Part shown: piece by piece, positions 1 to 64,000 of the stretch
How positions within the stretch are numbered: position 1 is the first letter of the stretch
Layout: each line of letters starts with the position of its first letter
Source of the DNA: an archaeon
GTDB lineage: Archaea > Aenigmatarchaeota > Aenigmatarchaeia > CG10238-14 > SCSR01
DNA: 64,000 nucleotides
Direction: 5' to 3'
NCBI GenBank assembly: GCA_035288545.1
Contig: DATEAB010000045.1
Coordinates: forward strand, 1,329-65,328
Made by a program: the position numbers and the translations under genes
Notes under the pieces: model-generated
Database searches by the model: none
What the model was told of the DNA's origin: nothing
What the model saw: the letters and a program-made list of their open reading frames with translations, nothing else

Positions 1-581
1 CTAAAGCTAAATACGATGCAGAAGTCGCAGAACTTTGGTTTGGAAGCGACGTCGCACCAGGAAATTTTGCATGGGTCGTGCCTGAGAGCGAAACTGTTGC
101 ACGTGTGGGACTGATGACGAACGATCATCCACGCGCTTTTTTTGAGAAGTTTTTCGAAAAGCGAATCGGCTATCCGCTTGCTGAAGTAAATGGCAACATT
201 ACCGACCGCTTGGGCGACACTATCCGTTACGGCCTCATAGAGAAATCTGTTGCAGACCATGTTTTGCTTGTCGGAGATGCGGCAGCTCAGGTCAAACCCT
301 TCAGTGCAGGTGGCCTTGTATACGGTCAGATCGGCGCTAGTTACGCCGGAGATGCGATTGTCAGAGCTCTGCAGGAAAACAATTTTTCTGAGAAGTTTCT
401 GATGGAAAATTACGAGAAGAAATGGAAGACGGAGCTTGGCAAAGGAATTAAGAAGGGTTTGATGTTCAAGAAAATTTTCGAGAAGATTCAAGACAGACCA
501 GTTCTTTTCAGCTTGATGCGCAAGACCGGAATCGCTAACTTTGCGGCTTTCTTCGACGCTGACTTCATCGGTAAAGATTGA
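1..581 (+). CDS. Geranylgeranyl reductase family FAD-dependent oxidoreductase (5' truncated by window edge)
   Basis: Frame is open from nt 3. Translation ...AEVAELWFGSDVAPGNFAWVVPE...LLVGDAAAQVKPFSAGGLVYG matches the GGR / digeranylgeranylglycerophospholipid reductase signature. The track's 78..581 begins at an internal GTG. Confidence 0.6.
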   Translation, partial: KAKYDAEVAELWFGSDVAPGNFAWVVPESETVARVGLMTNDHPRAFFEKFFEKRIGYPLAEVNGNITDRLGDTIRYGLIEKSVADHVLLVGDAAAQVKPFSAGGLVYGQIGASYAGDAIVRALQENNFSEKFLMENYEKKWKTELGKGIKKGLMFKKIFEKIQDRPVLFSLMRKTGIANFAAFFDADFIGKD

Positions 582-930
582 GAGTTGCAAGCTTGAACGC
601 TTTCAGCGACAACAGCGCGCATTTCAGCCTGACAGCAGTAACTTCAATTCCCAAAATCTTCAACACGTCATCTTTCTGCAAAGTCTTCAGCTCTTCAATT
701 GTCTTTCCCTTGATAAAATCAGCAAGCAGATCAGCTGACGCCTGAGAAATGCTGCACCCCTCGCCGGAGTATTTCACATCAAAAACTCTTCCCTCTTCTA
801 TTTTCAGTTGCATCTTTATCCTGTCTCCGCAAATCGGATTCATGTCCTCGGCTTCCGCGTTTGCTCCTTTCAATTCTCCAAAATTTCTAGGATTTTTATA
901 ACGATCGATTATTTGTTCTGTATAAAGCAT
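565..930 (-). CDS. sufU: SufU/IscU-type Fe-S cluster scaffold protein
   Basis: NPICGDRIKMQL...EGEGCSISQASADLL...LKCALLSLKAF gives the three conserved Cys plus the SufU-type insertion. Lies directly downstream of sufS. Start placed at internal MLYTEQ (ATG 930, GAGGA upstream); the track's longer start at 969 would overlap sufS by 25 nt. Confidence 0.72.
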   Translation of the reverse strand: MLYTEQIIDRYKNPRNFGELKGANAEAEDMNPICGDRIKMQLKIEEGRVFDVKYSGEGCSISQASADLLADFIKGKTIEELKTLQKDDVLKILGIEVTAVRLKCALLSLKAFKLATLNLYR

Positions 931-943
931 TCGAAGTTCTTCC

Positions 944-2176
944 TCAGCCAAGCCGGAACACCTCTGCAACTTTCTTCAGTCCATTTACAAATGCATCGAT
1001 CTCTTCCTTTGTGTTGTAAATGTAGAAACTGGCGCGCGTAACATCGCTAACACCCAATCTTTTCAACAGAGGCTCGGCACACATGCGACCAGAACGAACG
1101 GCAATTCCCTCTCTGTTCAGAATATCAGCGACATCATGTGGATGAACGCCATCAAAAACAAACGAAATGACGCCACCGCGAATTTCCAAATCATGAGGAC
1201 CGAAAATTTTTATTCTTTTCACATTTTCCATTTCGTCCAGTGCGTATTTGGTCAATTCTTTTTCATGTTTTTGCACATTTTCCATTCCAATTTTATTCAA
1301 GTAATCAATTGCTGCACCAAGTCCAACAGCAGACGCAACGTCAGGAGTTCCTGCCTCCCATTTCCATGGCGCTTCGTTCCACTTTGCTTCATGCATCGAC
1401 ACCTGTTTGTTCATCTCCCCACCATACATGAACGGCTCGAGCATTTCTTGCACTTCTTTTTTCACATAGAGGCAACCAATTCCCATCGGAGCTAGCATCT
1501 TGTGGCCACTGAATGCAAGAAAGTCGCAATTTATTTTTTGCACGTTGACAGGAATGTGAGGAATTGATTGAGCTGCATCGACAAGAAAAAGAGAATTATT
1601 TTCATGAGCAATCTTCGCAATGTTTTCTACATCGTTAATCGTTCCAACAACGTTTGACTGATGTAAAACTGTAATAAGTCCTGTTCTTTCATTTACCAGT
1701 TTGTCGTATTGCTCCATCTTCAGCGTCCCGTCATCCTTTATGTCGATAAAATTAAGCTTTCCTCCTGCATTTCGTTCCCAGAATTGCCATGGCAGTATGT
1801 TGCTGTGGTGCTCCATAATCGTCGTTATTATTTCCCTGTTTTTTCCTAACTTGTTCATCGCATACGCATGCATGACAAGATTGATTGCTTCCGTGGTGTT
1901 GCGCGTGAAAATTATTTCCTCAGTATGTTTCGCATTGATGAATTTAGCGACTTTGCTCCTTGCTTCTTCATGCATCTCCGTCGCTTCGACAGACAAGTCG
2001 TAAATCGCTCGCTGCACGTTTGAGTTTGTGCTCCTGTAATACTCCTCAATTGCTTGTATGACCTGCATGGGTTTTTGGCTGGTTGACGTCGAGTCGAGGA
2101 AAATCAAATTCTTCCCGTGCATCTTTCTTTTCAAAATAGGGAAGTCTTCCCTCAAGCTTTCGAAGTTAACGCTCAT
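944..2176 (-). CDS. sufS: Cysteine desulfurase SufS (class V aminotransferase)
   Basis: 410 aa. N-terminal LREDFPIL...IFLDSTSTSQKP, the PLP-lysine region FLAFSGHKM, and the C-terminal RSGRMCAEP catalytic Cys loop are all present. 4-nt overlap with sufD. Confidence 0.9.
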   Translation of the reverse strand: MSVNFESLREDFPILKRKMHGKNLIFLDSTSTSQKPMQVIQAIEEYYRSTNSNVQRAIYDLSVEATEMHEEARSKVAKFINAKHTEEIIFTRNTTEAINLVMHAYAMNKLGKNREIITTIMEHHSNILPWQFWERNAGGKLNFIDIKDDGTLKMEQYDKLVNERTGLITVLHQSNVVGTINDVENIAKIAHENNSLFLVDAAQSIPHIPVNVQKINCDFLAFSGHKMLAPMGIGCLYVKKEVQEMLEPFMYGGEMNKQVSMHEAKWNEAPWKWEAGTPDVASAVGLGAAIDYLNKIGMENVQKHEKELTKYALDEMENVKRIKIFGPHDLEIRGGVISFVFDGVHPHDVADILNREGIAVRSGRMCAEPLLKRLGVSDVTRASFYIYNTKEEIDAFVNGLKKVAEVFRLG

Positions 2177-3297
2177 TCCGACAACCTTTGACCAATCACT
2201 TGCTGATATCTATTTCTCACTTCATCGTTTAGTATCTTTTGCAACACTGGCTCGAAAAATCCGCTTACAATTAATTTTTCTGCTTCCTTCTCACTCAATC
2301 CTCTGCTTGTAAGGTAAAACATTTGCTCTTTGTCAAGTTGACCGATTGTCGCGCCATGCGTCGCCCGAACATCATTGGCTTCGATTTGAAGACTTGGAAT
2401 CGAATTTGCTGTCGCATTTTTATTTAAAATAAGAGTATGATCTGCAAGATATGAATCGGTTTTCTGCGCAGGTTTTTCTATTCGTATTAGACCGCGAAAG
2501 ACGGACGATGACGAATCTTTCATGACTCCTTTTGCCAAAATGTTATTTGTTGTATGCGGAACGATGTGTTGAGCGATTGTTGTGATGTCAATATGCTGTT
2601 TGCCACTGCCGAAGAAGACTGCAATATTTTCTGACTGGGCTCCCTCTCCTTCTAACTTTGTTTCAATCTTCCATCTGCTGAACTGACCGCCGAAGCATCC
2701 AAAATTCCAATCACAAACTGCATACCGTCTAAGTGCTGCTGATTTGTAAGACAGATGATAGACGTCTTGAGGAAAATCCTGGAAAGATTGAAAGTTAATT
2801 TGAGAATTCTCTGCCGCGAAAATTTCTGTTGCGTCTACAACAAATCCGTTTCCTTGCTCGTAATTTTCAAAATAATTTAACTTCGCCCCTTCCTCGAGAA
2901 CAATAATGTTGTGAATTGCTGAGTTGGTTGCCGAAATGTTTAATTTTAGAGTTGCTGATGAATTTTTCGGCAAGAACAAGAGTAAACCATCGCCAATGTT
3001 TGCGTAATGTGCCGAGATTAACTTGTCTTTATTTAGCGAAATAATCTTTCCAAGGTAATTTTTTGCAATTTCAAAATTTTTGTTTATGTTAGTTGCGATG
3101 ACAGCTTTAGAATTTGTCTCCAACTTGAAACTAATTTCTGATTTTCCTTCTAGATTTATCTGTTCCAGCTGTTTCAGAAACTTGTAATCTATGTAACGCC
3201 ACTCTTCGTCTTTCGCGGTCGGAAATTTTTGTATCTGAAATTCTTTTCTTGCATTTTCTCGAAATTCTTCTAGCCAAACATCTGATGACACAACCAT
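2173..3297 (-). CDS. sufD: Fe-S cluster assembly protein SufD
   Basis: 374 aa. C-terminal beta-helix region ANDVRATHGATIGQLDKEQMFYLTSRGLSEKEA is typical of SufB/SufD. Positioned between sufB and sufS. Confidence 0.85.
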   Translation of the reverse strand: MVVSSDVWLEEFRENARKEFQIQKFPTAKDEEWRYIDYKFLKQLEQINLEGKSEISFKLETNSKAVIATNINKNFEIAKNYLGKIISLNKDKLISAHYANIGDGLLLFLPKNSSATLKLNISATNSAIHNIIVLEEGAKLNYFENYEQGNGFVVDATEIFAAENSQINFQSFQDFPQDVYHLSYKSAALRRYAVCDWNFGCFGGQFSRWKIETKLEGEGAQSENIAVFFGSGKQHIDITTIAQHIVPHTTNNILAKGVMKDSSSSVFRGLIRIEKPAQKTDSYLADHTLILNKNATANSIPSLQIEANDVRATHGATIGQLDKEQMFYLTSRGLSEKEAEKLIVSGFFEPVLQKILNDEVRNRYQQVIGQRLSE

Positions 3298-3323
3298 CTC
3301 ATCTCACCAATTTTTTTTCAAAA

Positions 3324-4760
3324 TTAGCCAACTGATCCTTCCATTTCTATCTCAATAAGGCGGTTCATTTCGACAGCGTAATCCAGTGGCAAATGCTTTG
3401 TGAATTCCTCGATGAAGCCGCGGACAATCATAGACATAGCCTCGTTTTCCTTCAATCCTCTGCTCATCAGATAGAAAAGTTGCTCCTCGCTGATTTTTCC
3501 GACTGTTGCCTCGTGCTGTATTGTGACATCCTTTTCATCAATTTCCATGTATGGAATTGTATCGCTTGCTGACTGCTCATCGAGAATAAGCGCGTCGCAG
3601 CGAACATTGCTCTTCACTCCAGTCGCTCCTCGCCTGACCTTGACAAGCCCGCGGTATGTTGTGCGGCCTCCGTCTTTGCTGATTGATTTTGAAGTGATGA
3701 TTGATTTTGTGTTAGGTGCGAGATGGACTGCCTTAGCTCCCGAGTCGATATGCTGCCCGCGACTGGCAAACGCGACTGACAAAATCTCGCCTTTCGCTCC
3801 CTCGCCAAGCAAGAACACCGACGGATATTTCATCGTGACCTTGCTGCCGATGTTGCAGTCAATCCAAAAGACTGTCGAGTTGTCGTAGGCGAACGCCCGC
3901 TTTGTGACGAGATTGAATACATCACTGGACCAGTTTTGAATTGTCGTGTACTGGATGCGCGAGCCTGGCATCGCAATAATTTCAACCACGGCCGCATGCA
4001 ACGAATCGGTCGAATATACAGGAGCGGTGCAGCTTTCCAAATAATGGACTGACGAATTTTTCTCGGCGATGATGAGCGTGCGTTCGAACTGGCCCATGCG
4101 CGCGGCGTTTATTCTGAAATAAGCCTGAAGCGGCAGCTCAATCTTCACGCCTTCGGGAACGTAGAGAAAACTTCCGCCCGACCAGACTGCCGAGTTGAGA
4201 GCCGCGAACTTGTTGTCTGTGAAAGGAACGACAGTACTGAAAAACTTCCGCACGACGTCTTCATGCTCGCGAAGGCCAGAATCCATGTCAGTGAAAATAA
4301 CTCCCTGCTTCGTCAGCTTGTCCTGAATACTGTGATAAACCGTTTCGCTCTCGTACATCGCGCCGCTGCCTGCCAAAAATTTGCGTTCGGCCTCCGGAAT
4401 TCCGAGTCTGTCAAAAGTTTTTCGTATCGTCTCTGGAACTTCTTCCCATGTCTTCGCCTTCTTTTCTGTCGGCTTTATGTAGTAAGTGAAATCGTCAAAA
4501 TTTATTTTTGAAATGTCAGCCCCCCACACCGGCATCGGTCTTGACTTGAAGTGCTCGAATGCTTTCAGCCGAAACTCAGTCATCCACTTCGGCTCGCCTT
4601 TGATTTTAGAAATTTCCTCGACAATTTCCGCGCTAAGACCTTTAGGTGTTCTGTAAACGTACTGCTCTGGATCTTTGAAACCATACTTGCTATAATCTTT
4701 TTCTAAAAGTAATTTCTGTTTTTGCGCCGCATCTGACAAAACTTTTTCTTTACTTCCCAT
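3324..4760 (-). CDS. sufB: Fe-S cluster assembly protein SufB
   Basis: 478 aa. Conserved SufB C-terminus (...[24 protein letters not shown]...). Overlaps the sufC end by 11 nt. Confidence 0.9.
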
Positions 4761-5532
4761 TTAATTCACCAAATTCGCCATATCCCTTTGCTTCAATCTC
4801 ATCAGCCAGCGATGCATCGCCAGTCTTAACAATTTGTCCATCGACTAAAATGTGAACATAGTGCGGGCGAATGTGCTGCAGAATCCTGTTGTAATGCGTG
4901 ATTAGAAGAATTCCGCTATTGCCTTCCTCGAAAATTTTGTTCATACCATTCGCGATAATTTTCAGCGAGTCGATGTCCGCTCCCGAATCAGCTTCGTCAA
5001 TGACAGCGACCTTCGGTTTCAGCACTGCCATTTGTAAAATTTCTGCCTTCTTCTTCTCCCCTCCAGAAAATCCCTCGTTAAGGTAGCGCCGCGCGAATGT
5101 GTCGTCCATCTGCAGCATCTTCATCTTCTCGCTTAGCAGTTTGGAAAATTCCAAAATGTTGATGAACTCTTCCTTCTTCGTGTCTGGTTTGCCGCCGAAC
5201 TTCAGCGACGTGTAGGCCGTTCGCAGGAAGTTAAACACGCTGACGCCTGGCACAGCGTACGGATATTGGAACGCGAGAAAAAGACCGAGCTTCGCCCTCT
5301 CGTGCGGCTTCATTTGTAAAATGTTTTTTCCCTCGAATAGTATCTCTCCGCTCTCGATTTTGTAATTCGGATGACCCATAAGCGTCATTGCCAGCGACGA
5401 CTTGCCGCTTCCATTCGGCCCCATTAGCGCGTGGATTTCACCCCTGCTTATCGTCAAATTAATTCCTTTCAGAATTTCCTTTCCTTCAATGCTGACATGA
5501 AGATTTTTTATCTCAAGAGTCACAAATTTCAC
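4750..5532 (-). CDS. sufC: Fe-S cluster assembly ATPase SufC (ABC-type)
   Basis: 260 aa. Walker [14 protein letters not shown] signature LSGGEKKK, Walker [11 protein letters not shown]. First gene of the minus-strand suf operon. Confidence 0.9.
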
Positions 5533-5595
5533 CTATATACTATAACAGCGTTATGATTTATATATTTTAAAGACGAAAAATAATAAAAGATAATC

Positions 5596-6192
5596 ATGAA
5601 AAAATTCGAACTTCCCCCCTTGCCTTATGCTTACGATGCGCTTGAACCGCACATCTCGAAGGAAATTATGACTCTTCATCACGACAAACATCACCAGGCT
5701 TACGTTAACGGGGCAAATGCCGCGCTGGAAAAGCTGGAAAAGTCGAGAAAAGGTGAAATGGAAATTGATTACAAAGCAACTGCTCGCGATCTTAGTTTTA
5801 ACTTGGCAGGCCATAACTTGCACGCAATGTTCTGGCCAAATATGGGACCAAACAAGGGAGGAACTCCAGGAGGAAAAATTGCTGATCAGATAAACAAGGA
5901 CTTTAGCAGCTTCACTGCATTTGCAAAGGAATTCAGTTCTGTCGCGAAAACTGTGGAAGGAAATGGATGGGCTGTTCTAGCTTTTGATGTCAGCACCCAG
6001 CAGCTTTTCGTCGTGCAGCTTGAGAAGCACAACGTCGCAGCAATTCCCGGACTGCGACCGGTTCTTGTGCTTGATGTATGGGAACATGCATACTATCTCG
6101 ATTACAAAAACGATCGTGCGAAGTATGTTGACACATGGTGGAACGTCGTTAACTGGGACGATGTCGAGAAAAGATTTGCTGAAGTCGTTTAA
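5596..6192 (+). CDS. sod: Fe/Mn superoxide dismutase
   Basis: 198 aa. HHDKHHQAYVNGAN near the N-terminus and DVWEHAYYLDYKNDRAKYV near the C-terminus are the metal-binding signatures of Fe/Mn SODs. Divergent from the suf operon across an AT-rich promoter region. Confidence 0.9.
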   Translation: MKKFELPPLPYAYDALEPHISKEIMTLHHDKHHQAYVNGANAALEKLEKSRKGEMEIDYKATARDLSFNLAGHNLHAMFWPNMGPNKGGTPGGKIADQINKDFSSFTAFAKEFSSVAKTVEGNGWAVLAFDVSTQQLFVVQLEKHNVAAIPGLRPVLVLDVWEHAYYLDYKNDRAKYVDTWWNVVNWDDVEKRFAEVV

Positions 6193-6224
6193 AGTATTTT
6201 TGCCTTTACTTTCATTCTATTCAT

Positions 6225-7904
6225 ATGGAACTACTTGCCGGGAAAAATATTGCAATATTTTTCTTCGCCGCTGTAATTCTTGCAGTCAATATCTTCGTTT
6301 TCTATTCGCCGATTCTGAGATATGGCTATGCGACTGGCTGGCTAGATGCCAACGACCACACATACGCGATCAAACTGTTGTTCATTGATCCGGCTCTGTC
6401 TCTGAAATCTATTTTCTCTCTGACAACCTTGTGTGATCCTTTTCCTAAAGACGAATGCAAGCTCCTAGCCAGTAGCACAAATCCGCCGACATTTTACCTC
6501 ATCGGGGGATTGGTAAGCGCGTTGCCGATAAAGGATGTAAATGTTGGTTATGCTACAACGACTATACTTCTCTCCTTGGCATCCATTGCACTTTTTTTTA
6601 TACTTTATTCTCTAACCAAAAACTTGCTATTGAGCTTCCTGCCCTCTGCAGCGTTTGGAATCAACATAATTCTGCTTTGGGGTCTGCAACAAGGGCTCTA
6701 CACTGCTTTAATCGGCACGCTGTTCTTTCCTCTTGCAGTTTACTTTTTCTACAAATCTCTGAAGGAGCAGACAAGGAAAAATTTCGCATACCTTCTTGTG
6801 GCAATCACATTTCTGAATCTTTCAACCCTTTATTATTTAATTCCGTTTGCAATTTCTGCAGCGGTCTTGATTCTTTTCTTGACTTTACGAGATAGAACTT
6901 TCGTGAAAAATTATTTTGCTAGTTTTTTTGGAATATTCAAGGAGAAAAAATATTGGCTACTGTTGATTTTGAATTTATTTTATTTCATTCGAGCTTTTTT
7001 CGCTTTCCGTGAAGCTATTTTTAGAGGTTTTGAAGGAACTTCTATGGAAGTTCTACAGGTTGCTGCCCAGGTTAATTACGTTGGCTCGCTTGAAACATTA
7101 TTCGTGATGCTTCCTAACTTATTCTATCCATTTATGGTAATTGCAATCGTGCTTTCGGGTTACACGCTGCTAAAAATTTTGCGAAAGAAGGATCAACTTG
7201 AGTTGAATGAGTTTTCATTTTTGGTTTTGTATACTATTGGCCCTTTACTGGTTATTTATTTTCCAATTTTGATGGCAAAATATTTTCCTTCTATAAATTT
7301 CTTGACTGTTTATGTAGCTGATCATATTCTAAAGTCAATCAATCTTCTCACTCATCTCTTCCTCATCTCTTTTGCCTTTTTATTTTATTTCTTATTCAAA
7401 AAATTCGGCTCATCTCTAGGCAAGCAAATCATTCTCTACATCATGATCATCGGATTGATTTATCTGGCTTACAAATCGATTGCAAATCCTATCAACATAA
7501 TTTCTGGCGAGAACTATGAATTTGGTTATTACAGAACTCCTTCAGGTAAAATCGTTCAGGTTGGTGAATATGGCAGACTATTTGCGACTTTCATTGACAG
7601 ACAGCCTTCACTAAACGATAACAAGTATGTTGCAATGGAATTCATACGGACAGAATCACCACAAAATGCGAAAATTCTCATTATGCATCCGCAATATAGT
7701 TTTGAAAGTTTCTTTTTGCGCGACTATGAACTTATTACAAAAGCAAATACTACTGTTGAAGAATTGGATGAAATGGGGATCAACTCAAATTACGATTATG
7801 TTCTTATGTCTACGGAATTTGTCGATCTTCGAAATTATTTCATTACCAAAAATTATAATTCTGTTTATAGCAATCCGGAAATAAGCATACTGGCAAGGAC
7901 TTAA
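6225..7904 (+). CDS. Polytopic integral membrane protein, possibly a GT-C-type glycosyltransferase (unassigned)
   Basis: 559 aa with at least 10 predicted hydrophobic helices. First extracytoplasmic loop has WLDANDHTY (acidic DxD-like), as in GT-C enzymes. No specific family recognised. Confidence 0.35.
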   Translation: MELLAGKNIAIFFFAAVILAVNIFVFYSPILRYGYATGWLDANDHTYAIKLLFIDPALSLKSIFSLTTLCDPFPKDECKLLASSTNPPTFYLIGGLVSALPIKDVNVGYATTTILLSLASIALFFILYSLTKNLLLSFLPSAAFGINIILLWGLQQGLYTALIGTLFFPLAVYFFYKSLKEQTRKNFAYLLVAITFLNLSTLYYLIPFAISAAVLILFLTLRDRTFVKNYFASFFGIFKEKKYWLLLILNLFYFIRAFFAFREAIFRGFEGTSMEVLQVAAQVNYVGSLETLFVMLPNLFYPFMVIAIVLSGYTLLKILRKKDQLELNEFSFLVLYTIGPLLVIYFPILMAKYFPSINFLTVYVADHILKSINLLTHLFLISFAFLFYFLFKKFGSSLGKQIILYIMIIGLIYLAYKSIANPINIISGENYEFGYYRTPSGKIVQVGEYGRLFATFIDRQPSLNDNKYVAMEFIRTESPQNAKILIMHPQYSFESFFLRDYELITKANTTVEELDEMGINSNYDYVLMSTEFVDLRNYFITKNYNSVYSNPEISILART

Positions 7905-7906
7905 CA

Positions 7907-8218
7907 TTAAACTTTTACAAAAACATCTTTTCCTTCAATCTTCACTTCAAAGGTCTCTTGGCCTAGCCCCCAGGGAGTTTCTTTGAAGCCGTTGCCGTTC
8001 CTCACGTCGTACTTGGCTCCATGGCAGGGACAAGTGATGACGAATCCTTCCAAATCTCCGTCCGATATCGAGCATTGTTCATGAGAACAAACATCTTCAA
8101 GCGCGTAAATTTTCCCGCTGACGTTGGTAAGCATGATTTCAATTCCATTCACATCAACCTTCATCTTCCTACCTTCAGAAATCTTGTCTGTCGTCGCGAC
8201 TTTCACAAAATCTGCCAT
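7907..8218 (-). CDS. Rieske [2Fe-2S] domain protein
   Basis: 103 aa. CSHEQCS...CPCHGAKY = CxH(x15-17)CxxH Rieske cluster-binding boxes. Confidence 0.75.
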   Translation of the reverse strand: MADFVKVATTDKISEGRKMKVDVNGIEIMLTNVSGKIYALEDVCSHEQCSISDGDLEGFVITCPCHGAKYDVRNGNGFKETPWGLGQETFEVKIEGKDVFVKV

Positions 8219-8221
8219 AAA

Positions 8222-8509
8222 TTATTTCACCAATTTCTCTATTTTGTCCGCTAAATTGAAATCTTTTTCCGTCAGCCTGCCCTCGTCGTGCGTTGTCAAG
8301 TTCAGCTGCACCGTATCGTACTTGATCAGGATATCTGGATGATGATTGCTGTTTTCCGCTACAGCAGCGACTCGTGTGACGAACCACATCGCTTCAATGA
8401 AGGTTCTGAATTTGAAAACTTTCCAAATCTCTTTTCCCTTCAGCTTCCATCCTTGCAATTTTTTCAATTCTTCATTAATTTGTTTTTTTCCGTATCTCAT
8501 GAGAGCCAC
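8222..8509 (-). CDS. Pterin-4a-carbinolamine dehydratase (PCD/DCoH)
   Basis: 95 aa. FKFRTFIEAMWFVTRVAAVAENSNHHPDILIKYDTVQLNLTTHDEG matches the PCD fold signature (E...HHP...W). Confidence 0.78.
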   Translation of the reverse strand: MALMRYGKKQINEELKKLQGWKLKGKEIWKVFKFRTFIEAMWFVTRVAAVAENSNHHPDILIKYDTVQLNLTTHDEGRLTEKDFNLADKIEKLVK

Positions 8510-8615
8510 AGGTGGGAATTGAACCCACGACCTTCCGCTTACATTCCGCTCGATTTCTCGATGGGCGGGTGCTCTTTGTTGCGTTTTTTCAACGAACCAA
8601 CTGAGCTACTGTGGC
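8504..8615 (-). tRNA. tRNA with apparent insertions in the D-loop (~20 nt) and anticodon region (~19 nt); anticodon not resolved
   Basis: Minus-strand read: GCCACAG-TA-GCTCAGTTGGT[TCGTTGAAAAAACGCAACAA]AGAGC-A-CCCGCCCATCGAGAAATCGAGCGGAATGTAAGCGGA-AGGTC-GTGGGTTCAATTCCCAC-CTGTGGC-T. Acceptor, D stem, T arm and discriminator are canonical. The anticodon arm cannot be folded without removing an insert. Confidence 0.5.
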
Positions 8616-8678
8616 ATGCTGGTAATTCTATCAACAACTCTACTTTATAAATTTTGCCTTTTATTGTATTGAGGTTAA

Positions 8679-9425
8679 GTGATTAGTATGCGGGCTGAAG
8701 GCGGGAAAGGTGAGAAAAGCAAGGGGAAATTCTGCCCCAGATGCGGACGTCATGCGGAAAAGTTTTACAACAATTTGTGCAAGAACTGCTTTCCCGAAAC
8801 TATAAGTTTGGCTGAAAAATTGCCAAGCAGGTTTGCTTTGCGCCAATGCAAAAACTGCGGAAGGATTTACGTCAACGATGACTTTGGGGAAACGATTGAA
8901 GGGGCGCTTGACATATTGTTGAGGGAGCTTTTGGCAGACAAAAAAATGCAGCCGTTGCATGCGGCTAGTTATCGAATTGAAGGTCGGCTTGTGCATGTTA
9001 CGCTTGTGATGAAGGTTGACGACGTGGAGAAGATTGAGAAGAAGGATGTTGAGCTTGTCGTCAAAACCATCTTGTGCGAGCGTTGCGCACGCGAGGGAAG
9101 CGGCTACTTCCAGTCGATAATGCAGCTGCGCGCGCCGACTAAGGAACTGACGGAAGCTCTGTTTGATGATGTACAGCAGCAAATTGAACTGATGAGTCAC
9201 TACGACCAGCATGCATTTATTTCTAAAATCGAAAGAAAGAAGGAAGGACTCGACCTGTACATAGGCAGCAAGAAAGTGACGATGCAAATATCTAAAAACA
9301 TTAAAAATAAATTTAACGCTAATGTCGTCGTGTCGAGAAAACTGGCTGGAAAGAAGCAGGGGCAAAAAGTTTATAGAGACACGGTGTTAGTAAGAATAGG
9401 AGAAAAGAAAAAGGGGCGCAGGTAA
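8679..9425 (+). CDS. Nmd3-like (COG1499-type) Zn-ribbon protein
   Basis: 248 aa with four CxxC pairs (CPRCG, CKNCF, CKNCG, CERCAR) arranged as in the Nmd3 N-terminal domain. The overlapping minus-strand ORF 8661..9365 looks antisense and low-complexity. Confidence 0.42.
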   Translation: MISMRAEGGKGEKSKGKFCPRCGRHAEKFYNNLCKNCFPETISLAEKLPSRFALRQCKNCGRIYVNDDFGETIEGALDILLRELLADKKMQPLHAASYRIEGRLVHVTLVMKVDDVEKIEKKDVELVVKTILCERCAREGSGYFQSIMQLRAPTKELTEALFDDVQQQIELMSHYDQHAFISKIERKKEGLDLYIGSKKVTMQISKNIKNKFNANVVVSRKLAGKKQGQKVYRDTVLVRIGEKKKGRR

Positions 9426-9428
9426 AAA

Positions 9429-9749
9429 ATGAAAAAGAAAATGGAAATGAGTCAGGAAGAGTTTGAAGTCTCTCGCATACGCATACCGCGGCAGGGAGAG
9501 GTGCTTGGAATCATCGAGATGATGGTTGGCGGAGACAAGATGCGGGCGAGATGCGACGATGGAAATGAGCGACTCGTAAGAATTCCAGGTAGATTGAGAA
9601 AACGTGTGTGGATGAGAGAGGGTGATTTGATTTTGATTGCGCCATGGAAAGTTCAGACCAACGAGCGTGGTGATGTGGCGTTTCGTTACACTTCTACTCA
9701 GGCGAATTGGCTGAAAAGAAAAGGTTTTATAAAATCAAATATTTTCTAG
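9429..9749 (+). CDS. eif1A: Translation initiation factor aIF-1A
   Basis: 106 aa. GEVLGIIEMMVGGDKMRARCDDGNERLVRIPGRLRKRVWMREGDLILIAPW is the S1-like OB fold of eIF-1A. Confidence 0.85.
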   Translation: MKKKMEMSQEEFEVSRIRIPRQGEVLGIIEMMVGGDKMRARCDDGNERLVRIPGRLRKRVWMREGDLILIAPWKVQTNERGDVAFRYTSTQANWLKRKGFIKSNIF

Positions 9750-9767
9750 AAGCAAGGTCAATATTAA

Positions 9768-10301
9768 TTGCGAAAGGTGTTGTGCTGGATGATAGACTTC
9801 GTGAAAATTCCTGAAGAGAGAATCAAGATGCTGAAGGCCGACCCACGCATCCAGAAGAAGTTTGAGGAGCTATGCCAGTGCAAGCTGCAGTTGAATGAGC
9901 AGGAACAAGAAGTGCAGATTGAATGCGACGACGGACTGATGATGCTGAAAGCAAAGGATGTTTTGAAAGCTTTCGGCCGGGGCTTCTCCAGTGACGATGC
10001 GCTCTACCTGCTTGACGACGATTACTATCTTGAGATCATTAACATAACAGAATTTGTTGGAAAGGACAAGGATCGCGTCAAGACGATGAAAGGAAGACTT
10101 ATAGGCGCGGAGGGGCATAGTAAGAAGACAATAGAAAAAGACACGAATTGCAAAACGGCAATATATGGAAAAAGCATAAGTATTATAGGAAAGTGGGACG
10201 ACGTGCTGGCAGCAAAGAAAGTTGTTTTGCGACTTCTTTATGGAAGCAAGCATTCGACTGTTTATCGCATGCTGGAAGAGAGAAAGAAATTCAAGGGATG
10301 A
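9768..10301 (+). CDS. KH-domain RNA-binding protein, Pno1/Dim2-like
   Basis: 177 aa. RLIGAEGHSKKTIEKDTNCKTAIYGKSISIIG is a KH GxxG-type motif. Sits immediately downstream of eif1A, the usual archaeal neighbourhood for Dim2. Confidence 0.6.
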   Translation: MRKVLCWMIDFVKIPEERIKMLKADPRIQKKFEELCQCKLQLNEQEQEVQIECDDGLMMLKAKDVLKAFGRGFSSDDALYLLDDDYYLEIINITEFVGKDKDRVKTMKGRLIGAEGHSKKTIEKDTNCKTAIYGKSISIIGKWDDVLAAKKVVLRLLYGSKHSTVYRMLEERKKFKG

Positions 10302-12017
10302 ATGGGGAGAAGATTGAGACAGATGGCAGAACAAAGAGTTTTGACCGCAGAAGAAATGGCAAAGACGATGCGCGAAGTCTCTGTCGCCGAGTTCTTCGAA
10401 AAAAACAGGCACCTGCTTGGGTATGAAAACACGACGAAGGCATTGATAACAATTATCAAGGAACTTGTGGACAATTCGCTCGATGCGTGCGACGAGGCTG
10501 GCATACTTCCAGACATAAAAGTGCAGATAAAGGAAGTCGGCCCTGATCGTTTTCGAATTTCAAACGAGGACAACGGGCCTGGAGTTGTTGCAGAAAAAGT
10601 TCCTTTCGCGTTCGGCTCGCTTCTGTACGGAAGCAAGTTCCACCGCCTTCGACAGTCGAGAGGAACTCAAGGTATCGGAGTCAGCGGCGCAATACTTTAC
10701 TCGCAGCTGACGGCTGGAAAGCATGCGAAAGTTTCTGCTTCGACCGGAAAAGCACTCCATGATTTCGAGATCGGGATTGATGTTGCGAAGAACCAGCCGC
10801 ACGTTTTCTCGCACAAGGAACAGAAAAATCCTGACAACTGGCACGGGATAAGAATCGAGATGGAGGCAGAGGGGCGTTACATAGAAGGAAAGCAATCGGT
10901 CGCGGAATATCTTAAGCAGACTGCCATCGCTAACCCGCATGCGAAAATTGTTTACGACGGACCGAACGGAAAAATTAATTTTGACCGCGTGCTGAAAGAA
11001 GTTCCGAAGCAGCCGAAGGAAATTCGCCCTCATCCGTATGGAATCGAGCTCGGAATTTTGCGGAGAATGCTTGCAGGCACGAAGGCGCGAAACGTTGTCG
11101 GCTTTCTCACCTCGGAATTTTCCCGAGTAGGAAAAGGTTCGGCCGAGCAGATTTGCAAGCTTGCGAAGATTGAGTTCAGCCGCAAGGCACAAAGCCTGAC
11201 GCACGAGGAGTCAGAGCGACTGCACAAGGCGATGCAGATGGTCAAGCTCATCGCGCCGCCGACCGACGTGCTGAGTCCGATGGGGGAGCATGTCATAACC
11301 GAAGGGTTGAAGAAAGAATTGAAGGCCGATTTTTACGTTGCAATCTCCCGCTCGCCGACAGTCTATCGCGGATATCCGTTCCAGGTCGAGGTCGGAATCG
11401 CTTACGGCGGGGAACTACAGCAAGAAGGTACTGCTCAATTGTTCCGGTTTGGGAACAAAGTTCCGCTGCTTTACCATCAGAGCGACTGCGCGACTGCATC
11501 AGCGGCAACAGAAGTCAACTGGCGCTCTTACGGACTTTCGCAATCCGGAGGAGGCCTGCCTCAGGGGCCGGTCGCAATTTTAATCCACTTCGCCTCCGTG
11601 TGGGTGCCGTTCACATCAGAAGGAAAGCAGGCGATTGCGGAATATCCGGAAATCGTAAAAGAAATAAAGCTGGCACTGCAGGATGCCGGACGAAAGCTCT
11701 CGCACTTCGTCAATCAGAGAAGGCGGGCGCAGGCACAGGCAATGCGCAGGCAGATTTTCGAAAGATACATGCCGGTCGTTGCTGAGTCTCTTTCAAAACT
11801 CACGAAGAGAGACGAAAAAACTATTTTAAAGAAGTTTGAGGATGTAATAAAGAAGAGAGCAGCAATTATGGCGGAAGCAGAAAAATCTGAGGAAGAAAAT
11901 AAAGAAGGAAAGGAAGACGTCGGGGAAGTCATCGGAGAAAGTATGGTTGAGGTGGAAGAGGGTAACGAGGAAAAAAACGAGAAAGACAAGGAAAAGAAAA
12001 AAGGTGAAGAGGAATGA
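10302..12017 (+). CDS. top6B: DNA topoisomerase VI subunit B
   Basis: 571 aa. GHKL ATPase Bergerat fold (ELVDNSLDACDE...NGPGV...GTQGIGVSGA), transducer domain, and an acidic K/E-rich C-terminal tail. 4-nt overlap with top6A. Confidence 0.9.
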   Translation: MGRRLRQMAEQRVLTAEEMAKTMREVSVAEFFEKNRHLLGYENTTKALITIIKELVDNSLDACDEAGILPDIKVQIKEVGPDRFRISNEDNGPGVVAEKVPFAFGSLLYGSKFHRLRQSRGTQGIGVSGAILYSQLTAGKHAKVSASTGKALHDFEIGIDVAKNQPHVFSHKEQKNPDNWHGIRIEMEAEGRYIEGKQSVAEYLKQTAIANPHAKIVYDGPNGKINFDRVLKEVPKQPKEIRPHPYGIELGILRRMLAGTKARNVVGFLTSEFSRVGKGSAEQICKLAKIEFSRKAQSLTHEESERLHKAMQMVKLIAPPTDVLSPMGEHVITEGLKKELKADFYVAISRSPTVYRGYPFQVEVGIAYGGELQQEGTAQLFRFGNKVPLLYHQSDCATASAATEVNWRSYGLSQSGGGLPQGPVAILIHFASVWVPFTSEGKQAIAEYPEIVKEIKLALQDAGRKLSHFVNQRRRAQAQAMRRQIFERYMPVVAESLSKLTKRDEKTILKKFEDVIKKRAAIMAEAEKSEEENKEGKEDVGEVIGESMVEVEEGNEEKNEKDKEKKKGEEE

Positions 12018-13087
12018 AAGAATCTATAAAAAAACTTGAACAGCTTGGAGAAAAAGTGCTGAAAGATGTTGAGAAAGGGGAAAATCCGAATCTTGACATC
12101 CCGCTGAGAACTCTTTCAAATGTCAAGTACGACAAGAAGACTGGAATGCTGACGATTGGCGACAAGTCTGCAAAAAGATATTTCTTCAACGTCGCTCACG
12201 CCAAAAAATTCATGCAGACAATGATGGTTGCTGCTTTTACAAAGGAATTGCTTGAAGAAGGCATACATACGAGCCTCAGGGATGCGTTCTACGCACTGAA
12301 GCGAACTTTTCCTAACTCTAATGAAAACACTTTTGATGAGCAAAGCGAAAGCGATCCGATAATCGTTGATATCGAGGTCGCCCTTGACATTTTACGTGAG
12401 CAATTGCATTTGTCAGCTGACGTGCGCGGCCGCGTGGTCGGAGATGTCGTTATCGAGGACAGAGGAGACTCGGTCGACTGGTCGAAGCTCGGCTCTGGCG
12501 GCTGGAGCATGCCGTCGAATGTGGAGGAAATAAAATTCAAGAAAGTGAAGGCAGATTTCATACTTGTAATAGAGAAGAACGCAGCGTTCGAACGATTGCA
12601 TGAAGATAAATTCTGGCAAAAACACAAATGCATCTTGCTGACAACGCAAGGTCAAGCAGCTCGCGGTGTGAGAAGAGTAATTCAACGTCTTTCTTCAGAA
12701 TTCAAACTCCCGGTTTACGTTTTGACTGATATCGACTCATACGGGCTTTACATCTACTCGGTTATCAAGCGCGGGTCAATTTCACTGAGTCATGTTTCTG
12801 ATCGCCTAGGCACGCCGAACGCGAAATTCCTTGGGCTGACGATGGACGATATAGAGAAGTACGGGCTGCAGAAGTTCACCATCAAGGCGGAAGACACTGA
12901 CATAAAGCGCGCGCAGGAGCTGATGAACTACGAATGGTTCAAGAGTCCTGACTGGCAAAGACAGCTTAAGATGCTGATGCAGAAGAAGATAAAGGCGGAA
13001 CTTGAGGCGCTGTCCGGCCGCGGGCTGAAATTCATGACAGAAACTTACTTGCCTGAGAAGCTGAAGAAGAAAGAATTTCTTGACTGA
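12014..13087 (+). CDS. top6A: DNA topoisomerase VI subunit A (Spo11 family)
   Basis: 357 aa with a winged-helix catalytic-Tyr region and Toprim domain (...LVIEKNAAFERL...LLTTQGQAARGVRR...VLTDIDSYGLYI). Confidence 0.9.
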   Translation: MKESIKKLEQLGEKVLKDVEKGENPNLDIPLRTLSNVKYDKKTGMLTIGDKSAKRYFFNVAHAKKFMQTMMVAAFTKELLEEGIHTSLRDAFYALKRTFPNSNENTFDEQSESDPIIVDIEVALDILREQLHLSADVRGRVVGDVVIEDRGDSVDWSKLGSGGWSMPSNVEEIKFKKVKADFILVIEKNAAFERLHEDKFWQKHKCILLTTQGQAARGVRRVIQRLSSEFKLPVYVLTDIDSYGLYIYSVIKRGSISLSHVSDRLGTPNAKFLGLTMDDIEKYGLQKFTIKAEDTDIKRAQELMNYEWFKSPDWQRQLKMLMQKKIKAELEALSGRGLKFMTETYLPEKLKKKEFLD

Positions 13088-13142
13088 TTTGGACTGAGAA
13101 AAAACTTCAAATAAATATGCTTCTTTCTCTAAATGAGATATT

Positions 13143-13841
13143 ATGTCCAGGAAATTTAAGAAACACATTGCACTAATTCCCGCGTTCAATGAGGAGCGAA
13201 ACATCGAAGAAGTAATCCTGCATATGCGCAAGCATCCACATATCGACGTGATTGTTATTGACGACGGAAGCACTGACACAACACCTGAGATTGTGAAGAG
13301 GATGGGAGTAATTCTTGTCAGGCATGAGGTCAACAAGGGAAAGGGCGAGGCTCTCAACACAGCCTTCCGCTACATTTTGAAAAATCACCGTCGCGCAAAA
13401 TACGTCGTGCTTATTGACGCCGACCTCCAGTACCATCCCAACGATGCTTGGAAACTTTTGGAACCGCTGGAAAACGGAGAGGCAGATTTTGTCATGGGTT
13501 ATCGCAACTTCAAAAGAATGCCCTTCCGCCACGTTTTGGGAAATTTCGTATGGCGGACTTTTTTCAACACAATGTTCGGAACTGATTTCCCTGATACAAA
13601 CTGCGGATACATGGCAATGACGACTGATGCGATAAAAAAGATCGGAAGAGTTCATGGCGGTTATATAATTGAAAACTCCATGCTTGCACAGTCAGTGAGA
13701 AAGCATCTACGCGTCAAGCATGTCGGGGTGAAGGTAAGCTACAAGCACATCAGCGAAGTCCCTCGCGGCATTCGTGTTGTCGCCGGCGTGCTGATTTACA
13801 TATTTACAGAAGGATTTAAATATCGATTAGGAATTAAATAA
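13143..13841 (+). CDS. Family-2 glycosyltransferase (dolichyl-phosphate sugar synthase-like)
   Basis: 232 aa. ALIPAFNEERNIEE...VIVIDDGSTDTT...LIDADLQYHP are the GT2 DxD and acceptor motifs. Confidence 0.75.
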   Translation: MSRKFKKHIALIPAFNEERNIEEVILHMRKHPHIDVIVIDDGSTDTTPEIVKRMGVILVRHEVNKGKGEALNTAFRYILKNHRRAKYVVLIDADLQYHPNDAWKLLEPLENGEADFVMGYRNFKRMPFRHVLGNFVWRTFFNTMFGTDFPDTNCGYMAMTTDAIKKIGRVHGGYIIENSMLAQSVRKHLRVKHVGVKVSYKHISEVPRGIRVVAGVLIYIFTEGFKYRLGIK

Positions 13842-13851
13842 ATTGCTAGTC

Positions 13852-13947
13852 GGGACAGTAGCTCAACCCGGGAGAGCAACTGATGATGAATCAGCTCTAT
13901 ATCGCCTGAAGAGCGATGTGTTCGGAGTTCAAATCTCCGCTGTCCCA
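13852..13947 (+). tRNA. tRNA-Phe(GAA) with a ~22-nt insertion between the D stem and the anticodon stem
   Basis: GGGACAG-TA-GCTCAACCCGGGAGAGC-[AACTGATGATGAATCAGCTCTAT]-ATCGC-CTGAAGA-GCGAT-GTGTT-CGGAGTTCAAATCTCCG-CTGTCCC-A. The anticodon arm is a perfect stem with the classic Phe loop CUGAAGA. The insert position (about 25/26) is non-canonical. Confidence 0.75.
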
Positions 13948-14005
13948 TACTTTTAACGGGCAAAATAAAATAAGTAAATAGAAAAATGGAACGAGTTGAA
14001 AAGAA

Positions 14006-14578
14006 ATGCAGGAAAAAATTTTGGAAGGAGAATTAATTGAAAATCGCGTGATACTTTGGGATAGCGAAGCTGTCAGCATTTACGACGAGAACGGTTATGG
14101 GAAGCCGCTGCCTGAAGAAAAACCAAATCGCGTCGAACTTGAGCTGATTGAAGCAGTTTACCTTGTAGAGAAAGAGAAGTTGAAAGTTTTTGTGAAGGAA
14201 GAGGGTAAGAAAAAAAAGAAAGAAGTTGAGTTTAAAGAGTTGTTGGAGATAGGAAGCAAACAGGTGAACGAATTTCATCCGCAATTCATAGTTTTTCGCG
14301 ATTTGCGCGAGCGCGGCTACTTGGTCAAATCAGGGTTCAAGTTCGGCACCCACTTCCGATTGTACGAACGCGGTGTGAAGCTGAAAAGAGGGCCGAAGGA
14401 GGCAGGCGAGCACACAAAGGCCGTCGTGCATGCGGTTCCTGAAGAGGCTGCGTTCAGTCTTCCTGAGATGTCCCGTGCAGTGCGGCTTGCCCACAACATT
14501 CGAGCGACTTTCTGGTGGGCTGTTGTTGATCGTGAAGGCAGTGTAACGTATTACGAAATAAAGAGGCTTACTCCTTGA
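14006..14578 (+). CDS. endA: tRNA-splicing endonuclease EndA
   Basis: 190 aa. FRDLRERGYLVKSGFKFGTHFRLYERG...AVVHAV...RLAHNIRA aligns with the archaeal EndA catalytic domain (catalytic Tyr/His/Lys context). Immediately downstream of the intron-bearing tRNA-Phe. Confidence 0.85.
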   Translation: MQEKILEGELIENRVILWDSEAVSIYDENGYGKPLPEEKPNRVELELIEAVYLVEKEKLKVFVKEEGKKKKKEVEFKELLEIGSKQVNEFHPQFIVFRDLRERGYLVKSGFKFGTHFRLYERGVKLKRGPKEAGEHTKAVVHAVPEEAAFSLPEMSRAVRLAHNIRATFWWAVVDREGSVTYYEIKRLTP

Positions 14579-14585
14579 GTGATTA

Positions 14586-14942
14586 GTGTTTATTATGGGA
14601 CGAATAAAAACTACTTTTATAAAAAACCTTGCGCGCGAATTGATCGAGAAAGAGACCGAGAAATTTTCTGCTGACTACAAGAAGAACAAGGAAATTGTCA
14701 AGCAGCTCGTCGACATAAAATCCAAACGAATGAGGAACATTGTCGCTGGATACATAACTGCGCTGAAAGGAAAGGAGAAAAGAACTGCTGTTGGCGGCTG
14801 GGACTACAGGGAAAGAGGTAGCACGGGAAGGGAGGATAGAGAAGGAAGAGGAAGCGGGAGAATGGGCGGAAGAGGAGTCGGAGGAGGCCGAGGCGGAAGG
14901 AGCGACAGGGGCGAGAGAAGAGGAGGAAGAGGCAGAAGATAA
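14586..14942 (+). CDS. rps17e: Ribosomal protein S17e with a C-terminal RGG/Gly-Arg-rich extension
   Basis: The N-terminal 65 aa (MGRIKTTFIKNLARELIEKETEKFSADYKKNKEIVKQLVDIKSKRMRNIVAGYIT) match eS17. About 50 extra residues GRGSGRMGGRGVGGGRGGRSDRGERRGGRGRR follow. Confidence 0.78.
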   Translation: MFIMGRIKTTFIKNLARELIEKETEKFSADYKKNKEIVKQLVDIKSKRMRNIVAGYITALKGKEKRTAVGGWDYRERGSTGREDREGRGSGRMGGRGVGGGRGGRSDRGERRGGRGRR

Positions 14943-14982
14943 AAGATAATTATAATTCTTTAAAAGAGCAATTAATTTCTAG

Positions 14983-16125
14983 GTGTATTTTTTGAAAGGG
15001 CGTCTTCGTCTTGGTTTGAAAGGTCAGGCACAAAAAATCGATGAGTTCGCGTTTGTCCTCATGGCAGGAGTCGTCCTTATTCTCGTGCTGACGATTGCAT
15101 GGGGTTCTCTGGCCCGCGGGCCGGTTGGGGTTTCTCCTACAGAAAAAGTTCTGACAATTGCACGCGGCGACTCGAAAGATTTTACCCTGGCAATCAACGG
15201 GACGGCAATCAACGTCACGCTGCAGACAAGAGGGGAGATAGCGAATTGGATCAGCTTTGAGCAGAACAATTTCGATGTGGACGGCACGACAGAAGTGCAG
15301 GCGACCGTATTCGTGCCAAGCGACGCAGAGGAGAGGATATACGAGGGAAAGATAGACGTAATAACTGGGACAAACAAGAAGACTGTTGATGTGAGGGTGC
15401 AGATTTCCGCCACCACGGTTGCAGACGTCGTGAAGAACATTCGGTTCGGAGACTTTTCTGTCAGTTATTCCGTAGGTTCTGAGACCGCTGGGGAAAGAAG
15501 TAATTTCGAGGTTTCTCATGGATACTTCTCAGACTATCCAGCCACAGTCGTCGCGGTTTTGACTCAGGACAGGCTCGACATCACTACTGCCGGGGAAATC
15601 ATGATTGAGGTCGACCAGACGAACGACGCAGGCAATCTCATCGTCGAGTTTAACGGGCAGCAGGTCTACAACCAGCGCGCATCTCCAGGCGAGATCAGAA
15701 TTCCAGTCGACAAGTCGATGATAAAACGCTCGAACAACATCGTGCTGCGCGCGGACGTGCCAGGTTTCAGATTCTGGATGAACACAGTCTACAAAATAAA
15801 GAGCGCCTCGTTCAGCGTCGATTTCTTCGGAGTCGTGTCTAAGGACATTGAATTCAAACTCACTCAAAGCGAGCTTGATGGCTTCAAGTTCGGAAAGCTC
15901 TCATTTGCAATACGCAGATACAACCCCGCTGCAGTCAACCAGCTTGTGATAAAAATTAACGACGAGATACTCTACGACGACATACCGACAATCGCCTCAT
16001 TCTCGAAAACTTTCGGCATAGAAATTCCTCTTAACGTCGGCACAAACGAAATTTCCTTCTCAGTTCCGAAAGAGGCGTTTTATGAATTGAACAATGTGGT
16101 TCTTTCAATCGTCCGTGAAGCCTGA
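14983..16125 (+). CDS. Secreted or membrane-anchored hypothetical protein, possible class III (pilin-like) signal peptide
   Basis: 380 aa. N-terminus LKGQAQKIDEFAFVLMAGVVLILVLTIAWG has a basic stretch, G-Q, then a hydrophobic helix. No homology recognised. The antisense ORFs overlapping it are rejected. Confidence 0.4.
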   Translation: MYFLKGRLRLGLKGQAQKIDEFAFVLMAGVVLILVLTIAWGSLARGPVGVSPTEKVLTIARGDSKDFTLAINGTAINVTLQTRGEIANWISFEQNNFDVDGTTEVQATVFVPSDAEERIYEGKIDVITGTNKKTVDVRVQISATTVADVVKNIRFGDFSVSYSVGSETAGERSNFEVSHGYFSDYPATVVAVLTQDRLDITTAGEIMIEVDQTNDAGNLIVEFNGQQVYNQRASPGEIRIPVDKSMIKRSNNIVLRADVPGFRFWMNTVYKIKSASFSVDFFGVVSKDIEFKLTQSELDGFKFGKLSFAIRRYNPAAVNQLVIKINDEILYDDIPTIASFSKTFGIEIPLNVGTNEISFSVPKEAFYELNNVVLSIVREA

Positions 16126-16147
16126 AAAATTTGGAAAATTTAGTATT

Positions 16148-17017
16148 TTAAACACCAATTACAAGCCGCAGGAAATCTCGAGTCGACGTCGCGCTTCCTA
16201 AAATTCCGATTACCAGCTTCAGATAATTGTTGAAATTTCTATCGTCGGAATATTTATCAATCAGAACTAGCGCCGCGATGACCGCGACAGCCTTAACAAT
16301 TATGAATGACGCGGGACCGAACTGGCCGATGAAAAGCTTCGGAAGGAAATGCTGCTCAAGATAGCCGAAAAAATTCAACGACACGAAAGTGTTGGTAGCG
16401 TCAAACATCTGGACTGAGGCGACGACTTTGTTCGATTCTTTCCATCTGATGAAATGAAACAAAATCGGCCAGGGCGCGAAAAATGCGAGGATTAGAAAAA
16501 GAGCATTTGCGTTGAATGAAAAATTGTTTGCGTGCGCGGCCAGCAGTGCGAAGGGAATTGCTGCAAAAACAATTCCTGTCGTCGTCATTGTTTTGTAATA
16601 CGGAATCTTTCTTTTCCTTTCGATGAAAAGCGCGGCGATGAGCGTGATGAAGGTGGCTGAGAAAATTACGAAATAGATGAGAGGAGTGATGAATAGAAAG
16701 CTGAAGAAGATGTTTGCATCGACGAGGACACGCGAAGCGCTGCCGAAAATAATGAACGGAGCGATCGACATGCCGAGGCGTCTGTCGATTTTGACGTGAA
16801 GTTTGTTGAGAGCATTGTAGATAAGATAAGCTGCTATGACAAGAATCGTTGCATAAATTGTGGTGTTGATTAGATTGTAGCCTTGGTTGAGCATGATGGG
16901 ATTGACGAAATATGTTTGGAAAAAATCCTCAAGTACAGACGGCATAAATGACCTAAAAGAAATAATACCTTTCGAGTTTAAATTTAACTTATGGAAGCTT
17001 TCGCCAAGAAATTTCAC
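16148..17017 (-). CDS. Polytopic membrane protein (unassigned)
   Basis: 289 aa with about 8 hydrophobic helices. Start uncertain (MKFLGES vs internal MPSVLED). Confidence 0.4.
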   Translation of the reverse strand: MKFLGESFHKLNLNSKGIISFRSFMPSVLEDFFQTYFVNPIMLNQGYNLINTTIYATILVIAAYLIYNALNKLHVKIDRRLGMSIAPFIIFGSASRVLVDANIFFSFLFITPLIYFVIFSATFITLIAALFIERKRKIPYYKTMTTTGIVFAAIPFALLAAHANNFSFNANALFLILAFFAPWPILFHFIRWKESNKVVASVQMFDATNTFVSLNFFGYLEQHFLPKLFIGQFGPASFIIVKAVAVIAALVLIDKYSDDRNFNNYLKLVIGILGSATSTRDFLRLVIGV

Positions 17018-17959
17018 AAGAAAATCATTCCGATATTCTTTCTTTTCCTAGCAGTTTTCGTCTCTGGCTGCATCACCCTTGGCGGTGGGCCTGGCATACA
17101 ATACAAAAACGATGTGATTACTGTAGAGGATTATGTAATAACTGAAACGAATCCGATTCCTGGCAGCACCACCACGATAAAATTTTTGCTGAGGAACAAC
17201 GGCGACCGTGAAGTCCCGCGCGCGGTTGTTGATTTCTACGACACGAAGGGGCTGAAGACTAGCGTGAATTGCAAGAACGAAAACCAACTGAATGACCACT
17301 CGTGCCAGTACACCAAAATTGCTAGCTTTGACGACAGGACGTTTGAGATAACTTTCACTATTCCGAACAAGGAAGAGATAGATGTCAGAGGGGCTACGAC
17401 CTTCAACATCAATTACAAGATCGAGTACGACTACCAGGGATCGAGAAGGATAACGATTCCTGTCATCGACGACACAAGACTGAAAGAGCCGAGGACAAAA
17501 TATCAGACCGGCCAGCCGTCCGTCGGTCCGATTGTTGCTGAATTCGACCCGCCTGTCGGCAGGACAACGAAGAAAGACAGCCAAGTAATTAAGGAATATT
17601 GGGGCGTGAGGAATTCACCGTTTGAAATAAAAGTAAGTTTCAAAAACGTCGGCACAACCACTGTCGGGCAGATAAAGCCTGTCAACATTTCGGCAGGAAA
17701 GGCCACGCTTAAACTGACAGGACTTCACACGGACTCACAGAGGCGCTGCGACTTTTCAGGCACCAGCGGCACGATTTCCTCGAAGTTCGACATAACAGTC
17801 CCAGACAATCTTGTCTGCAATTTCATAGCAGATTTCAACAACGTCTGCCCGCCTACGTGCGAGAAGACCGTTGCAGTTGATGCATTGTTTTCGTACACAT
17901 ACAGCATACAGAGGTCAGAGACGTTGCAGATTACCGTGGAAAGAGTGAAAACGCAATAA
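16991..17959 (+). CDS. Secreted lipobox-containing protein (paralog of 18064..18912)
   Basis: 322 aa. Signal peptide ...FLFLAVFVSGCITLGGGPG has lipobox-like VSGC followed by a Gly-rich linker. The next gene has the same architecture. Confidence 0.5.
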   Translation: MEAFAKKFHKKIIPIFFLFLAVFVSGCITLGGGPGIQYKNDVITVEDYVITETNPIPGSTTTIKFLLRNNGDREVPRAVVDFYDTKGLKTSVNCKNENQLNDHSCQYTKIASFDDRTFEITFTIPNKEEIDVRGATTFNINYKIEYDYQGSRRITIPVIDDTRLKEPRTKYQTGQPSVGPIVAEFDPPVGRTTKKDSQVIKEYWGVRNSPFEIKVSFKNVGTTTVGQIKPVNISAGKATLKLTGLHTDSQRRCDFSGTSGTISSKFDITVPDNLVCNFIADFNNVCPPTCEKTVAVDALFSYTYSIQRSETLQITVERVKTQ

Positions 17960-18063
17960 AAAAGAACGGCTCAATGGATAAGCAACTATGCTTAAATTAT
18001 AAGCCAAAAGCGACCAAAATATAATTAATAGCAAACGACAGCGAGATGAAATGATAAGAGGAA

Positions 18064-18912
18064 ATGGCAAGAGGAAATGAAGTTATGCACAAGAAAGATT
18101 TGAAAAAACTTGCACTTCTTTTTCCAATCGTGTTTTTGGCAGGATGCATACAGCTCGGAGGCGGCGGGGCAGGCACCGGACCTGGCCTTTCTATTAATAG
18201 CTTTTCTCCGTCAGACACGCAGGTCGAACCAGGCACTACTGTTGTGCTGACTCTTATTCTCGAGAACCGCGGCAACTCTATTGCAAGAAACATACGCATC
18301 GAACTCGGCGGGTTGACCGACGACTGGCAGATTGATGGCAGAAGCAGGAGCATTCCTGACTTGGACAAGGCGGATCCCTCACGCGGAGTGAACACGGCAC
18401 CGCGCGATACTCTTGACTGGACGCTCGTTCCTCCAGGACTTTCGAACAAGCTCGATTACCAGGCAGTCGCGCAGGTGACTTACGATTACAGCACAACTCT
18501 CGACACGCTCATTCGTGCAACGTCTCAGGATTACTGGAGGACTAACAAGCCGAAGACCGGCGTTATCGGTCCGAGCAATGTCGCGACCGGCCCGATTTCC
18601 GTAACAGTCAAAGCTCCGAATTCAGTTTTCGCCGGCTCAAGCGTTCCTGTTTATTTTGAGTTCCACAACACCGCCTCAGGTCGTGTTGTCGGCCCTGCGA
18701 TTGACACGGTAAACGTGCAGATATCAGGCAGCGGAATCTCGTGCCAGAAATCTCAGGTCAAGCTGATACAAGGAAAGGACGGCTTCCTGAGGTGCGACGC
18801 GTCGACAGGCGGCGTGTCTACGTTCAAGGACTTCCGCGTGTCTATGACAGCCAGCTACGCATACCAGCTAACTTCCATCACAACGATAAGTGTTCTTCCG
18901 CGAGCTGGATAA
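18064..18912 (+). CDS. Secreted lipobox-containing protein (paralog of 16991..17959)
   Basis: 282 aa. ...LLFPIVFLAGCIQLGGGGAGTGPG has lipobox LAGC followed by the same Gly-rich linker. Confidence 0.5.
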   Translation: MARGNEVMHKKDLKKLALLFPIVFLAGCIQLGGGGAGTGPGLSINSFSPSDTQVEPGTTVVLTLILENRGNSIARNIRIELGGLTDDWQIDGRSRSIPDLDKADPSRGVNTAPRDTLDWTLVPPGLSNKLDYQAVAQVTYDYSTTLDTLIRATSQDYWRTNKPKTGVIGPSNVATGPISVTVKAPNSVFAGSSVPVYFEFHNTASGRVVGPAIDTVNVQISGSGISCQKSQVKLIQGKDGFLRCDASTGGVSTFKDFRVSMTASYAYQLTSITTISVLPRAG

Positions 18913-18920
18913 ATTTTAAG

Positions 18921-19015
18921 TGGGTCCGCAGAGAATTGAACTCTGTTCTTCACCGTGCTCCCAATGTTTCTTCCAATGTTGTGAGGGTGACGTCCTACCG
19001 GTAGACTACGGACCC
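18921..19015 (-). tRNA. tRNA, probably Val(CAC), with a ~24-nt insertion in the anticodon loop
   Basis: Minus-strand read: GGGTCCG-TA-GTCTACCGGTAGGAC-G-TCACC-CTCACA[ACATTGGAAGAAACATTGGGAGCA]C-GGTGA-AGAA-CAGAGTTCAATTCTCTG-CGGACCC-A. The TCACC/GGTGA stem encloses a 31-nt loop. The loop begins CUCACA (anticodon CAC if the intron is at 37/38). The 5' end overlaps the stop codon of the adjacent CDS by 10 nt. Confidence 0.55.
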
Positions 19016-20298
19016 TTTGCTTTCGTTTTGTCGAATTCGCTCAAGCTGCTCTGAATTTTCATTCCTGATGATTTAATTGTTGAGCTTCCGTTGAAAATAG
19101 GCTTGCCATAAACTCCATCGTATCCGGCGACAAACTTTACGTTTCCTTCGCGGATTTTCAAAATCGAGTCGGCAATTTTCTCCTGCGTCACTTTCAGCAA
19201 TTCCTCCCGCGTCACGTTCAGCAGCACGTTGAACTCATTTCCAAACCTGTTGATCAGCTTGTCCTGCTCTTCCAAAACTTTCTTCGAATACAGCTGCTCG
19301 ACGCCGAGAGTGAAGGAAATAATTTCATAAAGAGGAAGCAGGTTCTTGAAAGGTATCGCATCCTTCGGAACAAACCCTTCCGGTCTGTCCGCAAGCTGCT
19401 CCACTCGGTTGAGCACTCCAACAGTCAGCCTTCTCTTGCATCGCGGACAAATTCCATTCAATGTTTTCGTCTGATCTGGCGCGCAGCTAAACCCGCACAC
19501 GCGGTGGCCGTCGAAATGATATTTTCCGTAGTTCGGATCTGTTTCGACTGTAAACAAAAATCTTTTTTTATCTTTCTGTTTTACAGCATCAACAAAATTT
19601 TTGTAAGTAATTTCATCTTCTTTCATTTCAAAGACATTTGCCTCTCTTCCCAAACGCCAAGGATTTGCTGAGTGCGCGTCTGAATTTGAAACAAGCGTGA
19701 TTTTGTCAAGCGCGGACAGACGCCAGTTCATCGCAGGATCGCTGGACATGCCTGTTTCAACAGAAAAAATATGTTTCGTCTGATCTTTATAACATTCCTC
19801 GAGAGAGTCGAAACCAGACTTGCTGCCAAAAACTCCAAACCAGGGTGTCCATACGTGGGCTGGTGTTATCATGATGTTGCTGTCAATGCTCATCAAAATT
19901 TCCACGAACTCAGGCGAAGTAATTTTTATCATCGGTCTTCCGTCAATTTTCAAATCAACATGCTTTCCAAGCTGGTCGTTAATCTGATCTAAAATTTCGA
20001 AAGAAGGAACGTGAAACATATGATGAACTCGATGAAGTTTTCCATTCTGCTCATAATCAGTGCTCACCTCGCCTGTGATCATCCAGAAAATTTCTCCATA
20101 TTTGTAAATTCCCGTGTCGCCAATAGGTTGCAAGTTTTCTTTTAGCTCTTTCAACCATAGAGGATGAGTGCAATCGCCTGTGCCGAGAAGATTGATTCCT
20201 TTTATCTTTGCTCCTGCCTCGAGAGTTCTGACACTGAGATATTTGCTGGTTGCGCGCGAATACTTCGAATGAATTTGAAGATCAGCAATAATCTGCAT
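19006..20298 (-). CDS. PHP-family phosphoesterase with C-terminal Zn ribbon (COG1379-like)
   Basis: 430 aa. The N-terminal MQIIADLQIHSKYS is the PHP-domain His motif. C-terminal CPRCKRRL...C(x)C gives the zinc ribbon. Architecture is typical of the archaeal COG1379 family. Confidence 0.55.
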   Translation of the reverse strand: MQIIADLQIHSKYSRATSKYLSVRTLEAGAKIKGINLLGTGDCTHPLWLKELKENLQPIGDTGIYKYGEIFWMITGEVSTDYEQNGKLHRVHHMFHVPSFEILDQINDQLGKHVDLKIDGRPMIKITSPEFVEILMSIDSNIMITPAHVWTPWFGVFGSKSGFDSLEECYKDQTKHIFSVETGMSSDPAMNWRLSALDKITLVSNSDAHSANPWRLGREANVFEMKEDEITYKNFVDAVKQKDKKRFLFTVETDPNYGKYHFDGHRVCGFSCAPDQTKTLNGICPRCKRRLTVGVLNRVEQLADRPEGFVPKDAIPFKNLLPLYEIISFTLGVEQLYSKKVLEEQDKLINRFGNEFNVLLNVTREELLKVTQEKIADSILKIREGNVKFVAGYDGVYGKPIFNGSSTIKSSGMKIQSSLSEFDKTKAKGP

Positions 20299-20338
20299 GA
20301 CAAATCAATAAAGAAAATAGATGCTTAAAGTAAAGAAG

Positions 20339-20920
20339 TTAAAGCAAAAAGGTTAGCAGCGACACGCCGAGAAGGAAGATCCAGAGCCATGGCTTCCATT
20401 GAAAGACTTTGTTGCCGTCCAGCGGATTGATGGGCAGAAGGTTGAATAACGCAAGATAACTGTTTATTCGCGCTACAAAATCCAAGCCCGGGATTCCGGC
20501 CAGGCCGAAGACAAACGCAAAAAAGATGTTGACGATAGGTCCGACTGCTGATATTATACCTACTTCACTCGGCGTGAGATGCATTTCTCGATAACCCCAA
20601 CGGCCGTAGCGATAGGGCTGAATGACGACAGCGCCTGGTGCGATGAAACGGAATGGAAGCAGAAGCGTGACGAAACCTACTAGAAGTCCTTCAGGCCACA
20701 GCTTGAAGAAGGCGACGGCGTTGAATTTCATCGCCGCAAACTTGTGCGCCAGCTCGTGCAGCAAGAATGCCACAATTACCGTGATAAAGACAAGAAAAAT
20801 GTTTCCGAAATCTGGATATGCGAGGATGATTGTCAGGGAAAAAACTGCAATGATAATGTCTCTTATCTCCGTATATGAAAAAATACCAATGCGCTTTCCA
20901 GTTTCAATTTTCGTTTTCAT
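20339..20920 (-). CDS. Site-2 protease family (M50) intramembrane metalloprotease
   Basis: 193 aa, multi-TM. HELAH (HExxH) sits in a TM helix, and LLPINPLDGNKV supplies the downstream LDG motif. Confidence 0.75.
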   Translation of the reverse strand: MKTKIETGKRIGIFSYTEIRDIIIAVFSLTIILAYPDFGNIFLVFITVIVAFLLHELAHKFAAMKFNAVAFFKLWPEGLLVGFVTLLLPFRFIAPGAVVIQPYRYGRWGYREMHLTPSEVGIISAVGPIVNIFFAFVFGLAGIPGLDFVARINSYLALFNLLPINPLDGNKVFQWKPWLWIFLLGVSLLTFLL

Positions 20921-21006
20921 TTTTGTCTAATAAATAAAATGGCAAAGCAAGCTAAAATAATATTAACCATATTAGCCATGGAACTTGCTAACCTGTCAAC
21001 CTGCGA

Positions 21007-21843
21007 CTAGCCGCCGACCAGAATATACGGCAGCGCGTCCCTGACGTTCGAAACTTCCTTCACACTTATCCCGACGGTCGAGCTTATGTCCTTCTTTGTC
21101 CCGACGTATTCGTTAGTGCAGTAAAGAAACGGTCCGATGGTTTCGCAATGCCTCACAGGCTTGTACGTCGCAGCCATGCCCTGACCGGCAGGAACTAGTA
21201 AAAGAGTTCCGCCGACATCTTTTGCCGCCTGCGCCTTTTCTTCAATTCCCCCTACTTCCCCGACCGTTCCGTCCGGCTCGATTGTTCCAGTCAGAATGAC
21301 ACTGTGGTTGACGTCCTTCCCTTGCAGAACAGCTATTGTCGCGACCGTGAGGGCGGCCCCAGCAGACGGTCCTTCCAATGCCGTGACGTTGCCTGCGTCG
21401 ATTCTGTAAATCAAGTCAACCCCAGAAAGGTCAAGCCCCGTGACATTTTGCGCCACGCGCTGAGCGACTCGAATGGAGTTTTGAGTATCAACAAAAAATA
21501 CAATGTCGTTCACATCGACAAGAACCCTTCCCTTCCCGTAAACTGCCTGCACGTAAAGGTTTGTCGCAACACCATTTCCATCCTGATCAATCGCGGGAAG
21601 AATCATCGTTATTTCTTTTCCCGAAAGTACTGGGATGTTTCCATTACTGCCAGCTGTTGTTGTGGTTGTTGATGTGGATGTAGTTTGAACTTGCGATTGC
21701 GGGAACGAATTTAATGCAGGAAAAATTTCACTTCTGAAATATGCAAATAATGCAAAGCTGATGACCATTCCGAATACGAATGCAAAAATTACTGATGATC
21801 CTTTCATCTTTCTTTCTCTAATTCCTTTTCTCATTGCAACCAA
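21007..21843 (-). CDS. Membrane-anchored Lon-like S16 serine peptidase domain protein (no AAA+ module)
   Basis: 278 aa. N-terminal TM anchor and Thr-rich linker, then LEGPSAGAALTVATIAVLQGK...LTGTIEPDGTVGEVGGIEEKAQAAKDVG, which is the Lon proteolytic domain with its Ser and Lys dyad context. Confidence 0.7.
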   Translation of the reverse strand: MVAMRKGIRERKMKGSSVIFAFVFGMVISFALFAYFRSEIFPALNSFPQSQVQTTSTSTTTTTAGSNGNIPVLSGKEITMILPAIDQDGNGVATNLYVQAVYGKGRVLVDVNDIVFFVDTQNSIRVAQRVAQNVTGLDLSGVDLIYRIDAGNVTALEGPSAGAALTVATIAVLQGKDVNHSVILTGTIEPDGTVGEVGGIEEKAQAAKDVGGTLLLVPAGQGMAATYKPVRHCETIGPFLYCTNEYVGTKKDISSTVGISVKEVSNVRDALPYILVGG

Positions 21844-21989
21844 CTTCTTTTTCTTCCGGCTTTCTATATTAATAGCTTTTCCCGAATTGTAAAGCTTTCG
21901 TAGGAATTTTCCTTCATTGATATAAAAGTTTTGTGGAACAGCATTTCACAAATGCTGCACGGACAAAAATCCGCAAAAAGATAAATGTG

Positions 21990-22265
21990 CAGAAGGCGCG
22001 CCGCAAGTGGATACAGACCTCCAGAGCAGTTAACCCGCATATCCTTCTCCATCATGTATCCTTCAAGCATCAAAACAACTAACTTATCCTTGCTCGGTTC
22101 CCCGCCTAGGGAGGTTCGATAATTGCCTGACCCTGTAGGGCATGACTTCTCAGTCGGAAACACGGACTGCGCTACAGGTTTTGCATCGCCTCTTGGCTTC
22201 AGTCGAGCATGTAGGCCATTTCTCGATTAAGGTGAGGCCTAGCCACCCCGCTTAGCCCTCTGCAT
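21990..22265 (-). ncRNA. GC-rich structured RNA, candidate signal recognition particle (7S) RNA
   Basis: The interval has no credible ORF and is locally GC-rich. The minus strand reads, 5' to 3': an Alu-domain-like GGUGGCUAGGCC and CCUGUAGCGCAGUCCG, then a helix-8-like CUAGGCGGGGAACCGAGCAAGGAUAAG (GGAA tetraloop plus AGCA asymmetric loop). The ends can pair (GCAGAG/CUCUGC). Strand and ends are tentative. Confidence 0.35.
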
Positions 22266-22384
22266 TAACAATTAGCTCAAGATGGCAATTTAAAGCTTTC
22301 GAATTTCAGTAATTTGAAGAAAAAAGAAAAAGAAAAGAAAGAAATTTTAAACGCATGCTCCATTAACGCAGACTTGCTGTTACT

Positions 22385-22732
22385 TTAACCTGCCGTGCTA
22401 TTTGGGACGTTCACTTCGCTAGTATCTGTAGGACTAACGCATCCAGGATCGTCTGGATAATCGATTAGGAAATCGCCATCATCGTCCAATCCATTGTCGC
22501 AGGCAACGGTTCCAAGCTCGTTGTTGTCATGTTTGCTACTACATCCAGGATCTGATGGATAGTCTGTAAATGTGTCTCCATCGTTGTCAATTTTATCTCT
22601 ACACTGTAGAGGAGGAGCCATCACAGACGGAAATAGTGCATAGCTGACTACAAGAATTGTCGCAGTTAGGAGCAAAATACCAGCAATTGCAATTCCTTTT
22701 TTCATACTATCTTTAACAAAATTTGTTTGCAA
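22385..22732 (-). CDS. Small secreted protein with two Cys-bracketed acidic DxDxDG (calcium-binding-like) repeats
   Basis: 115 aa. Signal peptide MKKGIAIAGILLLTATILVV. The motif CRDKIDNDGDTFTDYPSDPGC is repeated as CDNGLDDDGDFLIDYPDDPGC. Confidence 0.45.
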   Translation of the reverse strand: MQTNFVKDSMKKGIAIAGILLLTATILVVSYALFPSVMAPPLQCRDKIDNDGDTFTDYPSDPGCSSKHDNNELGTVACDNGLDDDGDFLIDYPDDPGCVSPTDTSEVNVPNSTAG

Positions 22733-22750
22733 ATTATTTATAGTGGCTAT

Positions 22751-23923
22751 TTATCTCAATTTTCGAACTGACGATTCTATCCTGTCCATCGCTTCCTCAA
22801 TCTTGTCGTAGGCCGTCGCGTAGCTCATCCTAACAAAGCCCTCCCCATGTTTTCCGAACTCGGTTCCCGCAATAACGGCAACTTTTGCCTTGCTGAGCAG
22901 GAAATCCACGAATTTTTCCGACTTCATCTTCGTCTCGGTTATGTTCGGGAAGATGTAAAACGCGCCTTGCGGGATGTTCTTGAGATAAATGTTGGGAATT
23001 TGATTGATTCGCTTTGTTATTAGGCGTCTTCTTCTGTCGTACTCCTTTCTCATCTTCGCCACATACTTTCTGGAGTTCTGCAACGCGTCAACTGCGGCCA
23101 GCTGGGCGAACGTCGGAGCGGCAAGCGTCGTCGTGAGCTTGAATTCCTTCATCTCTTTTATTATTTTTTCGTTCGCAGCAGCGTATCCGACGCGGAAGCC
23201 GCACATCGCGTACGTCTTTGAGAAGCTTTGCGTCGTTATGACGTGATCAAACATCCCGTTGAGTCCCGCCATGCTGACGTGCCTTGCCTTTCCGTAAATC
23301 AGTTTCTCGTAAGCCTCATCGACCAGCGCAATTAGATTTTTCTCAATGACAATATCGGCAATTTCTTCGAGAATTTTCTTGCTCATCACAGTGCCGGTGG
23401 GGTTTGCAGGGGTGTTCAGAATCAACATCCTCGTCTTTCTCGTAATCAATTTTTTCAGATTTTCCGGATGAACTTCAAAATTGTCGCTTTCATGCAGGTT
23501 GACGGAAACGGCCTTCGCGTCTACCGCCTCGACAATCGGGCGAAAAGCAAGATAGCCCGGATCCGGTATGATCGCCTCGTCTCCGGCATCAAGCGCGACA
23601 AGCGACGAAAGCAAAATCGCCTCTTTCGATCCGCAGCAGACGATTATTTCTTCAGGGTCAGCGTCAATTTTGTTTTCTTTTTTCAATTTTTCCGCAAGCG
23701 CCTCTCTCAACTCGTGCCGACCCTGCATCGGCGAGTAGTGCGTGTACCCTTCCTCCAAAAATTTTTCAGTTGCCTTTATAACGTTAGGCGGAGCAGGAAA
23801 GTCAGGCTCGCCAGCACCGAGCGAAATTATGTCTTTTCTCGATTCTAAAATTTTCAGGCTCTGCTCAATCCGAGTGGTGCCGACAACGCCAACGCGCTTT
23901 GCAAGCCTGAAGGCCCTACGCAT
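22751..23923 (-). CDS. Class I/II aminotransferase (aspartate aminotransferase family)
   Basis: PLP-lysine motif SFSKTYAMCGFRVGY and the conserved GAGEPDFP and NPTG boxes are present. Start placed at internal MRRAFRL; the track's 36 extra N-terminal residues (to 24031) look like a spurious extension into the divergent promoter. Confidence 0.8.
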   Translation of the reverse strand: MRRAFRLAKRVGVVGTTRIEQSLKILESRKDIISLGAGEPDFPAPPNVIKATEKFLEEGYTHYSPMQGRHELREALAEKLKKENKIDADPEEIIVCCGSKEAILLSSLVALDAGDEAIIPDPGYLAFRPIVEAVDAKAVSVNLHESDNFEVHPENLKKLITRKTRMLILNTPANPTGTVMSKKILEEIADIVIEKNLIALVDEAYEKLIYGKARHVSMAGLNGMFDHVITTQSFSKTYAMCGFRVGYAAANEKIIKEMKEFKLTTTLAAPTFAQLAAVDALQNSRKYVAKMRKEYDRRRRLITKRINQIPNIYLKNIPQGAFYIFPNITETKMKSEKFVDFLLSKAKVAVIAGTEFGKHGEGFVRMSYATAYDKIEEAMDRIESSVRKLR

Positions 23924-23938
23924 AATAATTATTCTGGC

Positions 23939-25354
23939 GTGCAATATCTTAATTATAGTGAGCTCATGGGTACTAAAAACTTGCAAAATTTTTTCGATCC
24001 TCTTTCTGTCGCAATTGTCGGCGCGAGCCACGATCAGAAGAAGCTAGGCTACATCGTGCTGGAGAATTTCGTCCGCGAGAACTTTCACGGCATGCTGTTT
24101 CCTGTTAATCCCGACACGACTCCGATTCTCGGAAAGGAAGTCTATCCGAGCGTGAAAAAAATTCCGGAGAAGGTTGATCTTGCCGTTGTTATTGTGCCTG
24201 CGTTTGCCGTGTCAAAAGTTTTGAAAGAATGCGTGGAAAAGAAAATTTCAAATGTGATTGTTATCTCAAGCGGTTTTTCAGAAATTGGCGGAAGAGGAAT
24301 AGTTTTGGAACAGCGTTTGAAGAAAATTATTGAAGTTGCGAAAGGGAGGACGAGCGTCGTTGGGCCGAATTGCATCGGCGTGTTCAATCCAAAAACAAAA
24401 ATTGATACAATGTTTCTGAGCAGAGAGCGTTTGAGGAGGCCTCGCGAAGGGAATATTGCTTTCATCTCTCAATCAGGCGCCGTCGGTTCGACCGTCCTTG
24501 ATTGGCTCGCGCAGGAAGGCATTGGCATAAGCAAATTCGTTTCTTACGGAAACGGGATTGACGTGAACGAGACGGATTTCCTGGAATTTTTTGCAGACGA
24601 CAAGGACACGCATGTCGTGGCGATGTATTTGGAAGGAATGAAAGGGGAAGGGGAGGAATTTTTGCAGGCGATGAGGAAAACGACAAGCAAGAAGCCAGTT
24701 GTCGTGTTGAAGGCAGGAAAGACAGAAAAAGGGACGAAAGCAGCCGCCAGCCACACGGGAAGTCTTGCAGGAAGCGCGAGAATTTATTCTGGAGCGTTCA
24801 AGCAGACGAACACAATAGAGGCAGGAAACTGGGAAGAACTTTTCGATTTTGTTAAAACATTCAGCATGCAGCCACCGCCGAAAGGAAACAAGCTGGCAAT
24901 AATTACTGACGGCGGAGGTTTCGGAGTTCTTGCGACGGACGAAGCAGAAAGGCAGAAATTGGAATTGCCTGAACCATCGTTGATTTTGAAAAAGAAACTG
25001 CAGAGCAAAATGCCGGCACATGTCAAAACCCACAATCCGATGGATGTGACTGGAGACGCGAACATGGAAAGATATTGGTACGCGATGGAAGCCATGCTCG
25101 GCAGCAAAGAATACGACGGTGCGGTTGTCATTTCGCTCATGCAAGTTCCGACGCTCGAACCGAAGATTGTCGATGCGGTTGTCGAGATGAAAAAATTCGA
25201 GAAACCAATTCTGGTATGCGCTGTCGGGAGCGATTTCACTCAGAGAGTCGAGAGAAATTTCGAAAACAACAGAATTCCTGTTTTTCCAACGCCGGAAAGG
25301 GCCGTTCGTGCCTTCGCAGCGATGTGGAATTACAAAAAATATCTGCAAAAATAA
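23939..25354 (+). CDS. acdA: Acetate--CoA ligase (ADP-forming) alpha subunit (CoA-binding plus CoA-ligase domains)
   Basis: 471 aa. LSVAIVGASHDQKKLGYIV is the CoA-binding Rossmann motif; GPNCIGVFNP and the region of the phosphohistidine loop are present. The true start may be the internal MGTKNL at 23966. Confidence 0.8.
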   Translation: MQYLNYSELMGTKNLQNFFDPLSVAIVGASHDQKKLGYIVLENFVRENFHGMLFPVNPDTTPILGKEVYPSVKKIPEKVDLAVVIVPAFAVSKVLKECVEKKISNVIVISSGFSEIGGRGIVLEQRLKKIIEVAKGRTSVVGPNCIGVFNPKTKIDTMFLSRERLRRPREGNIAFISQSGAVGSTVLDWLAQEGIGISKFVSYGNGIDVNETDFLEFFADDKDTHVVAMYLEGMKGEGEEFLQAMRKTTSKKPVVVLKAGKTEKGTKAAASHTGSLAGSARIYSGAFKQTNTIEAGNWEELFDFVKTFSMQPPPKGNKLAIITDGGGFGVLATDEAERQKLELPEPSLILKKKLQSKMPAHVKTHNPMDVTGDANMERYWYAMEAMLGSKEYDGAVVISLMQVPTLEPKIVDAVVEMKKFEKPILVCAVGSDFTQRVERNFENNRIPVFPTPERAVRAFAAMWNYKKYLQK

Positions 25355-25807
25355 AAAACTTGTGAAAATTTTCCTGAAAATCTGAAAAAAATTTAAAATT
25401 CTGGAAAATTTCTGCGGAAAAATATTTTTTAAAAAATTTTGTCACCAAATAGTAATTCTTTGTCTCCACCAATGTTTATATACTTGGATTGTTCTTTAGT
25501 AAGACATAGGTGAAGATCAAATGTTTTATCAAATAATTGATCTGACTAATAAATCCTTTGTTTCTCTTCTTCAATGGGATGAGGGAGAGGATGAAAGTGG
25601 CGAAGAGGAAGGATGGGGGGAGGACGAGGAAGAGCTAGGGTTCGAAGACCACGAATGGTGAAACAAAAATACAGTAAGTATCGCAAAAACCGTCAAAAAT
25701 TTCATCAACATCAATTACATCATCAAAACACACTGAAAACATGCTGAAGACCCCCCTTCACTTTTTTGTTTTTTGTTTCCAGAATTTTCTTTTTCTCGCG
25801 AACCGCT

Positions 25808-25851
25808 GTCAGTTCAATGTCAGTTCAATGTCAGTTCAATGTCAGTTCAGT
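25808..25851. repeat. 11-bp direct tandem repeat (gtcagttcaat) x4
   Basis: Read directly: gtcagttcaat gtcagttcaat gtcagttcaat gtcagttcagt. Lies in a non-coding patch of atypical composition. Confidence 0.85.
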
Positions 25852-25942
25852 GAAGTTGTCACTTTGCAAGAACGAAGCTTAAATAGTACATAGAAGTCTT
25901 TATATCCCGACCAAAGTCAAAATTTCATTAGGTGAACAATGA

Positions 25943-26221
25943 ATGGTACTGTTTGAAGGTACTCTAGGACTCGGTGTTGGGTTCCTTCTAGCAGTTGCCT
26001 TTGCTGAGTATGCAAAGTTGAGACACAAGTCGGAGAAAGGTTACTCCTGGTTGGGAGTTTCCGCCGCCTTCTTCCTGTTCTCAGCAGCATTTGCAGCCCC
26101 AGCAGTAGGTTTGTACCTAGGATCGATCACCATCTTACAACAGATATTCGAACTGCTCGGATGGTTGTTCGCTCTCATAGCTGTAATCTTCGTAGCGTAC
26201 GAATCGCTTATGGAGAGATAA
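25943..26221 (+). CDS. Small 3-TM membrane protein (hypothetical)
   Basis: 92 aa made of three hydrophobic helices. No homology recognised. Coding status uncertain. Confidence 0.3.
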   Translation: MVLFEGTLGLGVGFLLAVAFAEYAKLRHKSEKGYSWLGVSAAFFLFSAAFAAPAVGLYLGSITILQQIFELLGWLFALIAVIFVAYESLMER

Positions 26222-26535
26222 GGCAGTAGGAGATAACGGTACAGCAGGGCAGCGCTAGACAGACATTACGTTAACACGTAAAAACCAATACGTTAAAACA
26301 AATCAACAAACGCTACATTAAATGATTAACTGAACAATGGCTTAGGATTTTGTAGCTTTTTTTATTCTTACTTTTACTTTTCCCCTTTTTTCCTTCCTTA
26401 CTTTCTTCATCCTCATTTTGTCACGCTTTTAAGTTTGAAGCTTCATCTATCAATTAATTAACCTAACAACTAACATTTGAACAGCGTTTGACTTGTCGGT
26501 GTGTCGAAGCCTGACGACGTGGAGTCCAGAGTGAA

Positions 26536-26823
26536 GTGCTAGAATTGCAGGGCTTTGAAGGTAGAAAACCGACCCGAGCCAGAAACCTGAAAGTGATAGA
26601 CCATCTTGGCACACTCTATGCTACATTCGACGGCAGCCACATGTGGAAGATGGACAAAGTTGCCTACGGAATCTGGCAGATGTGCGACGGTTCTCGAGAT
26701 TTTGATCAAATCACAGTCGCACTTGCGGCACGCATTGGTCACACTAACGAGGATGTCCGGCCTGTTGTAGAAGAGATTCTTACGGACTTGACAAAAATGA
26801 AGTTCATAGAATGGATAGGATGA
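26536..26823 (+). CDS. PqqD-like protein (RiPP recognition element fold), stand-alone
   Basis: 95 aa. YGIWQMCDGSRDFDQITVALAARIG...DVRPVVEEILTDLTKMKFIEWIG matches the PqqD pattern (aa-IW-L-DG-R----I---L---------DV--fl--L-----I). Confidence 0.6.
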   Translation: MLELQGFEGRKPTRARNLKVIDHLGTLYATFDGSHMWKMDKVAYGIWQMCDGSRDFDQITVALAARIGHTNEDVRPVVEEILTDLTKMKFIEWIG

Positions 26824-26901
26824 ATTTTCCAACTTTCTAATTTCTAACACAATAACTTTATTTACTGCCAAATAGAAAACTCTTTATAGTGCGTTGTAGG
26901 T

Positions 26902-29900
26902 GTGGGGGTTTTGATTAATTCCATAAAAATTTTGTTCTTTATTATTTTTCTGACTGTTATCTTTATAAATTACTTTGCTTTTCCTGTTTTGGCAACAATC
27001 AGTTTGAATGTTTCAGCTTCTCTCACTACGCAGCTAAATAAAAATATAACAATCAAAGGCTCGATAGTAAATACAACTACTTCTGACACGATAGCTGGAA
27101 TAAATGTTACTGCAGTTGTGAATGGGAGTGGCGCTTCTCAAACAACAGGAGCAGACGGAACTTTTCGTTTTAACATAACCGCTCCTAACACTCCCGGAGA
27201 AAAGTTTGTTACTATCACAACAAATTCAAGTTCTCTTCGAACTGAAACAATTCCTATTTTTGCGACCAACTTGACATCAGGAAGCATTTCTTATGTAGGA
27301 AACTTCCCGCCATTTACCAACGGCTCAAACATGACAATTAATATCACTTTGTTTAATGGTACAATACCTTTCGCAAATTATTTTCCCAACGTGAGTATTT
27401 ACAAATCAAATGGAGGAAGAATCTCTTGGGGAATTTACAATTATTCGGCCAGTACTGGCACTGGTGGATTCATCACTTTCAACGTAACAATCCCTGCTAG
27501 TGCGGAAATCGGGCAGTATGCGATTGTTGTCGAGCGTGGTGCACTGTTCACAATTTTCGAGATAAGATCGAACTACATGATGGCAGTCAGCACAATGTCG
27601 ACTGCTGATGAGAGAACGTCGAATTTTGCTCCTAGCGGCACTGTGAATGTTCTTGCAAAAGTCAGGACAACAACTGGAAATCCTACCAGTGCGACAGGCA
27701 TCTCTGCGCTGATAACTCTTCCAAACGGAACTGTGCGAAATATCTCGCTCTCCGTGCATCCGACCCTTACTGGCCAGTACAACAAAACCTTCACAGAGAC
27801 GTCTGCTTCCGGGCAATATCAAGTCGCAATTTATGCAGTTGTCGCTGGCGCTCAGCTCCAAGCCAACACAGTTTTCAGCACAAAAGTTTTTGAGGTGGAT
27901 TTGGAAATGCAGAAGAAGTTCTTCATGGAATGGGGAGGTCAGGCTGCGTTCAAAGCAGGCGGCGTGGTCGCGCTTGACATCGTTCCAATTAATATGACAG
28001 ACGACACCACGATAAACGTAGGCGGGGCGGTATGGCCTGCATGCAACACAACTTATCTCAAGATGGTTGATGTCACTTATCCCAACGGAACCTCCATCAA
28101 CAGCTCCCAACCGATTGTAGGGGTGTCTTTCTCAACAAGCCAGAGCCTGACCGACAGCGTTTGCAAAATCAATTTTACAGCCCCCGCTGTTACTGGCGCT
28201 TACGGATTGAAAGTCAATGTGACGGTCGCAGGGGTGACTGAACAGGCAGAAGGATTTTTCGCAGTTCAGAAAATTTTCCTTAAAGTTTCCCCTGTTTCAG
28301 GACTGGGCGGACAAGAGGATTTCATGTCAGTAGTTTCGCCTGGAGAAAATGTGACCCTTGATATGACGGCGTATAACCTGACAACTGAAGCTCAAATCGA
28401 CGGCACAAGCATTTCAAACATAGTTGCAAAAAGAATCGTTCCTCTTGAATTTGCAACAGGCAGCTCCGAACTGACAACGCTCAATCAGTCAGCCACAACA
28501 GGGAGCAACCCGCAAATACTTGTCCAGATTCCTTCCTCGGTCATGGGGCCTGCGATTGTCGAGATAGAGGCAAGCGTTGGAACTGAGAAAGTCATCGGTA
28601 CTGCTTTCTTCATTTCCAATTATCTTTCAGGATTTCTGTTTCCCGCTTCCGGAATGGGCGGTGAAGGCGGCGGGGATTTTGGCGGCGCGCCTTTCGCCTC
28701 CTGCTCAGGCACTCTTAGCTTCAGGGGAAATGTCAACGAAGTGAAGACAGGGACGGCTGCACAAGGAGTGAGCGTTGTAAGCATCATACAGGCGCGCGAG
28801 GAACTTACAGGCCGCGATGTCAGCGGCATGCTTTCCATTGCCGGCACTACGGCAAGCGACTCGAACGGGCAGATAACCATCAACGTCACATTCAGTCCGA
28901 GCAGCGGATACGGCTTCTCAGGTTTCTATTTCATGATTTTCAACGCAAGCTACAAAGGCAATTCCGCAGGCCTGCCGGCTGGTTTCATGTGCAAGCAACT
29001 GGACTTCTGGCCGACCATTCAGGCGATAGGAACGACACAGGAGAGCTGGCGCGTGTCGCCGACATCAGGAGTCAACGTTACAATTTCAAATGTTGCCAGA
29101 CTGAACGACAGTGCGATAATAACTAACAGGAGCTATCTCACCCTTCCAACAGTTTTCAACTTCAATCCCTCAAAAGGTGGGATGAAAGTTCTTATTCCGC
29201 AAAACATTTCTGCTCTCAACGCGACTTTCGTGCAGAGAGGAAACAACTATACAGCAGTCGACTCAAACTACGTCAGTCTTGCGATTTACCCACAGAACTT
29301 CACTTCGGGCGGCCAGGCTCTCACAGAGTGGCCCAACGGTTTCCTTGATCTCCAGCCGCGCATTACGTCTGTTGATATTGACGGGGCGTCCGATACAGGT
29401 TTCGGCGGGTTCCAGGTCGTCGGCTTCGACGCATGGATTGAGGGATGGGACTGGGGAGCGAAAGGAGCAGGTCAGACTCTCTCTTATGTAGTCGACGTCA
29501 GGGCGAATGTCAGCAAGAACGTGACGAATGCAGCTGGCGAGAATGGTATTGTGCCTGACACTGTTTTCGTACGAACTTCTGCCAGCAACAACATGACAGG
29601 ATTCACTGTCAGGATCGGAAGGCCGTGGGAAGGCGAAATGACGACACTCACAGCAGTCAACGCGACTCTGCTTTCCGACGGATGGAACCATAGCAGCAAC
29701 ACGAGCTTCGAGAGGTGGAACGTGACATTTGTCATTCCGCAGACCACGAAGAAAGGAGAGGCTCAGCTTGTCATTACGGTCAACAATTCTAACGGCCAGG
29801 AAACAGACATCGACCTTTGGTTCACGATAACAAAATACACAGTTATACTTCCCTCGGAGGAAGGTCTTGGATCTCAGCCGTCCTCTCCATTCGACGCGTA

Positions 29901-31416
29901 CTACATTCCCATGGTCGACAATGGCCAGTGCAGTGGGGGATGCGGCGGCAATACCAGTGCATACGGCTGGAACATGACATACATCAATTATACGTACGGC
30001 ATAACCTCTCGCTCGACTGGATGGAACCCATCATGGGCGGGCAAAGTCTGCGTGAAGAACCAGTTCAACGTGACTAGATATGTGCAAGCCAACCAGCTCG
30101 CCATCACGATCAATAGCAGCGTGCGCGTGGCAGTGGTCGACAACCGAACCGCTGGAGTGTACGACACTGTCATACTCAACAACACCGAGGGCAACATAAC
30201 AATTTTGAACACAACAGACATCAATTCAAGGAAGTACGGCTCGAGCGCGCTCTACTTGTGGTCGATAGAGGACTGCGGATATGTGAAGTTTGTCAACGCC
30301 TCGTCAGGCGCGCTGCCTAGCTCAGGCAACTGGGGCGGCTCTCATCAAGCCAACACCAACTTCACCATTCCTTACGTAATCACTCTTGCCAACACGCCTC
30401 AAGCGTCAGTCAACGTCAGCATAAGGTCAATTGGCAAGCAGGACGACCGCGGTTTCGGATTTGAGGGCAAGATGACAGTAGGGGACACGCCAAGAGGGAA
30501 CTACACCTCTGTGCCGGTCAACGCGACGACTGATACGAACGGCATCGCGTTTGTCGGAGTGAATGTCTCGGCAAGCGGGCGCCTTGTTGCTTTCTGGAAG
30601 ATCGACACCACAGCAGGCGACACAGACATAGCCACGATGAGCAGCGCTACATTTTTCGAGTCGAAGGCTTTCAGCACGAACGGCTACAGCGTTTTCGACC
30701 TTCCGATGAGATATGTCAATCTCACTTATGTCGCAAATTCCGGAGGCGGATACCTGGGGGCGTTCGCGGCAGCAAGCGAGCCGTGGGTGTACGCTGCGAA
30801 CGTTACAGAAACGAATGCGAATGATTTTGTCCGCGACGGCACTGCTGCGACTTATTACATTGTCTATGCTCCTAACAGGAACGCCACGAAGACATCAACA
30901 TCAACAGACCTTTCCGGCTCGGCTGCTGACTACCTCAACGCCACAACCAGCATCGGTGGAACGAGTCTGGCAGTGGCATGGATGCATCCCAACTCTTCTG
31001 CGACCGGCTCTCTACAGTTCGTATTTTTCCAGACAAGTCCGCAGGGAAACAGGCCGACGACCGTCACCACAGGGACTGAAAACATAACTGTTGCGGTGTG
31101 TGGGGAAGGATATGAAAAGCCGAACGCGCGGCCGAAGGAAGGGGCTGCAGTCAGGCTGACTGTGACAGACTGGTCTGCATTCCCGCCTTCAACTAAGAAC
31201 TTGCAGATGTATGAGATGCAGAACCACACGGCCATCGCTCTGGGCAGCTCGGCAGTGACAGGACCGAAGGGATGCGCTCTCCTCAACGTCGGCCCAGGCC
31301 AGCTCAGCACGTGGCCGTCAGCAAGCGCAGGCAAGCCTCCAGTGTTCATCGAAGGAACAGTCACCTCGGGCAGCTTGGTTGAGAGCGTGTACGTCACAGA
31401 TGTTTTCAGGATTTAA
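26902..31416 (+). CDS. Giant secreted cell-surface protein (1504 aa) rich in Asn/Thr/Ser and N-glycosylation sequons
   Basis: N-terminal signal/TM MGVLINSIKILFFIIFLTVIFINYFAFPVLA. Dozens of N-x-S/T sequons (NIT, NVT, NGS, NAT...) run throughout. No C-terminal TM segment. Probable S-layer or adhesin-type glycoprotein. Confidence 0.6.
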   Translation: MGVLINSIKILFFIIFLTVIFINYFAFPVLATISLNVSASLTTQLNKNITIKGSIVNTTTSDTIAGINVTAVVNGSGASQTTGADGTFRFNITAPNTPGEKFVTITTNSSSLRTETIPIFATNLTSGSISYVGNFPPFTNGSNMTINITLFNGTIPFANYFPNVSIYKSNGGRISWGIYNYSASTGTGGFITFNVTIPASAEIGQYAIVVERGALFTIFEIRSNYMMAVSTMSTADERTSNFAPSGTVNVLAKVRTTTGNPTSATGISALITLPNGTVRNISLSVHPTLTGQYNKTFTETSASGQYQVAIYAVVAGAQLQANTVFSTKVFEVDLEMQKKFFMEWGGQAAFKAGGVVALDIVPINMTDDTTINVGGAVWPACNTTYLKMVDVTYPNGTSINSSQPIVGVSFSTSQSLTDSVCKINFTAPAVTGAYGLKVNVTVAGVTEQAEGFFAVQKIFLKVSPVSGLGGQEDFMSVVSPGENVTLDMTAYNLTTEAQIDGTSISNIVAKRIVPLEFATGSSELTTLNQSATTGSNPQILVQIPSSVMGPAIVEIEASVGTEKVIGTAFFISNYLSGFLFPASGMGGEGGGDFGGAPFASCSGTLSFRGNVNEVKTGTAAQGVSVVSIIQAREELTGRDVSGMLSIAGTTASDSNGQITINVTFSPSSGYGFSGFYFMIFNASYKGNSAGLPAGFMCKQLDFWPTIQAIGTTQESWRVSPTSGVNVTISNVARLNDSAIITNRSYLTLPTVFNFNPSKGGMKVLIPQNISALNATFVQRGNNYTAVDSNYVSLAIYPQNFTSGGQALTEWPNGFLDLQPRITSVDIDGASDTGFGGFQVVGFDAWIEGWDWGAKGAGQTLSYVVDVRANVSKNVTNAAGENGIVPDTVFVRTSASNNMTGFTVRIGRPWEGEMTTLTAVNATLLSDGWNHSSNTSFERWNVTFVIPQTTKKGEAQLVITVNNSNGQETDIDLWFTITKYTVILPSEEGLGSQPSSPFDAYYIPMVDNGQCSGGCGGNTSAYGWNMTYINYTYGITSRSTGWNPSWAGKVCVKNQFNVTRYVQANQLAITINSSVRVAVVDNRTAGVYDTVILNNTEGNITILNTTDINSRKYGSSALYLWSIEDCGYVKFVNASSGALPSSGNWGGSHQANTNFTIPYVITLANTPQASVNVSIRSIGKQDDRGFGFEGKMTVGDTPRGNYTSVPVNATTDTNGIAFVGVNVSASGRLVAFWKIDTTAGDTDIATMSSATFFESKAFSTNGYSVFDLPMRYVNLTYVANSGGGYLGAFAAASEPWVYAANVTETNANDFVRDGTAATYYIVYAPNRNATKTSTSTDLSGSAADYLNATTSIGGTSLAVAWMHPNSSATGSLQFVFFQTSPQGNRPTTVTTGTENITVAVCGEGYEKPNARPKEGAAVRLTVTDWSAFPPSTKNLQMYEMQNHTAIALGSSAVTGPKGCALLNVGPGQLSTWPSASAGKPPVFIEGTVTSGSLVESVYVTDVFRI

Positions 31417-31502
31417 AGAAAATTAAAATAAAAATTAAATAAAATTGAAAGAAAATTAAAATTGAAACAATATAAAAAAATTAAAAATAAAAAAGTGAAA
31501 AA

Positions 31503-32918
31503 ATGGCAGGAATTGCAAACGCAAACACGGCAAAAAAGAAAAGTAACTTGAAAAATAATTTCATTTGCACTCTGGCATTTGTTTCAATGGCATTTATTTC
31601 GTTTTCAATCTTGTTTTCAATCTTATTACCGCAACAAGTTTTTGCATCAGTGACAGAAGTCACGACATCAGCTTCTGCCAGCAGAGCGACGACTGGAACG
31701 AGCGTGACGATAACAGCTTCGGTAACGGCAAGTTCGACCGAAACAACTTCAGTTAATTTTGTCTCAACCCCTTCCGGGATAACAGTCAGCGATCCTGCGG
31801 GCGGTTCCTATTCCTCAGTCGCTGTGTCCACCTCTCCCACGACTAAGACATTCACAATTTCAGCTGGCAGCGCCAACACTTACACTTATTACGTGCAGGC
31901 AGGAAGCGTTCAGTCAACTTCTGCAACAATTGTTTTCGTTGATCCTTCTGCCATTGTAGTCACAGGTGATCCGAGTTCGACCACTCAAACTAGCGGCAGC
32001 GAGTTTGACATTGAAGTTAACATGGAAAATAGTCAGTCTTCCTCGGTTACAACTTCTTATTCTCTCAATCTTCCTTCAGGTTATTCCGTTACTGCAGGCG
32101 ATGCATCTTCAGATACAATAACCCTTGGGCCAAATTCTATTGTGCAGGTGGCATGGACAATAAAAGTTGGCTCTGCATCAGGAACTATTACTTTTAAAGT
32201 TGGAAGCAATTCAAACGCGTTTTCCACTTCTGTTACTTGTAGTGATTGCGTAACAACTTCTCCGTCCTCCGTAACTGCTGAATTAAAAGCAAGTGCTTCA
32301 GTAATAGGTTCACCATACAACAGAACATTCTTTTCAATCGCTGCTGAAACGATAAAACTTATTCCTGAAACAGATTTGTCAAATACCAATTCAAGGTTTA
32401 CAGAAATATCGTTTGCAGTTAAGGAAAGAGTTACAGACGTTGTATTTTTTGTACAAGGATTTGGTTATCTTGTTAAGCCGAGTGATGCCCCGTCCGTTGA
32501 TCCAGGAAAAGTTTATCGATACATAAAAATTTTAACAACTAATCTCCCTGATGAAAAAATTAAAAACGCCACAGTAAAATTCAAAGTTGAGAAAGCATGG
32601 TTTACTGAAGAAAAAGTCGATGCTTCTACAATCGCGCTTTACCGTTATGTGAATGGAAAATGGGACAAACTGTCGACAGTTAAACTGACTGAGGATGCTA
32701 ACTTTATTTACTACCGCTCTACAATTCCAGGATTTTCATATTTCACAATCGCAGGAGAAGCCCCAACAACAACAGCAACACAACCTCAAGAAACTCAAAC
32801 TACGACAACTACACTGCCGACAGGAGTAACATTTCCAAGTGAAATAATAATTGGAATAATTATAATTTTTGTAATCGTTGTTGCTGTTCTACTGTTCATG
32901 CGAAAAAATAAAAAGTAA
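31503..32918 (+). CDS. Secreted Thr/Ser-rich surface protein with C-terminal Thr-rich linker, TM helix and basic tail (archaeosortase/PGF-CTERM-like anchor architecture)
   Basis: 471 aa. N-terminal hydrophobic signal. C-terminus TTTATQPQETQTTTTTLPTGVTFPSEIIIGIIIIFVIVVAVLLFMRKNKK. Confidence 0.55.
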   Translation: MAGIANANTAKKKSNLKNNFICTLAFVSMAFISFSILFSILLPQQVFASVTEVTTSASASRATTGTSVTITASVTASSTETTSVNFVSTPSGITVSDPAGGSYSSVAVSTSPTTKTFTISAGSANTYTYYVQAGSVQSTSATIVFVDPSAIVVTGDPSSTTQTSGSEFDIEVNMENSQSSSVTTSYSLNLPSGYSVTAGDASSDTITLGPNSIVQVAWTIKVGSASGTITFKVGSNSNAFSTSVTCSDCVTTSPSSVTAELKASASVIGSPYNRTFFSIAAETIKLIPETDLSNTNSRFTEISFAVKERVTDVVFFVQGFGYLVKPSDAPSVDPGKVYRYIKILTTNLPDEKIKNATVKFKVEKAWFTEEKVDASTIALYRYVNGKWDKLSTVKLTEDANFIYYRSTIPGFSYFTIAGEAPTTTATQPQETQTTTTTLPTGVTFPSEIIIGIIIIFVIVVAVLLFMRKNKK

Positions 32919-33031
32919 AAAATAAAATATCGATAATCCTACTTTCATGCATTTAAATTCTAAGAACTAATTTTTATCTAGGGTGTATAAAGATCATTTC
33001 AATCTGGGAAATTTTAAAAGTCGCTAAATAT

Positions 33032-33379
33032 TTGATTATTCCAGGTTTGTTTTTGTTCTATCTCAGTTTTCTTGACGTTATAGTTGCATCAATTCCTGCA
33101 GTCTTCGAGCAGGGATTCGGCGGTTCGGGCGGCGGTGGAGTTGAAGTAATAGGTATGGGATATGCTGTTTCAGTCTCTGTTACACGTCCTTATTTGTTTG
33201 ACCTAATAAGACTGCCTGTTTACGGAGGCCCGCTCGGCGACATTTCTGGAATTCATACAACTTTCTTCGCAATTCTCGGTTTCCTGCTAGTTGCATTTGT
33301 TGCTTGGGATGTTTGGTCATTGCTCAAAGGAAAAACGAGTTATACTTATGGGTCTAAATATCAATGGAGGAAGTGGTGA
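33032..33379 (+). CDS. Small membrane protein (hypothetical)
   Basis: 115 aa with two hydrophobic helices and a Gly-rich stretch GFGGSGGGGVEV. Confidence 0.3.
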   Translation: MIIPGLFLFYLSFLDVIVASIPAVFEQGFGGSGGGGVEVIGMGYAVSVSVTRPYLFDLIRLPVYGGPLGDISGIHTTFFAILGFLLVAFVAWDVWSLLKGKTSYTYGSKYQWRKW

Positions 33380-33567
33380 CAAAAACTATGGATGGAGTCA
33401 GGTTTGGAAGAAGAGGTTTTGACTGGAGAAAATTGGCGTGGGCAGTTGCACTGGCGGCGTTGCTCGGTTTCATAACAGGATTATTCACAAATTTTCACGA
33501 GGTAAGTTGGGCTGTGTTTTTCATTATTTTGTATCTTGAATACAGATTGACAATGCGACGAATCTAA
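33364..33567 (+). CDS. Small membrane protein (hypothetical)
   Basis: 67 aa with two hydrophobic helices. Overlaps the previous ORF by 16 nt. Confidence 0.25.
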   Translation: MEEVVTKTMDGVRFGRRGFDWRKLAWAVALAALLGFITGLFTNFHEVSWAVFFIILYLEYRLTMRRI

Positions 33568-33616
33568 AACATTTATATAGGAAAAAACCAAAATTAATTT
33601 ATCAAATTAGAGGGTT

Positions 33617-34315
33617 TTGATGGAGAAGAAATACAAATATATTCTTAAATTAGGAGTTCCAATTGTCATAGTATTGGCATTAGTCGGTGTTGGAGGTTTC
33701 TATCTAGGTACAACTACTGTAACTACATCGCCTCTTGAAGCATCTATTTTCTCACCGCTCCATGTTGCATTTGTTTGCGTGAGTCCTGTAAGACATCCAG
33801 GCGACCCTGACTCTGTTTTGTCGCAATACGCTGATTGTTCTCACAATGTTTACACCCGTCAGGGAATGAATATGACAAGAGATTATCTCTTCCGTCCTGG
33901 GGCAGGACTACAAGGAATTAACGTGACTAGTTTGGGAGTGACTGGAAACGGAACAGCCCCAGGTCAAACAGGAACTGACAGATGCATAGCAAACGGAACT
34001 TTAGGTGCAGCTGGTTCAGGATGCAATGATTATACCAACAATGGACTGCAACCAGCAGTCGGAAGCGTCTTTGATGTTGTCGGTGGTCCAAGCGACTTCG
34101 GAAACATTTCAATTTCCAAAGTATTTACTTGCACACAATGTACAAACACTGGAATAAACGCAACTGGACTCTACAATTCGACAACAGTCACAGCAGGCGG
34201 AGCCAACTCGACCAGCGTGGGTGGTCTCAGTCTGTTTGCGGAAGCAAACTTCACATCAGCTACACTACAGACAAATGACCAGATAAACGTAACTTGGTTC
34301 GTGTGGACCCAGTAA
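33617..34315 (+). CDS. Secreted Cys- and Gly/Thr-rich protein with N-terminal signal anchor
   Basis: 232 aa. MMEKKYKYILKLGVPIVIVLALVGVGGFYLG signal anchor, multiple N-glyco sequons, 8 Cys. Confidence 0.4.
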   Translation: MMEKKYKYILKLGVPIVIVLALVGVGGFYLGTTTVTTSPLEASIFSPLHVAFVCVSPVRHPGDPDSVLSQYADCSHNVYTRQGMNMTRDYLFRPGAGLQGINVTSLGVTGNGTAPGQTGTDRCIANGTLGAAGSGCNDYTNNGLQPAVGSVFDVVGGPSDFGNISISKVFTCTQCTNTGINATGLYNSTTVTAGGANSTSVGGLSLFAEANFTSATLQTNDQINVTWFVWTQ

Positions 34316-34380
34316 TTTAAAATTTTTCTTTGAAATTTTAAAATAGTTAAATTTATTTTCTAATTTTTCCAATAAATTAC

Positions 34381-35193
34381 TTGATAATAATGCCATTTCA
34401 AAAACGTCACATTCGATGGACTAAAGGCAAAAAACTTGATAATAAATATAGAGAAAAAATTTCAATCGCAGTGAAAAAATGGAGTGAGAATAATCCAGAA
34501 AAATTTAGGGCTATTTATGAAAAACAAAAGGGAAAACCAAAACATTCTGAAGAATTCAAGAATAAAATGAGTGAAATTAAAAAAGGAAAACATCAGTCTC
34601 CAAATACAGAATTTAAGAAAGGATATCATCAACCTGTTGAATGGATAGAAAAAATGCGACAAAAAAAGTTAGGTATGCCTTCTGATAAGAAAGGGAAAAC
34701 CTATGATGAATTATACGGTAATCAAAGAGCATTAGAAATTAAAGAAAAACAAGCAGAAAGGCATAAAAATAAGAAACTTTCAGAAACTCATCGACTAGCT
34801 ATTAGCATAGCACATAAACAAAATTTTGAAAATGAGAAATTCAAGAGTCAATGGGCAGCTAGATTTCATAGAAAACCTGGACCATCAGAGAAAAAAATGA
34901 TAGAACTGATTAATTTATTTGGCCTTCCCTTCAAATATGTCGGCAATTATAAACTCTGGATTGGCAATAAAAACCCTGACTTTGTGCATACTCAAGGTAA
35001 GAATCAAGTAATCGAGTTATTTGGGGAGTATTGGCATCAAACAAAACCTAATATAAAGTACCATCAAACTACAGAAGGAACTATGGATCATTACAAAAAG
35101 GCTGGTTATAAATGTCTTATTATTTGGAGCCAAGAAATGAAGAATCCTCAACACGTCTTGCAGAAAATAAAGGCATTTTCAGAGGCAAGCTGA
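34381..35193 (+). CDS. Homing-endonuclease-like protein: NUMOD3 DNA-binding repeats fused to a Vsr-like (PD-(D/E)xK superfamily) nuclease domain
   Basis: 270 aa, K-rich, in a very AT-rich segment. At least three NUMOD3-type repeats (KGKKLDNKYREKISIAVKK; KGKPKHSEEFKNKMSEIKKGK; KNKKLSETHRLAISIAHK). C-terminal NPDFVHTQGKNQVIELFGEYWHQ matches the Vsr motif PD-v...IfvdGcFWH. Confidence 0.6.
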   Translation: MIIMPFQKRHIRWTKGKKLDNKYREKISIAVKKWSENNPEKFRAIYEKQKGKPKHSEEFKNKMSEIKKGKHQSPNTEFKKGYHQPVEWIEKMRQKKLGMPSDKKGKTYDELYGNQRALEIKEKQAERHKNKKLSETHRLAISIAHKQNFENEKFKSQWAARFHRKPGPSEKKMIELINLFGLPFKYVGNYKLWIGNKNPDFVHTQGKNQVIELFGEYWHQTKPNIKYHQTTEGTMDHYKKAGYKCLIIWSQEMKNPQHVLQKIKAFSEAS

Positions 35194-35384
35194 ACTATCT
35201 ACTTCTCTACAATAACGCTTAAAAGGCATCTTCTACAAATTAATAATATAAAACGTTGTACAACAAATTAAACAACAACATTAATCAATAACGTTAATCA
35301 ACAACATTGTCCTTTGTCCAGAAGTGGTAAGAACTGCGAGCAGCAACGTTTGAGTAAAAGTAGAAATAGCGAGCAGCATTTGGA

Positions 35385-35642
35385 ATGAACGACGAGAACC
35401 ACTTCAAGGAAAGGATAGAGGAAATTTTAGCGAAGCATCCAGAAGGTTTATCTATAGCCGAAATTTCTCGACTTCTTGGCGCGCATAGACACACAGTTAC
35501 CAAATATATCCAATTTCTAATGGGTGCTGGAGTAATTTATCAACGCGATCTCGGCACTGTGAAATTGCATTACTTAGCAAGCAAACTCCCCGAGAAAGAA
35601 AAGCTGCTTCTTGAAAAATTAAACAGGCGGGGTAAAAAATGA
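35385..35642 (+). CDS. Small winged-HTH transcriptional regulator
   Basis: 85 aa. LSIAEISRLLGAHRHTVTKYIQFLMGAGVIYQRDLGTVKLHY is an HTH plus wing. Stop overlaps the start of the giant gene (ATGA). Confidence 0.6.
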   Translation: MNDENHFKERIEEILAKHPEGLSIAEISRLLGAHRHTVTKYIQFLMGAGVIYQRDLGTVKLHYLASKLPEKEKLLLEKLNRRGKK

Positions 35643-38600
35643 AAGTTAATAAAATTATTGCTAATAGAATTATTCTTCTTGCTGCAGTCTTCATCTCATT
35701 TTCATTAATGGGAATTTTTGTTAGTTTAATTCTCTTTGCCGAACCTGCTAAAGCAGAAGTAAGAGTTTGGAGATACAATGCTACTAATGCAAGTCTTTTT
35801 TCCGTGTTTAATAAAAGTGATGATGACACGACAACTCCACCTGCTTGGACTTCAGGATGGGACGGATCAAACGTTAGTGCTAGTTATTATGCAAACGTTT
35901 TAGGTGCTCAAGGCACTGGTATTAACGTTACTTCAGGTGGTCAGAATGACGAACCTTGGGTGAGATTTAATGTAACTATCATTCAAAACAAGTCGCAAAT
36001 TGTTTGGGTGCATGTCTCATTGACGCAGAGGAAAAATTCTTTGGCAGATGGAGGCGAAGATTGCACTTATATTATGGCTAATTATACTTCCTCTGGAGGT
36101 ACGGGACAGTGGTTTAAATTTGCCTCCGATGTCACAGGCATAACAGATACACAAAGATCCTTTAATCTTTCACGTCTGACTGACTCTGATCAGTTTGAAA
36201 ATATTACGGATGGTTATGCAACAGGAAAAAATCTACAAGTCGGTAATCTTGTAATAAGAGCAAACGGTATTAATGAAGATGCTGATGAAGGATGTGTTGT
36301 TACAAACGCTAGCGTACATGTTGGATATGACGACACTGCGCCGATATGGAGCAATGCAACGAACAATTTCACGTACGCCTATCCGAGCATAAAAACTGTT
36401 GCTGCCATGAGAGGTGAACTTATTAACATTTCTGCAAACGTGACCGATAACTACGGCGTGTTTACAGCATGGCTTTTGACAAACGAAACTGGTGGAGACA
36501 GAAACTACACGTACGACCAGCTTGCAAATTCTTCAAACTACACGATAAGAATTTTGGGTGGAGGGTCGATAATAGACCAAGCTCATAACACAACTACTGA
36601 AGGTGCGATGGTTAACTGGACTTGGCAAAACATGACAGGCGCCCCACGTGCAATCAAATGGCATATTTTTGTTAACGACACAGCAAACAACACGAACGGA
36701 ACTACTAACGGCGCGAGCGGAATCGCCGATATAGGAAACTTCACGATGTGGGGATGGGCAAACGTTACTCCTCCTAACTGGCTAAGTTCACAAATGGTGC
36801 CTGCGTCTGCAACTCCAGGCAATGTAGTTTACATACAAGTCAATGTGAGTGACGTGAACTTGACATGGCTAGAGCCAATAAATAGTTACAACGTAACTTT
36901 CTTTTACCGCCAAGAACCAGGAAATTATGTTTCACTTGGAGCCAACTGGACAAATTCTTCAGGAATTGCTGGATTTTACTGGGACACTACTGGCTTGTCA
37001 GGTGGAAGATATTTCCCTATGGCAAACATAACTCACAATGCAACTCTTTTCTACAACACAACTTATGTTCACAATAGCACAAACGGGACTATCGATCTTG
37101 CGGCAGCAGCTGTTGTTAACTACGGTAATGGTACGCTTCAAGTAGGCGTCAGCTCGAGTACAGATAGAGCACAAACTGTGAAAAGAGCACCGATCATCAA
37201 TCTTGTACAGAATCCGATAACCGCCCAAATAGTTGGCCTTTTCAAGTCATTAACAAATGCAATAAACGCCCTGACAAGCATACCTGCAATTTTTGCGCCT
37301 CTAAGACTTTCAATCATATCACCAATTTTGTCCACTCCAATTTCTAACTTTTTCACACAAGTGAAATCAATAGCTCAAGCCATAACTTCAAATTTCGTTT
37401 CTTCAAATCTCGGATATATTTCAAGATCAATAGCAAACGCAATAACAACTTCTCCTTTAACTGCAAGAATAGTTTCCTTAATAAAAATTATAACATCTCC
37501 ATTTGTTTTTGCATTTCAAACCATTGCTGGAAAAGTTTTGCAATTTCAAACATCACTCACATTAAGCGTGACGTCAACCGCTTCAAGAATATTTACAGGA
37601 GTCAGACCGATATCGAATGCAATTACATTTTCTACAATAACTGCCAGAATAACGAATTTCGGCAGAAGCCTGATTAACGCGTTATCATTTAACACAATTG
37701 CAACAAGAACTGCATCGTTCTTCAGAACAATCTCTCAGCCATTTACATTTACTACTCAAGTAACGGGCGTGTTCGCGCAGGGCGTTCAAGTTATTAACAG
37801 AGCTGTGGAACTGGCACTTTCAATAACCAATACAGCAACAAGAATTTTCACAGCGGTAACATTTCCAACACAGCAGCTTTCTTTCACAACATTAGTGCAG
37901 AGAATAACATTGCTAAACAAAGCTTTAACCAACACACTTTCATTTAACGCTCTAGCAATTAGATCAGCAACGTTTCTAAGAATTGCATCTCAATCATCCA
38001 CCTTCTTAACAAACGTTACAACTGCAATAACTATACTCACGTCACGAGTTGCTACTTTAACGATTTCTATGATAAACACAGCAACAAGAATTTTCACAGC
38101 GGTAACATTTCCAACACAGCAGCTTTCTTTCACAACATTAGTGCAGAGAATAACATTGCTAAACAAAGCTTTAACTAACGCAATATCATTTAACACAATT
38201 TCTTCCAGAATTGCGATATTTTCTCGTCAAGTTTCCCAACCCTTTGTTTTCAGTTTCGATCTTTTCACTAGAGTAATTGTTGGAGGAATTGCAGAAAGAA
38301 CTGCTGCTTTGCAAATATCATTAAGTAATTCGGCATCAGCTGTTTTAACTGCAGCACGTTTTCCAACATCAGCAATAACTACAAACACAATAGTATTAAG
38401 AACGCAACTTCTTTTCAAAGCACTTTCACAAACTCTAAACTTCTCAACAATATCGGCAAGAATACTCTCAACAACGAGAACAGTCTTCACAAACTTAACA
38501 TTCTTAACTTCGAGCATTAGGACAAGAATAGTACCAAGAGTAACAACTGCAGCGATTACGTTCTCTAACGCAATTGAAAAATCATTATTATTTGTAAGAC

Positions 38601-40153
38601 CGATAACAGCGCAAATAACTTTTGCTCAAAATGCAATAAAGCAACTTTCCTTCTTTAGAACAATCACTCAAACTATTAATTTAAATGACTTGGTTATAAG
38701 AAGTCAGCCATTTTTGAGAATTGTCACAGGAACTTTCAGATTTAATTTCGGAGCAACTGCTGTAAATCAAACTGGAACCACCACTACCACAACATCCTCT
38801 GCTGGTCCAGGCCCAGCACCAAGTGCAGGCAGTGGAGCAGGCAGTGGAGCAGGCGGTGGTGCAGCCGCTGCCCCAGGAATTCCTATCTCGATACTAGCAC
38901 CACCACCGTCATTCATTCCAACCCCAACGGTTGCAATTGACTTTACACAAATAGAAGTGCTGCAGGAAGTAGTTCCGGATCAAGCTCAAAACATATCGTT
39001 TGAAATTAAGAACAAAGTCAACACGACTCTGGGCAATGTTACTGTCACTTTCAGTGGAGTGCCTGAAGATTGGATTAAAGAAAAACTTGTTGGCAAGAGT
39101 CTTAATCCAAATGAAAAAACAGAATTCGAAATCCCCGTATCGCCATCTCGAGGCACAGGGAGTGGGGATTATCGTGTGGATATTAGTGTAAAAGCCGGAG
39201 GAGTCGTCGATAAAGGATTTTTCATAATTCGTGTCAAACCTAACGCAGGAGAAACCAACGCACCTTCTGTGACAAGGTCAGTTGTGGTGAACAGTGAGGA
39301 GAAAAAGACAACCTTCACATTAAATGTTGTAAATGTGAAAGGAACAGACACAGTAGAAGTGCAAGAAGATATACCAAAAACAATTGCGAACAGCACAAAG
39401 GAAATATTTTTTGACACTCCGCCGACAAAGATAATAAAGGACGATCCGATTGTCGAATGGCAACTCAAAAATTTCAAGAAAGGAGAGAGCAGGATCATCA
39501 AATATTCTGTTCAAAAAATTTTGGTAGATTACGCCCCGTATGTTTACTTCCCATTGAAGCAATTTAGCATATCTTCCAAATCAACATTAGAAAACTTCAA
39601 GTTGCTACTGTTTGACATTCCACCCTTCTATTCGGGACATGCGTCAATTGTTACGTTAAGAATTGAAAACTCAGATTCAAAGTCCCACAACTTCAGCTTC
39701 GCAATGGGACTTCCGGAAAAATGGAGCGTACAGCCGCAGCAGATAAACGAAATTATTGGTGACAACGAGCAAAGGGAATACAAGCTCTCTGTTTATGCTC
39801 CTTCGAGCGAACCTTCTGGAATTCGCATCATTCAGGCTCAATATGCCTGGGATGATTCAGCTGTAATAAGAGAGTATAGTGTGATTGTTTCACAAATAAT
39901 TTCATTTGACACCATAATCTACATCACCATTGTAATAATTGTAGTATCGGCAGCATATTTTGCAATAAAATCCTATATATCTTATAGAGGAACTCCAATG
40001 GAAACCTTACGAAAACTGAGAGCAATAGTAAAAAGCAGGACACCGATTCATCTAGCGCCTCATGAGCATTCCAAACAATACAGTGGCATTTTTTACGACG
40101 CGCTGTATCATTCAAAACATCTGTCGAAAAACAAAAAGGAGAATAAGTTATGA
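35639..40153 (+). CDS. Giant cell-surface protein (1504 aa) with N-terminal signal/TM, N-glycosylation sequon-rich ectodomain, internal tandem repeats, Gly/Ala/Pro linker and C-terminal TM anchor
   Basis: N-terminus MKVNKIIANRIILLAAVFISFSLMGIFVSLILFAEPAKA. Degenerate ~35-40-aa repeats span about aa 520-1010, including two exact 100-nt DNA copies. Linker GPGPAPSAGSGAGSGAGGGAAAAPG. C-terminal TM IIYITIVIIVVSAAYFAIKSYI. Confidence 0.6.
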   Translation: MKVNKIIANRIILLAAVFISFSLMGIFVSLILFAEPAKAEVRVWRYNATNASLFSVFNKSDDDTTTPPAWTSGWDGSNVSASYYANVLGAQGTGINVTSGGQNDEPWVRFNVTIIQNKSQIVWVHVSLTQRKNSLADGGEDCTYIMANYTSSGGTGQWFKFASDVTGITDTQRSFNLSRLTDSDQFENITDGYATGKNLQVGNLVIRANGINEDADEGCVVTNASVHVGYDDTAPIWSNATNNFTYAYPSIKTVAAMRGELINISANVTDNYGVFTAWLLTNETGGDRNYTYDQLANSSNYTIRILGGGSIIDQAHNTTTEGAMVNWTWQNMTGAPRAIKWHIFVNDTANNTNGTTNGASGIADIGNFTMWGWANVTPPNWLSSQMVPASATPGNVVYIQVNVSDVNLTWLEPINSYNVTFFYRQEPGNYVSLGANWTNSSGIAGFYWDTTGLSGGRYFPMANITHNATLFYNTTYVHNSTNGTIDLAAAAVVNYGNGTLQVGVSSSTDRAQTVKRAPIINLVQNPITAQIVGLFKSLTNAINALTSIPAIFAPLRLSIISPILSTPISNFFTQVKSIAQAITSNFVSSNLGYISRSIANAITTSPLTARIVSLIKIITSPFVFAFQTIAGKVLQFQTSLTLSVTSTASRIFTGVRPISNAITFSTITARITNFGRSLINALSFNTIATRTASFFRTISQPFTFTTQVTGVFAQGVQVINRAVELALSITNTATRIFTAVTFPTQQLSFTTLVQRITLLNKALTNTLSFNALAIRSATFLRIASQSSTFLTNVTTAITILTSRVATLTISMINTATRIFTAVTFPTQQLSFTTLVQRITLLNKALTNAISFNTISSRIAIFSRQVSQPFVFSFDLFTRVIVGGIAERTAALQISLSNSASAVLTAARFPTSAITTNTIVLRTQLLFKALSQTLNFSTISARILSTTRTVFTNLTFLTSSIRTRIVPRVTTAAITFSNAIEKSLLFVRPITAQITFAQNAIKQLSFFRTITQTINLNDLVIRSQPFLRIVTGTFRFNFGATAVNQTGTTTTTTSSAGPGPAPSAGSGAGSGAGGGAAAAPGIPISILAPPPSFIPTPTVAIDFTQIEVLQEVVPDQAQNISFEIKNKVNTTLGNVTVTFSGVPEDWIKEKLVGKSLNPNEKTEFEIPVSPSRGTGSGDYRVDISVKAGGVVDKGFFIIRVKPNAGETNAPSVTRSVVVNSEEKKTTFTLNVVNVKGTDTVEVQEDIPKTIANSTKEIFFDTPPTKIIKDDPIVEWQLKNFKKGESRIIKYSVQKILVDYAPYVYFPLKQFSISSKSTLENFKLLLFDIPPFYSGHASIVTLRIENSDSKSHNFSFAMGLPEKWSVQPQQINEIIGDNEQREYKLSVYAPSSEPSGIRIIQAQYAWDDSAVIREYSVIVSQIISFDTIIYITIVIIVVSAAYFAIKSYISYRGTPMETLRKLRAIVKSRTPIHLAPHEHSKQYSGIFYDALYHSKHLSKNKKENKL
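37200..38700 (+). repeat. Intragenic tandem repeat array (degenerate ~105-125-nt units; two 100-nt copies identical at 37829 and 38078)
   Basis: The string aatacagcaacaagaattttcacagcggtaacatttccaacacagcagctttctttcacaacattagtgcagagaataacattgctaaacaaagctttaac occurs twice, 249 nt apart. Flanking units share the protein pattern ...T(A/I)(T/S)RI..F.R.(I/V)SQPF.F... Confidence 0.7.
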
Positions 40154-41400
40154 GAGCTAGAAGTATTGCAATAATTTCGTTGATTTTAATTGCAATTTTG
40201 GTTTCAGCACTTTCAGATGTGTTTACTGTAAGCGCGCAAGAGAAGCTAGCCGAAATTTACACTTTAGCCTACGAGCCAGAAAAACCGGTCGTTCTTGAAA
40301 GTATTCAGTTTACAGTTGGGGTGAAGAACAATGAAAATCAATTACGAAATTACAGACTGGAACTCATAATAACGAAAGATGGAATATTCAAGGATTCGCA
40401 AGAGTTCACATTTAATTTGAAACCTGAATCAAGTACAGCATTTTCTCCAAACTATATTCCTGACGACATAAATGATTTTGATCTTATCACAAAACTTTAT
40501 GACGCAACCACTTCTCAACTTTTAGATTTGAAAACTTTGAAATTCAGAGTGGTTAGCGAAATAGGGCCATTTGATTTGGAAGTAAACGTTCCGTCTAAAT
40601 TTATAAAAGCAAACTCCATTGCACCGGTAATTCTAACTCTTTCAAATAAGGGAATCAATGGAACAGATATAAACGTCGAGATTGAATTGAAATGTGTTAA
40701 TCAAAGCAATATTAGAAGTTCATTCTTTTTCTTCATTCCAACGACCTCTGTGGAAACAAAAATAACTCCCATTCAAACTTGTGATGAGGAAGGTCCACAC
40801 GAAATATCTGCGAGCATAATACTTTTCAACAAGACATGGATATCTTCGGCCAATCAATTTTTCCTTAATAAAACTTATCAGGAACTTCTTTTTGATGTTC
40901 CAACTAAGATTAACATTAATGCCGGTGAGTCAAAAATATTCGACGTGCAAATTCGCAACACGGGAACGACCACTCTTCATAACCTAAGACTTCTCGTTTC
41001 AATAATCTCAAATAACTGGATAAAAATTTCTCCGCAAGCAGTCACCCAGTTGAATCCCGGAGAATTTTCAATATTTGTCGTAAACATAACAGTGCCAAAA
41101 GATGCATCATCACAAGAATTTCCAGTTGGAATAGCAGCGGCCGCCGACGAGTTGCTGACAAGAAAGGAGACAACTTTTAATGTGGCGGCTCTATCGGCCC
41201 TCCCGCAGATATTAAATATTTCTAGTAAAGAAACTATTCCAAAAATTGTTCTGCCAAGAATTTTAACCGATAATGCAACTTACATTCTTATCGCAGTTTT
41301 AATTTTGGTTGGCATTTTTGCATTAATAAAAACGATCGAGGTACAGCGTAGAAGCAGAAGGGAGGAAGTCGTTAGAAAGTTGAAGGATCTGATTGGTTAG
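40150..41400 (+). CDS. Secreted protein with C-terminal TM anchor (hypothetical cell-surface protein)
   Basis: 416 aa. Signal MRARSIAIISLILIAILVSALS, C-terminal TM YILIAVLILVGIFALI, then a basic tail. 4-nt overlap with the giant gene. Confidence 0.45.
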   Translation: MRARSIAIISLILIAILVSALSDVFTVSAQEKLAEIYTLAYEPEKPVVLESIQFTVGVKNNENQLRNYRLELIITKDGIFKDSQEFTFNLKPESSTAFSPNYIPDDINDFDLITKLYDATTSQLLDLKTLKFRVVSEIGPFDLEVNVPSKFIKANSIAPVILTLSNKGINGTDINVEIELKCVNQSNIRSSFFFFIPTTSVETKITPIQTCDEEGPHEISASIILFNKTWISSANQFFLNKTYQELLFDVPTKININAGESKIFDVQIRNTGTTTLHNLRLLVSIISNNWIKISPQAVTQLNPGEFSIFVVNITVPKDASSQEFPVGIAAAADELLTRKETTFNVAALSALPQILNISSKETIPKIVLPRILTDNATYILIAVLILVGIFALIKTIEVQRRSRREEVVRKLKDLIG

Positions 41401-41511
41401 TCGATTAGCTGATCAGTTGCTTGATTAGCTGATCGATTAGTTGAATTTAATTGCAGCAAAACAAAATTTAATTATGAAAAGTTTGCAGGAAAAGAAACGG
41501 GGGTAGGATGA

Positions 41512-42537
41512 GTGGGAAAGGTAATCGGAGTTTTTTCAGGAAAAGGTGGAGTTGGAAAGACGACACTCGTTGCTAATTTGGCAACTTCTCTGACGAAGAA
41601 CTTTAATAAGAAAGTCGTTGTCGTTGACAGTAATTTTTCGACAAGCCATCTCGGATTGCATTTTGGTTTGTATGAAGAGCCGAAAGTAACTCTCAGGGAC
41701 GTTATTCTTGAAAATGAGTCGTTGGTTTCAGCATTTTACATTCATCCATCCACAGGAGTGCGATTGATTCCCGCGCCCATCAGTGGTAGTCTTGACGAAG
41801 TAGTCGTGAATGGACTCGCAAATGTGGTCGAACAGCTCAAAGAAGACAACGACATTGTTATTCTTGATGCTGCGCCAGGATTAGGAAGAGAAGTTATTAC
41901 TACGATGAAATCGATTGATGAAGCCTTGATTATTGCGACTCCTGATATTCCTTCCATCACGGATGCACTCAAAACAACAAATCTAATAAAAAAAGTTAAC
42001 GACAAAATAAATATTTCTGGTGTGATAGTGAATAGAGTCAGAAATGAAAAGTATGAGCTGACGAGAAAGGAAATAGAATCTGCGTGCAATACAAATGTTG
42101 TAACTCACATACCAGAAGATTCAAAAGTTCCTGAGTCGATTGCAAAAGGGGTACCACTTATAGAGCTCCATCCCTATTCAAAAGCGAGTGTTGCTTTTGG
42201 CAGACTCGCAGCAGCAATGGTTGGTCAGACTTATGAGCCCAGAAGTTTTGTTTACGCTTTAATGAAACTTTTAGGAATTGTAAAAGAAGGGTATGTTAAG
42301 ATACCGCCGAGAATTGAAAGGCAACAGAGAGTAAAGAAAGTGCGATTGAAAAAAGACGAAGAAGAGAAACAAACAAAACAACAAAAAGAAAAAGGAAAAG
42401 GGAGAGAAAAGGAAGATGAAATGGAAGACGTAAAAAAATTACATGAAGAAGTTGAAGAATCAATAAAGAGTGACATAAAGAAAAGATTAGCGATGAAGAT
42501 AAAAGAAAAATTGAAGGAAAAGGGAGTTGGGGAATGA
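41512..42537 (+). CDS. MinD/ParA-family ATPase (TadZ/CpaE-like) with K/E-rich C-terminal tail
   Basis: GTG start 8 nt after GGGGGTAGGA. Deviant Walker A GKGGVGKTT at residues 10-18. ...IVILDAAPGLG is the Walker B region. Last ~70 aa are K/E-rich and low-complexity. Confidence 0.7.
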   Translation: MGKVIGVFSGKGGVGKTTLVANLATSLTKNFNKKVVVVDSNFSTSHLGLHFGLYEEPKVTLRDVILENESLVSAFYIHPSTGVRLIPAPISGSLDEVVVNGLANVVEQLKEDNDIVILDAAPGLGREVITTMKSIDEALIIATPDIPSITDALKTTNLIKKVNDKINISGVIVNRVRNEKYELTRKEIESACNTNVVTHIPEDSKVPESIAKGVPLIELHPYSKASVAFGRLAAAMVGQTYEPRSFVYALMKLLGIVKEGYVKIPPRIERQQRVKKVRLKKDEEEKQTKQQKEKGKGREKEDEMEDVKKLHEEVEESIKSDIKKRLAMKIKEKLKEKGVGE

Positions 42538-42927
42538 ATGACGCTTAAACAATCTGAGAAGGATGAACTTATAGAAGAACTTTTGGATGCAGTCGCCGAG
42601 CAGGTTTCCGATTTGCTTGCAAGCTCTAGCTCAGTAAAAATTAGGGGAATAAATTCTTATACTGATAAATATCTCGACAATATAATCGAAATTAAACAGA
42701 GAATTTCTGCACTAGAGACGAAAACAGAAAAAAGACTTGAAGACTTTGAAATAATTGTTAACGATTTGGAGAAACAACTTAATGAAAAGTTTCATTCGGT
42801 ACATAACGAAAGCGAGCAAGAGTACTTCAGACTCACAGATCAAATAGCGAATTTACGTGCGGCGGCCATAAAGTTAAGCAATGAGATAAAGGAAATAAAA
42901 ATTCAACTCGCTCTGCGAAGGACTTAA
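42538..42927 (+). CDS. Coiled-coil protein (hypothetical)
   Basis: 129 aa, heptad-rich (LEKQLNEK..., IKEIKIQL). Begins 1 nt after the stop of the ATPase gene. Confidence 0.35.
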   Translation: MTLKQSEKDELIEELLDAVAEQVSDLLASSSSVKIRGINSYTDKYLDNIIEIKQRISALETKTEKRLEDFEIIVNDLEKQLNEKFHSVHNESEQEYFRLTDQIANLRAAAIKLSNEIKEIKIQLALRRT

Positions 42928-42969
42928 TAAAATATTTTTACTTTATAATGCAAAACTAATTCTAATATT

Positions 42970-43377
42970 ATGAAAATTGAGAAGGCGCAAGCAGCTCTTG
43001 AATACTTGATGATAACTTCGATCGCGCTCGCAGTAATAATTCCAGTTTTTTACTACTCCTTCTTCTACTCCAGCGGTTCTGTGAATTATTCCCAGGCTCT
43101 GGACGCTGTCAACGCGATTGGAAAAGGAGCTGATTACGTTTATTCACTTGGCGTCGGGAGCAGGACAAGAATCTTGGTTTCAATCCCCAGCAACGTGATT
43201 AATTACACAATTTCAACCAAAGCTATTACATATCAAATACGCTCATCATCGGGCGCAACTTCATCGATCACAGCATTCACAAAGGCAAACATAACTGGAA
43301 CCCTTCCAACAAATCCAGGCAATTATTACATTTCCCTAAACATGACAGAACAAGGTGTTGTAATATCAGTGTCGTGA
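42970..43377 (+). CDS. Type IV pilin-like protein with class III signal peptide
   Basis: MKIEKAQAALEYLMITSIALAVIIPVFYY: basic N-region, A-Q, conserved E at +5, then a hydrophobic helix. This is the archaeal prepilin peptidase substrate pattern (QxALEYLM). Confidence 0.6.
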   Translation: MKIEKAQAALEYLMITSIALAVIIPVFYYSFFYSSGSVNYSQALDAVNAIGKGADYVYSLGVGSRTRILVSIPSNVINYTISTKAITYQIRSSSGATSSITAFTKANITGTLPTNPGNYYISLNMTEQGVVISVS

Positions 43378-43799
43378 GAAAGTTGAAGGCACAGGTAGGA
43401 GTCGAGACACTCTTTATTATTGGTTTTTTATTCATCATTCTAGTGGCAGCACTTTACATTTATTTCAGCAGAAGTTCGTCAATCGCTAACACAGAAGTAA
43501 TTCTCTCAGCAAGAAAAATTTGCAATGAATTCCAAACAAGCATAAATCAAGCAGCGTCAAGCAGCTTCGGTTTTCGAACGAAAGTTATTCTGCCAGATAA
43601 AATATTTTCAAACTCTTTGAACGTGACGGTTGACGCACAAAACAAAATAATATTTTTGAATTTGAGCTCAACTCTCTTGCTTTGTCCGTTGTCCTTTCAA
43701 AATATAACAAACGGCAACTCGTCATTCTTTTCCATACCTTCTGGCAATATTACAATTAGGACAAATGAGAGCGGGGTAGTCATCATTGAAAAAATGTGA
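43374..43799 (+). CDS. Type IV pilin-like protein with class III signal peptide
   Basis: MRKLKAQVGVETLFIIGFLFIILVAALYIYF. 4-nt overlap with the upstream pilin. Confidence 0.5.
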   Translation: MRKLKAQVGVETLFIIGFLFIILVAALYIYFSRSSSIANTEVILSARKICNEFQTSINQAASSSFGFRTKVILPDKIFSNSLNVTVDAQNKIIFLNLSSTLLLCPLSFQNITNGNSSFFSIPSGNITIRTNESGVVIIEKM

Positions 43800-44298
43800 A
43801 ATGAAATTTGAAGTCAAGAAATGTAAAGGACAAATAACGTCGACTGAATTCTTGATAGTTTCTGTAGTTCTTGTCATTCTTTTCACTTTTGCAACAAACT
43901 TTTGGAACATTGTGGCCTTCAGATTCGGCGAGAAGAGCTTCAGAAGCGGTTTGGAGCTCACCGCCCTGGACATTTCGGACATCCTCATCAACACACCTGG
44001 AACACCCGGCAACTGGCAGGACGACACTTCGAAAATATTTTCGCTTGGGATTTCGGACTCGACTCATGTCATGAATGAAAAGAAACTCATTGCATTTACA
44101 AACCTTAACTACACTCAAGCAAAAAAGGCTTTAGGCGTTCCAGCATACGACTACAAATTTAGGATTAGAACACTCAACGGGACTGTGATTTACCAGTCTG
44201 GGCTAGACCCTTCTGCAACAAGCCAAATTGTTGTCATCACTCGTTTCGTACTTTTGAAAAATGATATCATGAAAATGGAGTTTGGTGTTTGGTCGTGA
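43786..44298 (+). CDS. Type IV pilin-like protein with class III signal peptide
   Basis: ...KKCKGQITSTEFLIVSVVLVILFTFA (KGQ..E then hydrophobic). Overlaps the upstream gene. Confidence 0.5.
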   Translation: MKKCEMKFEVKKCKGQITSTEFLIVSVVLVILFTFATNFWNIVAFRFGEKSFRSGLELTALDISDILINTPGTPGNWQDDTSKIFSLGISDSTHVMNEKKLIAFTNLNYTQAKKALGVPAYDYKFRIRTLNGTVIYQSGLDPSATSQIVVITRFVLLKNDIMKMEFGVWS

Positions 44299-44747
44299 AA
44301 ATATTCAAAAATGAAAAAGGATTTTTCTTTGCTGTTGATTCGCTAATTGCTGTAGTGATAGCTTTCATCTTTATTGTTGGAGTTGTCTTTTTTGTTAATC
44401 GCGCTTCGGAAGACAAGTTTGCTAACTTGTATCTTGAGAAAGTTGCTAATGACATTCTTTTTGTGATGAATAAAAACGAAACACTGCAGAGTTTGGACAA
44501 CAATAAGATTCAAGGAGTTCTTGCAGGAGTTCTGCCGAAAAATCTAGCTGCTAACCTAAACGTAACTACTTTCAAATGCACCGACCAGAGCTGCAATACT
44601 TTCACGTACAACAACAACATAAACATTCTAACTCCTGCGAATGCTGTTGAAAGCGATGCAGTGATTGCGCGGACAGGTTTTGTGACTTTCAAAGCAGGTA
44701 AGATAGATCTTTTTGCAACTGCCGAGCTCAGGATTTGGTTGATATGA
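44289..44747 (+). CDS. Type IV pilin-like protein with class III signal peptide
   Basis: ...KNEKGFFFAVDSLIAVVIAFIFIVGVVFF. Overlaps the upstream gene. Confidence 0.45.
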   Translation: MVVKIFKNEKGFFFAVDSLIAVVIAFIFIVGVVFFVNRASEDKFANLYLEKVANDILFVMNKNETLQSLDNNKIQGVLAGVLPKNLAANLNVTTFKCTDQSCNTFTYNNNINILTPANAVESDAVIARTGFVTFKAGKIDLFATAELRIWLI

Positions 44748-45685
44748 GTGCGATTAAACTGAAGGCAAAAGGTGTTGTGTCTTCGCTCATAGTTCTGTTA
44801 AGTTTTGTCACAATTTTATCGCTTGCAATTGTTTTTTCCAACAGGAGCAGCGAGACTTCTGATATAGTTGCAAAGGGCGTCATTTCCGACAGGATTTTCT
44901 ACAAATATTCTGCATTGCAGGAGGCATTGCTGAAAATACTAAAAGGAGTTGCTGCTGATTTCGGCGGAATAAATGTCTCGACTCAGGAAAACGGTTTTAA
45001 CATCGTGACAATTGATGAAGTTCTGCCAAGAGTAACGTCTAGTTTCAAGACAGAAGCTGACAAGTTTGAAAGATTCGCAGAACAAAAAATGAATGAGACA
45101 AATCTTTTTGTCGACCTAAGCGTTACTAATTTCATCTGCGGCGCACTGACGATCAATCCGTACGGAATGAATTACACTCATTATCCTTCAGACTGTTCCA
45201 ATCAGCCAGCACAGACAAGAATTGTTTCAGACCCTGGCAATAGTTGGAATTATCTTAACAGTTATGAGTTAGTTTTTCGTCCTAATGGAGCAATTGCAAA
45301 CGCAAATCTAGTTGGATGGAACGGTCCTGGCTGCGACAAGGGAAATTTGAAACTGAATATAACAATTATTGGCACAGACACCACTTTCGGGCCGGTCGTG
45401 ACGACGACAGATCCTGCGAAAATGTGCAGATACAACGCAGATAACCTAAACTGTCCGGGAGGACTCGGCTTTATCCATGTGATTCACAACCAAAACTCCG
45501 GTGACAATGACAAAGGAGTGCTGGACGTTCAGGTACAGACTAATTGCAACGTCACGACAAGAGTCAGAATCAATTTGACAGACATTCCTGGCAAGCTCGA
45601 AGTTGTTTTTCCGGACAATCAAGCAATAAAGGTAAAAGAAACGCTATATGAAATAGAGAAGAACAGTTCGATTAGAATTTCATAA
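44735..45685 (+). CDS. Larger pilin-like protein (minor pilin or tip candidate)
   Basis: 316 aa. ...KLKAKGVVSSLIVLLSFVTILSLAIVF N-terminus. Cys- and Asn-rich C-terminal domain. Confidence 0.45.
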   Translation: MVDMSAIKLKAKGVVSSLIVLLSFVTILSLAIVFSNRSSETSDIVAKGVISDRIFYKYSALQEALLKILKGVAADFGGINVSTQENGFNIVTIDEVLPRVTSSFKTEADKFERFAEQKMNETNLFVDLSVTNFICGALTINPYGMNYTHYPSDCSNQPAQTRIVSDPGNSWNYLNSYELVFRPNGAIANANLVGWNGPGCDKGNLKLNITIIGTDTTFGPVVTTTDPAKMCRYNADNLNCPGGLGFIHVIHNQNSGDNDKGVLDVQVQTNCNVTTRVRINLTDIPGKLEVVFPDNQAIKVKETLYEIEKNSSIRIS

Positions 45686-45710
45686 AAGGAGAAAATAGAA
45701 AGGGATTGAA

Positions 45711-46739
45711 TTGGCAGGCATTTTGGATTGGTTGAGAAAAATATTTTTTGGAAGAACTGCAGAAGAAAATAAAGCAGCGACGATAGGCAGAATTCTGAGA
45801 GGAAAAAGCAGAAGAAGACTTGCAAAGAAAAAAAGAAAAAAAAAGTTAGTGAAAATCAGGGTAAGAAAAATTCCTCGACGCGTGAAAAGATTAAAACCAA
45901 AAATTAAGAAGCCACTCATAAAGTTCAGCGTAACAAGAAGGCCAAGAGCGGTGCAACAGAAGCCGCAGCAAAAACAGCAGCCAGCCCAACTATCTCAGGC
46001 AACTCCTTTGATGCAGAAAGCAATGATAGCCAAGACGTCGAAGAAGCCAGAAATTCACAAACTCCCTGAAGAGATAACACGAGAAGTGATTGTTTCTGAC
46101 ATAATGGTGAAAAATGTTTACAAGGTGAAGACAGACGATACGCTCAGTTATGTTGTTCGTCTTTTTGCTGACAAAGGAATAAGCGGCGCCCCGGTTATAC
46201 ATGACAACACTTTCGTTGGAATAATCAGCGAGAGTGACGTGTTGAAAGTAATAGGAGCTAAAGATCTGCTCAGCATAGGAGGACTCGGATTGAAACGTCT
46301 GGGGGAAATAAAAGTCGAGCAGGCGATGAACAGAAATTCAGTGACAGTCAATGAGTACACCTCTCTCGCCCAGGCTGCTGACTTGATGAACAAGTATGAC
46401 GTGACGAGGCTGCCAGTGCTTGACGAGCGGCGCAACATTGTAGGCATACTTACAAGATCAGATATAATCCGAGGAATATCGAAAGAAATTTTGTTCAGAG
46501 TTTTGAGGAGAAGGCCAGAAGAGATTGCAAAGCTGCGATTGAAAATCGAAACAGACATCGACGAGATTTTGAGAATTGTTGAGAGGAAGGGACTGATCAG
46601 CGTCGAGGAGATTCAGAAGAAACTAAACATCCCGGAAGATAAGATAGAAGAATGGGGAAAAGTTTTGGAAAAGCACGATCTTGTTGAAGTTTTCTATCCC
46701 CCTATCGGAAAGCCTGAGCTGAGAAAGAAACCGAAGTGA
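45711..46739 (+). CDS. CBS-domain pair protein with a basic N-terminal region and C-terminal winged-helix-like domain
   Basis: 342 aa. K/R-rich N-terminus, then two CBS motifs (VSDIMVKNVYKV...GISGAPVIHDN...; ...VEQAMNRNSVTVNE...RLPVLDERRNIVGILTRSDI). Confidence 0.65.
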   Translation: MAGILDWLRKIFFGRTAEENKAATIGRILRGKSRRRLAKKKRKKKLVKIRVRKIPRRVKRLKPKIKKPLIKFSVTRRPRAVQQKPQQKQQPAQLSQATPLMQKAMIAKTSKKPEIHKLPEEITREVIVSDIMVKNVYKVKTDDTLSYVVRLFADKGISGAPVIHDNTFVGIISESDVLKVIGAKDLLSIGGLGLKRLGEIKVEQAMNRNSVTVNEYTSLAQAADLMNKYDVTRLPVLDERRNIVGILTRSDIIRGISKEILFRVLRRRPEEIAKLRLKIETDIDEILRIVERKGLISVEEIQKKLNIPEDKIEEWGKVLEKHDLVEVFYPPIGKPELRKKPK

Positions 46740-46769
46740 TTTTGAAAGGCATGCAACAAGTGAATAGTT

Positions 46770-48329
46770 ATGAAAGTGAAAGATTTTGGAAAAGAAAAAG
46801 ATGAGAACAAGGTAATTGAAAAATATTTCGTGGAATCTTTCAAAGTAAAGGCAGAAGTCAATATAGAAAAATCGCTGAAGGAATTCGTGCCCGTTTACGT
46901 TTTGAAAGTTCCGGATATCGAGCCAGGAACGCTCGCATTGATGGATCTGATACGTGAAAAAATTTTGACTGAGATTTCCATAAAAACTTCCGAGCTGTTG
47001 AACCCTCGCGCGCTTGAAGAGCTGAAGGACAAATTTTTCGAACGGGGGTTCGATTTGTTAAGGAGAGAACTACCACATGCGAATGAAGATGTGTGGGAAT
47101 TTATTTCAGGTTCCCTCGTTCATGAAATGCTTGGACTTGGGAAAATCGAGCTGCTGATCAATGACGGCGAGCTTGAAGATATTGTCATCAATAATGCTGA
47201 TGAGCCCGCGTGGGTTTACCACAAGAAGTATGGATGGCTGAAAACTAATGTCTACGTTCCGAACGAGCTGCAGATTCAGAATTACGCATCAATCATCGGA
47301 CGTCGTGTAGGAAGGCAGATCACAACCCTCTCACCTCTCATGGACGCGCATTTGACGACAGGAGACAGAGTCAACGCAACACTCTTCCCTCTCAGCACCA
47401 AAGGAAACACGATCAGCATAAGAAAATTCAGAAGAAAGCCATGGGTCATTACAGACTTGCTCGAGGCACACACTCTTAGTTTCGATGTTGCGGCTTTACT
47501 TTGGTCGGCTGTTCAATATGAAATGAATACAATTGTTTCTGGTGGAACAGCAACAGGAAAAACAACTTTCCTCAATGTCCTCACACCTTTCATACCGCCG
47601 AACCAGAGAATAATCAGCATAGAGGACACTCGTGAGATCCAGCTGCCACGTTTCTTGCATTGGGTACCGCTGACAACGCGTGAGCCGAATCCGGAAGGAA
47701 AAGGCGAGATAAGCATGCTTGACTTGCTGGTCAACAGCTTGCGAATGAGACCTGACAGGATTATAGTAGGTGAGATTCGTCGTGCCGAACAGGCAGAAGT
47801 CCTATTCGAGGCAATGCACACAGGTCACAGCGTTTACGCCACGCTGCATGCAGATACTGCCGAGCAAACGTACAGGCGACTGGTGAACCCGCCGATAAAT
47901 GTTCCTATAGCTTTGCTCGAGGCGCTTCACCTGAATGTTGTGATGTTTCGTGACAGAAGACGCGGCATAAGAAGACTATTTCAAATCGCGGAAATTGTTC
48001 CGATTCCGGACATAGAAAAGGAGAGGGCGACGATAAATGTTTTGTACAAATGGCATCCTGTGCATGACAAGCTTGTAAAGCTACATGAAAGCAAGCGAAT
48101 AGTTGACGAGCTCAAGCTGCACACTGGGATGACCGACAGGGAGTTCAAGCAAGACTTGAATGACAAAGAAAAAGTTTTGAAGTGGATGCTGAAGCAAAAT
48201 ATCAGAACAATTGACGGAGTCGGGAAAGTTATTTTTGAGTATTATTTCGATCCTAGTAATGTTTTAAATGTTGTTAGGAAGAATTTGAAGCCGACTGCGA
48301 TTGTTCCACCGGATTTGCTGAAGGAATAG
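46770..48329 (+). CDS. Type II/IV secretion system ATPase (TadA/FlaI/VirB11 family)
   Basis: 519 aa. Walker A SGGTATGKTTFLNVL, Asp box, Walker B RPDRIIVGEIR, and His box HTGHSVYATLHA. Confidence 0.85.
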   Translation: MKVKDFGKEKDENKVIEKYFVESFKVKAEVNIEKSLKEFVPVYVLKVPDIEPGTLALMDLIREKILTEISIKTSELLNPRALEELKDKFFERGFDLLRRELPHANEDVWEFISGSLVHEMLGLGKIELLINDGELEDIVINNADEPAWVYHKKYGWLKTNVYVPNELQIQNYASIIGRRVGRQITTLSPLMDAHLTTGDRVNATLFPLSTKGNTISIRKFRRKPWVITDLLEAHTLSFDVAALLWSAVQYEMNTIVSGGTATGKTTFLNVLTPFIPPNQRIISIEDTREIQLPRFLHWVPLTTREPNPEGKGEISMLDLLVNSLRMRPDRIIVGEIRRAEQAEVLFEAMHTGHSVYATLHADTAEQTYRRLVNPPINVPIALLEALHLNVVMFRDRRRGIRRLFQIAEIVPIPDIEKERATINVLYKWHPVHDKLVKLHESKRIVDELKLHTGMTDREFKQDLNDKEKVLKWMLKQNIRTIDGVGKVIFEYYFDPSNVLNVVRKNLKPTAIVPPDLLKE

Positions 48330-48392
48330 TCAAAGAACAGTCGAGGAATAGTCAAAGAACAGTTAGGTCAGAAAAAATAGGAGTTGAAATAA

Positions 48393-49298
48393 TTGGCGCT
48401 GATAAAAAATATTCCATTCGTACCTTTTTCAATGTACCAAGCAGTCAGAATATCTAGAAAAATTGGCTTGATAGGAACAGGGAGTCGTGCGTCAAAACTT
48501 TTCCCAAAACTTTCGCTCTATCTTTTGCAGACAGGAATTTCATTCGAGGACAGGGAATACACGGCGATAGCAATTCTCGCGGCAATGATATGGTTCATAA
48601 TTCCTGCATCAATTTTCACAGTCCTCTACTTTTTCGTTTTGCTTCCTTCAAACTTCATTACAATTGCTCTGCTTTCATCATTCGGCCTTTCCTTCCTTTC
48701 ATTCTTTTACGTCATTTTGTTTCCGCAAGTTGTCATCACGAGAAGAATCAAAGATCTTGAGAAAAATCTTCTCTTCGCTCTTCGTCATTTGCTAATCCAA
48801 GTCCGTTCAGGAATTCCACTGTTCGACTCGATGGTTTCTGTCTCGAAAGCAGGATACGGTCTTATCTCAGAAGAGTTCGAATTCGCAGTCAAACAAATCA
48901 GCACAGGAGTTCGGGACATCGACGCGCTGGAAGAAATCGCGCTGAAGAATCCTTCTCTTTATTTCCGCCGCTCGATGTGGCAGATAACGAACGCAATACG
49001 CTCAGGAGCGGACATCGCGAACACACTCGATACCATTATTGGCAATCTTGCTAATGAGCAGAGAATTCTTGTCCGTCGTTACGGCTCGCAGCTAAACCCC
49101 CTTGCATTCATGTACATGATGATGGGAATTATTTTGCCAAGCCTCGGAATATCTCTGATGATAAGTCTCTCCTCATTTTCTGGACTCAAGGTCGAAAGAA
49201 TTTTCTTCTGGGCAATTTTAATTTTCCTTATATTTTTCAAGTTCAATTTCCTAGGTATCGTCAAAAGCCGCAGACCATCAGTGGAGGTTTACGTCTGA
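48393..49298 (+). CDS. Pilus platform membrane protein with a single T2SS-F domain (TadB-like)
   Basis: 301 aa, three TM segments. The cytoplasmic region SLYFRRSMWQITNAIRSGADIANTLDTIIGNLANEQR is typical of GspF/TadB/FlaJ domains. Confidence 0.65.
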   Translation: MALIKNIPFVPFSMYQAVRISRKIGLIGTGSRASKLFPKLSLYLLQTGISFEDREYTAIAILAAMIWFIIPASIFTVLYFFVLLPSNFITIALLSSFGLSFLSFFYVILFPQVVITRRIKDLEKNLLFALRHLLIQVRSGIPLFDSMVSVSKAGYGLISEEFEFAVKQISTGVRDIDALEEIALKNPSLYFRRSMWQITNAIRSGADIANTLDTIIGNLANEQRILVRRYGSQLNPLAFMYMMMGIILPSLGISLMISLSSFSGLKVERIFFWAILIFLIFFKFNFLGIVKSRRPSVEVYV

Positions 49299-50284
49299 TG
49301 TATCAATTCATCTATGCAATAAGCCCGAAGGGGTACAAGAAGTGGATTGACAGGTATCTTCAATACTGCGACTTCAAAATATCCACGATACGCCTGATAG
49401 GATTCTTCTTTCTGTTTGGCCTTGGCCTGAGTTTTTCGGTCAGCTTCATTTTGTTTTTGCTCAACTATGTCGACACTCTTTTATTTTTTGTAACTTGGCT
49501 GGGAATTTTTGTCACATTCGAAATTGCTACTCATGGGATTTTGGTATTCATTGCTGACAGTCGCGCTAACTTTGTAGAAGAAATACTTCCTGACGCTCTT
49601 CAAATCATTTCTGCGAACTTGCGATCGGGTCTCACACCAGACAAGGCGATACTGACATCTGCTCGACCAGAGTTCGGACCTCTCGAGAAGGAAATGAAAT
49701 TCGTTGCCAAGGAAACACTTTCAGGGCGTCCGCTCGAGGAGTCTCTCAAAGAAATCGCGAAGAAAATAAATTCCAAAATTTTAGATAAGACAATTACACT
49801 TTTGATTGAAGGAATGGCAAAGGGTGGAAGCTTAACACAGCTCCTAGACAGCATCTCAGAAGATATTCGCCAAATAAAAATCCTGCGTCGCGAAATAAAA
49901 TCATATGTAATGATGTACGGCATTTTCATATTCTTCGCAATAGTCATCGGCGCACCTCTTCTATATTCGGTCTCTACGTTTCTTGTCGAAACTATGAGCA
50001 GGTTCGGCAGTAGCATCGAGCTTCAGCAACTCTTCGAATCACAGTCATCCCTTCCAATATTCAAATCCACTGTGACAGATGTCACCCCTGACTTTTTGAT
50101 ATTGTATTCAATTCTTTCCATCTCCGTCACGGCGATTTTCGGAAGTTTGCTGATAGGTCTAATACAGGAAGGAAGCGAGAAGGCAGGAATGAAGTTCATA
50201 CCTTTGCTGCTTCCTCTTTCTTTGGCAGTGTTTTTCATCGCCCGCATTGCTCTTCAGAATTCATTCGGAACGCTAATTGTTTAA
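49298..50284 (+). CDS. Pilus platform membrane protein with a single T2SS-F domain (TadC-like)
   Basis: 328 aa. 1-nt overlap (TGATG) with the upstream gene. ISANLRSGLTPDKAILTSARPEFGPLEKEMKFVAKE is the T2SS-F domain cytoplasmic motif. Confidence 0.65.
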   Translation: MYQFIYAISPKGYKKWIDRYLQYCDFKISTIRLIGFFFLFGLGLSFSVSFILFLLNYVDTLLFFVTWLGIFVTFEIATHGILVFIADSRANFVEEILPDALQIISANLRSGLTPDKAILTSARPEFGPLEKEMKFVAKETLSGRPLEESLKEIAKKINSKILDKTITLLIEGMAKGGSLTQLLDSISEDIRQIKILRREIKSYVMMYGIFIFFAIVIGAPLLYSVSTFLVETMSRFGSSIELQQLFESQSSLPIFKSTVTDVTPDFLILYSILSISVTAIFGSLLIGLIQEGSEKAGMKFIPLLLPLSLAVFFIARIALQNSFGTLIV

Positions 50285-50409
50285 TTGGTTAGCTGAGGAA
50301 AAGATGCTGATGTGCAGTTGTACTGCAGTTGTAGTGCAATTGTGCAATCGTACAAAGTTGTATAATTTATATGCCCCTAAAACCAATTCTAAATTAAAGA
50401 GGATGTTTA

Positions 50410-50877
50410 ATGAGACTATTCGGGAAATTAAAAGGTCAAACGGCCCTTGAGTACTTGATGACGTATGGATGGGCCATCCTGATAGTTATAATAGTCGTCG
50501 GTGCGTTGTTCGCACTGGGACTTACAAAACCATGTCGATGGGTCGGAACTCAAGTTCGTGAATTCGCCGATTTCAGAGTAGAAAATCCGCGAGCAACAAC
50601 TTCTCAATTGGCATTCGACTTATCTAGCCTAAAGCCACAGACAGTAAATCTAACATCAGTAACAGTTTCTGGTGACTTGAGTGGAAACACCGTTTCGCCA
50701 ACTCTACCAGCAAGCCAGGGAACGACAGCAGTAAGATACACAGTCACGACAAGTTCTGGTTCACTAGTGACAAATGATTGCTACAATGCTGATGTTGTTA
50801 TAACTTACAACTTAGCAACAGCAGGTGGACAACAATCATTCAACACGACTGGTAAAATATCAGGAATAATATCGTAA
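50410..50877 (+). CDS. Type IV pilin (probable major pilin) with class III signal peptide
   Basis: MRLFGKLKGQTALEYLMTYGWAILIVIIVVGALFALG gives the canonical KG/QxALEYLM pattern. 155 aa with a Thr/Ser-rich globular part. Confidence 0.65.
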   Translation: MRLFGKLKGQTALEYLMTYGWAILIVIIVVGALFALGLTKPCRWVGTQVREFADFRVENPRATTSQLAFDLSSLKPQTVNLTSVTVSGDLSGNTVSPTLPASQGTTAVRYTVTTSSGSLVTNDCYNADVVITYNLATAGGQQSFNTTGKISGIIS

Positions 50878-50987
50878 GACGATAACAATCAACTTTGAGA
50901 ATTTTTTGCTTTCCATAACTAACTTCTTCAATTTTTCTATTGTTATTAGTAAATTTTTGAGAATCTTTATTTAAAAATAAAAAATCG

Positions 50988-51119
50988 TGCAGGGGGCGAG
51001 ATTCGAACTCACGAACGGACTAACCGACAGCGTTTCTTATTTCATCTTTTCATCAAAGCTCAAATTTCTGTTTTGAAAACTTGAGCGCTGCCCCTTTGAC
51101 CAGACTTGGGTACCCCTGC
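50988..51119 (-). tRNA. tRNA-Leu(CAA), class II, with a ~46-nt intron at the canonical 37/38 position
   Basis: Minus-strand read: GCAGGGG-TA-CCCAAGTCTGGTCAAAGGGG-CAGCG-CUCAAG[46 nt]A-CGCTG-TCGGTTAGTCCGTTC (variable arm)-GTGAGTTCGAATCTCGC-CCCCTGC-A. The anticodon loop reads CU-CAA-G before the intron. Confidence 0.72.
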
Positions 51120-51873
51120 GTGAATCATAGTAAGATTCTGGGTTTATAAAACCCTTTAAAATTTTAATTCTTTCATTTAAGGTAGTTTTTGGTGGAACAT
51201 AACCGAACTTTTTCCATATAGATACTTTTGTTTGATGGACAGGATTTTTTGTGCCGATTAAATTTAACCATTTTTGAATGGAACTTTTTTCATTAATTTC
51301 AAAAATATAAACAGGATTTTTATCATTTTTCCAATTAAAAGGACTTGGATTGGAATGTTTTATTCCAATATTCTTAGATAAAAACTTAATATCATCAATA
51401 AGTCTTTTCGAAATACATGCTATTCGTATTCTTGGTCTTACATGAAAACTACTTTTTCTTTTTGGATTCGGATCCCTCATAAAATAAATCGAACCATCTG
51501 TATCAAAAATTCCTCTTAACAATGGAATAAAATATTTTTTATTTCTTTTAAACTTGTCTGGAATGAAGGTTCGCGATGCTTTTTCGCCTTGTAACATTCC
51601 TAGTTCTAAAAATTGTTTAATTATTTCTTTTTTATATATTCCAACCCCATAAGTTCTCCAATATAAAAAAGATCTCGGCTGTAAATCTATTTTCAATTCT
51701 TTTCTAATCAAAGGTGCTAGATGATTATCATAATATTTCTTATCTTCTGTTAAGTTACCTGTAATAAAAAGATTTTTTCCATTAGATTGTATCCACCCAT
51801 CTCCAATAATAGATCCACAAATTTCGCTAATTCCTCTTGTGATTTTCATATTTTTATTTTGCACAGTATTCAA
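51037..51873 (-). CDS. LAGLIDADG homing endonuclease (double-motif, I-DmoI-like)
   Basis: 278 aa, very AT-rich. Two motifs, ICGSIIGDGWI and LLRGIFDTDGSI. The ORF continues on the same strand through the 5' exon of tRNA-Leu, and its stop lies inside the tRNA intron. Confidence 0.7.
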   Translation of the reverse strand: MNTVQNKNMKITRGISEICGSIIGDGWIQSNGKNLFITGNLTEDKKYYDNHLAPLIRKELKIDLQPRSFLYWRTYGVGIYKKEIIKQFLELGMLQGEKASRTFIPDKFKRNKKYFIPLLRGIFDTDGSIYFMRDPNPKRKSSFHVRPRIRIACISKRLIDDIKFLSKNIGIKHSNPSPFNWKNDKNPVYIFEINEKSSIQKWLNLIGTKNPVHQTKVSIWKKFGYVPPKTTLNERIKILKGFINPESYYDSRRGTQVWSKGQRSSFQNRNLSFDEKMK

Positions 51874-51917
51874 GATAAGTTTATCGTTAAAAATTTAAGA
51901 AAAAGACTTTTCACAAT

Positions 51918-52646
51918 CTATTGTTTCTGCTCTGTTTTGACTTCAGCATTCATTTCATCAGAGCTCATCTGATCGAGCTCTTCCTTCAACTTGTCAATCT
52001 GCGAACGCAAGTCAGTAATCATTCCGTGCAATCCTTCGTCTCCGCCAGATTCTTCAGTCCATTGCTGCTCTTCATTCTCAGGCTCAACCAATCCTGTCGG
52101 TCTAACGAATTCAGAATCAAGATCGACAATGCGCGCCTCGACTTTCTGCACAGCCGCTTCCAGCACTCGCAAGTTCTCTGCTTTCACCCTCTCCATCTCG
52201 CTGAACATCGCGAACGCGTTTTTCACTTTCGTCACGGTCTGCTTCAAATCAGAAATTGTGTGCAAAATATTCTTGTAACGGTCGAGCTTCACAAAAAGAG
52301 GAACGTCAGGAATTTCTCCGCCAGATTTTTTCGTTGCTGGTGCTTGCGTCGTGGCTGTCCATGTGGTTGCTTTCGAGATGTTTGGCGTTTGCAATGCTTC
52401 CACTTTCGGCAACGGCGAGGGCATTGAAAATTGCTGATTCGCCCATTCGTTCGGATTTTCGGAAAGAGCCGCCGTTTCTTTAGTCCACTGATCAATCGCT
52501 GAAGGAGGCTCCATTTTAGAAACTGTCACGTCGGAAGGTTCAATCGCTTCCTTAATCTGCTGTATGTCCTCCCACTCTTTGCTCGCTTCTTCCTTCTTTC
52601 TACCAAAAAAGCCCATGTTATCAATAATTATTTTCTTTTTCAGCAA
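51918..52646 (-). CDS. Hypothetical protein with C-terminal coiled coil and acidic tail
   Basis: 242 aa. Heptad-rich C-terminal 80 aa (RVLEAAVQKVEARIVDLD...ITDLRSQIDKLKEELDQMSS). No confident family assignment. Confidence 0.35.
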   Translation of the reverse strand: MLKKKIIIDNMGFFGRKKEEASKEWEDIQQIKEAIEPSDVTVSKMEPPSAIDQWTKETAALSENPNEWANQQFSMPSPLPKVEALQTPNISKATTWTATTQAPATKKSGGEIPDVPLFVKLDRYKNILHTISDLKQTVTKVKNAFAMFSEMERVKAENLRVLEAAVQKVEARIVDLDSEFVRPTGLVEPENEEQQWTEESGGDEGLHGMITDLRSQIDKLKEELDQMSSDEMNAEVKTEQKQ

Positions 52647-52653
52647 ATAAAAG

Positions 52654-53076
52654 CTATCTAGGACTTCCTTTATCCATCAAATGATGAGTTTTTCTTATTA
52701 TGAAACCCCTAGATTCCAATAGCCTAATAGAAGCCTCATTAGTTTTTTCTACATGTGCATATCTTAAAGGAATTGCAAGTTCGTCTGCTTTTCCCTCAAA
52801 TTTATCGATGAGTTTGGTTCCTATCTCTTTTCTCCTGTAACTCTCTGCAACAGCCAGTTTCCCGAAATATGCTTTGAATGCCCCATCACACTCTCCAAAA
52901 ATATTACCAACTATTTTTCCATCAACTTCAGCCACAAAGCAGAAACCTTTGTTTCTTTCAATATATCTTCTGAATGCGTCCGCTGTGAAGTAAGATTGTA
53001 CAAGATTCGTGTCTTCTAGCAGTTTTGAAATTCCTTGGTAATCCGGTGCTTGAGTTTCACGTATGATAACTTCCAC
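52654..53076 (-). CDS. GNAT family N-acetyltransferase
   Basis: 140 aa. VAEVDGKIVGNIFG...LAVAESYRRKEIGTKLI are acetyl-CoA-binding motifs A/B. Confidence 0.7.
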   Translation of the reverse strand: MEVIIRETQAPDYQGISKLLEDTNLVQSYFTADAFRRYIERNKGFCFVAEVDGKIVGNIFGECDGAFKAYFGKLAVAESYRRKEIGTKLIDKFEGKADELAIPLRYAHVEKTNEASIRLLESRGFIIRKTHHLMDKGSPR

Positions 53077-53121
53077 TTCATTCGCCTGGCAGAATTTTTA
53101 ATAATCAAATTTAAATAAACG

Positions 53122-53233
53122 TGCGCCAGCCGGGATTTTCAGGGCGAACCTTTTGAACCCGGGTCTCGGCCGTGGCAGGGTTCTACTGCCATTATCTGGC
53201 ATCCGTATCTTAACCAGGCTGGACTACTGGCGC
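53122..53233 (-). tRNA. tRNA with expanded D-loop, ~16-nt insertion in the anticodon region and ~16-nt insertion in the T-loop; anticodon not resolved
   Basis: Minus-strand read: GCGCCAG-TA-GTCC-AGCCTGGTTAAGATAC-GGAT-G-CCAGATAATGGCAGTAGAACCCTGCCACGGCCGAGAC-CCGGG-TTCAAAAGGTTCGCCCTGAAAAT-CCCGG-CTGGCGC-A. Acceptor and T stems are perfect. The T loop is 23 nt instead of 7 and reduces to TTCAAAT once the insert is removed. Confidence 0.5.
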
Positions 53234-53326
53234 TTCACAAAACGCACGCTAAAATTGCCACAAATGCCACAAAAATTTGTTTTGTTTTGCCACTTACCAT
53301 TTTTTATTTTTGCCACGTTTTTATTT

Positions 53327-53629
53327 TTATCCGAATATGCTACCAAAGCCTTCCATAGCCTTATCTTGCTCTTCCTTTATCTTTCTAATTACTTCTTCCT
53401 TCTCCTTATCCTTTACTTCTTTCCTCAATTCTTTTGTCAGCTCTTCCGCCCCCTTCACCTGCTCGTCAGTCCCGCTAATATATATGTAATATCCTTCGCT
53501 AAAGCCGAACGACTTCGCCTCACGCCAAGTCAAGCTCGCCCTTGAAACTACATCGTCCTTCAGCAGCAGATCTTTCGCTTTCTGCAAATTCTTGCTCTCA
53601 ATCAGCAACAACGTTTCCATATTTTTCAC
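53327..53629 (-). CDS. Small hypothetical protein with K/E-rich C-terminus
   Basis: 100 aa. No family recognised. Confidence 0.3.
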   Translation of the reverse strand: MKNMETLLLIESKNLQKAKDLLLKDDVVSRASLTWREAKSFGFSEGYYIYISGTDEQVKGAEELTKELRKEVKDKEKEEVIRKIKEEQDKAMEGFGSIFG

Positions 53630-53675
53630 TTCATTTCTATTCGATGTTTGACCTTTTTAAAGTTTTAAATAAATG

Positions 53676-53781
53676 AGCCTCGGAAGGGATTTGAACCCTT
53701 GACCTTCTGCTTACGAAGCAGTTGAGCTCACAATTTTTTCCATTTTTTGTGATTTGCTCTACCGAACTGAGCTACCGAGGC
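53676..53781 (-). tRNA. tRNA-Thr(CGT) with a ~31-nt insertion between the D stem and the anticodon stem
   Basis: Minus-strand read: GCCTCGG-TA-GCTCAGTTCGGTAGAGC-[AAATCACAAAAAATGGAAAAAATTGTGAGCTC]-A-ACTGC-TTCGTAA-GCAGA-AGGTC-AAGGGTTCAAATCCCTT-CCGAGGC-T. The insert carries an internal inverted repeat TCACAA/TTGTGA and ends with a GAGCTC duplication of the D-stem junction. Confidence 0.62.
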
Positions 53782-53895
53782 AAATTTTCTCTGAACTCGT
53801 TGGAACTATATTAGTCAGAAAAGACAATATAATATTAATAGTGATTTTCTAGTGGTAAAACCAGCGAAACATGCCGGTGAAAGCGGGGACAAGTA

Positions 53896-54903
53896 ATGCA
53901 GGAAGCGCAACTTTGGCATAAGGAGCGCAACGGGGTTCGATGCGAGCTTTGTGCAAGAAAATGTTTCATAGCAAAGGACAAGTTCGGCTATTGCTTGGTT
54001 CGAAAGAATGTCGACAACAAGCTTTACACAACAAATTTCGGAAAGATCCAGGACATTTCCTTTGACGCAGTCGAAAAACGGCCGCTGTTTCATTTTTTTC
54101 CAGCTAGCACCAACATGAGCTTGACAATTCCTGGCGACAATTTTCCGACCACGGACATAACGCAGCTTTACAAGGACAGAAAGCAGGAAGCGACAGTCGG
54201 GAAGGACTACACACCAGAAAATATCGTATCGATGGCAGAGGACAAGGGGGTCTTCGGCATAAGCTTCTCCGCCGCGGAACCGTTCATGCAGTTCGAATTC
54301 GCATATCGCGTGGCAAAGCTTTCCCATCGCAGCAATATAAAAAATATTCTTGTCACGAACGGCTTCACGACCGAAGAGGCCGTGAAAAAAATCGCGAAAT
54401 TTATTGACGCGGTTGTCATCAACCTCAAAGCCTCGCTCGACCCGGAATTCTATTCAAAATTTTTGGACGTCCATGACGTGAGGCCAATTTACGACATCAT
54501 AAAGCAGTTCAAAAAACAGCGCGTGCACATCGAAATCACAAACACGATAGTTCCGCAGGTTGGCGACAACACCGACCAGTGCAAAAAGGTTGCTGAGTGG
54601 ATTAACGCCGAGATAGGTTCTGAATTTCCAGTCCACATCATGCAGTTCCACTACGACCCTAAGCTTGCCGACATACCTATGACACCTGTTTCGACTTTGG
54701 AGAGATGCATAGAAGTCACAAACAACGCGGGAATCCGCTACGTTTACATCGGAGGAGTGCCAAAGCACGAAATGCAAAACACGATTTGTTACAATTGCCG
54801 GGAGCCTCTTGTCATTCGCGAGGGAAGCAAGGTGAAAAAAGTCCATTTGTCGAAAGACAGATGCCCGAATTGCGGACTGAGAATCAACATGATTGTCGAA
54901 TAA
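53896..54903 (+). CDS. PflA/AmmeMemoRadiSam-like protein lacking the canonical radical-SAM CxxxCxxC cluster motif
   Basis: 335 aa. N-terminal WHKERNGVRCELCARKCFIAKDKFGYCLVRKN...AVEKRPLFHFFPAS mirrors the COG1180 N-terminus (...iEKKPLyHFlPGS...). The expected GCNxxCxxCQN that follows is replaced by TNMSLTIPGDNFP, with no Cys. C-terminal Zn ribbon CYNCREP...CPNCG. Confidence 0.5.
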   Translation: MQEAQLWHKERNGVRCELCARKCFIAKDKFGYCLVRKNVDNKLYTTNFGKIQDISFDAVEKRPLFHFFPASTNMSLTIPGDNFPTTDITQLYKDRKQEATVGKDYTPENIVSMAEDKGVFGISFSAAEPFMQFEFAYRVAKLSHRSNIKNILVTNGFTTEEAVKKIAKFIDAVVINLKASLDPEFYSKFLDVHDVRPIYDIIKQFKKQRVHIEITNTIVPQVGDNTDQCKKVAEWINAEIGSEFPVHIMQFHYDPKLADIPMTPVSTLERCIEVTNNAGIRYVYIGGVPKHEMQNTICYNCREPLVIREGSKVKKVHLSKDRCPNCGLRINMIVE

Positions 54904-54968
54904 AAAGTAAAGAGTAGAGAGTAAGAAAGAACAGAAAAAAATAAAAGTTTAAGTGCGTTAAACTCTTT

Positions 54969-55934
54969 ATGTTCATTGTGAGGAATTTTTTTCCGACTGA
55001 AACAATTGCAGAGCAAAATGAAACTATTTCAATTTTTGCGTTCGCCGTTTTTTCCATTATCTTCCTGACTTTCTTCGTCGCCGTCGCATATGCGCAAGTC
55101 CAATTCTACGGAGTAAATGTTGATATCGACGACAAGCACAAATCGACAGTCCAGATGACGATAACATTTTCGCAGCCGGTGAAGGAATTCAATTTCACAA
55201 TCATCGGGAGCATCCAAAAATTCGGAGTGAACAGCACTTCAGGGTCGCAAAACTGTATTTTGAAGGTCACTGGTATCACCGTCATCAGCTGCAAGCTGAA
55301 TTTGACTCAGGAAAAGCGAACGATTATTCTTTCGTTCGAAACTTTTGATTTTGTGAAGGATCTTGACGGGAAGTTTTTCCTCGACACCGACTTTTCTCTG
55401 ACCAGAAACATCGAGCAGCTTTCCATGACAGTCCGTTTGCCTGAAGGAAAAGGCATTGTTTCTGAGGATGTACCGAACAGAATTTCGTTCCCTGAAGTGG
55501 CAAACATCATCAGCGACGGCCGTCACATTATCGTGAACTGGCGCTTCACTCAAACTCCTGCTACCCAGCCACTCAAGTTCCAGGTCCTCTACGAAACAAT
55601 CATTCTGCCGCCTCTCTTCGACATCCGCATTCGTTACGCCATCATCGCAGGTGCCGCGATAGGCCTCGTGTCGACATTTGTCTATCTCCGCTACTTCAGG
55701 AAGCCTGAGAAGCTCATCCTTTCCGTGCTTGACGAGTACGAGAGGAAGATTTTCGACCTCATAGTGGCTGCCGGAGGCACGGTCAACCAGAAGAAGATCG
55801 TTCAGGAAACCAATCTGAGCAAGGCCAAGGTCAGCCGCGTCGTCAAGAGCCTGGTTGGCAGGGGCGTGATCGAGGTCGAACGCATGGGCAGGACAAACAA
55901 GCTGAAAGTTCTAAAAAGGAAGTTCATGATGTAA
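54969..55934 (+). CDS. Membrane-anchored one-component regulator: secreted N-terminal domain, single TM, cytoplasmic winged HTH
   Basis: 321 aa. Signal/TM at residues 20-42, ~200-aa extracytoplasmic domain, TM AIIAGAAIGLVSTFVYL. C-terminus YERKIFDLIVAAGGTVNQKKIVQETNLSKAKVSRVVKSLVGRGVIEVERMG is a MarR/TrmB-type wHTH. Confidence 0.5.
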   Translation: MFIVRNFFPTETIAEQNETISIFAFAVFSIIFLTFFVAVAYAQVQFYGVNVDIDDKHKSTVQMTITFSQPVKEFNFTIIGSIQKFGVNSTSGSQNCILKVTGITVISCKLNLTQEKRTIILSFETFDFVKDLDGKFFLDTDFSLTRNIEQLSMTVRLPEGKGIVSEDVPNRISFPEVANIISDGRHIIVNWRFTQTPATQPLKFQVLYETIILPPLFDIRIRYAIIAGAAIGLVSTFVYLRYFRKPEKLILSVLDEYERKIFDLIVAAGGTVNQKKIVQETNLSKAKVSRVVKSLVGRGVIEVERMGRTNKLKVLKRKFMM

Positions 55935-56113
55935 CTTTTGAAGAAACGAAATAAACGGCGTCGGTTTATCGAGTTGTCTATGGGATTAATGATTTTTTGA
56001 AACTAGATTTTTAGAAGCACATATTTTAAAATATATTTAAAATTTGATACTTCGCAGCTAGAACCCTTCGTCGTCGTTGTCCTGTCTTCGTCCGTCTCAT
56101 CATTCTAAAGCTT

Positions 56114-56545
56114 ATGTGCCAATGTTGCCAAATAAAATTAATGAAGAAGTCCAGAGTGGCTGGAAAGGTGAAAAAGATAATGGCGGTTGACGTGCTTGCA
56201 CTGATCCTTGTGTCCGTTGCCTTGGGTGCCTTCGGCCAGATGTTCATGAAACTGGGGTTGAAGGAAAAGCCGATCGACCTGACGCAGCTTGCCTCTCTCA
56301 AGCTCTTCGACACGCTCTTTCAAAGGTATGTCTTCATCGGCGTCGTGCTTTACCTGATCGCTGTAATGCTATGGTTCGTCGTCCTTTCAAAAGCCGAGCT
56401 CAGCTTTGCCTATCCTCTCATATCTATTGCTTACATCATCACAGCCTTTATGGCGTATTTCGTCTTCGGCGAGCGCATTTCCGTATTCCGCTGGCTTGGC
56501 ATACTGCTTATTCTCGGCGGCGTTTTCCTCATTACCCGGGGCTGA
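56114..56545 (+). CDS. EamA/SMR-like 4-TM small transporter (DMT superfamily half-unit)
   Basis: 143 aa. Four hydrophobic helices with conserved charged residues in TM1 and TM3, as in EamA domains. True start probably internal (MKKSRVAG or MAVDVLAL). Confidence 0.5.
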   Translation: MCQCCQIKLMKKSRVAGKVKKIMAVDVLALILVSVALGAFGQMFMKLGLKEKPIDLTQLASLKLFDTLFQRYVFIGVVLYLIAVMLWFVVLSKAELSFAYPLISIAYIITAFMAYFVFGERISVFRWLGILLILGGVFLITRG

Positions 56546-56800
56546 AAGCTGGTTCTGGTCAGTTTTTGATCGTTTCAAGACAGTTTCAAGGCGGTTTTGA
56601 AGTTTTTGAGGATTGCAACATGAAAAGTTATTCCAAGCTTTATTTTTTAGTTTAGAGACTTATTTTGACCTTAGAAACAATTAGCAACTTTATTCCAGCT
56701 ACTAGCAACTATTAGAAGCGTTCAATCACACTCAGAAAATAGTTCGTAAATTGTTTCAAGGAGTTTTTATATCCTATTAAATAGAAATAGATAATAAGAA

Positions 56801-56843
56801 AACCCGAGTATCCTTATCCTACGGGCTATATTACACTCGGGTT
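56801..56843. promoter_or_regulatory. 9-bp perfect inverted repeat (AACCCGAGT...ACTCGGGTT) about 50 nt upstream of the surface-protein gene
   Basis: aacccgagtatccttatcctacgggctatattacactcgggtt, read directly. Lies between an AT-rich putative promoter and the RBS (AGAGGG) of the 56891 gene. Confidence 0.4.
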
Positions 56844-56890
56844 AAAATGCCTGTGGGATATGGAGAAAGCCAAAAAGAGGGTTAATAAAA

Positions 56891-59197
56891 ATGAAAATGA
56901 AATTCGACTATGAAAAGACAATTGCAGGATTCATGGCTGCATTGTTAGCTACAACGCCAATTGCGTTCGCAGCTGCTAATGTCGGCACTGCCTTCAGCAC
57001 GCTCGGTACCAACGGTTCCTTGGATGCTGTGGTGGTCGTCGGTTCAGGTGCTGCTGCCTCGGACGTAGCTGGTGCTGTAGACATAGCGGCAAGAATGGCA
57101 GAACTATCCTACACAAAGACATCCACTACTGGTGGTTCTGACGTTAACGGGCTCTCAAAGGATGGAGTGACACTCTGTACTCAGGCAACACCTGAGACAA
57201 ACTGTCAATTGATTGACGGTACAAACGCATTCCCATCTTCAGGAGTCGTTAAGACGTTCCATTACACAGGACTCAAAGACGCCTCATTCGGATGGAGAGG
57301 TGACGATTACGACATCAGGGAACAGGTCGACGTCTCGGCAGTAACGATGAGACACAGCTGGTCATCCAGCGATATCAACGGTACTCCGAAGATGCAGATT
57401 GACTCTGGAGACGTCATCTACGAATGGGTTGCTGAAGAGCTCCTGAACGGAACTGGTTCAAGCGGTTCGAAGAACTACACGTATCCGGTTTACATAACGA
57501 TGCTAGGCAAAACATTTGCCATAGTGTCAACAAACGCGGATAACAGCTTCACTGCCTTGTCCGGTTCGATTGGAACAGCGACAGCTACCAGCGGTGTTAC
57601 ATACGGTGACTACACAGTCTATTCAGACCTAGCAAAGGACAATTCCTGGGCTAGAATAATAATCAAAGACGCCAATGGCAACACAGTCGACACTAAGGTC
57701 ACAAACGAGGGAGACTCGTATGACTCTAGCACGCTCGGCTTGACAGTAAAAGTTACAGATGTTAGAGCCCTTGACGATGGTACTGTAGTTGGTACAGACG
57801 TTACCTTTGGTCCGAAGGGAACGACTGAACACAGATTCGATACTTCAGCTGATACAACCTCAACAGGAACTGAATCAGACAGATTCCCAGGTGAAACAGA
57901 TTGGGGTATTAGAACAGGTTCAGGATTCTTCCCGGCAGGAACTGCTGGAAGCATTCCAGTCAATTCCAAGATCCAGGTAGTCTATCAGCCAACTAATACA
58001 AAGTACCTCAAGCAAGGTGAGAAGCTCGTGTTACCGAACACTTACGCGGAACTCGGCTATCTCGGCTACAACACTGACAAATTCGCCACAATAACAATAA
58101 GAACAGTTACTTCCCAGACCGCATACAACTATTCGGCTGACACTCAGTCGTTCGGAAACCTCAACGGTTTCGCGATCGAGTCTGACGTTTCTGGCTCAAT
58201 AATTGCGAACGGTGGCAATGCCTACACAAAGGCATATGTCCTGTTCAACAGGTCTTACGGAAACGGGAATGAACCTATGTTCCCAGTATTCTTCGGTTAC
58301 TATGATCAAGGTAAGCAGAAGATACTGATTAACGGAACTGTGCAACAGAACAACACAATAACAGTGGCTGAATACGTCAGCAAGCTGATCAACGGCAATG
58401 CCCCAGCGGACAACGCCACGTACGCTTTCAAGTTAAACTATGGAAGCGTGGGTGAGAACGATTGGTACCTGAACGTTAGCGTCAATTCGACGGGTAACTT
58501 AATCAGGGTATTCGGAGCTGGAACTGTAGGTGCGTCAATAAACATGACATACCAGAACAAGACTGTGTGGGATTCCTCAACTACACCAGAGTTCCGTTTG
58601 GGAGGAACTGCTGCTTCCTCTGATCCAGAAGACGTGAAGGTTACCACAGAAGGTACCGCCGAACAGAAGGCAGGAGAAACTGTTCAGGACGTCTTGGATG
58701 ACAGTGGAATAATAGTAGTTAATGCCGACGGAAACGCCAATGGTGACAAGGTAGTTCTGAAAGTCCCATCAAAGACACTGACAAACAAAGTCTACTTCGG
58801 TAAGCTCGGTGCCACAAGCACTGGCGGAACAGTCAACGCAGTCGTCCCAGTGAAGTCTGCGGTTGCGGTTCTCGACACTGAAGTGACTGCCGCGCACAAG
58901 GCTAAGAACATGGTGGCCGTTGGAGGCCCATGCGTGAACTCCGTGGTTGCTGATCTAGCAGCTTCTGGAAAGTTCAAGTACTCATGTTCTGGCTGGCCAG
59001 GCAGGGACTTTGGTTTCATCTCTGTCCACGATGGTGGATTCACTACTGGAAAGGTAGTCGTAGTAGTTGCTGGTACTCGCGCAGCTGACACAAGGCTCGC
59101 GTCGACAGTATTCCAGCAGCAAGACTTGCTAACCGGTAGGACAGACGCCGCAGTTGAAATAACATCGGCCACAGCAGCTGGTATAACTGCAGGTTAA
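56891..59197 (+). CDS. Probable S-layer / major cell-surface glycoprotein
   Basis: 768 aa. Signal peptide MKMKFDYEKTIAGFMAALLATTPIAFAAANVG. Gly/Thr/Ser/Ala-rich with many N-x-S/T sequons. Local GC is higher with biased codon usage, consistent with high expression. Strong RBS and a downstream terminator-like hairpin. Confidence 0.45.
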   Translation: MKMKFDYEKTIAGFMAALLATTPIAFAAANVGTAFSTLGTNGSLDAVVVVGSGAAASDVAGAVDIAARMAELSYTKTSTTGGSDVNGLSKDGVTLCTQATPETNCQLIDGTNAFPSSGVVKTFHYTGLKDASFGWRGDDYDIREQVDVSAVTMRHSWSSSDINGTPKMQIDSGDVIYEWVAEELLNGTGSSGSKNYTYPVYITMLGKTFAIVSTNADNSFTALSGSIGTATATSGVTYGDYTVYSDLAKDNSWARIIIKDANGNTVDTKVTNEGDSYDSSTLGLTVKVTDVRALDDGTVVGTDVTFGPKGTTEHRFDTSADTTSTGTESDRFPGETDWGIRTGSGFFPAGTAGSIPVNSKIQVVYQPTNTKYLKQGEKLVLPNTYAELGYLGYNTDKFATITIRTVTSQTAYNYSADTQSFGNLNGFAIESDVSGSIIANGGNAYTKAYVLFNRSYGNGNEPMFPVFFGYYDQGKQKILINGTVQQNNTITVAEYVSKLINGNAPADNATYAFKLNYGSVGENDWYLNVSVNSTGNLIRVFGAGTVGASINMTYQNKTVWDSSTTPEFRLGGTAASSDPEDVKVTTEGTAEQKAGETVQDVLDDSGIIVVNADGNANGDKVVLKVPSKTLTNKVYFGKLGATSTGGTVNAVVPVKSAVAVLDTEVTAAHKAKNMVAVGGPCVNSVVADLAASGKFKYSCSGWPGRDFGFISVHDGGFTTGKVVVVVAGTRAADTRLASTVFQQQDLLTGRTDAAVEITSATAAGITAG

Positions 59198-59247
59198 ACT
59201 TCGTTTAACTGTAGCAACAGCTGGTCCTGAGAAAACACGAAAAACTT

Positions 59248-59285
59248 TTGTGGCGTAAAGCCACAACTTTCTTTCTTCTTTTTCT
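59248..59285 (+). terminator. Stem-loop followed by a T-rich tract downstream of the surface-protein gene
   Basis: ttGTGGCgtaaaGCCACaactttctttcttctttttc: 5-bp GC-rich stem, 5-nt loop, oligo-T. Confidence 0.4.
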
Positions 59286-59414
59286 AAAAATTTAATTTCA
59301 ACTTCCACGCAATTCTAAAAATCAAATCAACATCTGGCGAAAGCCATACATCTCGAAAAGGTTAAAGAGCTTTTAAGAGAAAATCATAAGAGAAATCATA
59401 AAGCGAGGGCTAAA

Positions 59415-60023
59415 ATGGCAGAGGATGAAAAAAAGAAGGTCAAGGTCAAATTCAAAGTGACAAGAAACAGGATGATAACTGCGGGATTTATAATTTCAGG
59501 AGTCGTCATTGCCTACCTGTATGCGTTGTACGTGCCGAAGCCGGTTTATTCGGTCGATTATAGAGATACGGGCGTCATCCTCAATTTCCGAGTAGACTTG
59601 AGGGAGGCAGACAAAATCCCCGTAGATCCGGGACCAGATCAGGTTTACACGGAAATCGTCAATCCGCTTGTGAAAAACATTACAATAGTTTACAAACCAA
59701 CAGGAAATGAAACAGAGGACAGGTATTACGCGATTGAAGCGTTTGAAATTACTGAAAAGATGAAACTGGGACTGTATGCAAGAAAAATAACTGATGTCGG
59801 AATAGACGCAAAACCCCTCTCGTATTTCAACAGGACGACATACGACAATCTTCCCGGAAAAATCCAGCATCCCCTCATAGCGATTGTGCATCCGATTTAC
59901 GGAAACCAGACGCGCGTCGTTTCAGCCCCAGGCCATGTCGTCTACATTGAGGCGACATCGTATCGCGACCTTGATCTTGCAGTGGTCAAATTTTTAATAT
60001 CTGCTTTAAGGATAAAATTCTAA
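59415..60023 (+). CDS. N-terminally membrane-anchored hypothetical protein
   Basis: 202 aa. K-rich N-terminus, one TM (ITAGFIISGVVIAYLYALYV), extracytoplasmic remainder. Confidence 0.35.
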   Translation: MAEDEKKKVKVKFKVTRNRMITAGFIISGVVIAYLYALYVPKPVYSVDYRDTGVILNFRVDLREADKIPVDPGPDQVYTEIVNPLVKNITIVYKPTGNETEDRYYAIEAFEITEKMKLGLYARKITDVGIDAKPLSYFNRTTYDNLPGKIQHPLIAIVHPIYGNQTRVVSAPGHVVYIEATSYRDLDLAVVKFLISALRIKF

Positions 60024-60054
60024 TTATCAATTATCAGTAGCGATGTGACGATTA

Positions 60055-61383
60055 ATGTTAGCTGAAATGTTGTTCGACGCCGAAATTTACAGGCTGACCC
60101 TTTGGACTGCCCTTCTCGTTCTTGGCATTGTCGCTTTTTGGAATCTTATTTACATCAGGGGAAGAAAAAAAGTCCTCAACGAAGTTTATTCCGACTATGA
60201 GCCTTCGGTCTCGGTGGTCATTCCGGCGTTCAACGAGCAGAAAACGATTGAAAAGACTCTCAAAAATATTTTCGATTCCGATTATCCTCCCGGCAGTCTG
60301 GAGATTCTTGTAGTAAACGACGGTTCGACTGACAAAACGGAAAAAAATGTCAAGGACTTCATCAAAAAATTCGACGCAAGGAACATTGTGAAAATCATCA
60401 ACATGAAGGCGAACGTCGGCAAGTGCGCGGCTTTGAATTTCGGAGTCGAGCACGCGAGCGGCGAGGTTGTCATAACTACCGACGCTGACACTATTTTCAA
60501 TAAAGACTCGGTAAGGAAGCTTGTCGCGGGTTTTGCCGACGAGAAGGTCGGAGCGATCGCAGGTTACTACAAGGCCAACCAGTCGCTGACGTTTTCGGAC
60601 GCAATCCGCTTTCTCAAGCACCATGACTTCAAGAAATTCAGCCACTACTTTTTGGAAAAATTCCAGAACCTCGAATATATCTTGTTCCTTTTCACGCGCA
60701 AGAGGCAGGAAATCCTCGACGCTATCATGGTAGTTCCAGGCGCAATCGGCGCGTTCAGGAAGGACGTTCTGCGAAAAATCGGTGGCTTCGACGAGAAAAT
60801 TTTAATCGAGGATTACGACATAACGCTGAAGGTCCACAAGGCAGGCTACCTAGTGAAGTGCTACAAGGACGCAGAGGCAAGCACCACTCCTCCGCAGACG
60901 TGGAAGGAACTAATCGGTCAGCGCATTCGATGGTACCGCGGCGGACTGCAAGTCATGGCAAAGCATTCCGACCTTCTACGCTCGCGCCACGGCTTCGTCT
61001 CGTTTGTTTTCGGATTTGAATATGTGAACGTAGTTCTGCAGTTCTTGATATGGTCCCTATTTTTTTCAGGAATTTTCTACAAGGTCTTTATTCTTCAAGA
61101 AAGTATTTTATTCCTGCTGATGCAGTGGATAAACAGGATCATCTCGCTTCAGTTCCAGCTCTTCGACTACATTCTTTTCGTCGCAGCAGTCCTCTTCCTC
61201 ATCGGCATGTTCGAAGCCATCCAGTCAGTCAAACTATCGCGCGCAAGCAGGAAAACTCTCCTCTTCTATCCTCTTTTAGGAATTTATGCGATGTTCCTCG
61301 GCTACGTCTGGCTCTATTCATTCCTCGCCCACGTCACTCGCAGGAAAATTTCCTATGCCGGCCGCGGATGGAAAGGCCGCTGA
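60055..61383 (+). CDS. Processive family-2 glycosyltransferase (cellulose/chitin/hyaluronan-synthase-like) with C-terminal TM helices
   Basis: 442 aa. VSVVIPAFNEQ...LVVNDGSTD (DxD), ITTDADT, and GQRIRWYRGG, the Q(R/Q)xRW motif of processive beta-glycan synthases. N-terminal TM plus 3-4 C-terminal TMs. Confidence 0.75.
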   Translation: MLAEMLFDAEIYRLTLWTALLVLGIVAFWNLIYIRGRKKVLNEVYSDYEPSVSVVIPAFNEQKTIEKTLKNIFDSDYPPGSLEILVVNDGSTDKTEKNVKDFIKKFDARNIVKIINMKANVGKCAALNFGVEHASGEVVITTDADTIFNKDSVRKLVAGFADEKVGAIAGYYKANQSLTFSDAIRFLKHHDFKKFSHYFLEKFQNLEYILFLFTRKRQEILDAIMVVPGAIGAFRKDVLRKIGGFDEKILIEDYDITLKVHKAGYLVKCYKDAEASTTPPQTWKELIGQRIRWYRGGLQVMAKHSDLLRSRHGFVSFVFGFEYVNVVLQFLIWSLFFSGIFYKVFILQESILFLLMQWINRIISLQFQLFDYILFVAAVLFLIGMFEAIQSVKLSRASRKTLLFYPLLGIYAMFLGYVWLYSFLAHVTRRKISYAGRGWKGR

Positions 61384-61401
61384 TTTTTCCAGCTAATTTT
61401 T

Positions 61402-61743
61402 TCAGAGCAGCTTCAGCTTTCTCGTAATCTTGTCAATTTTTTTCGAGTCGGCAGGCCCGATGCCAATCGCAGTTATCGTCCCTTTCTTCAGCTGCGTCTT
61501 TCCCGCGTCTCTCACCAAAAAGTTCGGCAGCCTTGCAGCCTTTATTTTTTTGCAAATGACATTGAACTCCTTCAAGTCATTCACGCGCACGACGATCTTC
61601 ATCGCCCCTTCCTTGTTCCATCTCTTTACAATTTCAGCATCAGCAGCAAAAGCAGCACCAACAGCAGCATGTGAGCAATGAGCAGCTAACTTTCCTTTTC
61701 CCCAATCCAAGTCGCGACGCACGACAATAACTTGCTTCAGCAT
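61402..61743 (-). CDS. pth2: Peptidyl-tRNA hydrolase, archaeal type (Pth2)
   Basis: 113 aa. MLKQVIVVRRDLDWGKGKLAAHCSHAAVGA...KIVVRV...DAGKTQL...TITAIGIGPA matches the Pth2 fold. Confidence 0.85.
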   Translation of the reverse strand: MLKQVIVVRRDLDWGKGKLAAHCSHAAVGAAFAADAEIVKRWNKEGAMKIVVRVNDLKEFNVICKKIKAARLPNFLVRDAGKTQLKKGTITAIGIGPADSKKIDKITRKLKLL

Positions 61744-61796
61744 ATTTCTTCTTGGGATTTTTATGAAATAAAAGCGAATTATTTAGAAGGATTTTT

Positions 61797-62141
61797 ATGC
61801 AGGAAGACGACTCAACAACTCCGGAAAATGCAGCAGAAACACAACAGCCTCAGCAGCCACAACAACCTACTCAGCATCCTCAGCAACCGCAACAGCCGCA
61901 ACAGCCACAGCAAATCAACGACGGAATGGAAAAAATAATTCTCGAGGAAATCGCAAGACGGCTCGTGGTGAAAAAGGAAGAGCTGGTCCAATTTCTCGAA
62001 GGCAAGACCGCAAATCCTGTCTCGGTTGTCAAAGACGTCACGAAAAAACTGATCAGCGAGCAGCTCGTGACGAACGTGGATCCTGTCAGCATGTCCTCAT
62101 ACGCAATCACGCAGAAAGGAATGCGAGCCGCGAAAGTGTAA
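61797..62141 (+). CDS. Hypothetical protein with Gln/Pro-rich N-terminus (QQPQQP repeats) and a small alpha-helical, possibly DNA-binding, C-terminal domain
   Basis: 114 aa. The repeats are encoded by tandem cag-cc(a/g) codon repeats at 61850-61915. Confidence 0.35.
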   Translation: MQEDDSTTPENAAETQQPQQPQQPTQHPQQPQQPQQPQQINDGMEKIILEEIARRLVVKKEELVQFLEGKTANPVSVVKDVTKKLISEQLVTNVDPVSMSSYAITQKGMRAAKV

Positions 62142-62209
62142 GTAAGGCAAATCGTCGAAAGTTAAGCTTTAAATTCTTCATAAATTATTTTATCGTAGTT
62201 TCAGTAGAC

Positions 62210-62330
62210 AGTCCCGTCGTCTAGTGGCCAAGGACATGAGGCTTTGGACTTTTGGTCACAAAGCTCTGATTGCGAGATGAAGCAGAAAGGAAGATCCCTC
62301 AAAACGTCGGTTCGAATCCGGCCGGGACTA
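62210..62330 (+). tRNA. tRNA-Gln(TTG) with a ~47-nt insertion in the anticodon loop
   Basis: AGTCCCG-TC-GTCTAGTGGCCAAGGAC-A-TGAGG-CTTTGGA-[47 nt]-CCTCA-AAAC-GTCGGTTCGAATCCGGC-CGGGACT-A. Perfect anticodon stem TGAGG/CCTCA. The loop CUUUGGA is the canonical Gln(UUG) loop. Confidence 0.65.
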
Positions 62331-62367
62331 TTTTTTATTTTTTAACTAGCAAAACAAAATTTTTACA

Positions 62368-63030
62368 ATGGCAACATCACTACTCGCTGACCTAATCAAT
62401 TTCATTCTACACATCGACCAGAGCCTCAGCGCGTTGATTCAGACTTTCGGGTTGTGGACTTACGCTATTTTGTTTGCGGTAATTTTTGCAGAGACTGGCC
62501 TTGTCGTGGCTCCTTTCTTTCCCGGCGACTCCCTCCTTTTCGTCGCTGGCACTTTCGCTGCCCAGAGTTCGTTGGATATCATGTGGCTGTTCATTGCGCT
62601 TTCGGCCGCTGCGATTGCTGGGGACACTGCAAACTATTGGTTAGGACATTACCTCGGTCCGAAAGTTTTCACGAAGCAGAAGTCGCGATTCTTCAAGAAG
62701 GAATATTTGCAGAGGGCGCGCGAGTTTTACAAGAAGCACGGAGGCAAGACAATTATCATCGCGCGTTTCGTGCCGATCATCCGCACGTTCGCCCCGTTCG
62801 TCGCAGGCATAGGCGAGATGAGCTACAGAAAATTCTTGACATACAACGTCGTCGGAGGAATCGCGTGGGTCGCTATATTTCTCTTCGCCGGCTATTATTT
62901 CGGCACTCTTCAGGTCGTCCGCGACAATCTCTCAGTCGCGATCATCCTCATCATCGTCGTCTCTCTCATCCCAGTGATTCTGGAAGTCGTCAGGGAAAAA
63001 AGAAAAATAAAATCAAAGAAAAAGAAGTGA
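62368..63030 (+). CDS. DedA/SNARE-associated (TVP38/TMEM64) family membrane protein
   Basis: 220 aa. ...GHYLGPKVF...FYKKHGGKTIIIARFVPIIRTFAPFVAGIGEMSYRKF... is the DedA signature. Confidence 0.75.
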   Translation: MATSLLADLINFILHIDQSLSALIQTFGLWTYAILFAVIFAETGLVVAPFFPGDSLLFVAGTFAAQSSLDIMWLFIALSAAAIAGDTANYWLGHYLGPKVFTKQKSRFFKKEYLQRAREFYKKHGGKTIIIARFVPIIRTFAPFVAGIGEMSYRKFLTYNVVGGIAWVAIFLFAGYYFGTLQVVRDNLSVAIILIIVVSLIPVILEVVREKRKIKSKKKK

Positions 63031-63037
63031 AATAATT

Positions 63038-63724
63038 ATGAAGTGCAGCACGATTATACAAAACGCGAGAAAGCAAAAAAGAAAGCTGCTTACGCTGGCA
63101 GAGTCGCAGACGATTTTGCAGCGGCACAAGATTCCTTTCGTGAAAAATATTTTGGTGAAATACGAGGAGGACGCGATCAACGCAGCGAAGAAGATCGGTT
63201 TTCCTGTCGCACTCAAGGTCGTGTCGCCGGACATCACGCACAAGACCGAGTTCGGGGCGGTGCAGCTGAACTTGCGCAACGAGGCAGAGGTCTTGCTTGC
63301 ATTTAGAAAAATCGTTCACTCGATAAAAAAGAGGCGGAGAGATGTGAGAATTTCTGGCTTCCTTGTGCAGCAGATGGTGGGCGGCGCGGAAGTTTTGGTC
63401 GGAGGAAAGAAGGATTTGCAGTTCGGACAGACGCTGGCGTTCGGGGCGGGCGGCGTGTTTGTCGAAGTTTACGACGACGTCTCATTCCGTGTCGTGCCGA
63501 TAACGAAGAAGGACGCGAGGGAAATGATCGAGGAAGTGAAGGCGTACAAAATTTTGCACGGCTACCGCGGCAGACATTACGACTTGGCTGCGCTGGAAAA
63601 AATCCTGCTGCACACATCGGAACTTTTGGAAAAGCATCAGGACATCGTCGAGCTCGACATCAATCCGATTTTCGTCGGAGCGAAGGGCGCAGTCGCAGTC
63701 GACGCGAGGATTGCAATAAGTTAA
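63038..63724 (+). CDS. acdB: Acetate--CoA ligase (ADP-forming) beta subunit (ATP-grasp domain)
   Basis: 228 aa. ...LAESQTILQRHKIPFVK...INAAKKIGFPVALKVVSPDITHKTEFGAVQLNL...GGAEVLVGG is the ATP-grasp fold of the ACD beta subunit. The alpha subunit lies 38 kb upstream. Confidence 0.75.
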   Translation: MKCSTIIQNARKQKRKLLTLAESQTILQRHKIPFVKNILVKYEEDAINAAKKIGFPVALKVVSPDITHKTEFGAVQLNLRNEAEVLLAFRKIVHSIKKRRRDVRISGFLVQQMVGGAEVLVGGKKDLQFGQTLAFGAGGVFVEVYDDVSFRVVPITKKDAREMIEEVKAYKILHGYRGRHYDLAALEKILLHTSELLEKHQDIVELDINPIFVGAKGAVAVDARIAIS

Positions 63725-63733
63725 TTTTTCGTT

Positions 63734-64000
63734 ATGCAAGATTGGAAAGGTCATTTAATTTTCGGACTGCTGCTTACGATCGCTTGGATCAGCGGAATTT
63801 ATTTTTTCGGAATTTTTTCTCTCACGTTCGAAACTGCACTTCTTCTCGTTGCCGTCGTGATGTTTGCGAGCTTGTTTCCAGACATCGACCTGCGAGAGTC
63901 GAAGATTCGCGACTGGTTTTCTCTTGCAGTTTCTGCAATTGTTTCCGCAGTCTACATCTTCACCTATCGCGACACGTGGTACTACGGTCTTGCCTACTTC
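63734..64000 (+). CDS. Membrane-bound metal-dependent hydrolase-like protein (YdjM/DUF457-like), 3' truncated by window edge
   Basis: MQDWKGHLIFGLLLTIAWISGIYFFG...FASLFPDIDLRESKIRDW: His at the N-terminus, multiple TM helices, and a PDxD motif. Confidence 0.45.
   Translation, partial: MQDWKGHLIFGLLLTIAWISGIYFFGIFSLTFETALLLVAVVMFASLFPDIDLRESKIRDWFSLAVSAIVSAVYIFTYRDTWYYGLAYF

What the first reader, a model, noticed from the sequence alone, without database searches (positions are those of the whole stretch)
13852..14578. All six tRNA genes in the window carry insertions, several at non-canonical positions, and EndA is encoded directly beside one of them
tRNA-Phe (13852) and tRNA-Thr (53676) have 22-31-nt inserts between the D stem and anticodon stem. 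The tRNA at 8504 has a ~20-nt insert inside the D-loop plus one in the anticodon region. The tRNA at 53122 has inserts in the anticodon region and inside the T-loop. Leu, Gln and Val have 24-47-nt anticodon-loop introns. Multiple or non-canonical introns are known from a few archaeal lineages and require a broad-specificity splicing endonuclease. The 190-aa EndA here (catalytic-domain motif RGYLVKSGFKFGTHFRLYERG) may be such an enzyme.
Basis: partly seen in the sequence, partly recalled or inferred. Interest (0 to 1): 0.6.

Follow-up and report, generated by a model that had tools for sequence, protein, structure and literature searches.

The report
Intron-riddled tRNA genes and their endonuclease
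Every tRNA gene in this stretch of a tiny groundwater archaeon (Aenigmarchaeota) is broken by one or two short introns, most at unusual places, and the cutting enzyme encoded next door belongs to a known loop-bearing group but lacks one of its three standard catalytic residues.

Summary
They carry nine introns, six at non-canonical positions (20/21, 26/27, 27/28, 29/30, 33/34, 59/60).

- **Introns are real.** Each junction folds into a bulge-helix-bulge (BHB) or relaxed BHB motif. Cutting there turns every gene into a normal cloverleaf. Intron-less orthologues in relatives match the predicted spliced products in register.
- **Introns turn over fast.** Genomes sharing 80-90% protein identity carry introns at different positions in the same tRNA.
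- **Organism and enzyme.** The organism is a DPANN archaeon (Aenigmarchaeota, groundwater metagenome). The 190-aa protein is a single-unit EndA. It has the basic "L3" loop of the broad-specificity Nanoarchaeum enzyme, a combination already linked in the literature to disrupted tRNA genes in DPANN.
- **Adjacency is incidental.** tRNA-Phe sits beside EndA across DPANN even where tRNA-Phe has no intron.

Three unexpected extras emerged:
- The canonical catalytic lysine of EndA is alanine, across a whole DPANN clade.
- A LAGLIDADG homing-endonuclease gene abuts tRNA-Leu. In one lineage a homologue lies inside a 703-nt BHB intron of tRNA-Leu.
- The Leu and Gln introns carry a conserved element resembling a box C/D guide aimed at nucleotide 34.

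The parts
8504..8615 (-). tRNA-Thr(UGU) gene. Intron 1 at 8576-8595 (20 nt, position 20/21 in the D loop, relaxed HBh'). Intron 2 at 8544-8562 (19 nt, position 33/34). The spliced product has C33 instead of U33.
   Evidence: Rfam 45.7 bits with 21- and 25-nt insert states. BHB scan and shuffles. ARAGORN on the spliced product. Intron-less orthologues in L004 and L005. Identical in three other assemblies.
13852..13947 (+). tRNA-Phe(GAA) gene. Intron at 13879-13900 (22 nt, position 26/27). The central helix AGAG/CTCT is formed by the 3' strand of the D stem and an intron-borne complement.
   Evidence: Intron-less orthologues in L004, L005, L007, L016, L019 and L039. Near-identical intron in L088. 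Different intron positions in L002 and L081.
14006..14578 (+). EndA (tRNA-intron lyase), 190 aa, single unit. Y120 and H136 are present. The L3 loop is V124-G134 (14375-14407). Ala167 (14504-14506) sits where the catalytic Lys should be.
   Evidence: Pfam PF02778 + PF01974. TIGR00324, 96.9 bits against a cut-off of 59.6. PDB alignments. AlphaFold model with 1a79 as best fold match. Clade alignment.
18921..19015 (-). tRNA-Val(CAC) gene. Intron at 18956-18979 (24 nt, position 37/38, imperfect BHB).
   Evidence: Rfam 52.8 bits.. Orthologues in L003 and L005 have 13-nt introns at the same position.
50988..51119 (-). tRNA-Leu(CAA) gene. Intron at 51034-51079 (46 nt, position 37/38). Inside the intron: a guide-like stretch TTTGAGC (51058-51064), TTGA (51053-51056) and AAGATGA (51042-51048).
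51037..51849 (-). LAGLIDADG homing-endonuclease-like ORF placed between the tRNA-Leu promoter-like box and the tRNA. Its last ~27 codons run through exon 1 into the intron. GC is 27.5% against 42-43% in the flanks.
   Evidence: Pfam PF14528, 8.8e-8. Translation. GC content. Absent at this site in L168 and L169. Family context.
53122..53233 (-). tRNA-Gly(GCC) gene. Intron at 53181-53202 (22 nt, position 29/30, relaxed BHB). Intron at 53136-53151 (16 nt, position 59/60 in the T loop).
   Evidence: Intron-less orthologues in L169 and L171 match in register, and L168 has homologous introns plus a third one.
53676..53781 (-). tRNA-Thr(CGU) gene. Intron at 53722-53753 (32 nt, position 27/28, strict BHB with central helix GAGC/GCTC).
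   Evidence: Homologous introns with compensatory changes in L168 and L171. L169 lacks this intron and has one at 37/38 instead.
62210..62330 (+). tRNA-Gln(UUG) gene. Intron at 62248-62295 (48 nt, position 37/38, strict BHB). Inside the intron: CACAAAGCT (62257-62265), CTGA (62266-62269) and GATGA (62276-62280).
   Evidence: Rfam 48.1 bits..

Best explanation
These are ordinary protein-spliced archaeal tRNA introns, present at unusually high density and at many positions, in a DPANN archaeon of the Aenigmarchaeota.

**How splicing most likely works**
- Each intron carries a 4-nt complement of the exon sequence just upstream of the 5' cut. This is shown in the sequence.
- The pre-tRNA can therefore fold into a 4-bp helix flanked by two 3-nt bulges (a BHB). 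In two cases only a relaxed form lacking the outer exon helix is possible.
- EndA cuts after the second nucleotide of each bulge. This step is inferred from the family's established mechanism.
- An RNA ligase then joins the exons. This step is also inferred, and no ligase gene was looked for in the window.

**The enzyme**
- The EndA encoded at 14006-14578 is most likely the only splicing endonuclease and acts as a homotetramer (inferred).
- It probably owes its tolerance of relaxed motifs and odd positions to a basic loop next to the catalytic His (K125, K127, R128, K131). This loop matches the specific loop of the broad-specificity N. equitans enzyme.
- The canonical catalytic Lys is Ala here. 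A basic residue that is invariant in the clade, K131 in the loop or K138 two residues after the His, probably takes over its role (speculative).

**Evolution**
- Introns are gained and lost quickly in this lineage. Orthologous tRNAs in genomes with 80-90% protein identity carry introns at different places.
- The position of EndA next to tRNA-Phe is inherited gene order and is unrelated to the intron.
For: **Introns**
- The spliced products are cloverleaves for all seven genes. The unspliced genes are invisible to an intron-less search.
- A BHB or relaxed BHB sits at all nine junctions, with shuffle frequencies from 0 to 0.025.
- Intron-less orthologues match the predicted spliced sequences: Phe in L007, L005 and L004, Thr(UGU) in L004 and L005, Gly in L169 and L171.
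- The 27/28 junction of Thr(CGU) reads straight through in L169.
- Homologous introns keep their pairing through compensatory changes. For Thr(CGU) at 27/28 the inner helix is TCACA/TGTGA, GACA/TGTC or GAGA/TCTC in the window, L171 and L168.
- Intron positions in relatives include 8/9, 9/10, 39/40 and about 46/47.

**EndA**
- Domains and equivalog model. Best sequence and fold match is the M. jannaschii alpha4 enzyme.
- The loop aligns gap-free with the N. equitans alpha subunit loop VIPKKGKRSEREH. M. jannaschii, M. kandleri and A. pernix lack 6-8 residues there.
- Hirata 2012 (PMC3488258) and Kaneta 2018 (PMC5829648) describe this loop and its link to disrupted tRNA genes in DPANN alpha4-type enzymes.
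- No second EndA-like sequence is found in the window.

**Synteny**
- tRNA-Phe lies beside EndA whether or not it carries an intron.
Against: - No RNA data exist, so splicing itself is inferred.
- EndA lacks the canonical catalytic Lys ('NIRA' where others have 'SVRK'). The literature treats this residue as essential (K334A kills M. kandleri EndA; PMC5829648).
- A second subunit or paralogue elsewhere in the genome cannot be excluded. Only 64 kb was searched.
- For ARMAN-2, the L3-like loop was not shown to matter for activity (PMC3488258).
- In whole-molecule minimum-energy folds the BHB is the predicted structure for only some introns. For Leu and Gln a rival helix wins.
- Two motifs are relaxed and two have a mismatch in the central helix.
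- The spliced tRNA-Thr(UGU) would have C33, which is unusual.
Confidence: 0.85

Rival explanations
1. The introns are real, but the 190-aa protein is only one subunit of a heteromeric endonuclease, or is helped by a second enzyme. A partner encoded elsewhere would supply the missing catalytic lysine or the structural role.
For: The canonical Lys is Ala in this whole clade. N. equitans, which has the same loop, uses an alpha-beta heterotetramer (PMC6379350). Other Aenigmarchaeota (L028, L033, L034) encode two EndA units in tandem. Only 64 kb of the genome was searched.
Against: In known EndAs the three catalytic residues lie in one subunit (PMC5829648). No second copy is found in the window. 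Close relatives all have a single gene of 186-202 aa. Kaneta et al. class such DPANN enzymes as alpha4. Y, H and the bulge-binding Arg are kept and the protein is under strong constraint.
Confidence: 0.12
2. The interrupted genes are decaying pseudogenes. The functional tRNAs would be encoded elsewhere or imported.
For: tRNA-Thr(UGU) would have C33. Standard tRNA finders miss most of the genes.
Against: All seven exon sets give intact cloverleaves with conserved identity elements. Exons are conserved across relatives while introns vary, and stems show compensatory changes. Every junction has a BHB. The same loci in relatives hold the only visible copy.
Confidence: 0.02
3. The inserts are kept in the mature tRNA as structural expansions of the D loop, T loop or anticodon stem.
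For: None beyond the raw extra length.
Against: The inserts break the anticodon stem (29/30), the junction between the D arm and the anticodon stem (26/27, 27/28), and the T loop. They are absent in orthologues. They are bracketed by splice motifs.
Confidence: 0.01

Closest known systems
DPANN single-unit (alpha4-type) EndAs with the L3 loop, plus disrupted tRNA genes (Kaneta et al. 2018, PMC5829648)
   Same: One EndA gene of about 190 aa. An insertion between the catalytic Tyr and His. A high load of non-canonical and multiple tRNA introns.
   Different: That paper names Aenigmarchaeota only when spelling out 'DPANN', and its species list could not be read here. It calls the catalytic triad well conserved, whereas here the Lys is Ala.
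N. equitans EndA alpha subunit (NEQ205, PDB 3IEY)
   Same: The loop has the same length and carries basic residues at matching places. K93, K94 and R97 correspond to K127, R128 and K131.
   Different: The N. equitans enzyme is a heterotetramer with a beta subunit and its alpha subunit lacks most of the N-terminal domain. It keeps the catalytic Lys (STRK). Its substrates are mainly split tRNAs.
M. jannaschii alpha4 EndA (PDB 1A79)
   Same: It is the best match in both sequence and fold over the full length, with both domains present.
   Different: It has narrow specificity, lacks the 6-residue loop insertion, and keeps the Lys in SVRK.
Thermoproteales and other TACK archaea with multi-intron tRNAs and (alpha-beta)2 EndA carrying the Crenarchaea-specific loop
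   Same: Many introns per genome at positions such as 20/21, 26/27, 29/30 and 59/60. Relaxed BHB motifs. Fast turnover between relatives.
   Different: The enzyme architecture differs and the specificity loop (L1/CSL) sits in the N-terminal part. Here only a 4-residue extension with K-P-x-R aligns to the start of that loop, and its Lys is not conserved in the clade.
ARMAN-2 (Micrarchaeum) epsilon2 EndA and its tRNA introns
   Same: A DPANN organism with an intron at 59/60 in the T loop (tRNA-Cys there; Gly here and Phe in L081). An L3-like loop is present.
   Different: It is a three-unit 390-aa protein. Its specificity comes from the ASL loop with K161, which has no counterpart here.
Archaeal rRNA introns carrying LAGLIDADG homing endonucleases
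   Same: In L175 and L176, a BHB intron holds a LAGLIDADG ORF related to the one beside the window's tRNA-Leu.
   Different: The host gene is a tRNA, not an rRNA. In the window itself the ORF lies outside the tRNA and no BHB brackets it.

Membership tests
Archaeal BHB (protein-spliced) tRNA introns | A 4-bp central helix flanked by two 3-nt bulges on opposite strands, with cuts after the second bulge nucleotide. | tested here: met
   The central helix has 4/4 pairs in six introns and 3/4 in three. Both bulges fall at the junctions required by the cloverleaf in all nine. The outer exon helix is missing or only 1 bp long in two (20/21 and 29/30), which are therefore relaxed HBh'. The cut rule is taken from PMC5829648.
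Archaeal BHB (protein-spliced) tRNA introns | Removing the intron restores a canonical tRNA. | tested here: met
   ARAGORN in intron-less mode of 7 spliced sequences. It of 7 unspliced.
Archaeal BHB (protein-spliced) tRNA introns | The insertion is absent from orthologous genes, and the exons stay collinear. | tested here: met
   Shown for Phe, Thr(UGU), Gly and the 27/28 intron of Thr(CGU). The 37/38 introns of Leu, Gln and Val are present in all close relatives examined. A distant tRNA-Leu in L178 is intron-less.
Archaeal BHB (protein-spliced) tRNA introns | The intron is excised in vivo. | not testable with these tools
   No transcript data are available.
EndA / tRNA-intron lyase (Pfam PF01974 + PF02778, TIGR00324) | N-terminal and catalytic C-terminal domains with the EndA fold. 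| tested here: met
   Pfam E-values 2.2e-14 and 1.4e-25. TIGR00324 scores above its cut-off. The model matches 1a79 with TM-score 0.84.
EndA / tRNA-intron lyase (Pfam PF01974 + PF02778, TIGR00324) | A catalytic triad of Tyr, His and Lys. | tested here: not met
   Y120 and H136 align. The Lys position (M. jannaschii K156, ARMAN-2 K282, M. kandleri K334) is A167. This holds in gap-free alignments to five solved enzymes, is invariant in 19 close homologues, and is A, S or T in about 40 DPANN loci. It affects about 13-16 of the 150 nearest cluster representatives.
EndA / tRNA-intron lyase (Pfam PF01974 + PF02778, TIGR00324) | An Arg that clamps the flipped bulge base (A. fulgidus R280, M. kandleri R327). 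| tested here: met
   R160 in 'AVRLAH' aligns and is invariant. The second clamp residue was not mapped.
L3-loop (Nanoarchaea/ARMAN-2-type) EndA subgroup | An insertion with basic residues between the catalytic Tyr and His. | tested here: met
   There are 15 residues between Y and H, against 9 in M. jannaschii. The alignment to the N. equitans loop is gap-free. K125, R128 and K131 are invariant.
alpha4 homotetramer architecture | A single gene encodes all four subunits, with no beta subunit or second unit. | tested here: inconclusive
   The protein is a single unit of 190 aa and no paralogue is found in 64 kb. The rest of the genome was not available.
alpha'2 or epsilon2 fused architectures | Two or three EndA units in one polypeptide of 290-390 aa. 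| tested here: not met
   The protein is 190 aa with one N-terminal and one C-terminal domain. Other Aenigmarchaeota (L028, L033, L034) do have tandem units.
Box C/D guide RNA inside a tRNA intron (pre-tRNA-Trp type) | C and D boxes plus C' and D' boxes, with a guide that places the target 5 nt upstream of D or D'. | tested here: inconclusive
   The Leu and Gln introns have a conserved guide-like stretch followed by (C/U)UGA, 4-6 nt, then GAUGA. The register points at nucleotide 34. No terminal C and D boxes were seen and Rfam gives no hit.

The most novel reading that the evidence does not exclude
tRNA introns in this clade are, at least in part, mobile DNA spread by LAGLIDADG homing endonucleases.

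- The AT-rich ORF wedged against tRNA-Leu(CAA) in the window belongs to a DPANN family. Of the seven further family members looked up, six lie at a recognisable tRNA-Leu(CAA) gene and the seventh (L180) is followed by a heavily disrupted Leu-like 3' part.
- In one lineage (L175, L176) the ORF sits inside a 703-nt BHB intron at position 30/31.
- In another lineage (L177) a 20-nt ORF-less BHB intron occupies the same position. L174 has a 31-nt insert there whose motif is unresolved.
- Other, divergent LAGLIDADG ORFs abut tRNA-Gln (L171) and tRNA-Phe (L081) in close relatives. Those tRNAs carry extra introns that the window lacks.

Homing with co-conversion, followed by decay of the ORF, would explain the rapid and patchy gain of short introns. 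It would also make the old question of how archaeal tRNA introns arise directly testable.
Probability: 0.25. Interest if true: 0.8.

Novelty: new variant of a known kind. Interest (0 to 1): 0.55.

Why it matters
The intron part alone adds a new, very intron-dense member to a known class. That class is DPANN archaea with loop-bearing single-unit EndA and disrupted tRNA genes. It also shows why standard tRNA finders under-count tRNAs in such genomes, which affects completeness estimates.

Three points go further:
- **EndA without the textbook Lys.** A whole DPANN clade that depends on splicing for most of its tRNAs has an EndA lacking the catalytic Lys. Either the residue has moved, possibly into the L3 loop, or the accepted mechanism is less rigid than thought.
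- **Natural experiments on intron gain and loss.** Intron positions differ between genomes that are 80-90% identical at the protein level.
- **A possible mechanism for intron spread.** Homing-endonuclease genes lie in or beside the same tRNA genes, a link not found in the papers searched.

Tried and rejected
- **ARAGORN settings.** The lowered threshold (-ps80) gave 117 calls, essentially noise.
- **Extra tRNA genes.** A T-loop motif scan gave only two extra matches, both inside ORFs and within chance expectation: 8 found against 4.8 expected.
- **Second EndA.** tblastn of EndA against the window found none.
- **BHB around the LAGLIDADG ORF.** I looked for a BHB bracketing the ORF in the window, L171, L172, L174, L177, L178, L180 and L081. 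Only AT-rich noise appeared, so in those loci the ORF is not inside an intron. A far-upstream copy of the tRNA-Leu 5' end in L171 is a remnant, not exon 1, because no BHB is present.
- **Group I intron.** Rfam at E<=0.1 shows no group I match for the 703-nt L175 intron.
- **Full box C/D RNAs in the introns.** There is no Rfam hit and no terminal C and D boxes.
- **Crenarchaea-specific loop.** Only a 4-residue extension aligns to its start, and its Lys is not conserved.
- **U33 for tRNA-Thr(UGU).** No alternative splice register gives U33.
- **Unresolved junctions.** The extra inserts in L171 tRNA-Gln and L174 tRNA-Leu could not be placed exactly.
- **Model geometry.** The structure tool returns no coordinates, so I could not test whether a loop Lys reaches the active site.
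- **Supplement of Kaneta 2018.** It is not held as text, so I could not check whether an Aenigmarchaeon was in their survey.
Full report
**Source and organism**

- The window is archaeal. It carries an archaeal SRP RNA (21990-22262), topoisomerase VI A and B, and ribosomal protein S17e.
- The closest EndA homologues (74-89% identity) are named Candidatus Aenigmatarchaeota.
- The exact EndA protein is on record on ENA ERZ28563803, scaffold_948 (75 kb), and in independent assemblies of related samples.

**Checking the observation**

- An intron-blind ARAGORN run finds no tRNA at all in 64 kb.
- Rfam at gathering score finds two tRNAs. Both show insert states of 21-51 nt that the model cannot align.
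- The permissive E-value scan adds tRNA-Val above the gathering score (52.8 bits) and a partial match just below it (27.3 against 29 bits).
- ARAGORN with introns finds five genes and mis-assigns two of them.
- Reading the sequences and scanning for bulge-helix-bulge (BHB) motifs defines seven genes and nine introns. The scan looked for a 4-bp helix formed by the 4 nt upstream of each 3-nt bulge, with the cut after the second bulge nucleotide. That geometry agrees with PMC5829648.

| tRNA | Gene (strand) | Introns |
|---|---|---|
| Thr(UGU) | 8504-8615 (-) | 20/21 and 33/34 |
| Phe(GAA) | 13852-13947 (+) | 26/27 |
| Val(CAC) | 18921-19015 (-) | 37/38 |
| Leu(CAA) | 50988-51119 (-) | 37/38 |
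| Gly(GCC) | 53122-53233 (-) | 29/30 and 59/60 |
| Thr(CGU) | 53676-53781 (-) | 27/28 |
| Gln(UUG) | 62210-62330 (+) | 37/38 |

- After removal of the introns, all seven are called as complete intron-less cloverleaves with the expected anticodons.
- I fixed the junctions by the cloverleaf and shuffled each intron 20,000 times. The observed central-plus-inner helix quality was reached in 0 to 2.5% of shuffles.
- BHB quality varies:
  - Five motifs are strict or nearly strict: Gln, Thr(CGU), Thr(UGU) 33/34, Phe and Gly 59/60.
  - Two have one mismatch in the central helix: Leu and Val.
  - Two are relaxed HBh' forms without the outer exon helix: Thr(UGU) 20/21 and Gly 29/30.
- The Thr(UGU), Phe and Val genes are identical in three to four other assemblies, so they are not assembly errors.
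- A T-loop motif scan gives no sign of further tRNA genes.

**Comparative evidence**

I anchored on EndA and on the radical-SAM gene beside the Gly and Thr pair to fetch syntenic loci from relatives.

- Intron-less orthologues match my predicted spliced sequences in register:
  - Phe in L004, L005 and L007.
  - Thr(UGU) in L004 and L005.
  - Gly in L169 and L171, including its odd GTCC/AGAT D stem.
- For Thr(CGU), L169 reads straight through the 27/28 junction and has a 37/38 intron instead.
- Homologous introns at the same position keep their helices through compensatory changes:
  - Thr(CGU) 27/28 in the window, L171 and L168.
  - The Gly 29/30 intron, expanded by an internal repeat in L168.
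  - The Gly T-loop intron, identical in L168.
- Intron content differs sharply between close relatives.

| tRNA | Locus | Intron positions |
|---|---|---|
| Phe | window, L088, L001 | 26/27 |
| Phe | L002 | 26/27 and 39/40 |
| Phe | L081 | 9/10 and 59/60 |
| Phe | L004, L005, L007, L016, L019, L039 | none |
| Gly | window | two introns |
| Gly | L168 | three introns |
| Gly | L169, L171 | none |
| Leu | L171 | an extra strict BHB intron at 8/9 |
| Thr(CGU) | L168 | an extra intron at 8/9 |

They are the marks of real, fast-evolving introns rather than pseudogenes or loop expansions.

**EndA**

- The 190-aa ORF has both EndA domains and passes the TIGR00324 equivalog cut-off.
- Its best match in sequence and in predicted fold is the M. 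jannaschii alpha4 enzyme.
- Between the catalytic Tyr (Y120) and His (H136) it has 15 residues, against 9 in M. jannaschii.
- This loop, GVKLKRGPKEAGEH, aligns without gaps to the 'specific loop' of the N. equitans catalytic subunit, VIPKKGKRSEREH. Basic residues fall at matching places.
- Hirata et al. 2012 proposed that loop's basic residues as a route to broad specificity (PMC3488258).
- Kaneta et al. 2018 named it L3 and reported L3-bearing alpha4-type enzymes in several DPANN lineages together with a marked rise in disrupted tRNA genes (PMC5829648).
- The adjacency to tRNA-Phe is conserved across Aenigmarchaeota, Nanohaloarchaea and other DPANN, including genomes whose tRNA-Phe is intron-less. 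It carries no functional message about the intron.

**An unexpected feature of the enzyme**

- The third catalytic residue is missing. Where M. jannaschii, ARMAN-2, M. kandleri, A. pernix and N. equitans have (S/T)(V/T)RK, this protein has NIRA (A167). The alignments there are gap-free and flanked by the conserved R.AH motif.
- Ala is invariant in 19 close homologues.
- In about 40 DPANN loci that carry the long loop, or a shorter basic one, the position is A, S or T. Methanosarcinales and other Euryarchaeota keep the Lys.
- Among the 150 nearest 50%-identity cluster representatives, about 13-16 lack the Lys. All of these retain Tyr and His.
- The papers I read describe the triad as conserved and essential.
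- These organisms need splicing for most of their tRNAs and the protein is strongly constrained, so I infer the enzyme is active. A basic residue invariant in the clade probably substitutes for the Lys. The candidates are K131 in the loop and K138 two residues after the His.
- A partner subunit encoded elsewhere is the main rival explanation. No paralogue is found in the window.

**Side finding 1: a LAGLIDADG ORF at tRNA-Leu**

- An AT-rich ORF (27.5% GC against 42-43% in the flanks) with two LAGLIDADG motifs sits between the conserved promoter-like box and tRNA-Leu(CAA). It runs 83 nt into the tRNA.
- Relatives L168 and L169 have only a 120-nt spacer there.
- The family has 82 detectable homologues in DPANN.
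- Of the seven further members looked up, six lie at a recognisable tRNA-Leu(CAA) gene and the seventh (L180) is followed by a heavily disrupted Leu-like 3' part.
- In L175 and L176 the ORF lies inside the tRNA. A 703-nt intron sits at position 30/31 with central helix CGCA/TGCG, bulges GG|A and AT|A, and a 13-bp inner helix. Splicing it together with a 20-nt canonical intron gives an 86-nt tRNA-Leu(CAA).
- L177 has a 20-nt ORF-less BHB intron at the same position, with the ORF upstream of the tRNA.
- In L171 a 15-nt remnant of the tRNA 5' end lies upstream of the ORF.
- Divergent LAGLIDADG ORFs also abut tRNA-Gln (L171) and tRNA-Phe (L081-L083). Both of those tRNAs carry extra introns.
- I found no report of homing-endonuclease ORFs in archaeal tRNA introns in the searches made. 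The archaeal group I introns described so far are all in rRNA genes (PMC6125680).
- A link between these endonucleases and intron gain is a hypothesis only.

**Side finding 2: a rival conserved helix in the Leu and Gln introns**

- Whole-molecule folding does not give the BHB for these two. Instead a 5'-proximal intron stretch pairs with the anticodon loop.
- That stretch and what follows it are conserved in relatives, while the rest of the intron varies in length. What follows is (C/U)UGA, then 4-6 nt, then GAUGA. L174 shows one compensatory change.
- Counting five nucleotides upstream of the UGA box reaches the partner of nucleotide 34 in both tRNAs.
- From my own knowledge, this resembles the D'/C' half of the box C/D guide in euryarchaeal pre-tRNA-Trp introns. 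Terminal C and D boxes are absent and Rfam gives no match.

**Verdict**

- The finding is real and correctly interpreted in its essentials.
- The intron and EndA system belongs to a known kind: DPANN archaea with an L3-loop EndA and disrupted tRNA genes.
- It is a variant of that kind, because the enzyme lacks a defining catalytic residue.
- The neighbourhood points to an unexplored link between tRNA introns and homing endonucleases.

Noticed in passing
window 14504-14506 (EndA codon 167): The canonical catalytic lysine of the splicing endonuclease is alanine ('NIRA' where others have 'SVRK'). It is invariant in close homologues and is A, S or T across a large DPANN clade that carries the extra basic loop. 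Tyr and His are kept.
   Followed up: partly
window 51037-51849 (-): An AT-rich LAGLIDADG homing-endonuclease-like ORF (27.5% GC) is inserted between the tRNA-Leu promoter-like box and tRNA-Leu(CAA). It reads 83 nt into the tRNA and its stop codon lies inside the tRNA intron. It is absent at this site in relatives L168 and L169.
   Followed up: partly
L175 1460-2268 (also L176): A homologue of that ORF (48% identity) lies inside tRNA-Leu(CAA), in a 703-nt intron at position 30/31. The BHB is clear: a 4-bp central helix, two 3-nt bulges and a 13-bp inner helix. L177 has a 20-nt ORF-less BHB intron at the same position.
   Followed up: partly
L171 7180-8140 and 18048-18810; L081 1262-2032: In L171 a 15-nt orphan copy of the tRNA-Leu 5' end lies upstream of a LAGLIDADG ORF that ends inside exon 1. 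A second LAGLIDADG ORF abuts tRNA-Gln. In L081-L083 another sits between tRNA-Phe and EndA, with its frame open through the whole tRNA.
   Followed up: partly
window 51042-51064 (Leu intron) and 62257-62280 (Gln intron): A conserved intron stretch is complementary to the anticodon loop. It is followed by (C/U)UGA, then 4-6 nt, then GAUGA. The register places nucleotide 34 five nucleotides upstream of the box, like half of a box C/D methylation guide. This helix competes with the BHB in minimum-energy folds.
   Followed up: partly
window 8544-8563 (tRNA-Thr(UGU) anticodon loop): After splicing the anticodon loop reads CCUGUAA, so position 33 is C rather than the near-universal U. Orthologues in L004 and L005 have CUUGUAA. 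The sequence is identical in three other assemblies.
   Followed up: partly
window 13879-13900 (Phe intron); L088: The 22-nt Phe intron contains CUGAUGAUGA, which resembles overlapping D-box and C-box motifs. It differs at only one bulge nucleotide from the L088 intron, although the exons of the two genes differ at several positions.
   Followed up: no
L028 9446-10510, L033 3143-4225, L034 985-2007: Other Aenigmarchaeota encode two EndA units in tandem. The upstream unit is degenerate, and neither unit has the canonical Lys position intact. EndA architecture therefore varies within the phylum.
   Followed up: no
window 14102-14131 (EndA residues 33-42): Compared with the M. jannaschii enzyme there is a 4-residue extension, GKPLPEEKPNR. 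Its K-P-x-R aligns with the K44-P45-R46 start of the Crenarchaea-specific loop of the A. pernix enzyme. The Lys is not conserved in the clade, but P40 and R42 are invariant.
   Followed up: partly
window 13852-14578; L005, L007, L016, L019, L039: tRNA-Phe directly upstream of EndA is conserved gene order across several DPANN phyla. The tRNA-Leu promoter-like box (TTTAAATTTTTAA) is likewise conserved among relatives.
   Followed up: partly
L168 8452-8611: The closest relative's tRNA-Gly has three introns: 48 nt at 29/30 (expanded by an internal GGCAGTAGAAA repeat), 22 nt at about 46/47, and the same 16-nt T-loop intron as the window.
   Followed up: partly

Follow-up and report, generated by a model that had tools for sequence, protein, structure and literature searches.

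RiPP-recognition elements (RREs) are small modules that hold a brief segment of a second polypeptide by taking it up as an extra beta-strand. In lasso-peptide biosynthesis, the RRE protein B1 passes the precursor on to a distinct protease. Similar folds occur in the methyltransferases PKMT1 and PKMT2 of Rickettsia, which modify the large surface protein OmpB. Searches for RiPP natural-product clusters of any class use RRE and PqqD domains as markers. Here we compare with these systems a PqqD-like protein encoded in a stretch of archaeal DNA of 64,000 nucleotides (referred to below as the window).

The PqqD protein and its subfamily

The gene at 26536-26823 (forward strand) encodes a discrete protein of 95 aa and starts with a GTG codon, aligned with the ATG of the orthologues. 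The product matches the Pfam PqqD family PF05402 with E=2e-9 and 38.1 bits, the curated cut-off being 23.4, and a match to the same family is precomputed for 26 of 26 close homologues. The CDG motif typical of the PqqD family is present, and the score against the equivalog model TIGR03859 (27.9 bits) falls below the cut-off of 46. In the AlphaFold2 model (pLDDT 85.3), strands at residues 19-23, 26-30 and 37-39 precede helices at 41-49, 56-67 and 71-87, which is the arrangement of an RRE, a three-stranded beta-sheet followed by three helices. The top Foldseek matches of the model in the PDB are RREs, including leader-peptide-bound ones, with TM scores of 0.66-0.77; the best is leader-bound TbiB1 (5v1v, TM 0.72/0.77), the NMR structure of PqqD (5sxy) aligns with TM 0.71, and further best matches are the PbtF RRE (8t19) and lasso B1 (6jx3). 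A sequence search of the PDB with the family profile gave marginal matches only, to PqqD entries (E=0.25-0.35), and the subfamily is therefore recognised through Pfam and the fold, not through sequence similarity to PDB entries. The original prediction of a stand-alone PqqD/RRE fold is borne out by the Pfam score, the confident model and the structural matches. As judged from sequence and model, the product is a genuine stand-alone RRE-fold protein with predicted peptide binding.

The subfamily is narrow, strongly conserved, single-domain and seen almost only in Aenigmatarchaeota (DPANN). We found 26 close homologues; a search of 1.84 billion proteins gave only 13 representatives (50% identity) at E<1e-10, and the subfamily was recovered in 24 distinct lineages. 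Sixteen of the 17 genome matches are labelled Aenigmatarchaeota or 'uncultured archaeon', the remaining one Candidatus Anstonellales. In an alignment of 16 sequences the mean column identity is 68%; W37-K38 on the modelled beta3 and P76, I81, L82 and L85 on alpha3 are among the invariant residues, and the basic N-terminus KKPxKAKNLK is conserved. The genomes of these DPANN archaea measure roughly 0.8-0.9 Mb. Four weak HMM matches to multi-domain or giant proteins (P0056, P0061, P0120 and P0126) carry Pfam cadherin, HEAT, OTU and similar repeats and were discarded as spurious or irrelevant. A hairpin in the conserved 5' leader of the PqqD gene was also rejected, its arms not being complementary across lineages and the leader being absent in L035.

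Partner enzymes and the adjacent giant protein

The PqqD protein is an orphan and is not part of any recognisable RiPP gene cluster. Pfam and NCBIfam searches of the larger ORFs over all 64 kb detected no YcaO, SPASM, lanthipeptide, lasso B2/C or ATP-grasp enzyme, and the precomputed Pfam tables of the relatives and of representatives of the remaining clades (24 lineages, where annotated) list no RiPP enzymes, so that neither the window nor the related loci with annotation have a tailoring enzyme adjoining the RRE gene, as originally noted for its vicinity. The window likewise has none of pqqA, pqqB, pqqC and pqqE of the PQQ pathway and, by Pfam, neither Transglut_core3 nor Asn_synthase genes, the partners of lasso B1. 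A transglutaminase-like gene lying 1.7 kb from PqqD in L020 was dismissed as a candidate lasso B2, being a singleton with a signal peptide and without homologue in any other locus.

The sole radical-SAM gene of the window, at 53896-54903 (forward strand), encodes an AmmeMemoRadiSam-type homologue (TIGR04337, 225 bits, cut-off 220). It is indeed 27 kb from PqqD and has lost its cluster motif, as originally noted: CxxxCxxC is absent, and GDNFPTT stands where relatives have GCNFRCQFC. The motif is also absent in L035/36 and is intact in L003, L005 and L017; the L037 homologue keeps only two of the three cluster cysteines. The window's homologue is missing the SPASM domain, and the NCBIfam matches of its family are mainly to glycyl-radical-activase families. 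AMMECR1 was not found in the window, and no Memo domain was matched among the ORFs scanned. The homologue at 53896-54903 is unlikely to be the enzyme partner of the RRE in this genome. Literature searches on AmmeMemoRadiSam, and on PqqD in connection with DPANN or with archaeal pili, returned nothing relevant.

Downstream of PqqD, at 26902-31416 on the forward strand, lies the gene of a secreted, sequon-rich protein of 1504 aa with 66 N-X-S/T sequons, a hydrophobic signal-like N-terminal segment and only sub-threshold Ig-like Pfam matches. A tblastn search found it in no other locus except L034, where the DNA is 100% identical. The following gene (31503-32918, forward strand) encodes a PGF-pre-PGF-domain protein of 471 aa (TIGR04213, E=1.5e-28) whose C-terminal hydrophobic stretch and basic tail form a membrane anchor; it too has no homologue in the other loci. 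Together the two genes look like a lineage-specific insertion: in L008, the closest syntenic relative, PqqD runs directly into the genes that lie past the insertion in the window. By pattern match, the giant gene has a promoter-like element of its own, AAATAG-N7-TTTATA at 26870-26888 (forward strand), 47 nt past the PqqD stop codon; the two possible start codons, GTG at 26902 and TTG at 26911, follow it after 14-23 nt. The originally noted pairing of PqqD with this glycoprotein does not survive the comparison, which indicates that the two are not functionally tied and that their adjacency is a recent accident. The wider suggestion of co-occurrence with giant surface proteins holds in part. PqqD is usually found among surface-protein, wHTH, MinD and pilus genes, and in 10 of 24 lineages an ORF of 1000 aa or more is encoded less than 10 kb from it, many of the remaining lineages being represented by short contigs. 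Homology between the two 1504-aa proteins of the window (the second is described below) was ruled out (BLASTP E=1.2).

Two small upstream genes and the function of the RRE

The region 25360-26530, originally described as non-coding, holds two conserved genes with promoter-like and terminator-like sequence. A search for short precursor-like ORFs, as had been suggested for this region, yielded a conserved candidate at 25521-25661 (forward strand), which encodes a highly acidic micro-protein of 46 aa, MFYQIIDLTNKSFVSLLQWDEGEDESGEEEGWGEDEEELGFEDHEW. Several features mark it as a real gene: a conserved TATA box, Shine-Dalgarno-like site and ATG, and a family of 13 members of 36-60 aa. Among five aligned orthologues all indels are multiples of 3 nt. 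Third codon positions account for 55% of the nucleotide differences (269 vs 106 and 111). Its promoter-like element (AAATAG...TTTATA, 25447-25480, forward strand) is near-invariant in five lineages, in which CCAAATAGTAATTC, TTTATATACTT and GGTGAAGATCAAATG of this region hardly vary, and a conserved GGTGA Shine-Dalgarno-like site lies between the element and the ATG. The window has 5 matches to the composite motif AAATAG-N-TTTATA where 0.17 are expected, an enrichment. The sequence AAATAGTA has only two copies in the window, in the promoters of the two small genes; as a shared operator in its own right it was rejected, since 36% of shuffles give at least two copies and only the composite motif is enriched. 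Between the two genes, at 25807-25849, Tandem Repeats Finder reports 3.9 copies of an 11-nt tandem repeat, TGTCAGTTCAA, with 100% matches, whereas the aligned upstream regions of L011 and L008 have a single related stretch only.

The second gene, at 25943-26221 (forward strand), encodes TM92, a protein of 92 aa with three predicted transmembrane helices, which has 25 homologues (51-98% identity), no Pfam family, and its own TATA-like and GGTGA elements. The order micro-protein, TM92, PqqD is found in seven lineages (the window, L011, L008, L001, L012, L030 and L035), with TM92 directly 5' of PqqD in every one; the micro-protein gene lies 1 kb upstream of PqqD. Both small genes are, by all these sequence features, real and syntenic with PqqD. 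This synteny is weak evidence of function, because the housekeeping genes beside the triad (ADP-forming acetyl-CoA synthetase alpha, aminotransferase and Lon_C) are equally syntenic in close relatives. The genes downstream of PqqD vary across the triad lineages (the giant gene, c9, M50, MinD or ECF-like). The M50 gene encodes a minimal site-2-protease-like metalloprotease of 193 aa (Pfam Peptidase_M50, E=2e-7); in the window it is at 20339-20920 on the reverse strand, 6 kb upstream of PqqD, and in L001, L012 and L030 it directly follows PqqD. The AAATAG motif common to the micro-protein and TM92 genes is lacking from PqqD, each of the three genes having its own promoter-like element.

Our preferred, still tentative explanation is that the PqqD protein is an orphan peptide-binding adaptor and that, in this genome, the acidic micro-protein is its most probable client. 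The hydrophobic N-terminal part of the micro-protein, which ends in a hydrophobic-x-hydrophobic-acidic motif (LLQWDE in the window, FDLE or FDFE in relatives), would bind in the beta3/alpha3 cleft of the RRE, while the acidic EEGWGEDEEELGF tail would remain exposed. The complex would act at the membrane with TM92 and might be joined by the minimal M50 protease, in the way that lasso B1 hands its precursor to a protease. This motif is similar to recognition sequences published for RREs, FxLD/LxLD among them (PMC12710340). Also in favour of the explanation, L037 has no PqqD within 8 kb, and its peptide has the acidic part without the hydrophobic N-terminal stretch. The motif is short and could arise by chance. 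Against the explanation stand the 17 of 24 lineages, in clades B, C and D, in which neither the peptide nor TM92 is found within 10 kb and PqqD is instead paired with a wHTH protein, the separate promoter-like elements of the three genes, and the adjacency of M50 in only three of the seven triad lineages. In RiPP precursors conservation usually resides in the leader, which counts against the micro-protein, as its most conserved part is the acidic C-terminus. A minimal RRE system kept by ultra-small DPANN genomes without any tailoring enzyme, in which the RRE would escort the conserved, extremely acidic micro-protein of 29-60 aa with its EEGWGEDEEELGF tail to a small membrane partner within a surface or host-contact apparatus, seems to us rather improbable; in a variant of the escort reading, the micro-protein would be the missing substrate of the uncharacterised AmmeMemoRadiSam system.

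The RRE may instead work with the winged-helix protein c1 and cell-surface genes (giant adhesin-like and CARDB/NPCBM_assoc proteins, a MinD/TadZ-like ATPase and a Tad-like pilus), either as the peptide-sensing partner of a regulator or as a chaperone gripping an N- or C-terminal segment of secreted proteins, an alternative that we hold to be less likely. The c1 family (64-97 aa in the 17 lineages) is the commonest neighbour of PqqD and lies within 700 bp of it in 17 of 24 lineages, convergently in 16, with ends overlapping or abutting in the ORF calls, and co-directionally in L006; the pair is kept in these two orientations while the outer flanks differ among clades B, C and D. Paralogues of c1 stand directly upstream of giant or surface-protein genes. 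In the window, the gene of an 85-aa c1 protein (35385-35642, forward strand; HTH_IclR, RPA_C and other wHTH Pfam matches) overlaps by 4 nt the start of the gene of the second 1504-aa surface protein (35639-40153, forward strand; NPCBM_assoc, E=7.4e-10), which is homologous to the giants of L006 and L008 and forms with c1 the counterpart of the c1-giant pair there. A MinD-like gene lies within 10 kb of PqqD in 15 of 24 lineages, a clade C block of secreted or anchored proteins around PqqD (c10-c7-c3-c4-c5 | PqqD | c1 | c6) stays tight in 12 loci, and the window has a Tad-like pilus locus at 41.5-50.3 kb. However, the c1 and PqqD genes are mostly convergent, and convergent genes are not co-transcribed. 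The c1 family is multi-copy (up to three per 20 kb) and marks surface-gene regions generally, so its proximity to PqqD may reflect the region only; the chance background is presumably high because surface genes fill much of these small genomes. In the window c1 is 8.8 kb from PqqD, in L035 none is found within 8 kb, and we know of no RRE that acts on Sec, pilin or S-layer substrates.

The same wHTH-rich neighbourhood, with the small proteins c1 and c7, could also be cited for a re-use of the fold as a winged-helix nucleic-acid-binding regulator that has lost peptide binding, as could the conserved basic N-terminus and the fact that the RRE fold is a variant of the winged helix-turn-helix. This seems very doubtful to us: the 12 K/R against 14 D/E give a net charge near -2, residues of beta3 and alpha3 are among the invariant ones, and the best-scoring structural matches are all peptide-binding RREs or RRE domains, with no DNA-binding wHTH protein among them. 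That the protein is an ordinary RiPP chaperone with its enzyme gene at some other site, AmmeMemoRadiSam (radical SAM, AMMECR1, Memo) being the obvious candidate and the micro-protein its substrate, is improbable as well. It would account for the presence, at 2.4-4 kb from PqqD, of the radical SAM homologue in clade B (L003, L005, L014, L015 and L017; CxxxCxxC intact) and in L035, for the placing of TM92, PqqD and the radical SAM gene within 5.7 kb in L035/36, where the acidic peptide gene lies 44 nt upstream of AMMECR1, and for the name 'PqqD family peptide modification chaperone' given to the relatives by NCBI. The loss of all three cluster cysteines from the distant homologue of the window, as in L035/36, while PqqD stays strongly conserved argues against it, as do the failure to find AMMECR1 and Memo in the window, the lack of any radical SAM gene in the vicinity of PqqD in clades C and D, and the predominance of glycyl-radical-activase matches in the enzyme family, for which we know of no described use of an RRE. 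Finally, the PqqD protein as a specific partner of the adjacent giant protein, binding for instance its signal or pro-peptide, is hardly credible and is largely refuted by comparison. The two genes are immediate neighbours on one strand with 78 nt between them, and in relatives giant secreted proteins are often encoded close to PqqD; yet those giants belong to unrelated families, PqqD is conserved in all loci while the giant and the next gene have no homologue in the others, L008 lacks the insertion, and the giant gene has its own TATA-like element.

Relation to known systems

Since no tailoring enzyme was found near the genes of this strongly conserved, single-domain RRE subfamily, genome miners should not count such matches as RiPP clusters. 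The orphan adaptor raises the possibility of a non-biosynthetic, peptide-escorting role of the RRE fold in DPANN cell-envelope biology; were the escort reading true, the RiPP recognition fold would have a non-biosynthetic use in core archaeal cell biology. Two small genes, those of the acidic micro-protein and TM92, are recovered from supposed non-coding DNA, and if the function proves ordinary, the gain is no more than an improved annotation of Aenigmatarchaeota genomes.

Among the known systems, lasso B1 proteins (TbiB1, 5v1v/5v1u; 6jx3) are similar to the PqqD protein in size (about 85-95 aa) and fold, and their delivery of a peptide to a protease is the analogy on which the model proposed for the RRE and the M50 protease is built. 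In contrast to lasso systems, the window and the annotated related loci have no transglutaminase-like B2 or Asn-synthetase-like C, the sequence identity to B1 is only 13-14%, and the candidate peptide does not contain the YxxP motif of lasso leaders. With PqqD of the PQQ pathway (PF05402; TIGR03859; 5sxy, 3g2b) the protein has in common the Pfam family, the fold and the CDG motif, but it scores below the equivalog level, no pqq genes accompany it, and the radical SAM homologue has neither SPASM nor the SAM cluster. With the AmmeMemoRadiSam system (TIGR04337, AMMECR1, Memo) the resemblance is one of gene order, its radical SAM member lying 2.4-4 kb from PqqD in two clades and AMMECR1 directly following the acidic peptide gene in L035/36, whereas in the window the distance is 27 kb and the motif is gone. 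The structural matches also include the RRE-like winged-helix domains of the Rickettsia PKMT1/2 and M. tuberculosis Rv2067c methyltransferases. These domains are fused to a catalytic domain, while that of the window stands alone with no methyltransferase adjacent; they demonstrate that substrates of the fold can be proteins instead of RiPPs.

An orphan RRE of a narrow archaeal subfamily

The ORF at 26536-26823(+), whose GTG start aligns with the ATG (MLEGLE…) of its orthologues, encodes a 95-aa protein that matches PqqD (PF05402) in Pfam with E=2e-9 and a score of 38.1 bits (gathering score 23.4), and that falls below the cut-offs of the pathway-specific NCBIfam models (27.9 versus 46 for PQQ PqqD, 21 versus 100 for GeoRSP). 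The AlphaFold2 model, built from 16 homologues (mean pLDDT 85.3), has strands at residues 11-14, 19-23, 26-30, 37-39, and finally 91-94, with helices 41-49, 56-67, and 71-87 between the last two strands. When this model was compared with the PDB using Foldseek, RiPP recognition elements (RREs) ranked first: the best match was TbiB1 with leader peptide (5v1v, TM 0.72/0.77), further ones were the PqqD NMR structure 5sxy (0.71), the PbtF RRE 8t19, and lasso B1 6jx3, and RRE domains of cyanobactin, sactipeptide, and lanthipeptide enzymes came after these. Since RREs lead the structural matches, the assignment of the protein as a discrete RRE, the PqqD/RRE pattern of the original prediction, is solid. 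The reported absence of RiPP enzymes near the gene extends to the whole 64 kb, as nothing resembling a tailoring enzyme was found among the larger ORFs run through Pfam or NCBIfam; the protein is an orphan.

In a search of 5.8 billion proteins, 26 close homologues were found, 87-108 aa long; those few that bear a name originate from Aenigmatarchaeota MAGs. Among 1.84 billion cluster representatives, only 13 matched the family profile at E<1e-10 (48-137 aa, at least 87 aa in all but one fragment), weaker matches being generic PqqD proteins. A scan in which each GTDB species was represented by a single genome found 17 loci with the RRE gene, titled Aenigmatarchaeota (14), 'uncultured archaeon' (two), and Candidatus Anstonellales (one); in total, 24 distinct lineages (sequences more than 2% apart) were obtained. 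The protein is strongly conserved, with a mean column identity of 68%, and its invariant residues include W37-K38 in modelled beta3 and P76, I81, L82, and L85 in alpha3; in known RREs these two elements make up the peptide cleft.

The giant glycoprotein and other genes of the window

Directly after the RRE gene lies giant1 (26902-31416(+), 1504 aa; 1501 aa from the JGI start, TTG at 26911). Its N-terminus is hydrophobic, it contains 66 N-X-S/T sequons, and its only Pfam hits are Ig-like matches below threshold. The next gene (31503-32918; TIGR04213, E=1.5e-28) encodes a C-terminally anchored protein with a PGF-pre-PGF domain. The suggested pairing of the RRE with this glycoprotein did not hold up. 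Tblastn against the related loci searched found no homologue of either gene outside the window, leaving aside locus L034, which carries both and whose DNA is 100% identical to the window and therefore belongs to the same genome. In L008, with a PqqD 79% identical to that of the window, PqqD runs directly into c9, c8, c26 (NUMOD3), the winged-helix gene c1, and a giant protein, the series that in the window follows giant1 and the PGF gene, at 33.0-40.2 kb. Moreover, giant1 is preceded by a TATA-like element of its own (AAATAG-N7-TTTATA, 26870-26888), and its G+C of 0.51-0.54, versus roughly 0.36-0.47 on both sides, is consistent with recent acquisition or composition bias. Thus giant1 is a recent neighbour of PqqD and the adjacency is accidental. 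The second giant protein (35639-40153(+)) is also 1504 aa by longest-ORF call, and BLASTP found no homology between the two (E=1.2).

The window opens with a housekeeping region (0-22 kb: Suf, NMD3, aIF1A, topoisomerase VI, tRNA-intron endonuclease at 14006-14578, S17e, DUF63, MJ0043_C, an M50-like protease, Lon_C, and the archaeal SRP RNA at 21990-22262(-), 111.8 bits), followed by an aminotransferase and the ADP-forming acetyl-CoA synthetase alpha subunit (ACD-alpha) at 22.7-25.4 kb and surface proteins at 26.9-41.4 kb. A Tad-like type IV pilus locus (41512-50284(+)) comprises a MinD/TadZ-like ATPase, a CBS protein, a T2SSE ATPase, two T2SSF membrane proteins, five small ORFs of 129-170 aa without a Pfam match, and one further 316-aa ORF. 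From 53.9 kb onward come a radical-SAM homologue, a DUF7343 wHTH protein, an S-layer protein (S_layer_C), and a GT2 glycosyltransferase. The 99-aa ORF 21864-22163, overlapping the SRP RNA, is probably spurious. Two tRNA genes found by Rfam and not reported by ARAGORN, at 8504-8615(-) (112 nt) and 62210-62330(+) (121 nt), probably contain introns. A free-standing LAGLIDADG ORF lies at 51037-51873. Relatives differ in which housekeeping gene is interrupted by an intein or LAGLIDADG domain: ACD-alpha, the MJ0043_C protein, and probably the radical SAM gene, a 796-aa ORF in L015 (L030 7180-9918; L001 11040-13433; L037 1918-4263; L015 5280-7670).

A conserved acidic micro-protein upstream

The search for short precursor-like ORFs upstream of PqqD turned up a conserved coding candidate at 25521-25661(+), which is, judging from aligned orthologues, a real gene: the TATA box (TTTATATA), GGTGA site, and ATG are nearly invariant, lengths differ by multiples of three, and 269 of the 486 pairwise nucleotide differences fall at codon position 3. 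The 13 family members share the pattern M..Q.I..(Q/F)W(D/E)…EEGWGEDEEELGF, with more diverged versions of 29-32 aa in L035/36 and L037. The order ACD-alpha, acidic ORF, TM92 (25943-26221(+), a protein with three predicted transmembrane helices, 25 homologues, and no matching Pfam family), PqqD recurs in seven lineages (the window, L011, L008, L001, L012, L030, and L035), AMMECR1 and a flavin-reductase gene intervening between acidic ORF and TM92 in L035/36. The genes after PqqD vary: giant1, a convergent MinD, c9, or an M50 or ECF-like gene. In L035 (6416-7146) and L036 (6384-7146) the micro-protein gene lies 44-67 nt upstream of AMMECR1, and TM92, PqqD, and the radical SAM homologue follow within 5 kb.

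The composite motif AAATAG-N4-24-TTTATA occurs five times in the window against 0.17 expected (25447, 25881, 26870, and 56737 on the plus strand, 51662 on the minus strand). Four of the copies immediately precede the genes for the acidic micro-protein, TM92, giant1, and the S-layer protein, and envelope genes may have this upstream promoter element in common. Between the micro-protein and TM92 genes, at 25807-25849, an 11-nt unit (TGTCAGTTCAA) is repeated perfectly in tandem (3.9 copies); the aligned upstream regions of L011 and L008 contain only one related stretch.

Possible roles of the RRE

Our favoured, though tentative, reading from sequence is that the RRE is a peptide-binding adaptor that, in this genome, would grip the acidic micro-protein as its client. 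RREs bind short peptides encoded nearby, and no other ORF in the neighbourhood is short, conserved, and clearly coding. At the junction of its hydrophobic head and acidic tail lies a hydrophobic-x-hydrophobic-acidic motif (LQWD, FDLE, FDFE, AWDE) of the same general form as recognition sequences in the literature, FxLD/LxLD among them (PMC12710340). The triad also persists while the genes downstream of PqqD change, and the acidic peptide of L037, where no PqqD is in view, has lost the hydrophobic head. Against this count the close relationship of the triad lineages, in which synteny is conserved in general, the separate promoters of the three genes, and the absence of the peptide gene nearby in most lineages.

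Indeed, 17 lineages (clades B, C, and D) have neither the micro-protein nor the TM92 gene within 10 kb of PqqD, and all have c1, encoding a 64-97-aa winged-helix protein, within 700 bp, convergent in 16 (ends overlapping or abutting by ORF calls) and co-directional in L006. The main rival reading, which we consider somewhat less likely than the favoured one, has the RRE linked to c1 and to the surrounding surface-protein and pilus genes. Paralogues of c1 immediately precede genes for giant or surface proteins (that of the window, 35385-35642, shares 4 nt with the second 1504-aa gene); besides PqqD, the clade C block (c10-c7-c3-c4-c5, PqqD, c1, c6) encodes secreted or anchored Ig-like proteins and small wHTH proteins; and a MinD-like gene is found within 10 kb of PqqD in 15/24 lineages. 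One MAG, JAWBNW01, carries the whole c5-c4-c3, PqqD, c1, c6 block twice on different scaffolds (L021 and L029), which points to either a duplicated block or a bin of mixed strains. It is less likely here that the RRE acts as a conventional chaperone for the AmmeMemoRadiSam-type radical SAM homologue (53896-54903(+); TIGR04337, 225 bits), as the enzyme has decayed in the window lineage and PqqD has not. The distance between this homologue and PqqD is 2.4-4 kb in clade B and L035, and clade B retains an intact cluster motif (L003 6483-7490). As suspected, the window copy lacks CxxxCxxC (…IPGDNFPTT… versus …AGCNFRCQFC… in relatives); the motif was lost by substitution plus a short deletion there and in L035/36, and L037 keeps only two cluster cysteines (L035 11084-12070; L037 9956-10954), which looks like lineage-specific decay into a pseudo-enzyme. 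Beside this gene, in all clades showing it, lies c22 (100 aa, 53327-53629(-) in the window), which matched no Pfam family; its C-terminus (…KIKEEQDKAMEGFGSIFG in the window, …EEENKALEGFGGIFG in relatives) resembles the C-terminal tail by which the archaeal ribosomal stalk protein aP1 binds factors.

The RRE fold and the PqqD family are already known. We know of no earlier description of a conserved RRE subfamily in DPANN archaea that is enzyme-less and has an acidic micro-protein as candidate client, and our literature search found none. If the RRE is such an adaptor, it could possibly serve the minimal M50 protease encoded next after PqqD in three relatives, for which the B1 to B2 hand-off of lasso peptide systems provides a precedent of an RRE serving a protease.

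Follow-up and report, generated by a model that had tools for sequence, protein, structure and literature searches.

In 2009 Dassa et al. described putative homing endonucleases with a Vsr-like nuclease, some of them free-standing and two with tandem NUMOD3 motifs at the N-terminus; the examples split genes of DNA metabolism at split inteins, and N-terminal NUMOD3 arrays are typical of homing enzymes (PMC2677866). In 2011 Taylor et al. demonstrated that I-Bth0305I is active, determined its structure (3r3p), gave the EDxHD family its name and placed Hef in the Vsr-like family (PMC3239194). I-Bth0305I has two NUMOD2/HTH motifs and is encoded in a group I intron of phage recA, and its active-site residues E170, D196, N208, H213 and D222 correspond to E25, D51, H64, H69 and D97 of Vsr; D51 of Vsr is a ligand of Mg2+ while H69 of Vsr and H213 of I-Bth0305I are each the proposed general base (PMC3239194). 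A paper from 2025 notes that EDxHD/Vsr homing endonuclease genes have a 'large unrecognized outgroup', and it covers genes in phage group II introns in which repeated, CapR-like DNA-binding modules stand N-terminal to a Vsr-like nuclease (PMC12350094).

We analysed a gene of this kind in the window, by which we mean the whole stretch of 64,000 nucleotides under study. The window's archaeal origin shows in an SRP RNA of archaeal type at 21990-22262 and in a pair of long tRNA matches, both probably with introns inside. The maximal open reading frame occupies positions 34381-35193 of the + strand, has a TTG start and encodes 270 amino acids, and the motifs NPDFV (34972-34986) and VIELFGEYWH (35008-35037) are located in it as the original prediction had quoted them. 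Translation is likely to begin at the ATG at 34390, a start favoured by the deposited annotation of 267 amino acids (HLC39880.1, 'hypothetical protein VJJ76_03290 [archaeon]') and by orthologues that begin MPRGIYQ. The coding sequence given by the ORF calls and by that annotation is thus 34390-35193 on the + strand, 267 codons plus the stop, and residues are numbered here in the 267-aa form except for the Pfam match to NUMOD3. Gene calls on 10 public contigs from the same species include an identical 267-aa gene.

The window protein resembles I-Bth0305I in joining a modular DNA-binding N-terminus to a Vsr-like nuclease, in keeping the Glu, Asp and His of the EDxHD signature and in lacking zinc ligands, but it is only ~20% identical to 3r3p, has Phe at the 'x' position and has at best a nearby Glu for the final Asp. 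Its N-terminal modules are NUMOD3-like rather than NUMOD2/HTH, and the gene is intergenic and splits nothing. The setting, an intergenic slot among surface-protein genes of an archaeal chromosome, is unlike that of I-Bth0305I or the 2009 examples, and the branch reported in 2025, which is likewise mostly unannotated, differs in both its modules and its introns. With the Seg and Mob genes of T4 and with Hef the window gene shares a self-contained intergenic position, presence or absence among close relatives and mosaic flanks. Most of the characterised free-standing homing endonucleases of phages have GIY-YIG or HNH nuclease domains. Unlike Seg, Mob and Hef, the window gene lies in a cellular chromosome, where its slot has been occupied over a deep divergence. 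The combination of NUMOD3 with a Vsr-like nuclease is already known, and it is the setting (slot, host and deep occupation) that differs; the current understanding of how such enzymes work is unchanged by this gene.

Architecture and catalytic residues

When the window protein was used alone, Pfam had no match for the C-terminal domain, neither Vsr nor DUF559, and single-sequence searches of NCBIfam and of PDB sequences gave nothing useful for it, so a family profile was needed; PHROGs returned weak 'homing endonuclease' matches. A homologue search recovered 51 relatives, all of them metagenomic, and the domain profile is a 41-sequence alignment of the C-terminal ~110 amino acids in which the Glu, Pro-Asp, His and Trp are invariant and IELFGxYWH is nearly so. 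Among solved structures this profile matched the catalytic domain of I-Bth0305I best (3r3p, E 3.2e-7), followed by E. coli Vsr (5.3e-5 for 1cw0, ranging to 2.5e-4) and the DUF559 structure 3hrl (0.057). Members scanned singly in Pfam matched DUF559 in 22 of 41 cases (weakly, with a best E of 1e-8), Vsr in seven and MTES_1575 in six. From the family alignment AlphaFold2 gave a confident model (mean pLDDT 88) with eight helices and then an alpha-beta-beta-beta-alpha-beta-alpha core, and Foldseek against the PDB put 3r3p first (probability 1.0, TM 0.73-0.75), with 1vsr and 3hrl close behind, the latter fourth in the list and the second distinct structure after 3r3p. The top matches in a viral structure library were phage proteins with the same two-part layout, variously named 'DNA mismatch endonuclease', 'DUF559', 'homing endonuclease' or 'C2H2 zinc finger'. 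By profile and predicted fold, the C-terminal ~108 amino acids are a Vsr-like (EDxHD-type) alpha/beta nuclease domain (amino acids 160-267; 34867-35190, + strand).

The N-terminal side of the protein supplies the modular DNA-binding region that characterises the EDxHD family. Pfam sees a single NUMOD3 unit in it (PF07460; amino acids 54-75 of the 270-aa form, 19.2 bits, E 1.2e-3), which falls just below the gathering threshold of 20.4 bits. An HMM derived from the family finds three units on the + strand: a degenerate NUMOD3-like unit 1, KGKKLDNKYREKISIAVKKW, at 34423-34497 (amino acids 12-36); unit 2, KGKPKHSEEFKNKMSEIKKGKHQSP, at 34528-34605 (amino acids 47-72), the only one visible to Pfam; and a NUMOD3-like unit 3, beginning KKLSETHRLAISIAHKQ, at 34771-34839 (amino acids 128-150), within which the AlphaFold2 model has a helix at 132-145. 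They score 15.5, 22.9 and 14.7 bits, whereas none of 200 shuffled versions of the N-terminus exceeded 4.9 bits; the score of unit 1 is inflated because the HMM was trained on units of family members that included its orthologues. In the family as a whole, 27 of 45 members have Pfam NUMOD3 matches at E <= 0.01 (best E 1.4e-33) and other relatives carry HTH_23/HTH_28, zinc-ribbon or C2H2-like leaders in place of NUMOD3. The prediction of NUMOD3 repeats followed by a Vsr-like nuclease was borne out, the repeats by the family HMM and the nuclease by 3r3p standing first in both profile and fold searches. As to the profile check proposed with it, the domain profile reaches Vsr; the lone protein has no Vsr match in Pfam and a NUMOD3 match just below threshold.

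Codons for the putative catalytic residues lie on the + strand at 34888-34890 (Glu167), 34978-34980 (Asp197, of the 'PD'), 35014-35016 (Glu209, of IELFG) and 35035-35037 (His216, of the 'WH'). Glu167, Asp197 and His216, the Glu, Asp and His of EDxHD, are invariant in an alignment of 45 sequences and align respectively with E170, D196 and H213 of I-Bth0305I and with E25, D51 and H69 of Vsr; Glu209 is kept in at least 90% of the family and aligns with E206 in the 'IEVNG' of I-Bth0305I. Phe211 takes the variable 'x' position, the equivalent of Vsr His64. D222 of I-Bth0305I and D97 of Vsr align one or two residues off E229, in a gap-rich region where the alignment is uncertain, and E229 is conserved in the close clade and is an Asp in the homologue P0009. 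All close homologues that cover E167, D197, E209 and H216 keep them, including every confirmed intact copy at the slot. These four residues, probably together with E229, would bind Mg2+ and activate water, and by analogy with I-Bth0305I cleavage may be Mg2+-dependent, and D197 would be the ligand of the metal, H216 the general base. The enzyme would probably dimerise through its nuclease domains and cut as a homodimer, as I-Bth0305I does. In the Lys-rich, all-helical N-terminal ~155 amino acids, the three NUMOD3-like helices would stretch along a long DNA segment and so extend the footprint of the protein.

The gene and its surroundings

The endonuclease gene lies inside a surface-protein cluster. 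Upstream of it are genes for a 115-aa membrane protein, a 67-aa protein and a 232-aa secreted Cys-rich protein; downstream are genes for an 85-aa HTH protein, a 1504-aa surface protein, a 416-aa protein, ParA and pilus proteins, with the ParA and T2SSE (pilus) genes from 41.5 kb onward. The original prediction had placed the gene between the surface-protein cluster and the pilus operon; it lies within the cluster, between the 232-aa protein gene and the operon of the HTH and giant surface proteins. The window has two giant open reading frames of 1504 amino acids each, and a tblastn search of the whole window with the downstream one found no similarity to the other; their equal length appears to be a coincidence.

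In composition the gene is unlike its neighbours, as had been predicted. Its GC content is 0.32 in a window of 0.435, and its GC3 of 0.246 is the lowest among 17 genes measured; it looks foreign in every host examined. The AT-rich island that had been described is the gene itself: GC3 in the surface-protein genes next to it is reduced only moderately (0.30-0.43). The AT-rich spacer between it and the 232-aa gene (34316-34389) has a GC content of 0.11. On its left side the presence/absence polymorphism described below is bounded by this spacer, which probably also holds the endonuclease gene's own promoter. The right edge is the downstream intergenic region at 35194-35384, which was aligned across five lineages and contains a strongly conserved element that reads in part ACAAYAACGCTTAAAAG, CACAAAT, TAYAACGTTGTA and TGTCC. 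The same element is present in the allele that lacks the endonuclease gene and in a distant lineage, L129, and its sequence is promoter/operator-like, as would suit the operon of the HTH and giant proteins. We considered the conserved palindrome TACAACGTTGTA in this region as a cleavage target and find it an unlikely one, since it is intact in the alleles that bear the gene and less perfect in the empty allele, the opposite of what is expected of a homing site; a role as operator or promoter element for the operon that follows is more probable.

The gene is free-standing, not part of an intron, intein or transposon. An Rfam scan of 33500-36000 matched no intron or other RNA family even at E <= 1, and in the alleles with an empty site (L033 and L141) the flanking genes are whole and adjacent. 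Of the two marks of insertion that had been proposed, empty sites exist; no target-site duplication or terminal inverted repeats were found, the short AT-rich repeats present being of the kind that arise by chance and none of them bracketing the gene.

At least six related archaeal lineages have a copy in this same intergenic slot. They include L001/L037 (on a contig of 838-840 kb), L003/L032, L035 and L148, where the order is a 208-aa ORF, the endonuclease gene and a PqqD-like gene. Within the window's species the slot is filled on all contigs that cover it among ten examined, from several samples, with an identical gene. In the more distant lineage L129-L131, whose CoA ligase is only 61% identical, the slot holds a protein with C2H2, NUMOD3-like and nuclease parts, the last 36% identical to that of the window protein; a neighbour-joining tree of the ~100-aa domain is too weak to call the L129 copy either an orthologue or a separate invader. 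Another relative, L038, lacks the whole cluster. Housekeeping neighbours are 61-77% identical across the occupied lineages, and among the closer ones the flanking housekeeping genes are 72-84% identical and the endonucleases 54-71%, with up to 83% in the nuclease domain. At the level of codons, dN/dS ratios of 0.05-0.24 show the endonuclease gene to be under purifying selection.

Empty, decayed and mosaic alleles

All stages in the life cycle of an endonuclease gene are visible among the close relatives of the window's species. The slot is empty in L033 and in the independently assembled L141, which represent one lineage: after the stop codon of the 232-aa gene the AT-rich spacer gives way to ~115 bp of unrelated DNA, beyond which lie the conserved promoter region and the HTH gene, and neither short-word blastn nor inspection of six-frame translations by eye found a remnant of the endonuclease in these sites. 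Decay has overtaken the copy in L036, of which the last ~70 codons remain, frameshifted and with Gly-to-Asp and Gly-to-Glu changes in conserved motifs, in flanks that are 92-100% identical to those of L035, where the gene is intact and encodes 310 amino acids. What separates L036 from L035 is a 790-bp deletion together with a replaced block inside the 232-aa gene. The close homologues combine two types of N-terminal module, an optional CxxC...HxxxH leader and two C-terminal subtypes in various ways, and a variant of the window protein with a 29-aa in-frame deletion occurs in another read set.

The history of the gene also departs from that of its flanks. L003 is closest to L035/L036 by flanking genes (CoA ligase 83%, PqqD-like protein 93%, 115-aa protein 74%), yet no two endonucleases are less alike than those of L003 and L035: they are 54% identical overall, and the larger distance is seen in the nuclease domain too. 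The endonuclease gene has a GC3 of 0.25 (window), 0.30 (L001), 0.22 (L003) and 0.23 (L035), while that of the flanking genes is 0.30-0.58, 0.52-0.75, 0.33-0.47 and 0.32-0.44, respectively. Over the time of vertical inheritance that its synonymous divergence (dS > 1) would imply, drift towards the composition of the host would be expected, most clearly in L001, but GC3 has stayed low.

These observations suggest, with reasonable likelihood, that the gene encodes a two-part, site-specific Vsr-like ('EDxHD') homing endonuclease and is a long-resident selfish gene. It would have persisted in a group of uncultivated archaea, kept intact by selection, with its alleles exchanged among lineages at the same slot and the gene sometimes deleted or left to decay. 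By analogy with known homing enzymes, the protein would cut a gene-less allele at a target site near the slot, and recombinational repair would then copy the gene in; the empty allele is a concrete substrate for locating that site. The idea of a recent mobile insertion has to be amended in this light. Mobility fits the empty, decayed, mosaic and incongruent alleles, but recency does not fit a slot shared by at least six lineages at the divergence given above, and the conserved synteny in distant relatives that had been named as evidence against mobility is present together with signs of mobility.

Several points weigh against homing. Occupation of the slot in so many lineages, with identity of the gene within a species, fits stable vertical inheritance or a host function equally well; the incongruence may reflect a high rate of recombination in the surface-protein region, where the 232-aa gene is mosaic as well; the low GC3 may be a constraint specific to the gene; the fifth EDxHD residue, the Asp, aligns only approximately, to E229; and tblastn against GenBank phages gave no match. 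Some of these points suit a former homing endonuclease that has been domesticated and now serves the host at the surface-protein genes: it might, for instance, introduce breaks and thereby promote the exchange of alleles of the hypervariable 232-aa and giant surface proteins, or it might regulate the operon by binding to its DNA. Long retention in a single slot beside the same neighbour genes, purifying selection that preserves the catalytic residues, the finding of an identical gene wherever a sampled contig of the species spans the slot, and a recombination tract in L035/L036 that runs from within the 232-aa gene into the endonuclease gene would all agree with such a role. We nevertheless regard domestication as unlikely. 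The clean empty site, with flanks and promoter intact, and the decayed copy in a close relative show that the gene is dispensable, its composition has drifted towards the host in none of the lineages, members of the family elsewhere occupy unrelated contexts (a polymerase-like neighbour in Nitrososphaerota, phage genes) and no partner gene is conserved across the family.

A more particular proposal can be made for a homing endonuclease at this position, one that we hold to be rather doubtful: by cutting beside hypervariable surface-protein genes it would set a boundary of exchange and stimulate the exchange of alleles among related archaea with small genomes. Nuclease genes of phages have been proposed to occupy boundaries of genetic exchange, and the window gene would then be their counterpart in an archaeal chromosome. 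If true, the proposal would account for the occupation of the slot through such a deep divergence.

Relatives of the nuclease domain

The nuclease domain alone has relatives in 7,603 clusters at 50% identity, 3,498 of them at E <= 1e-10, and most are proteins of 130-530 amino acids with the nuclease domain at the C-terminus. The viral contigs of IMG/VR contain 94 relatives, with several copies on some contigs. These numbers overturn the view that such enzymes are rare, and the architecture has been known since 2009 (PMC2677866). The present analysis gives a function to a 'hypothetical' protein and to a very large, mostly unannotated family, and Vsr-like homing endonucleases emerge as common in uncultivated archaea, in bacteria with small genomes and in the viruses of both. 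Among sampled viral copies the neighbours include the large subunit of ribonucleotide reductase and a major head protein, and one copy is flanked by two ORFs, one similar to the N-terminal and the other to the C-terminal part of a single methyltransferase-like PHROG. Ribonucleotide reductase genes, head-protein genes and split genes are typical settings of homing endonucleases.

Position in a variable region, together with the restriction-endonuclease-like families DUF559 and MTES_1575 as the nearest Pfam neighbours of the relatives, might point instead to a defence or restriction-type nuclease that cuts invading DNA, its NUMOD3 repeats recognising foreign sequences. This we consider very unlikely. 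PADLOC had no defence model for the window protein or its upstream neighbours and gave the HTH neighbour weak Csa3/CARF-HTH matches only, the immediately adjacent genes include neither a methyltransferase nor any other partner, the family is abundant in viral contigs and its nearest solved relative is a homing enzyme. Although the window domain shares its fold with DUF559 (PF04480; 3hrl), the protein itself has no DUF559 match and the spacing of ELFGxYWH differs from that of the DUF559 motif, which we take to be ExDGxxH.

It is most improbable that the protein is a true Vsr-type repair enzyme nicking the T:G mismatches left by deamination of 5-methylcytosine, because, for all its likeness to Vsr (PF03852; 1vsr, 1cw0) in fold, in the domain-profile match and in the conserved counterparts of E25, D51 and W68-H69 (E167, D197 and W215-H216), its best match is I-Bth0305I and not Vsr, the protein has no Pfam Vsr match, the Vsr zinc ligands (Cys66, His71, Cys73 and Cys117 in E. 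coli numbering) lack counterparts, its motif being GEYWHQTKPN, His64 is replaced by Phe211, a NUMOD3 array typical of homing enzymes has been added at the N-terminus and Pfam found no cytosine or other methyltransferase among ten neighbouring proteins.

The distribution of the family in cellular genomes is patchy over archaeal and bacterial phyla, with several copies in some genomes or loci. Among GTDB species representatives there are 28 loci, none more than 49% identical to the window domain. The archaeal ones belong to Nitrososphaerota (five), Nanoarchaeota, Pacearchaeota, Micrarchaeota, Methanosarcinales, Thermoplasmata and an Asgard archaeon, and the remainder include Chloroflexota, Patescibacteria, Caldisericales (three copies in one MAG) and WOR-3. 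The five loci in Nitrososphaerota mostly share one context, beside what appears by eye, not by profile, to be a gene for a Y-family DNA polymerase.

Variation at and beside the endonuclease gene

The gene immediately upstream of the endonuclease gene (window 33617-34315) encodes a secreted, Cys-rich protein of 232 amino acids with a hypervariable centre, where identity across lineages is 36-66%, and a conserved C-terminus (LFAEANFTSATLQTNDQINVTWF). When the 232-aa gene of L035 (1470-1990), a lineage with the same slot occupied, was compared with that of L036 (3975-4489), a lineage with a frameshifted 3' remnant of the endonuclease gene, identity was 92-100% around the 232-aa gene but only 45-67% inside it. 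Recombination has therefore replaced a block within the gene, and the replaced block directly adjoins the endonuclease gene.

A variant of the endonuclease, P0001 from SRR3989344, is the window protein minus 29 amino acids (KKWSENNPEKFRAIYEKQKGKPKHSEEFK), an in-frame deletion that corresponds to window 34474-34560, is bounded by short AAAATG microhomologies and takes away parts of NUMOD3-like units 1 and 2. A viral relative of the endonuclease lies in L064 (IMG/VR contig 3300008517_000034, 3765-7417) with an ORF on either side. Both ORFs match a single PHROG, the DNA-methyltransferase-like phrog_13242, one in its N-terminal part (23-251) and the other in its C-terminal part (319-423). This layout is similar to the 'fractured gene' layout described by Dassa et al. 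2009 (PMC2677866).

The HTH and giant surface-protein genes

A conserved non-coding element occupies window 35205-35330 and recurs in L001 (10770-10900), L003 (7850-7960), the empty-site allele L033 (1855-1945), the distant lineage L129 (4868-4945) and in L035 and L036. It reads ...ACAAYAACGCTTAAAAG...CACAAAT...TAYAACGTTGTA...TGTCC, is better conserved across the lineages than are the genes nearby, and is retained even in a distant lineage where CoA ligase identity is only 61%. The element is probably an archaeal promoter (TATA-like CTTAAAAG) together with a palindromic operator, serving the operon of the 85-aa HTH protein and the giant surface protein. The window copy is longer by about 40 bp, absent from the other lineages, and within this extra DNA is a 15-nt direct repeat (35268-35308).

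Homologues of the HTH protein are found directly upstream of other giant surface-protein genes, sometimes in tandem (L139 2116-2867; L142 1272-2074; L133-L138), so the pair appears to be a repeated module in these genomes. In L038, a related 474-kb contig, the entire surface-protein/endonuclease cluster is missing before ParA, and the 115-aa membrane protein has its N-terminal part fused to a different protein, of 372 amino acids (7959-9077).

Variable segments and RNA genes elsewhere in the window

Two ORFs at 26902-32918, one of 1504 aa with a higher GC content (0.50) and one of 471 aa, separate the CoA ligase gene from the cluster. Both are missing at the corresponding position in L001 and L003, which marks this stretch as an insertion or variable segment. 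By tblastn, the 1504-aa ORF showed no similarity to the equally long one at 35639-40153.

A 430-aa protein (19006-20298, minus strand) has a 797-aa orthologue in L001 (5-2398) with faint Pfam matches to intein and LAGLIDADG that the window copy lacks; this looks like an intein presence/absence polymorphism within the same genome group.

Rfam matched tRNAs at 8504-8615 (112 nt, minus strand) and 62210-62330 (121 nt, plus strand), both missed by ARAGORN; archaeal introns are probably present in each. An archaeal SRP RNA lies at 21990-22262 on the minus strand.
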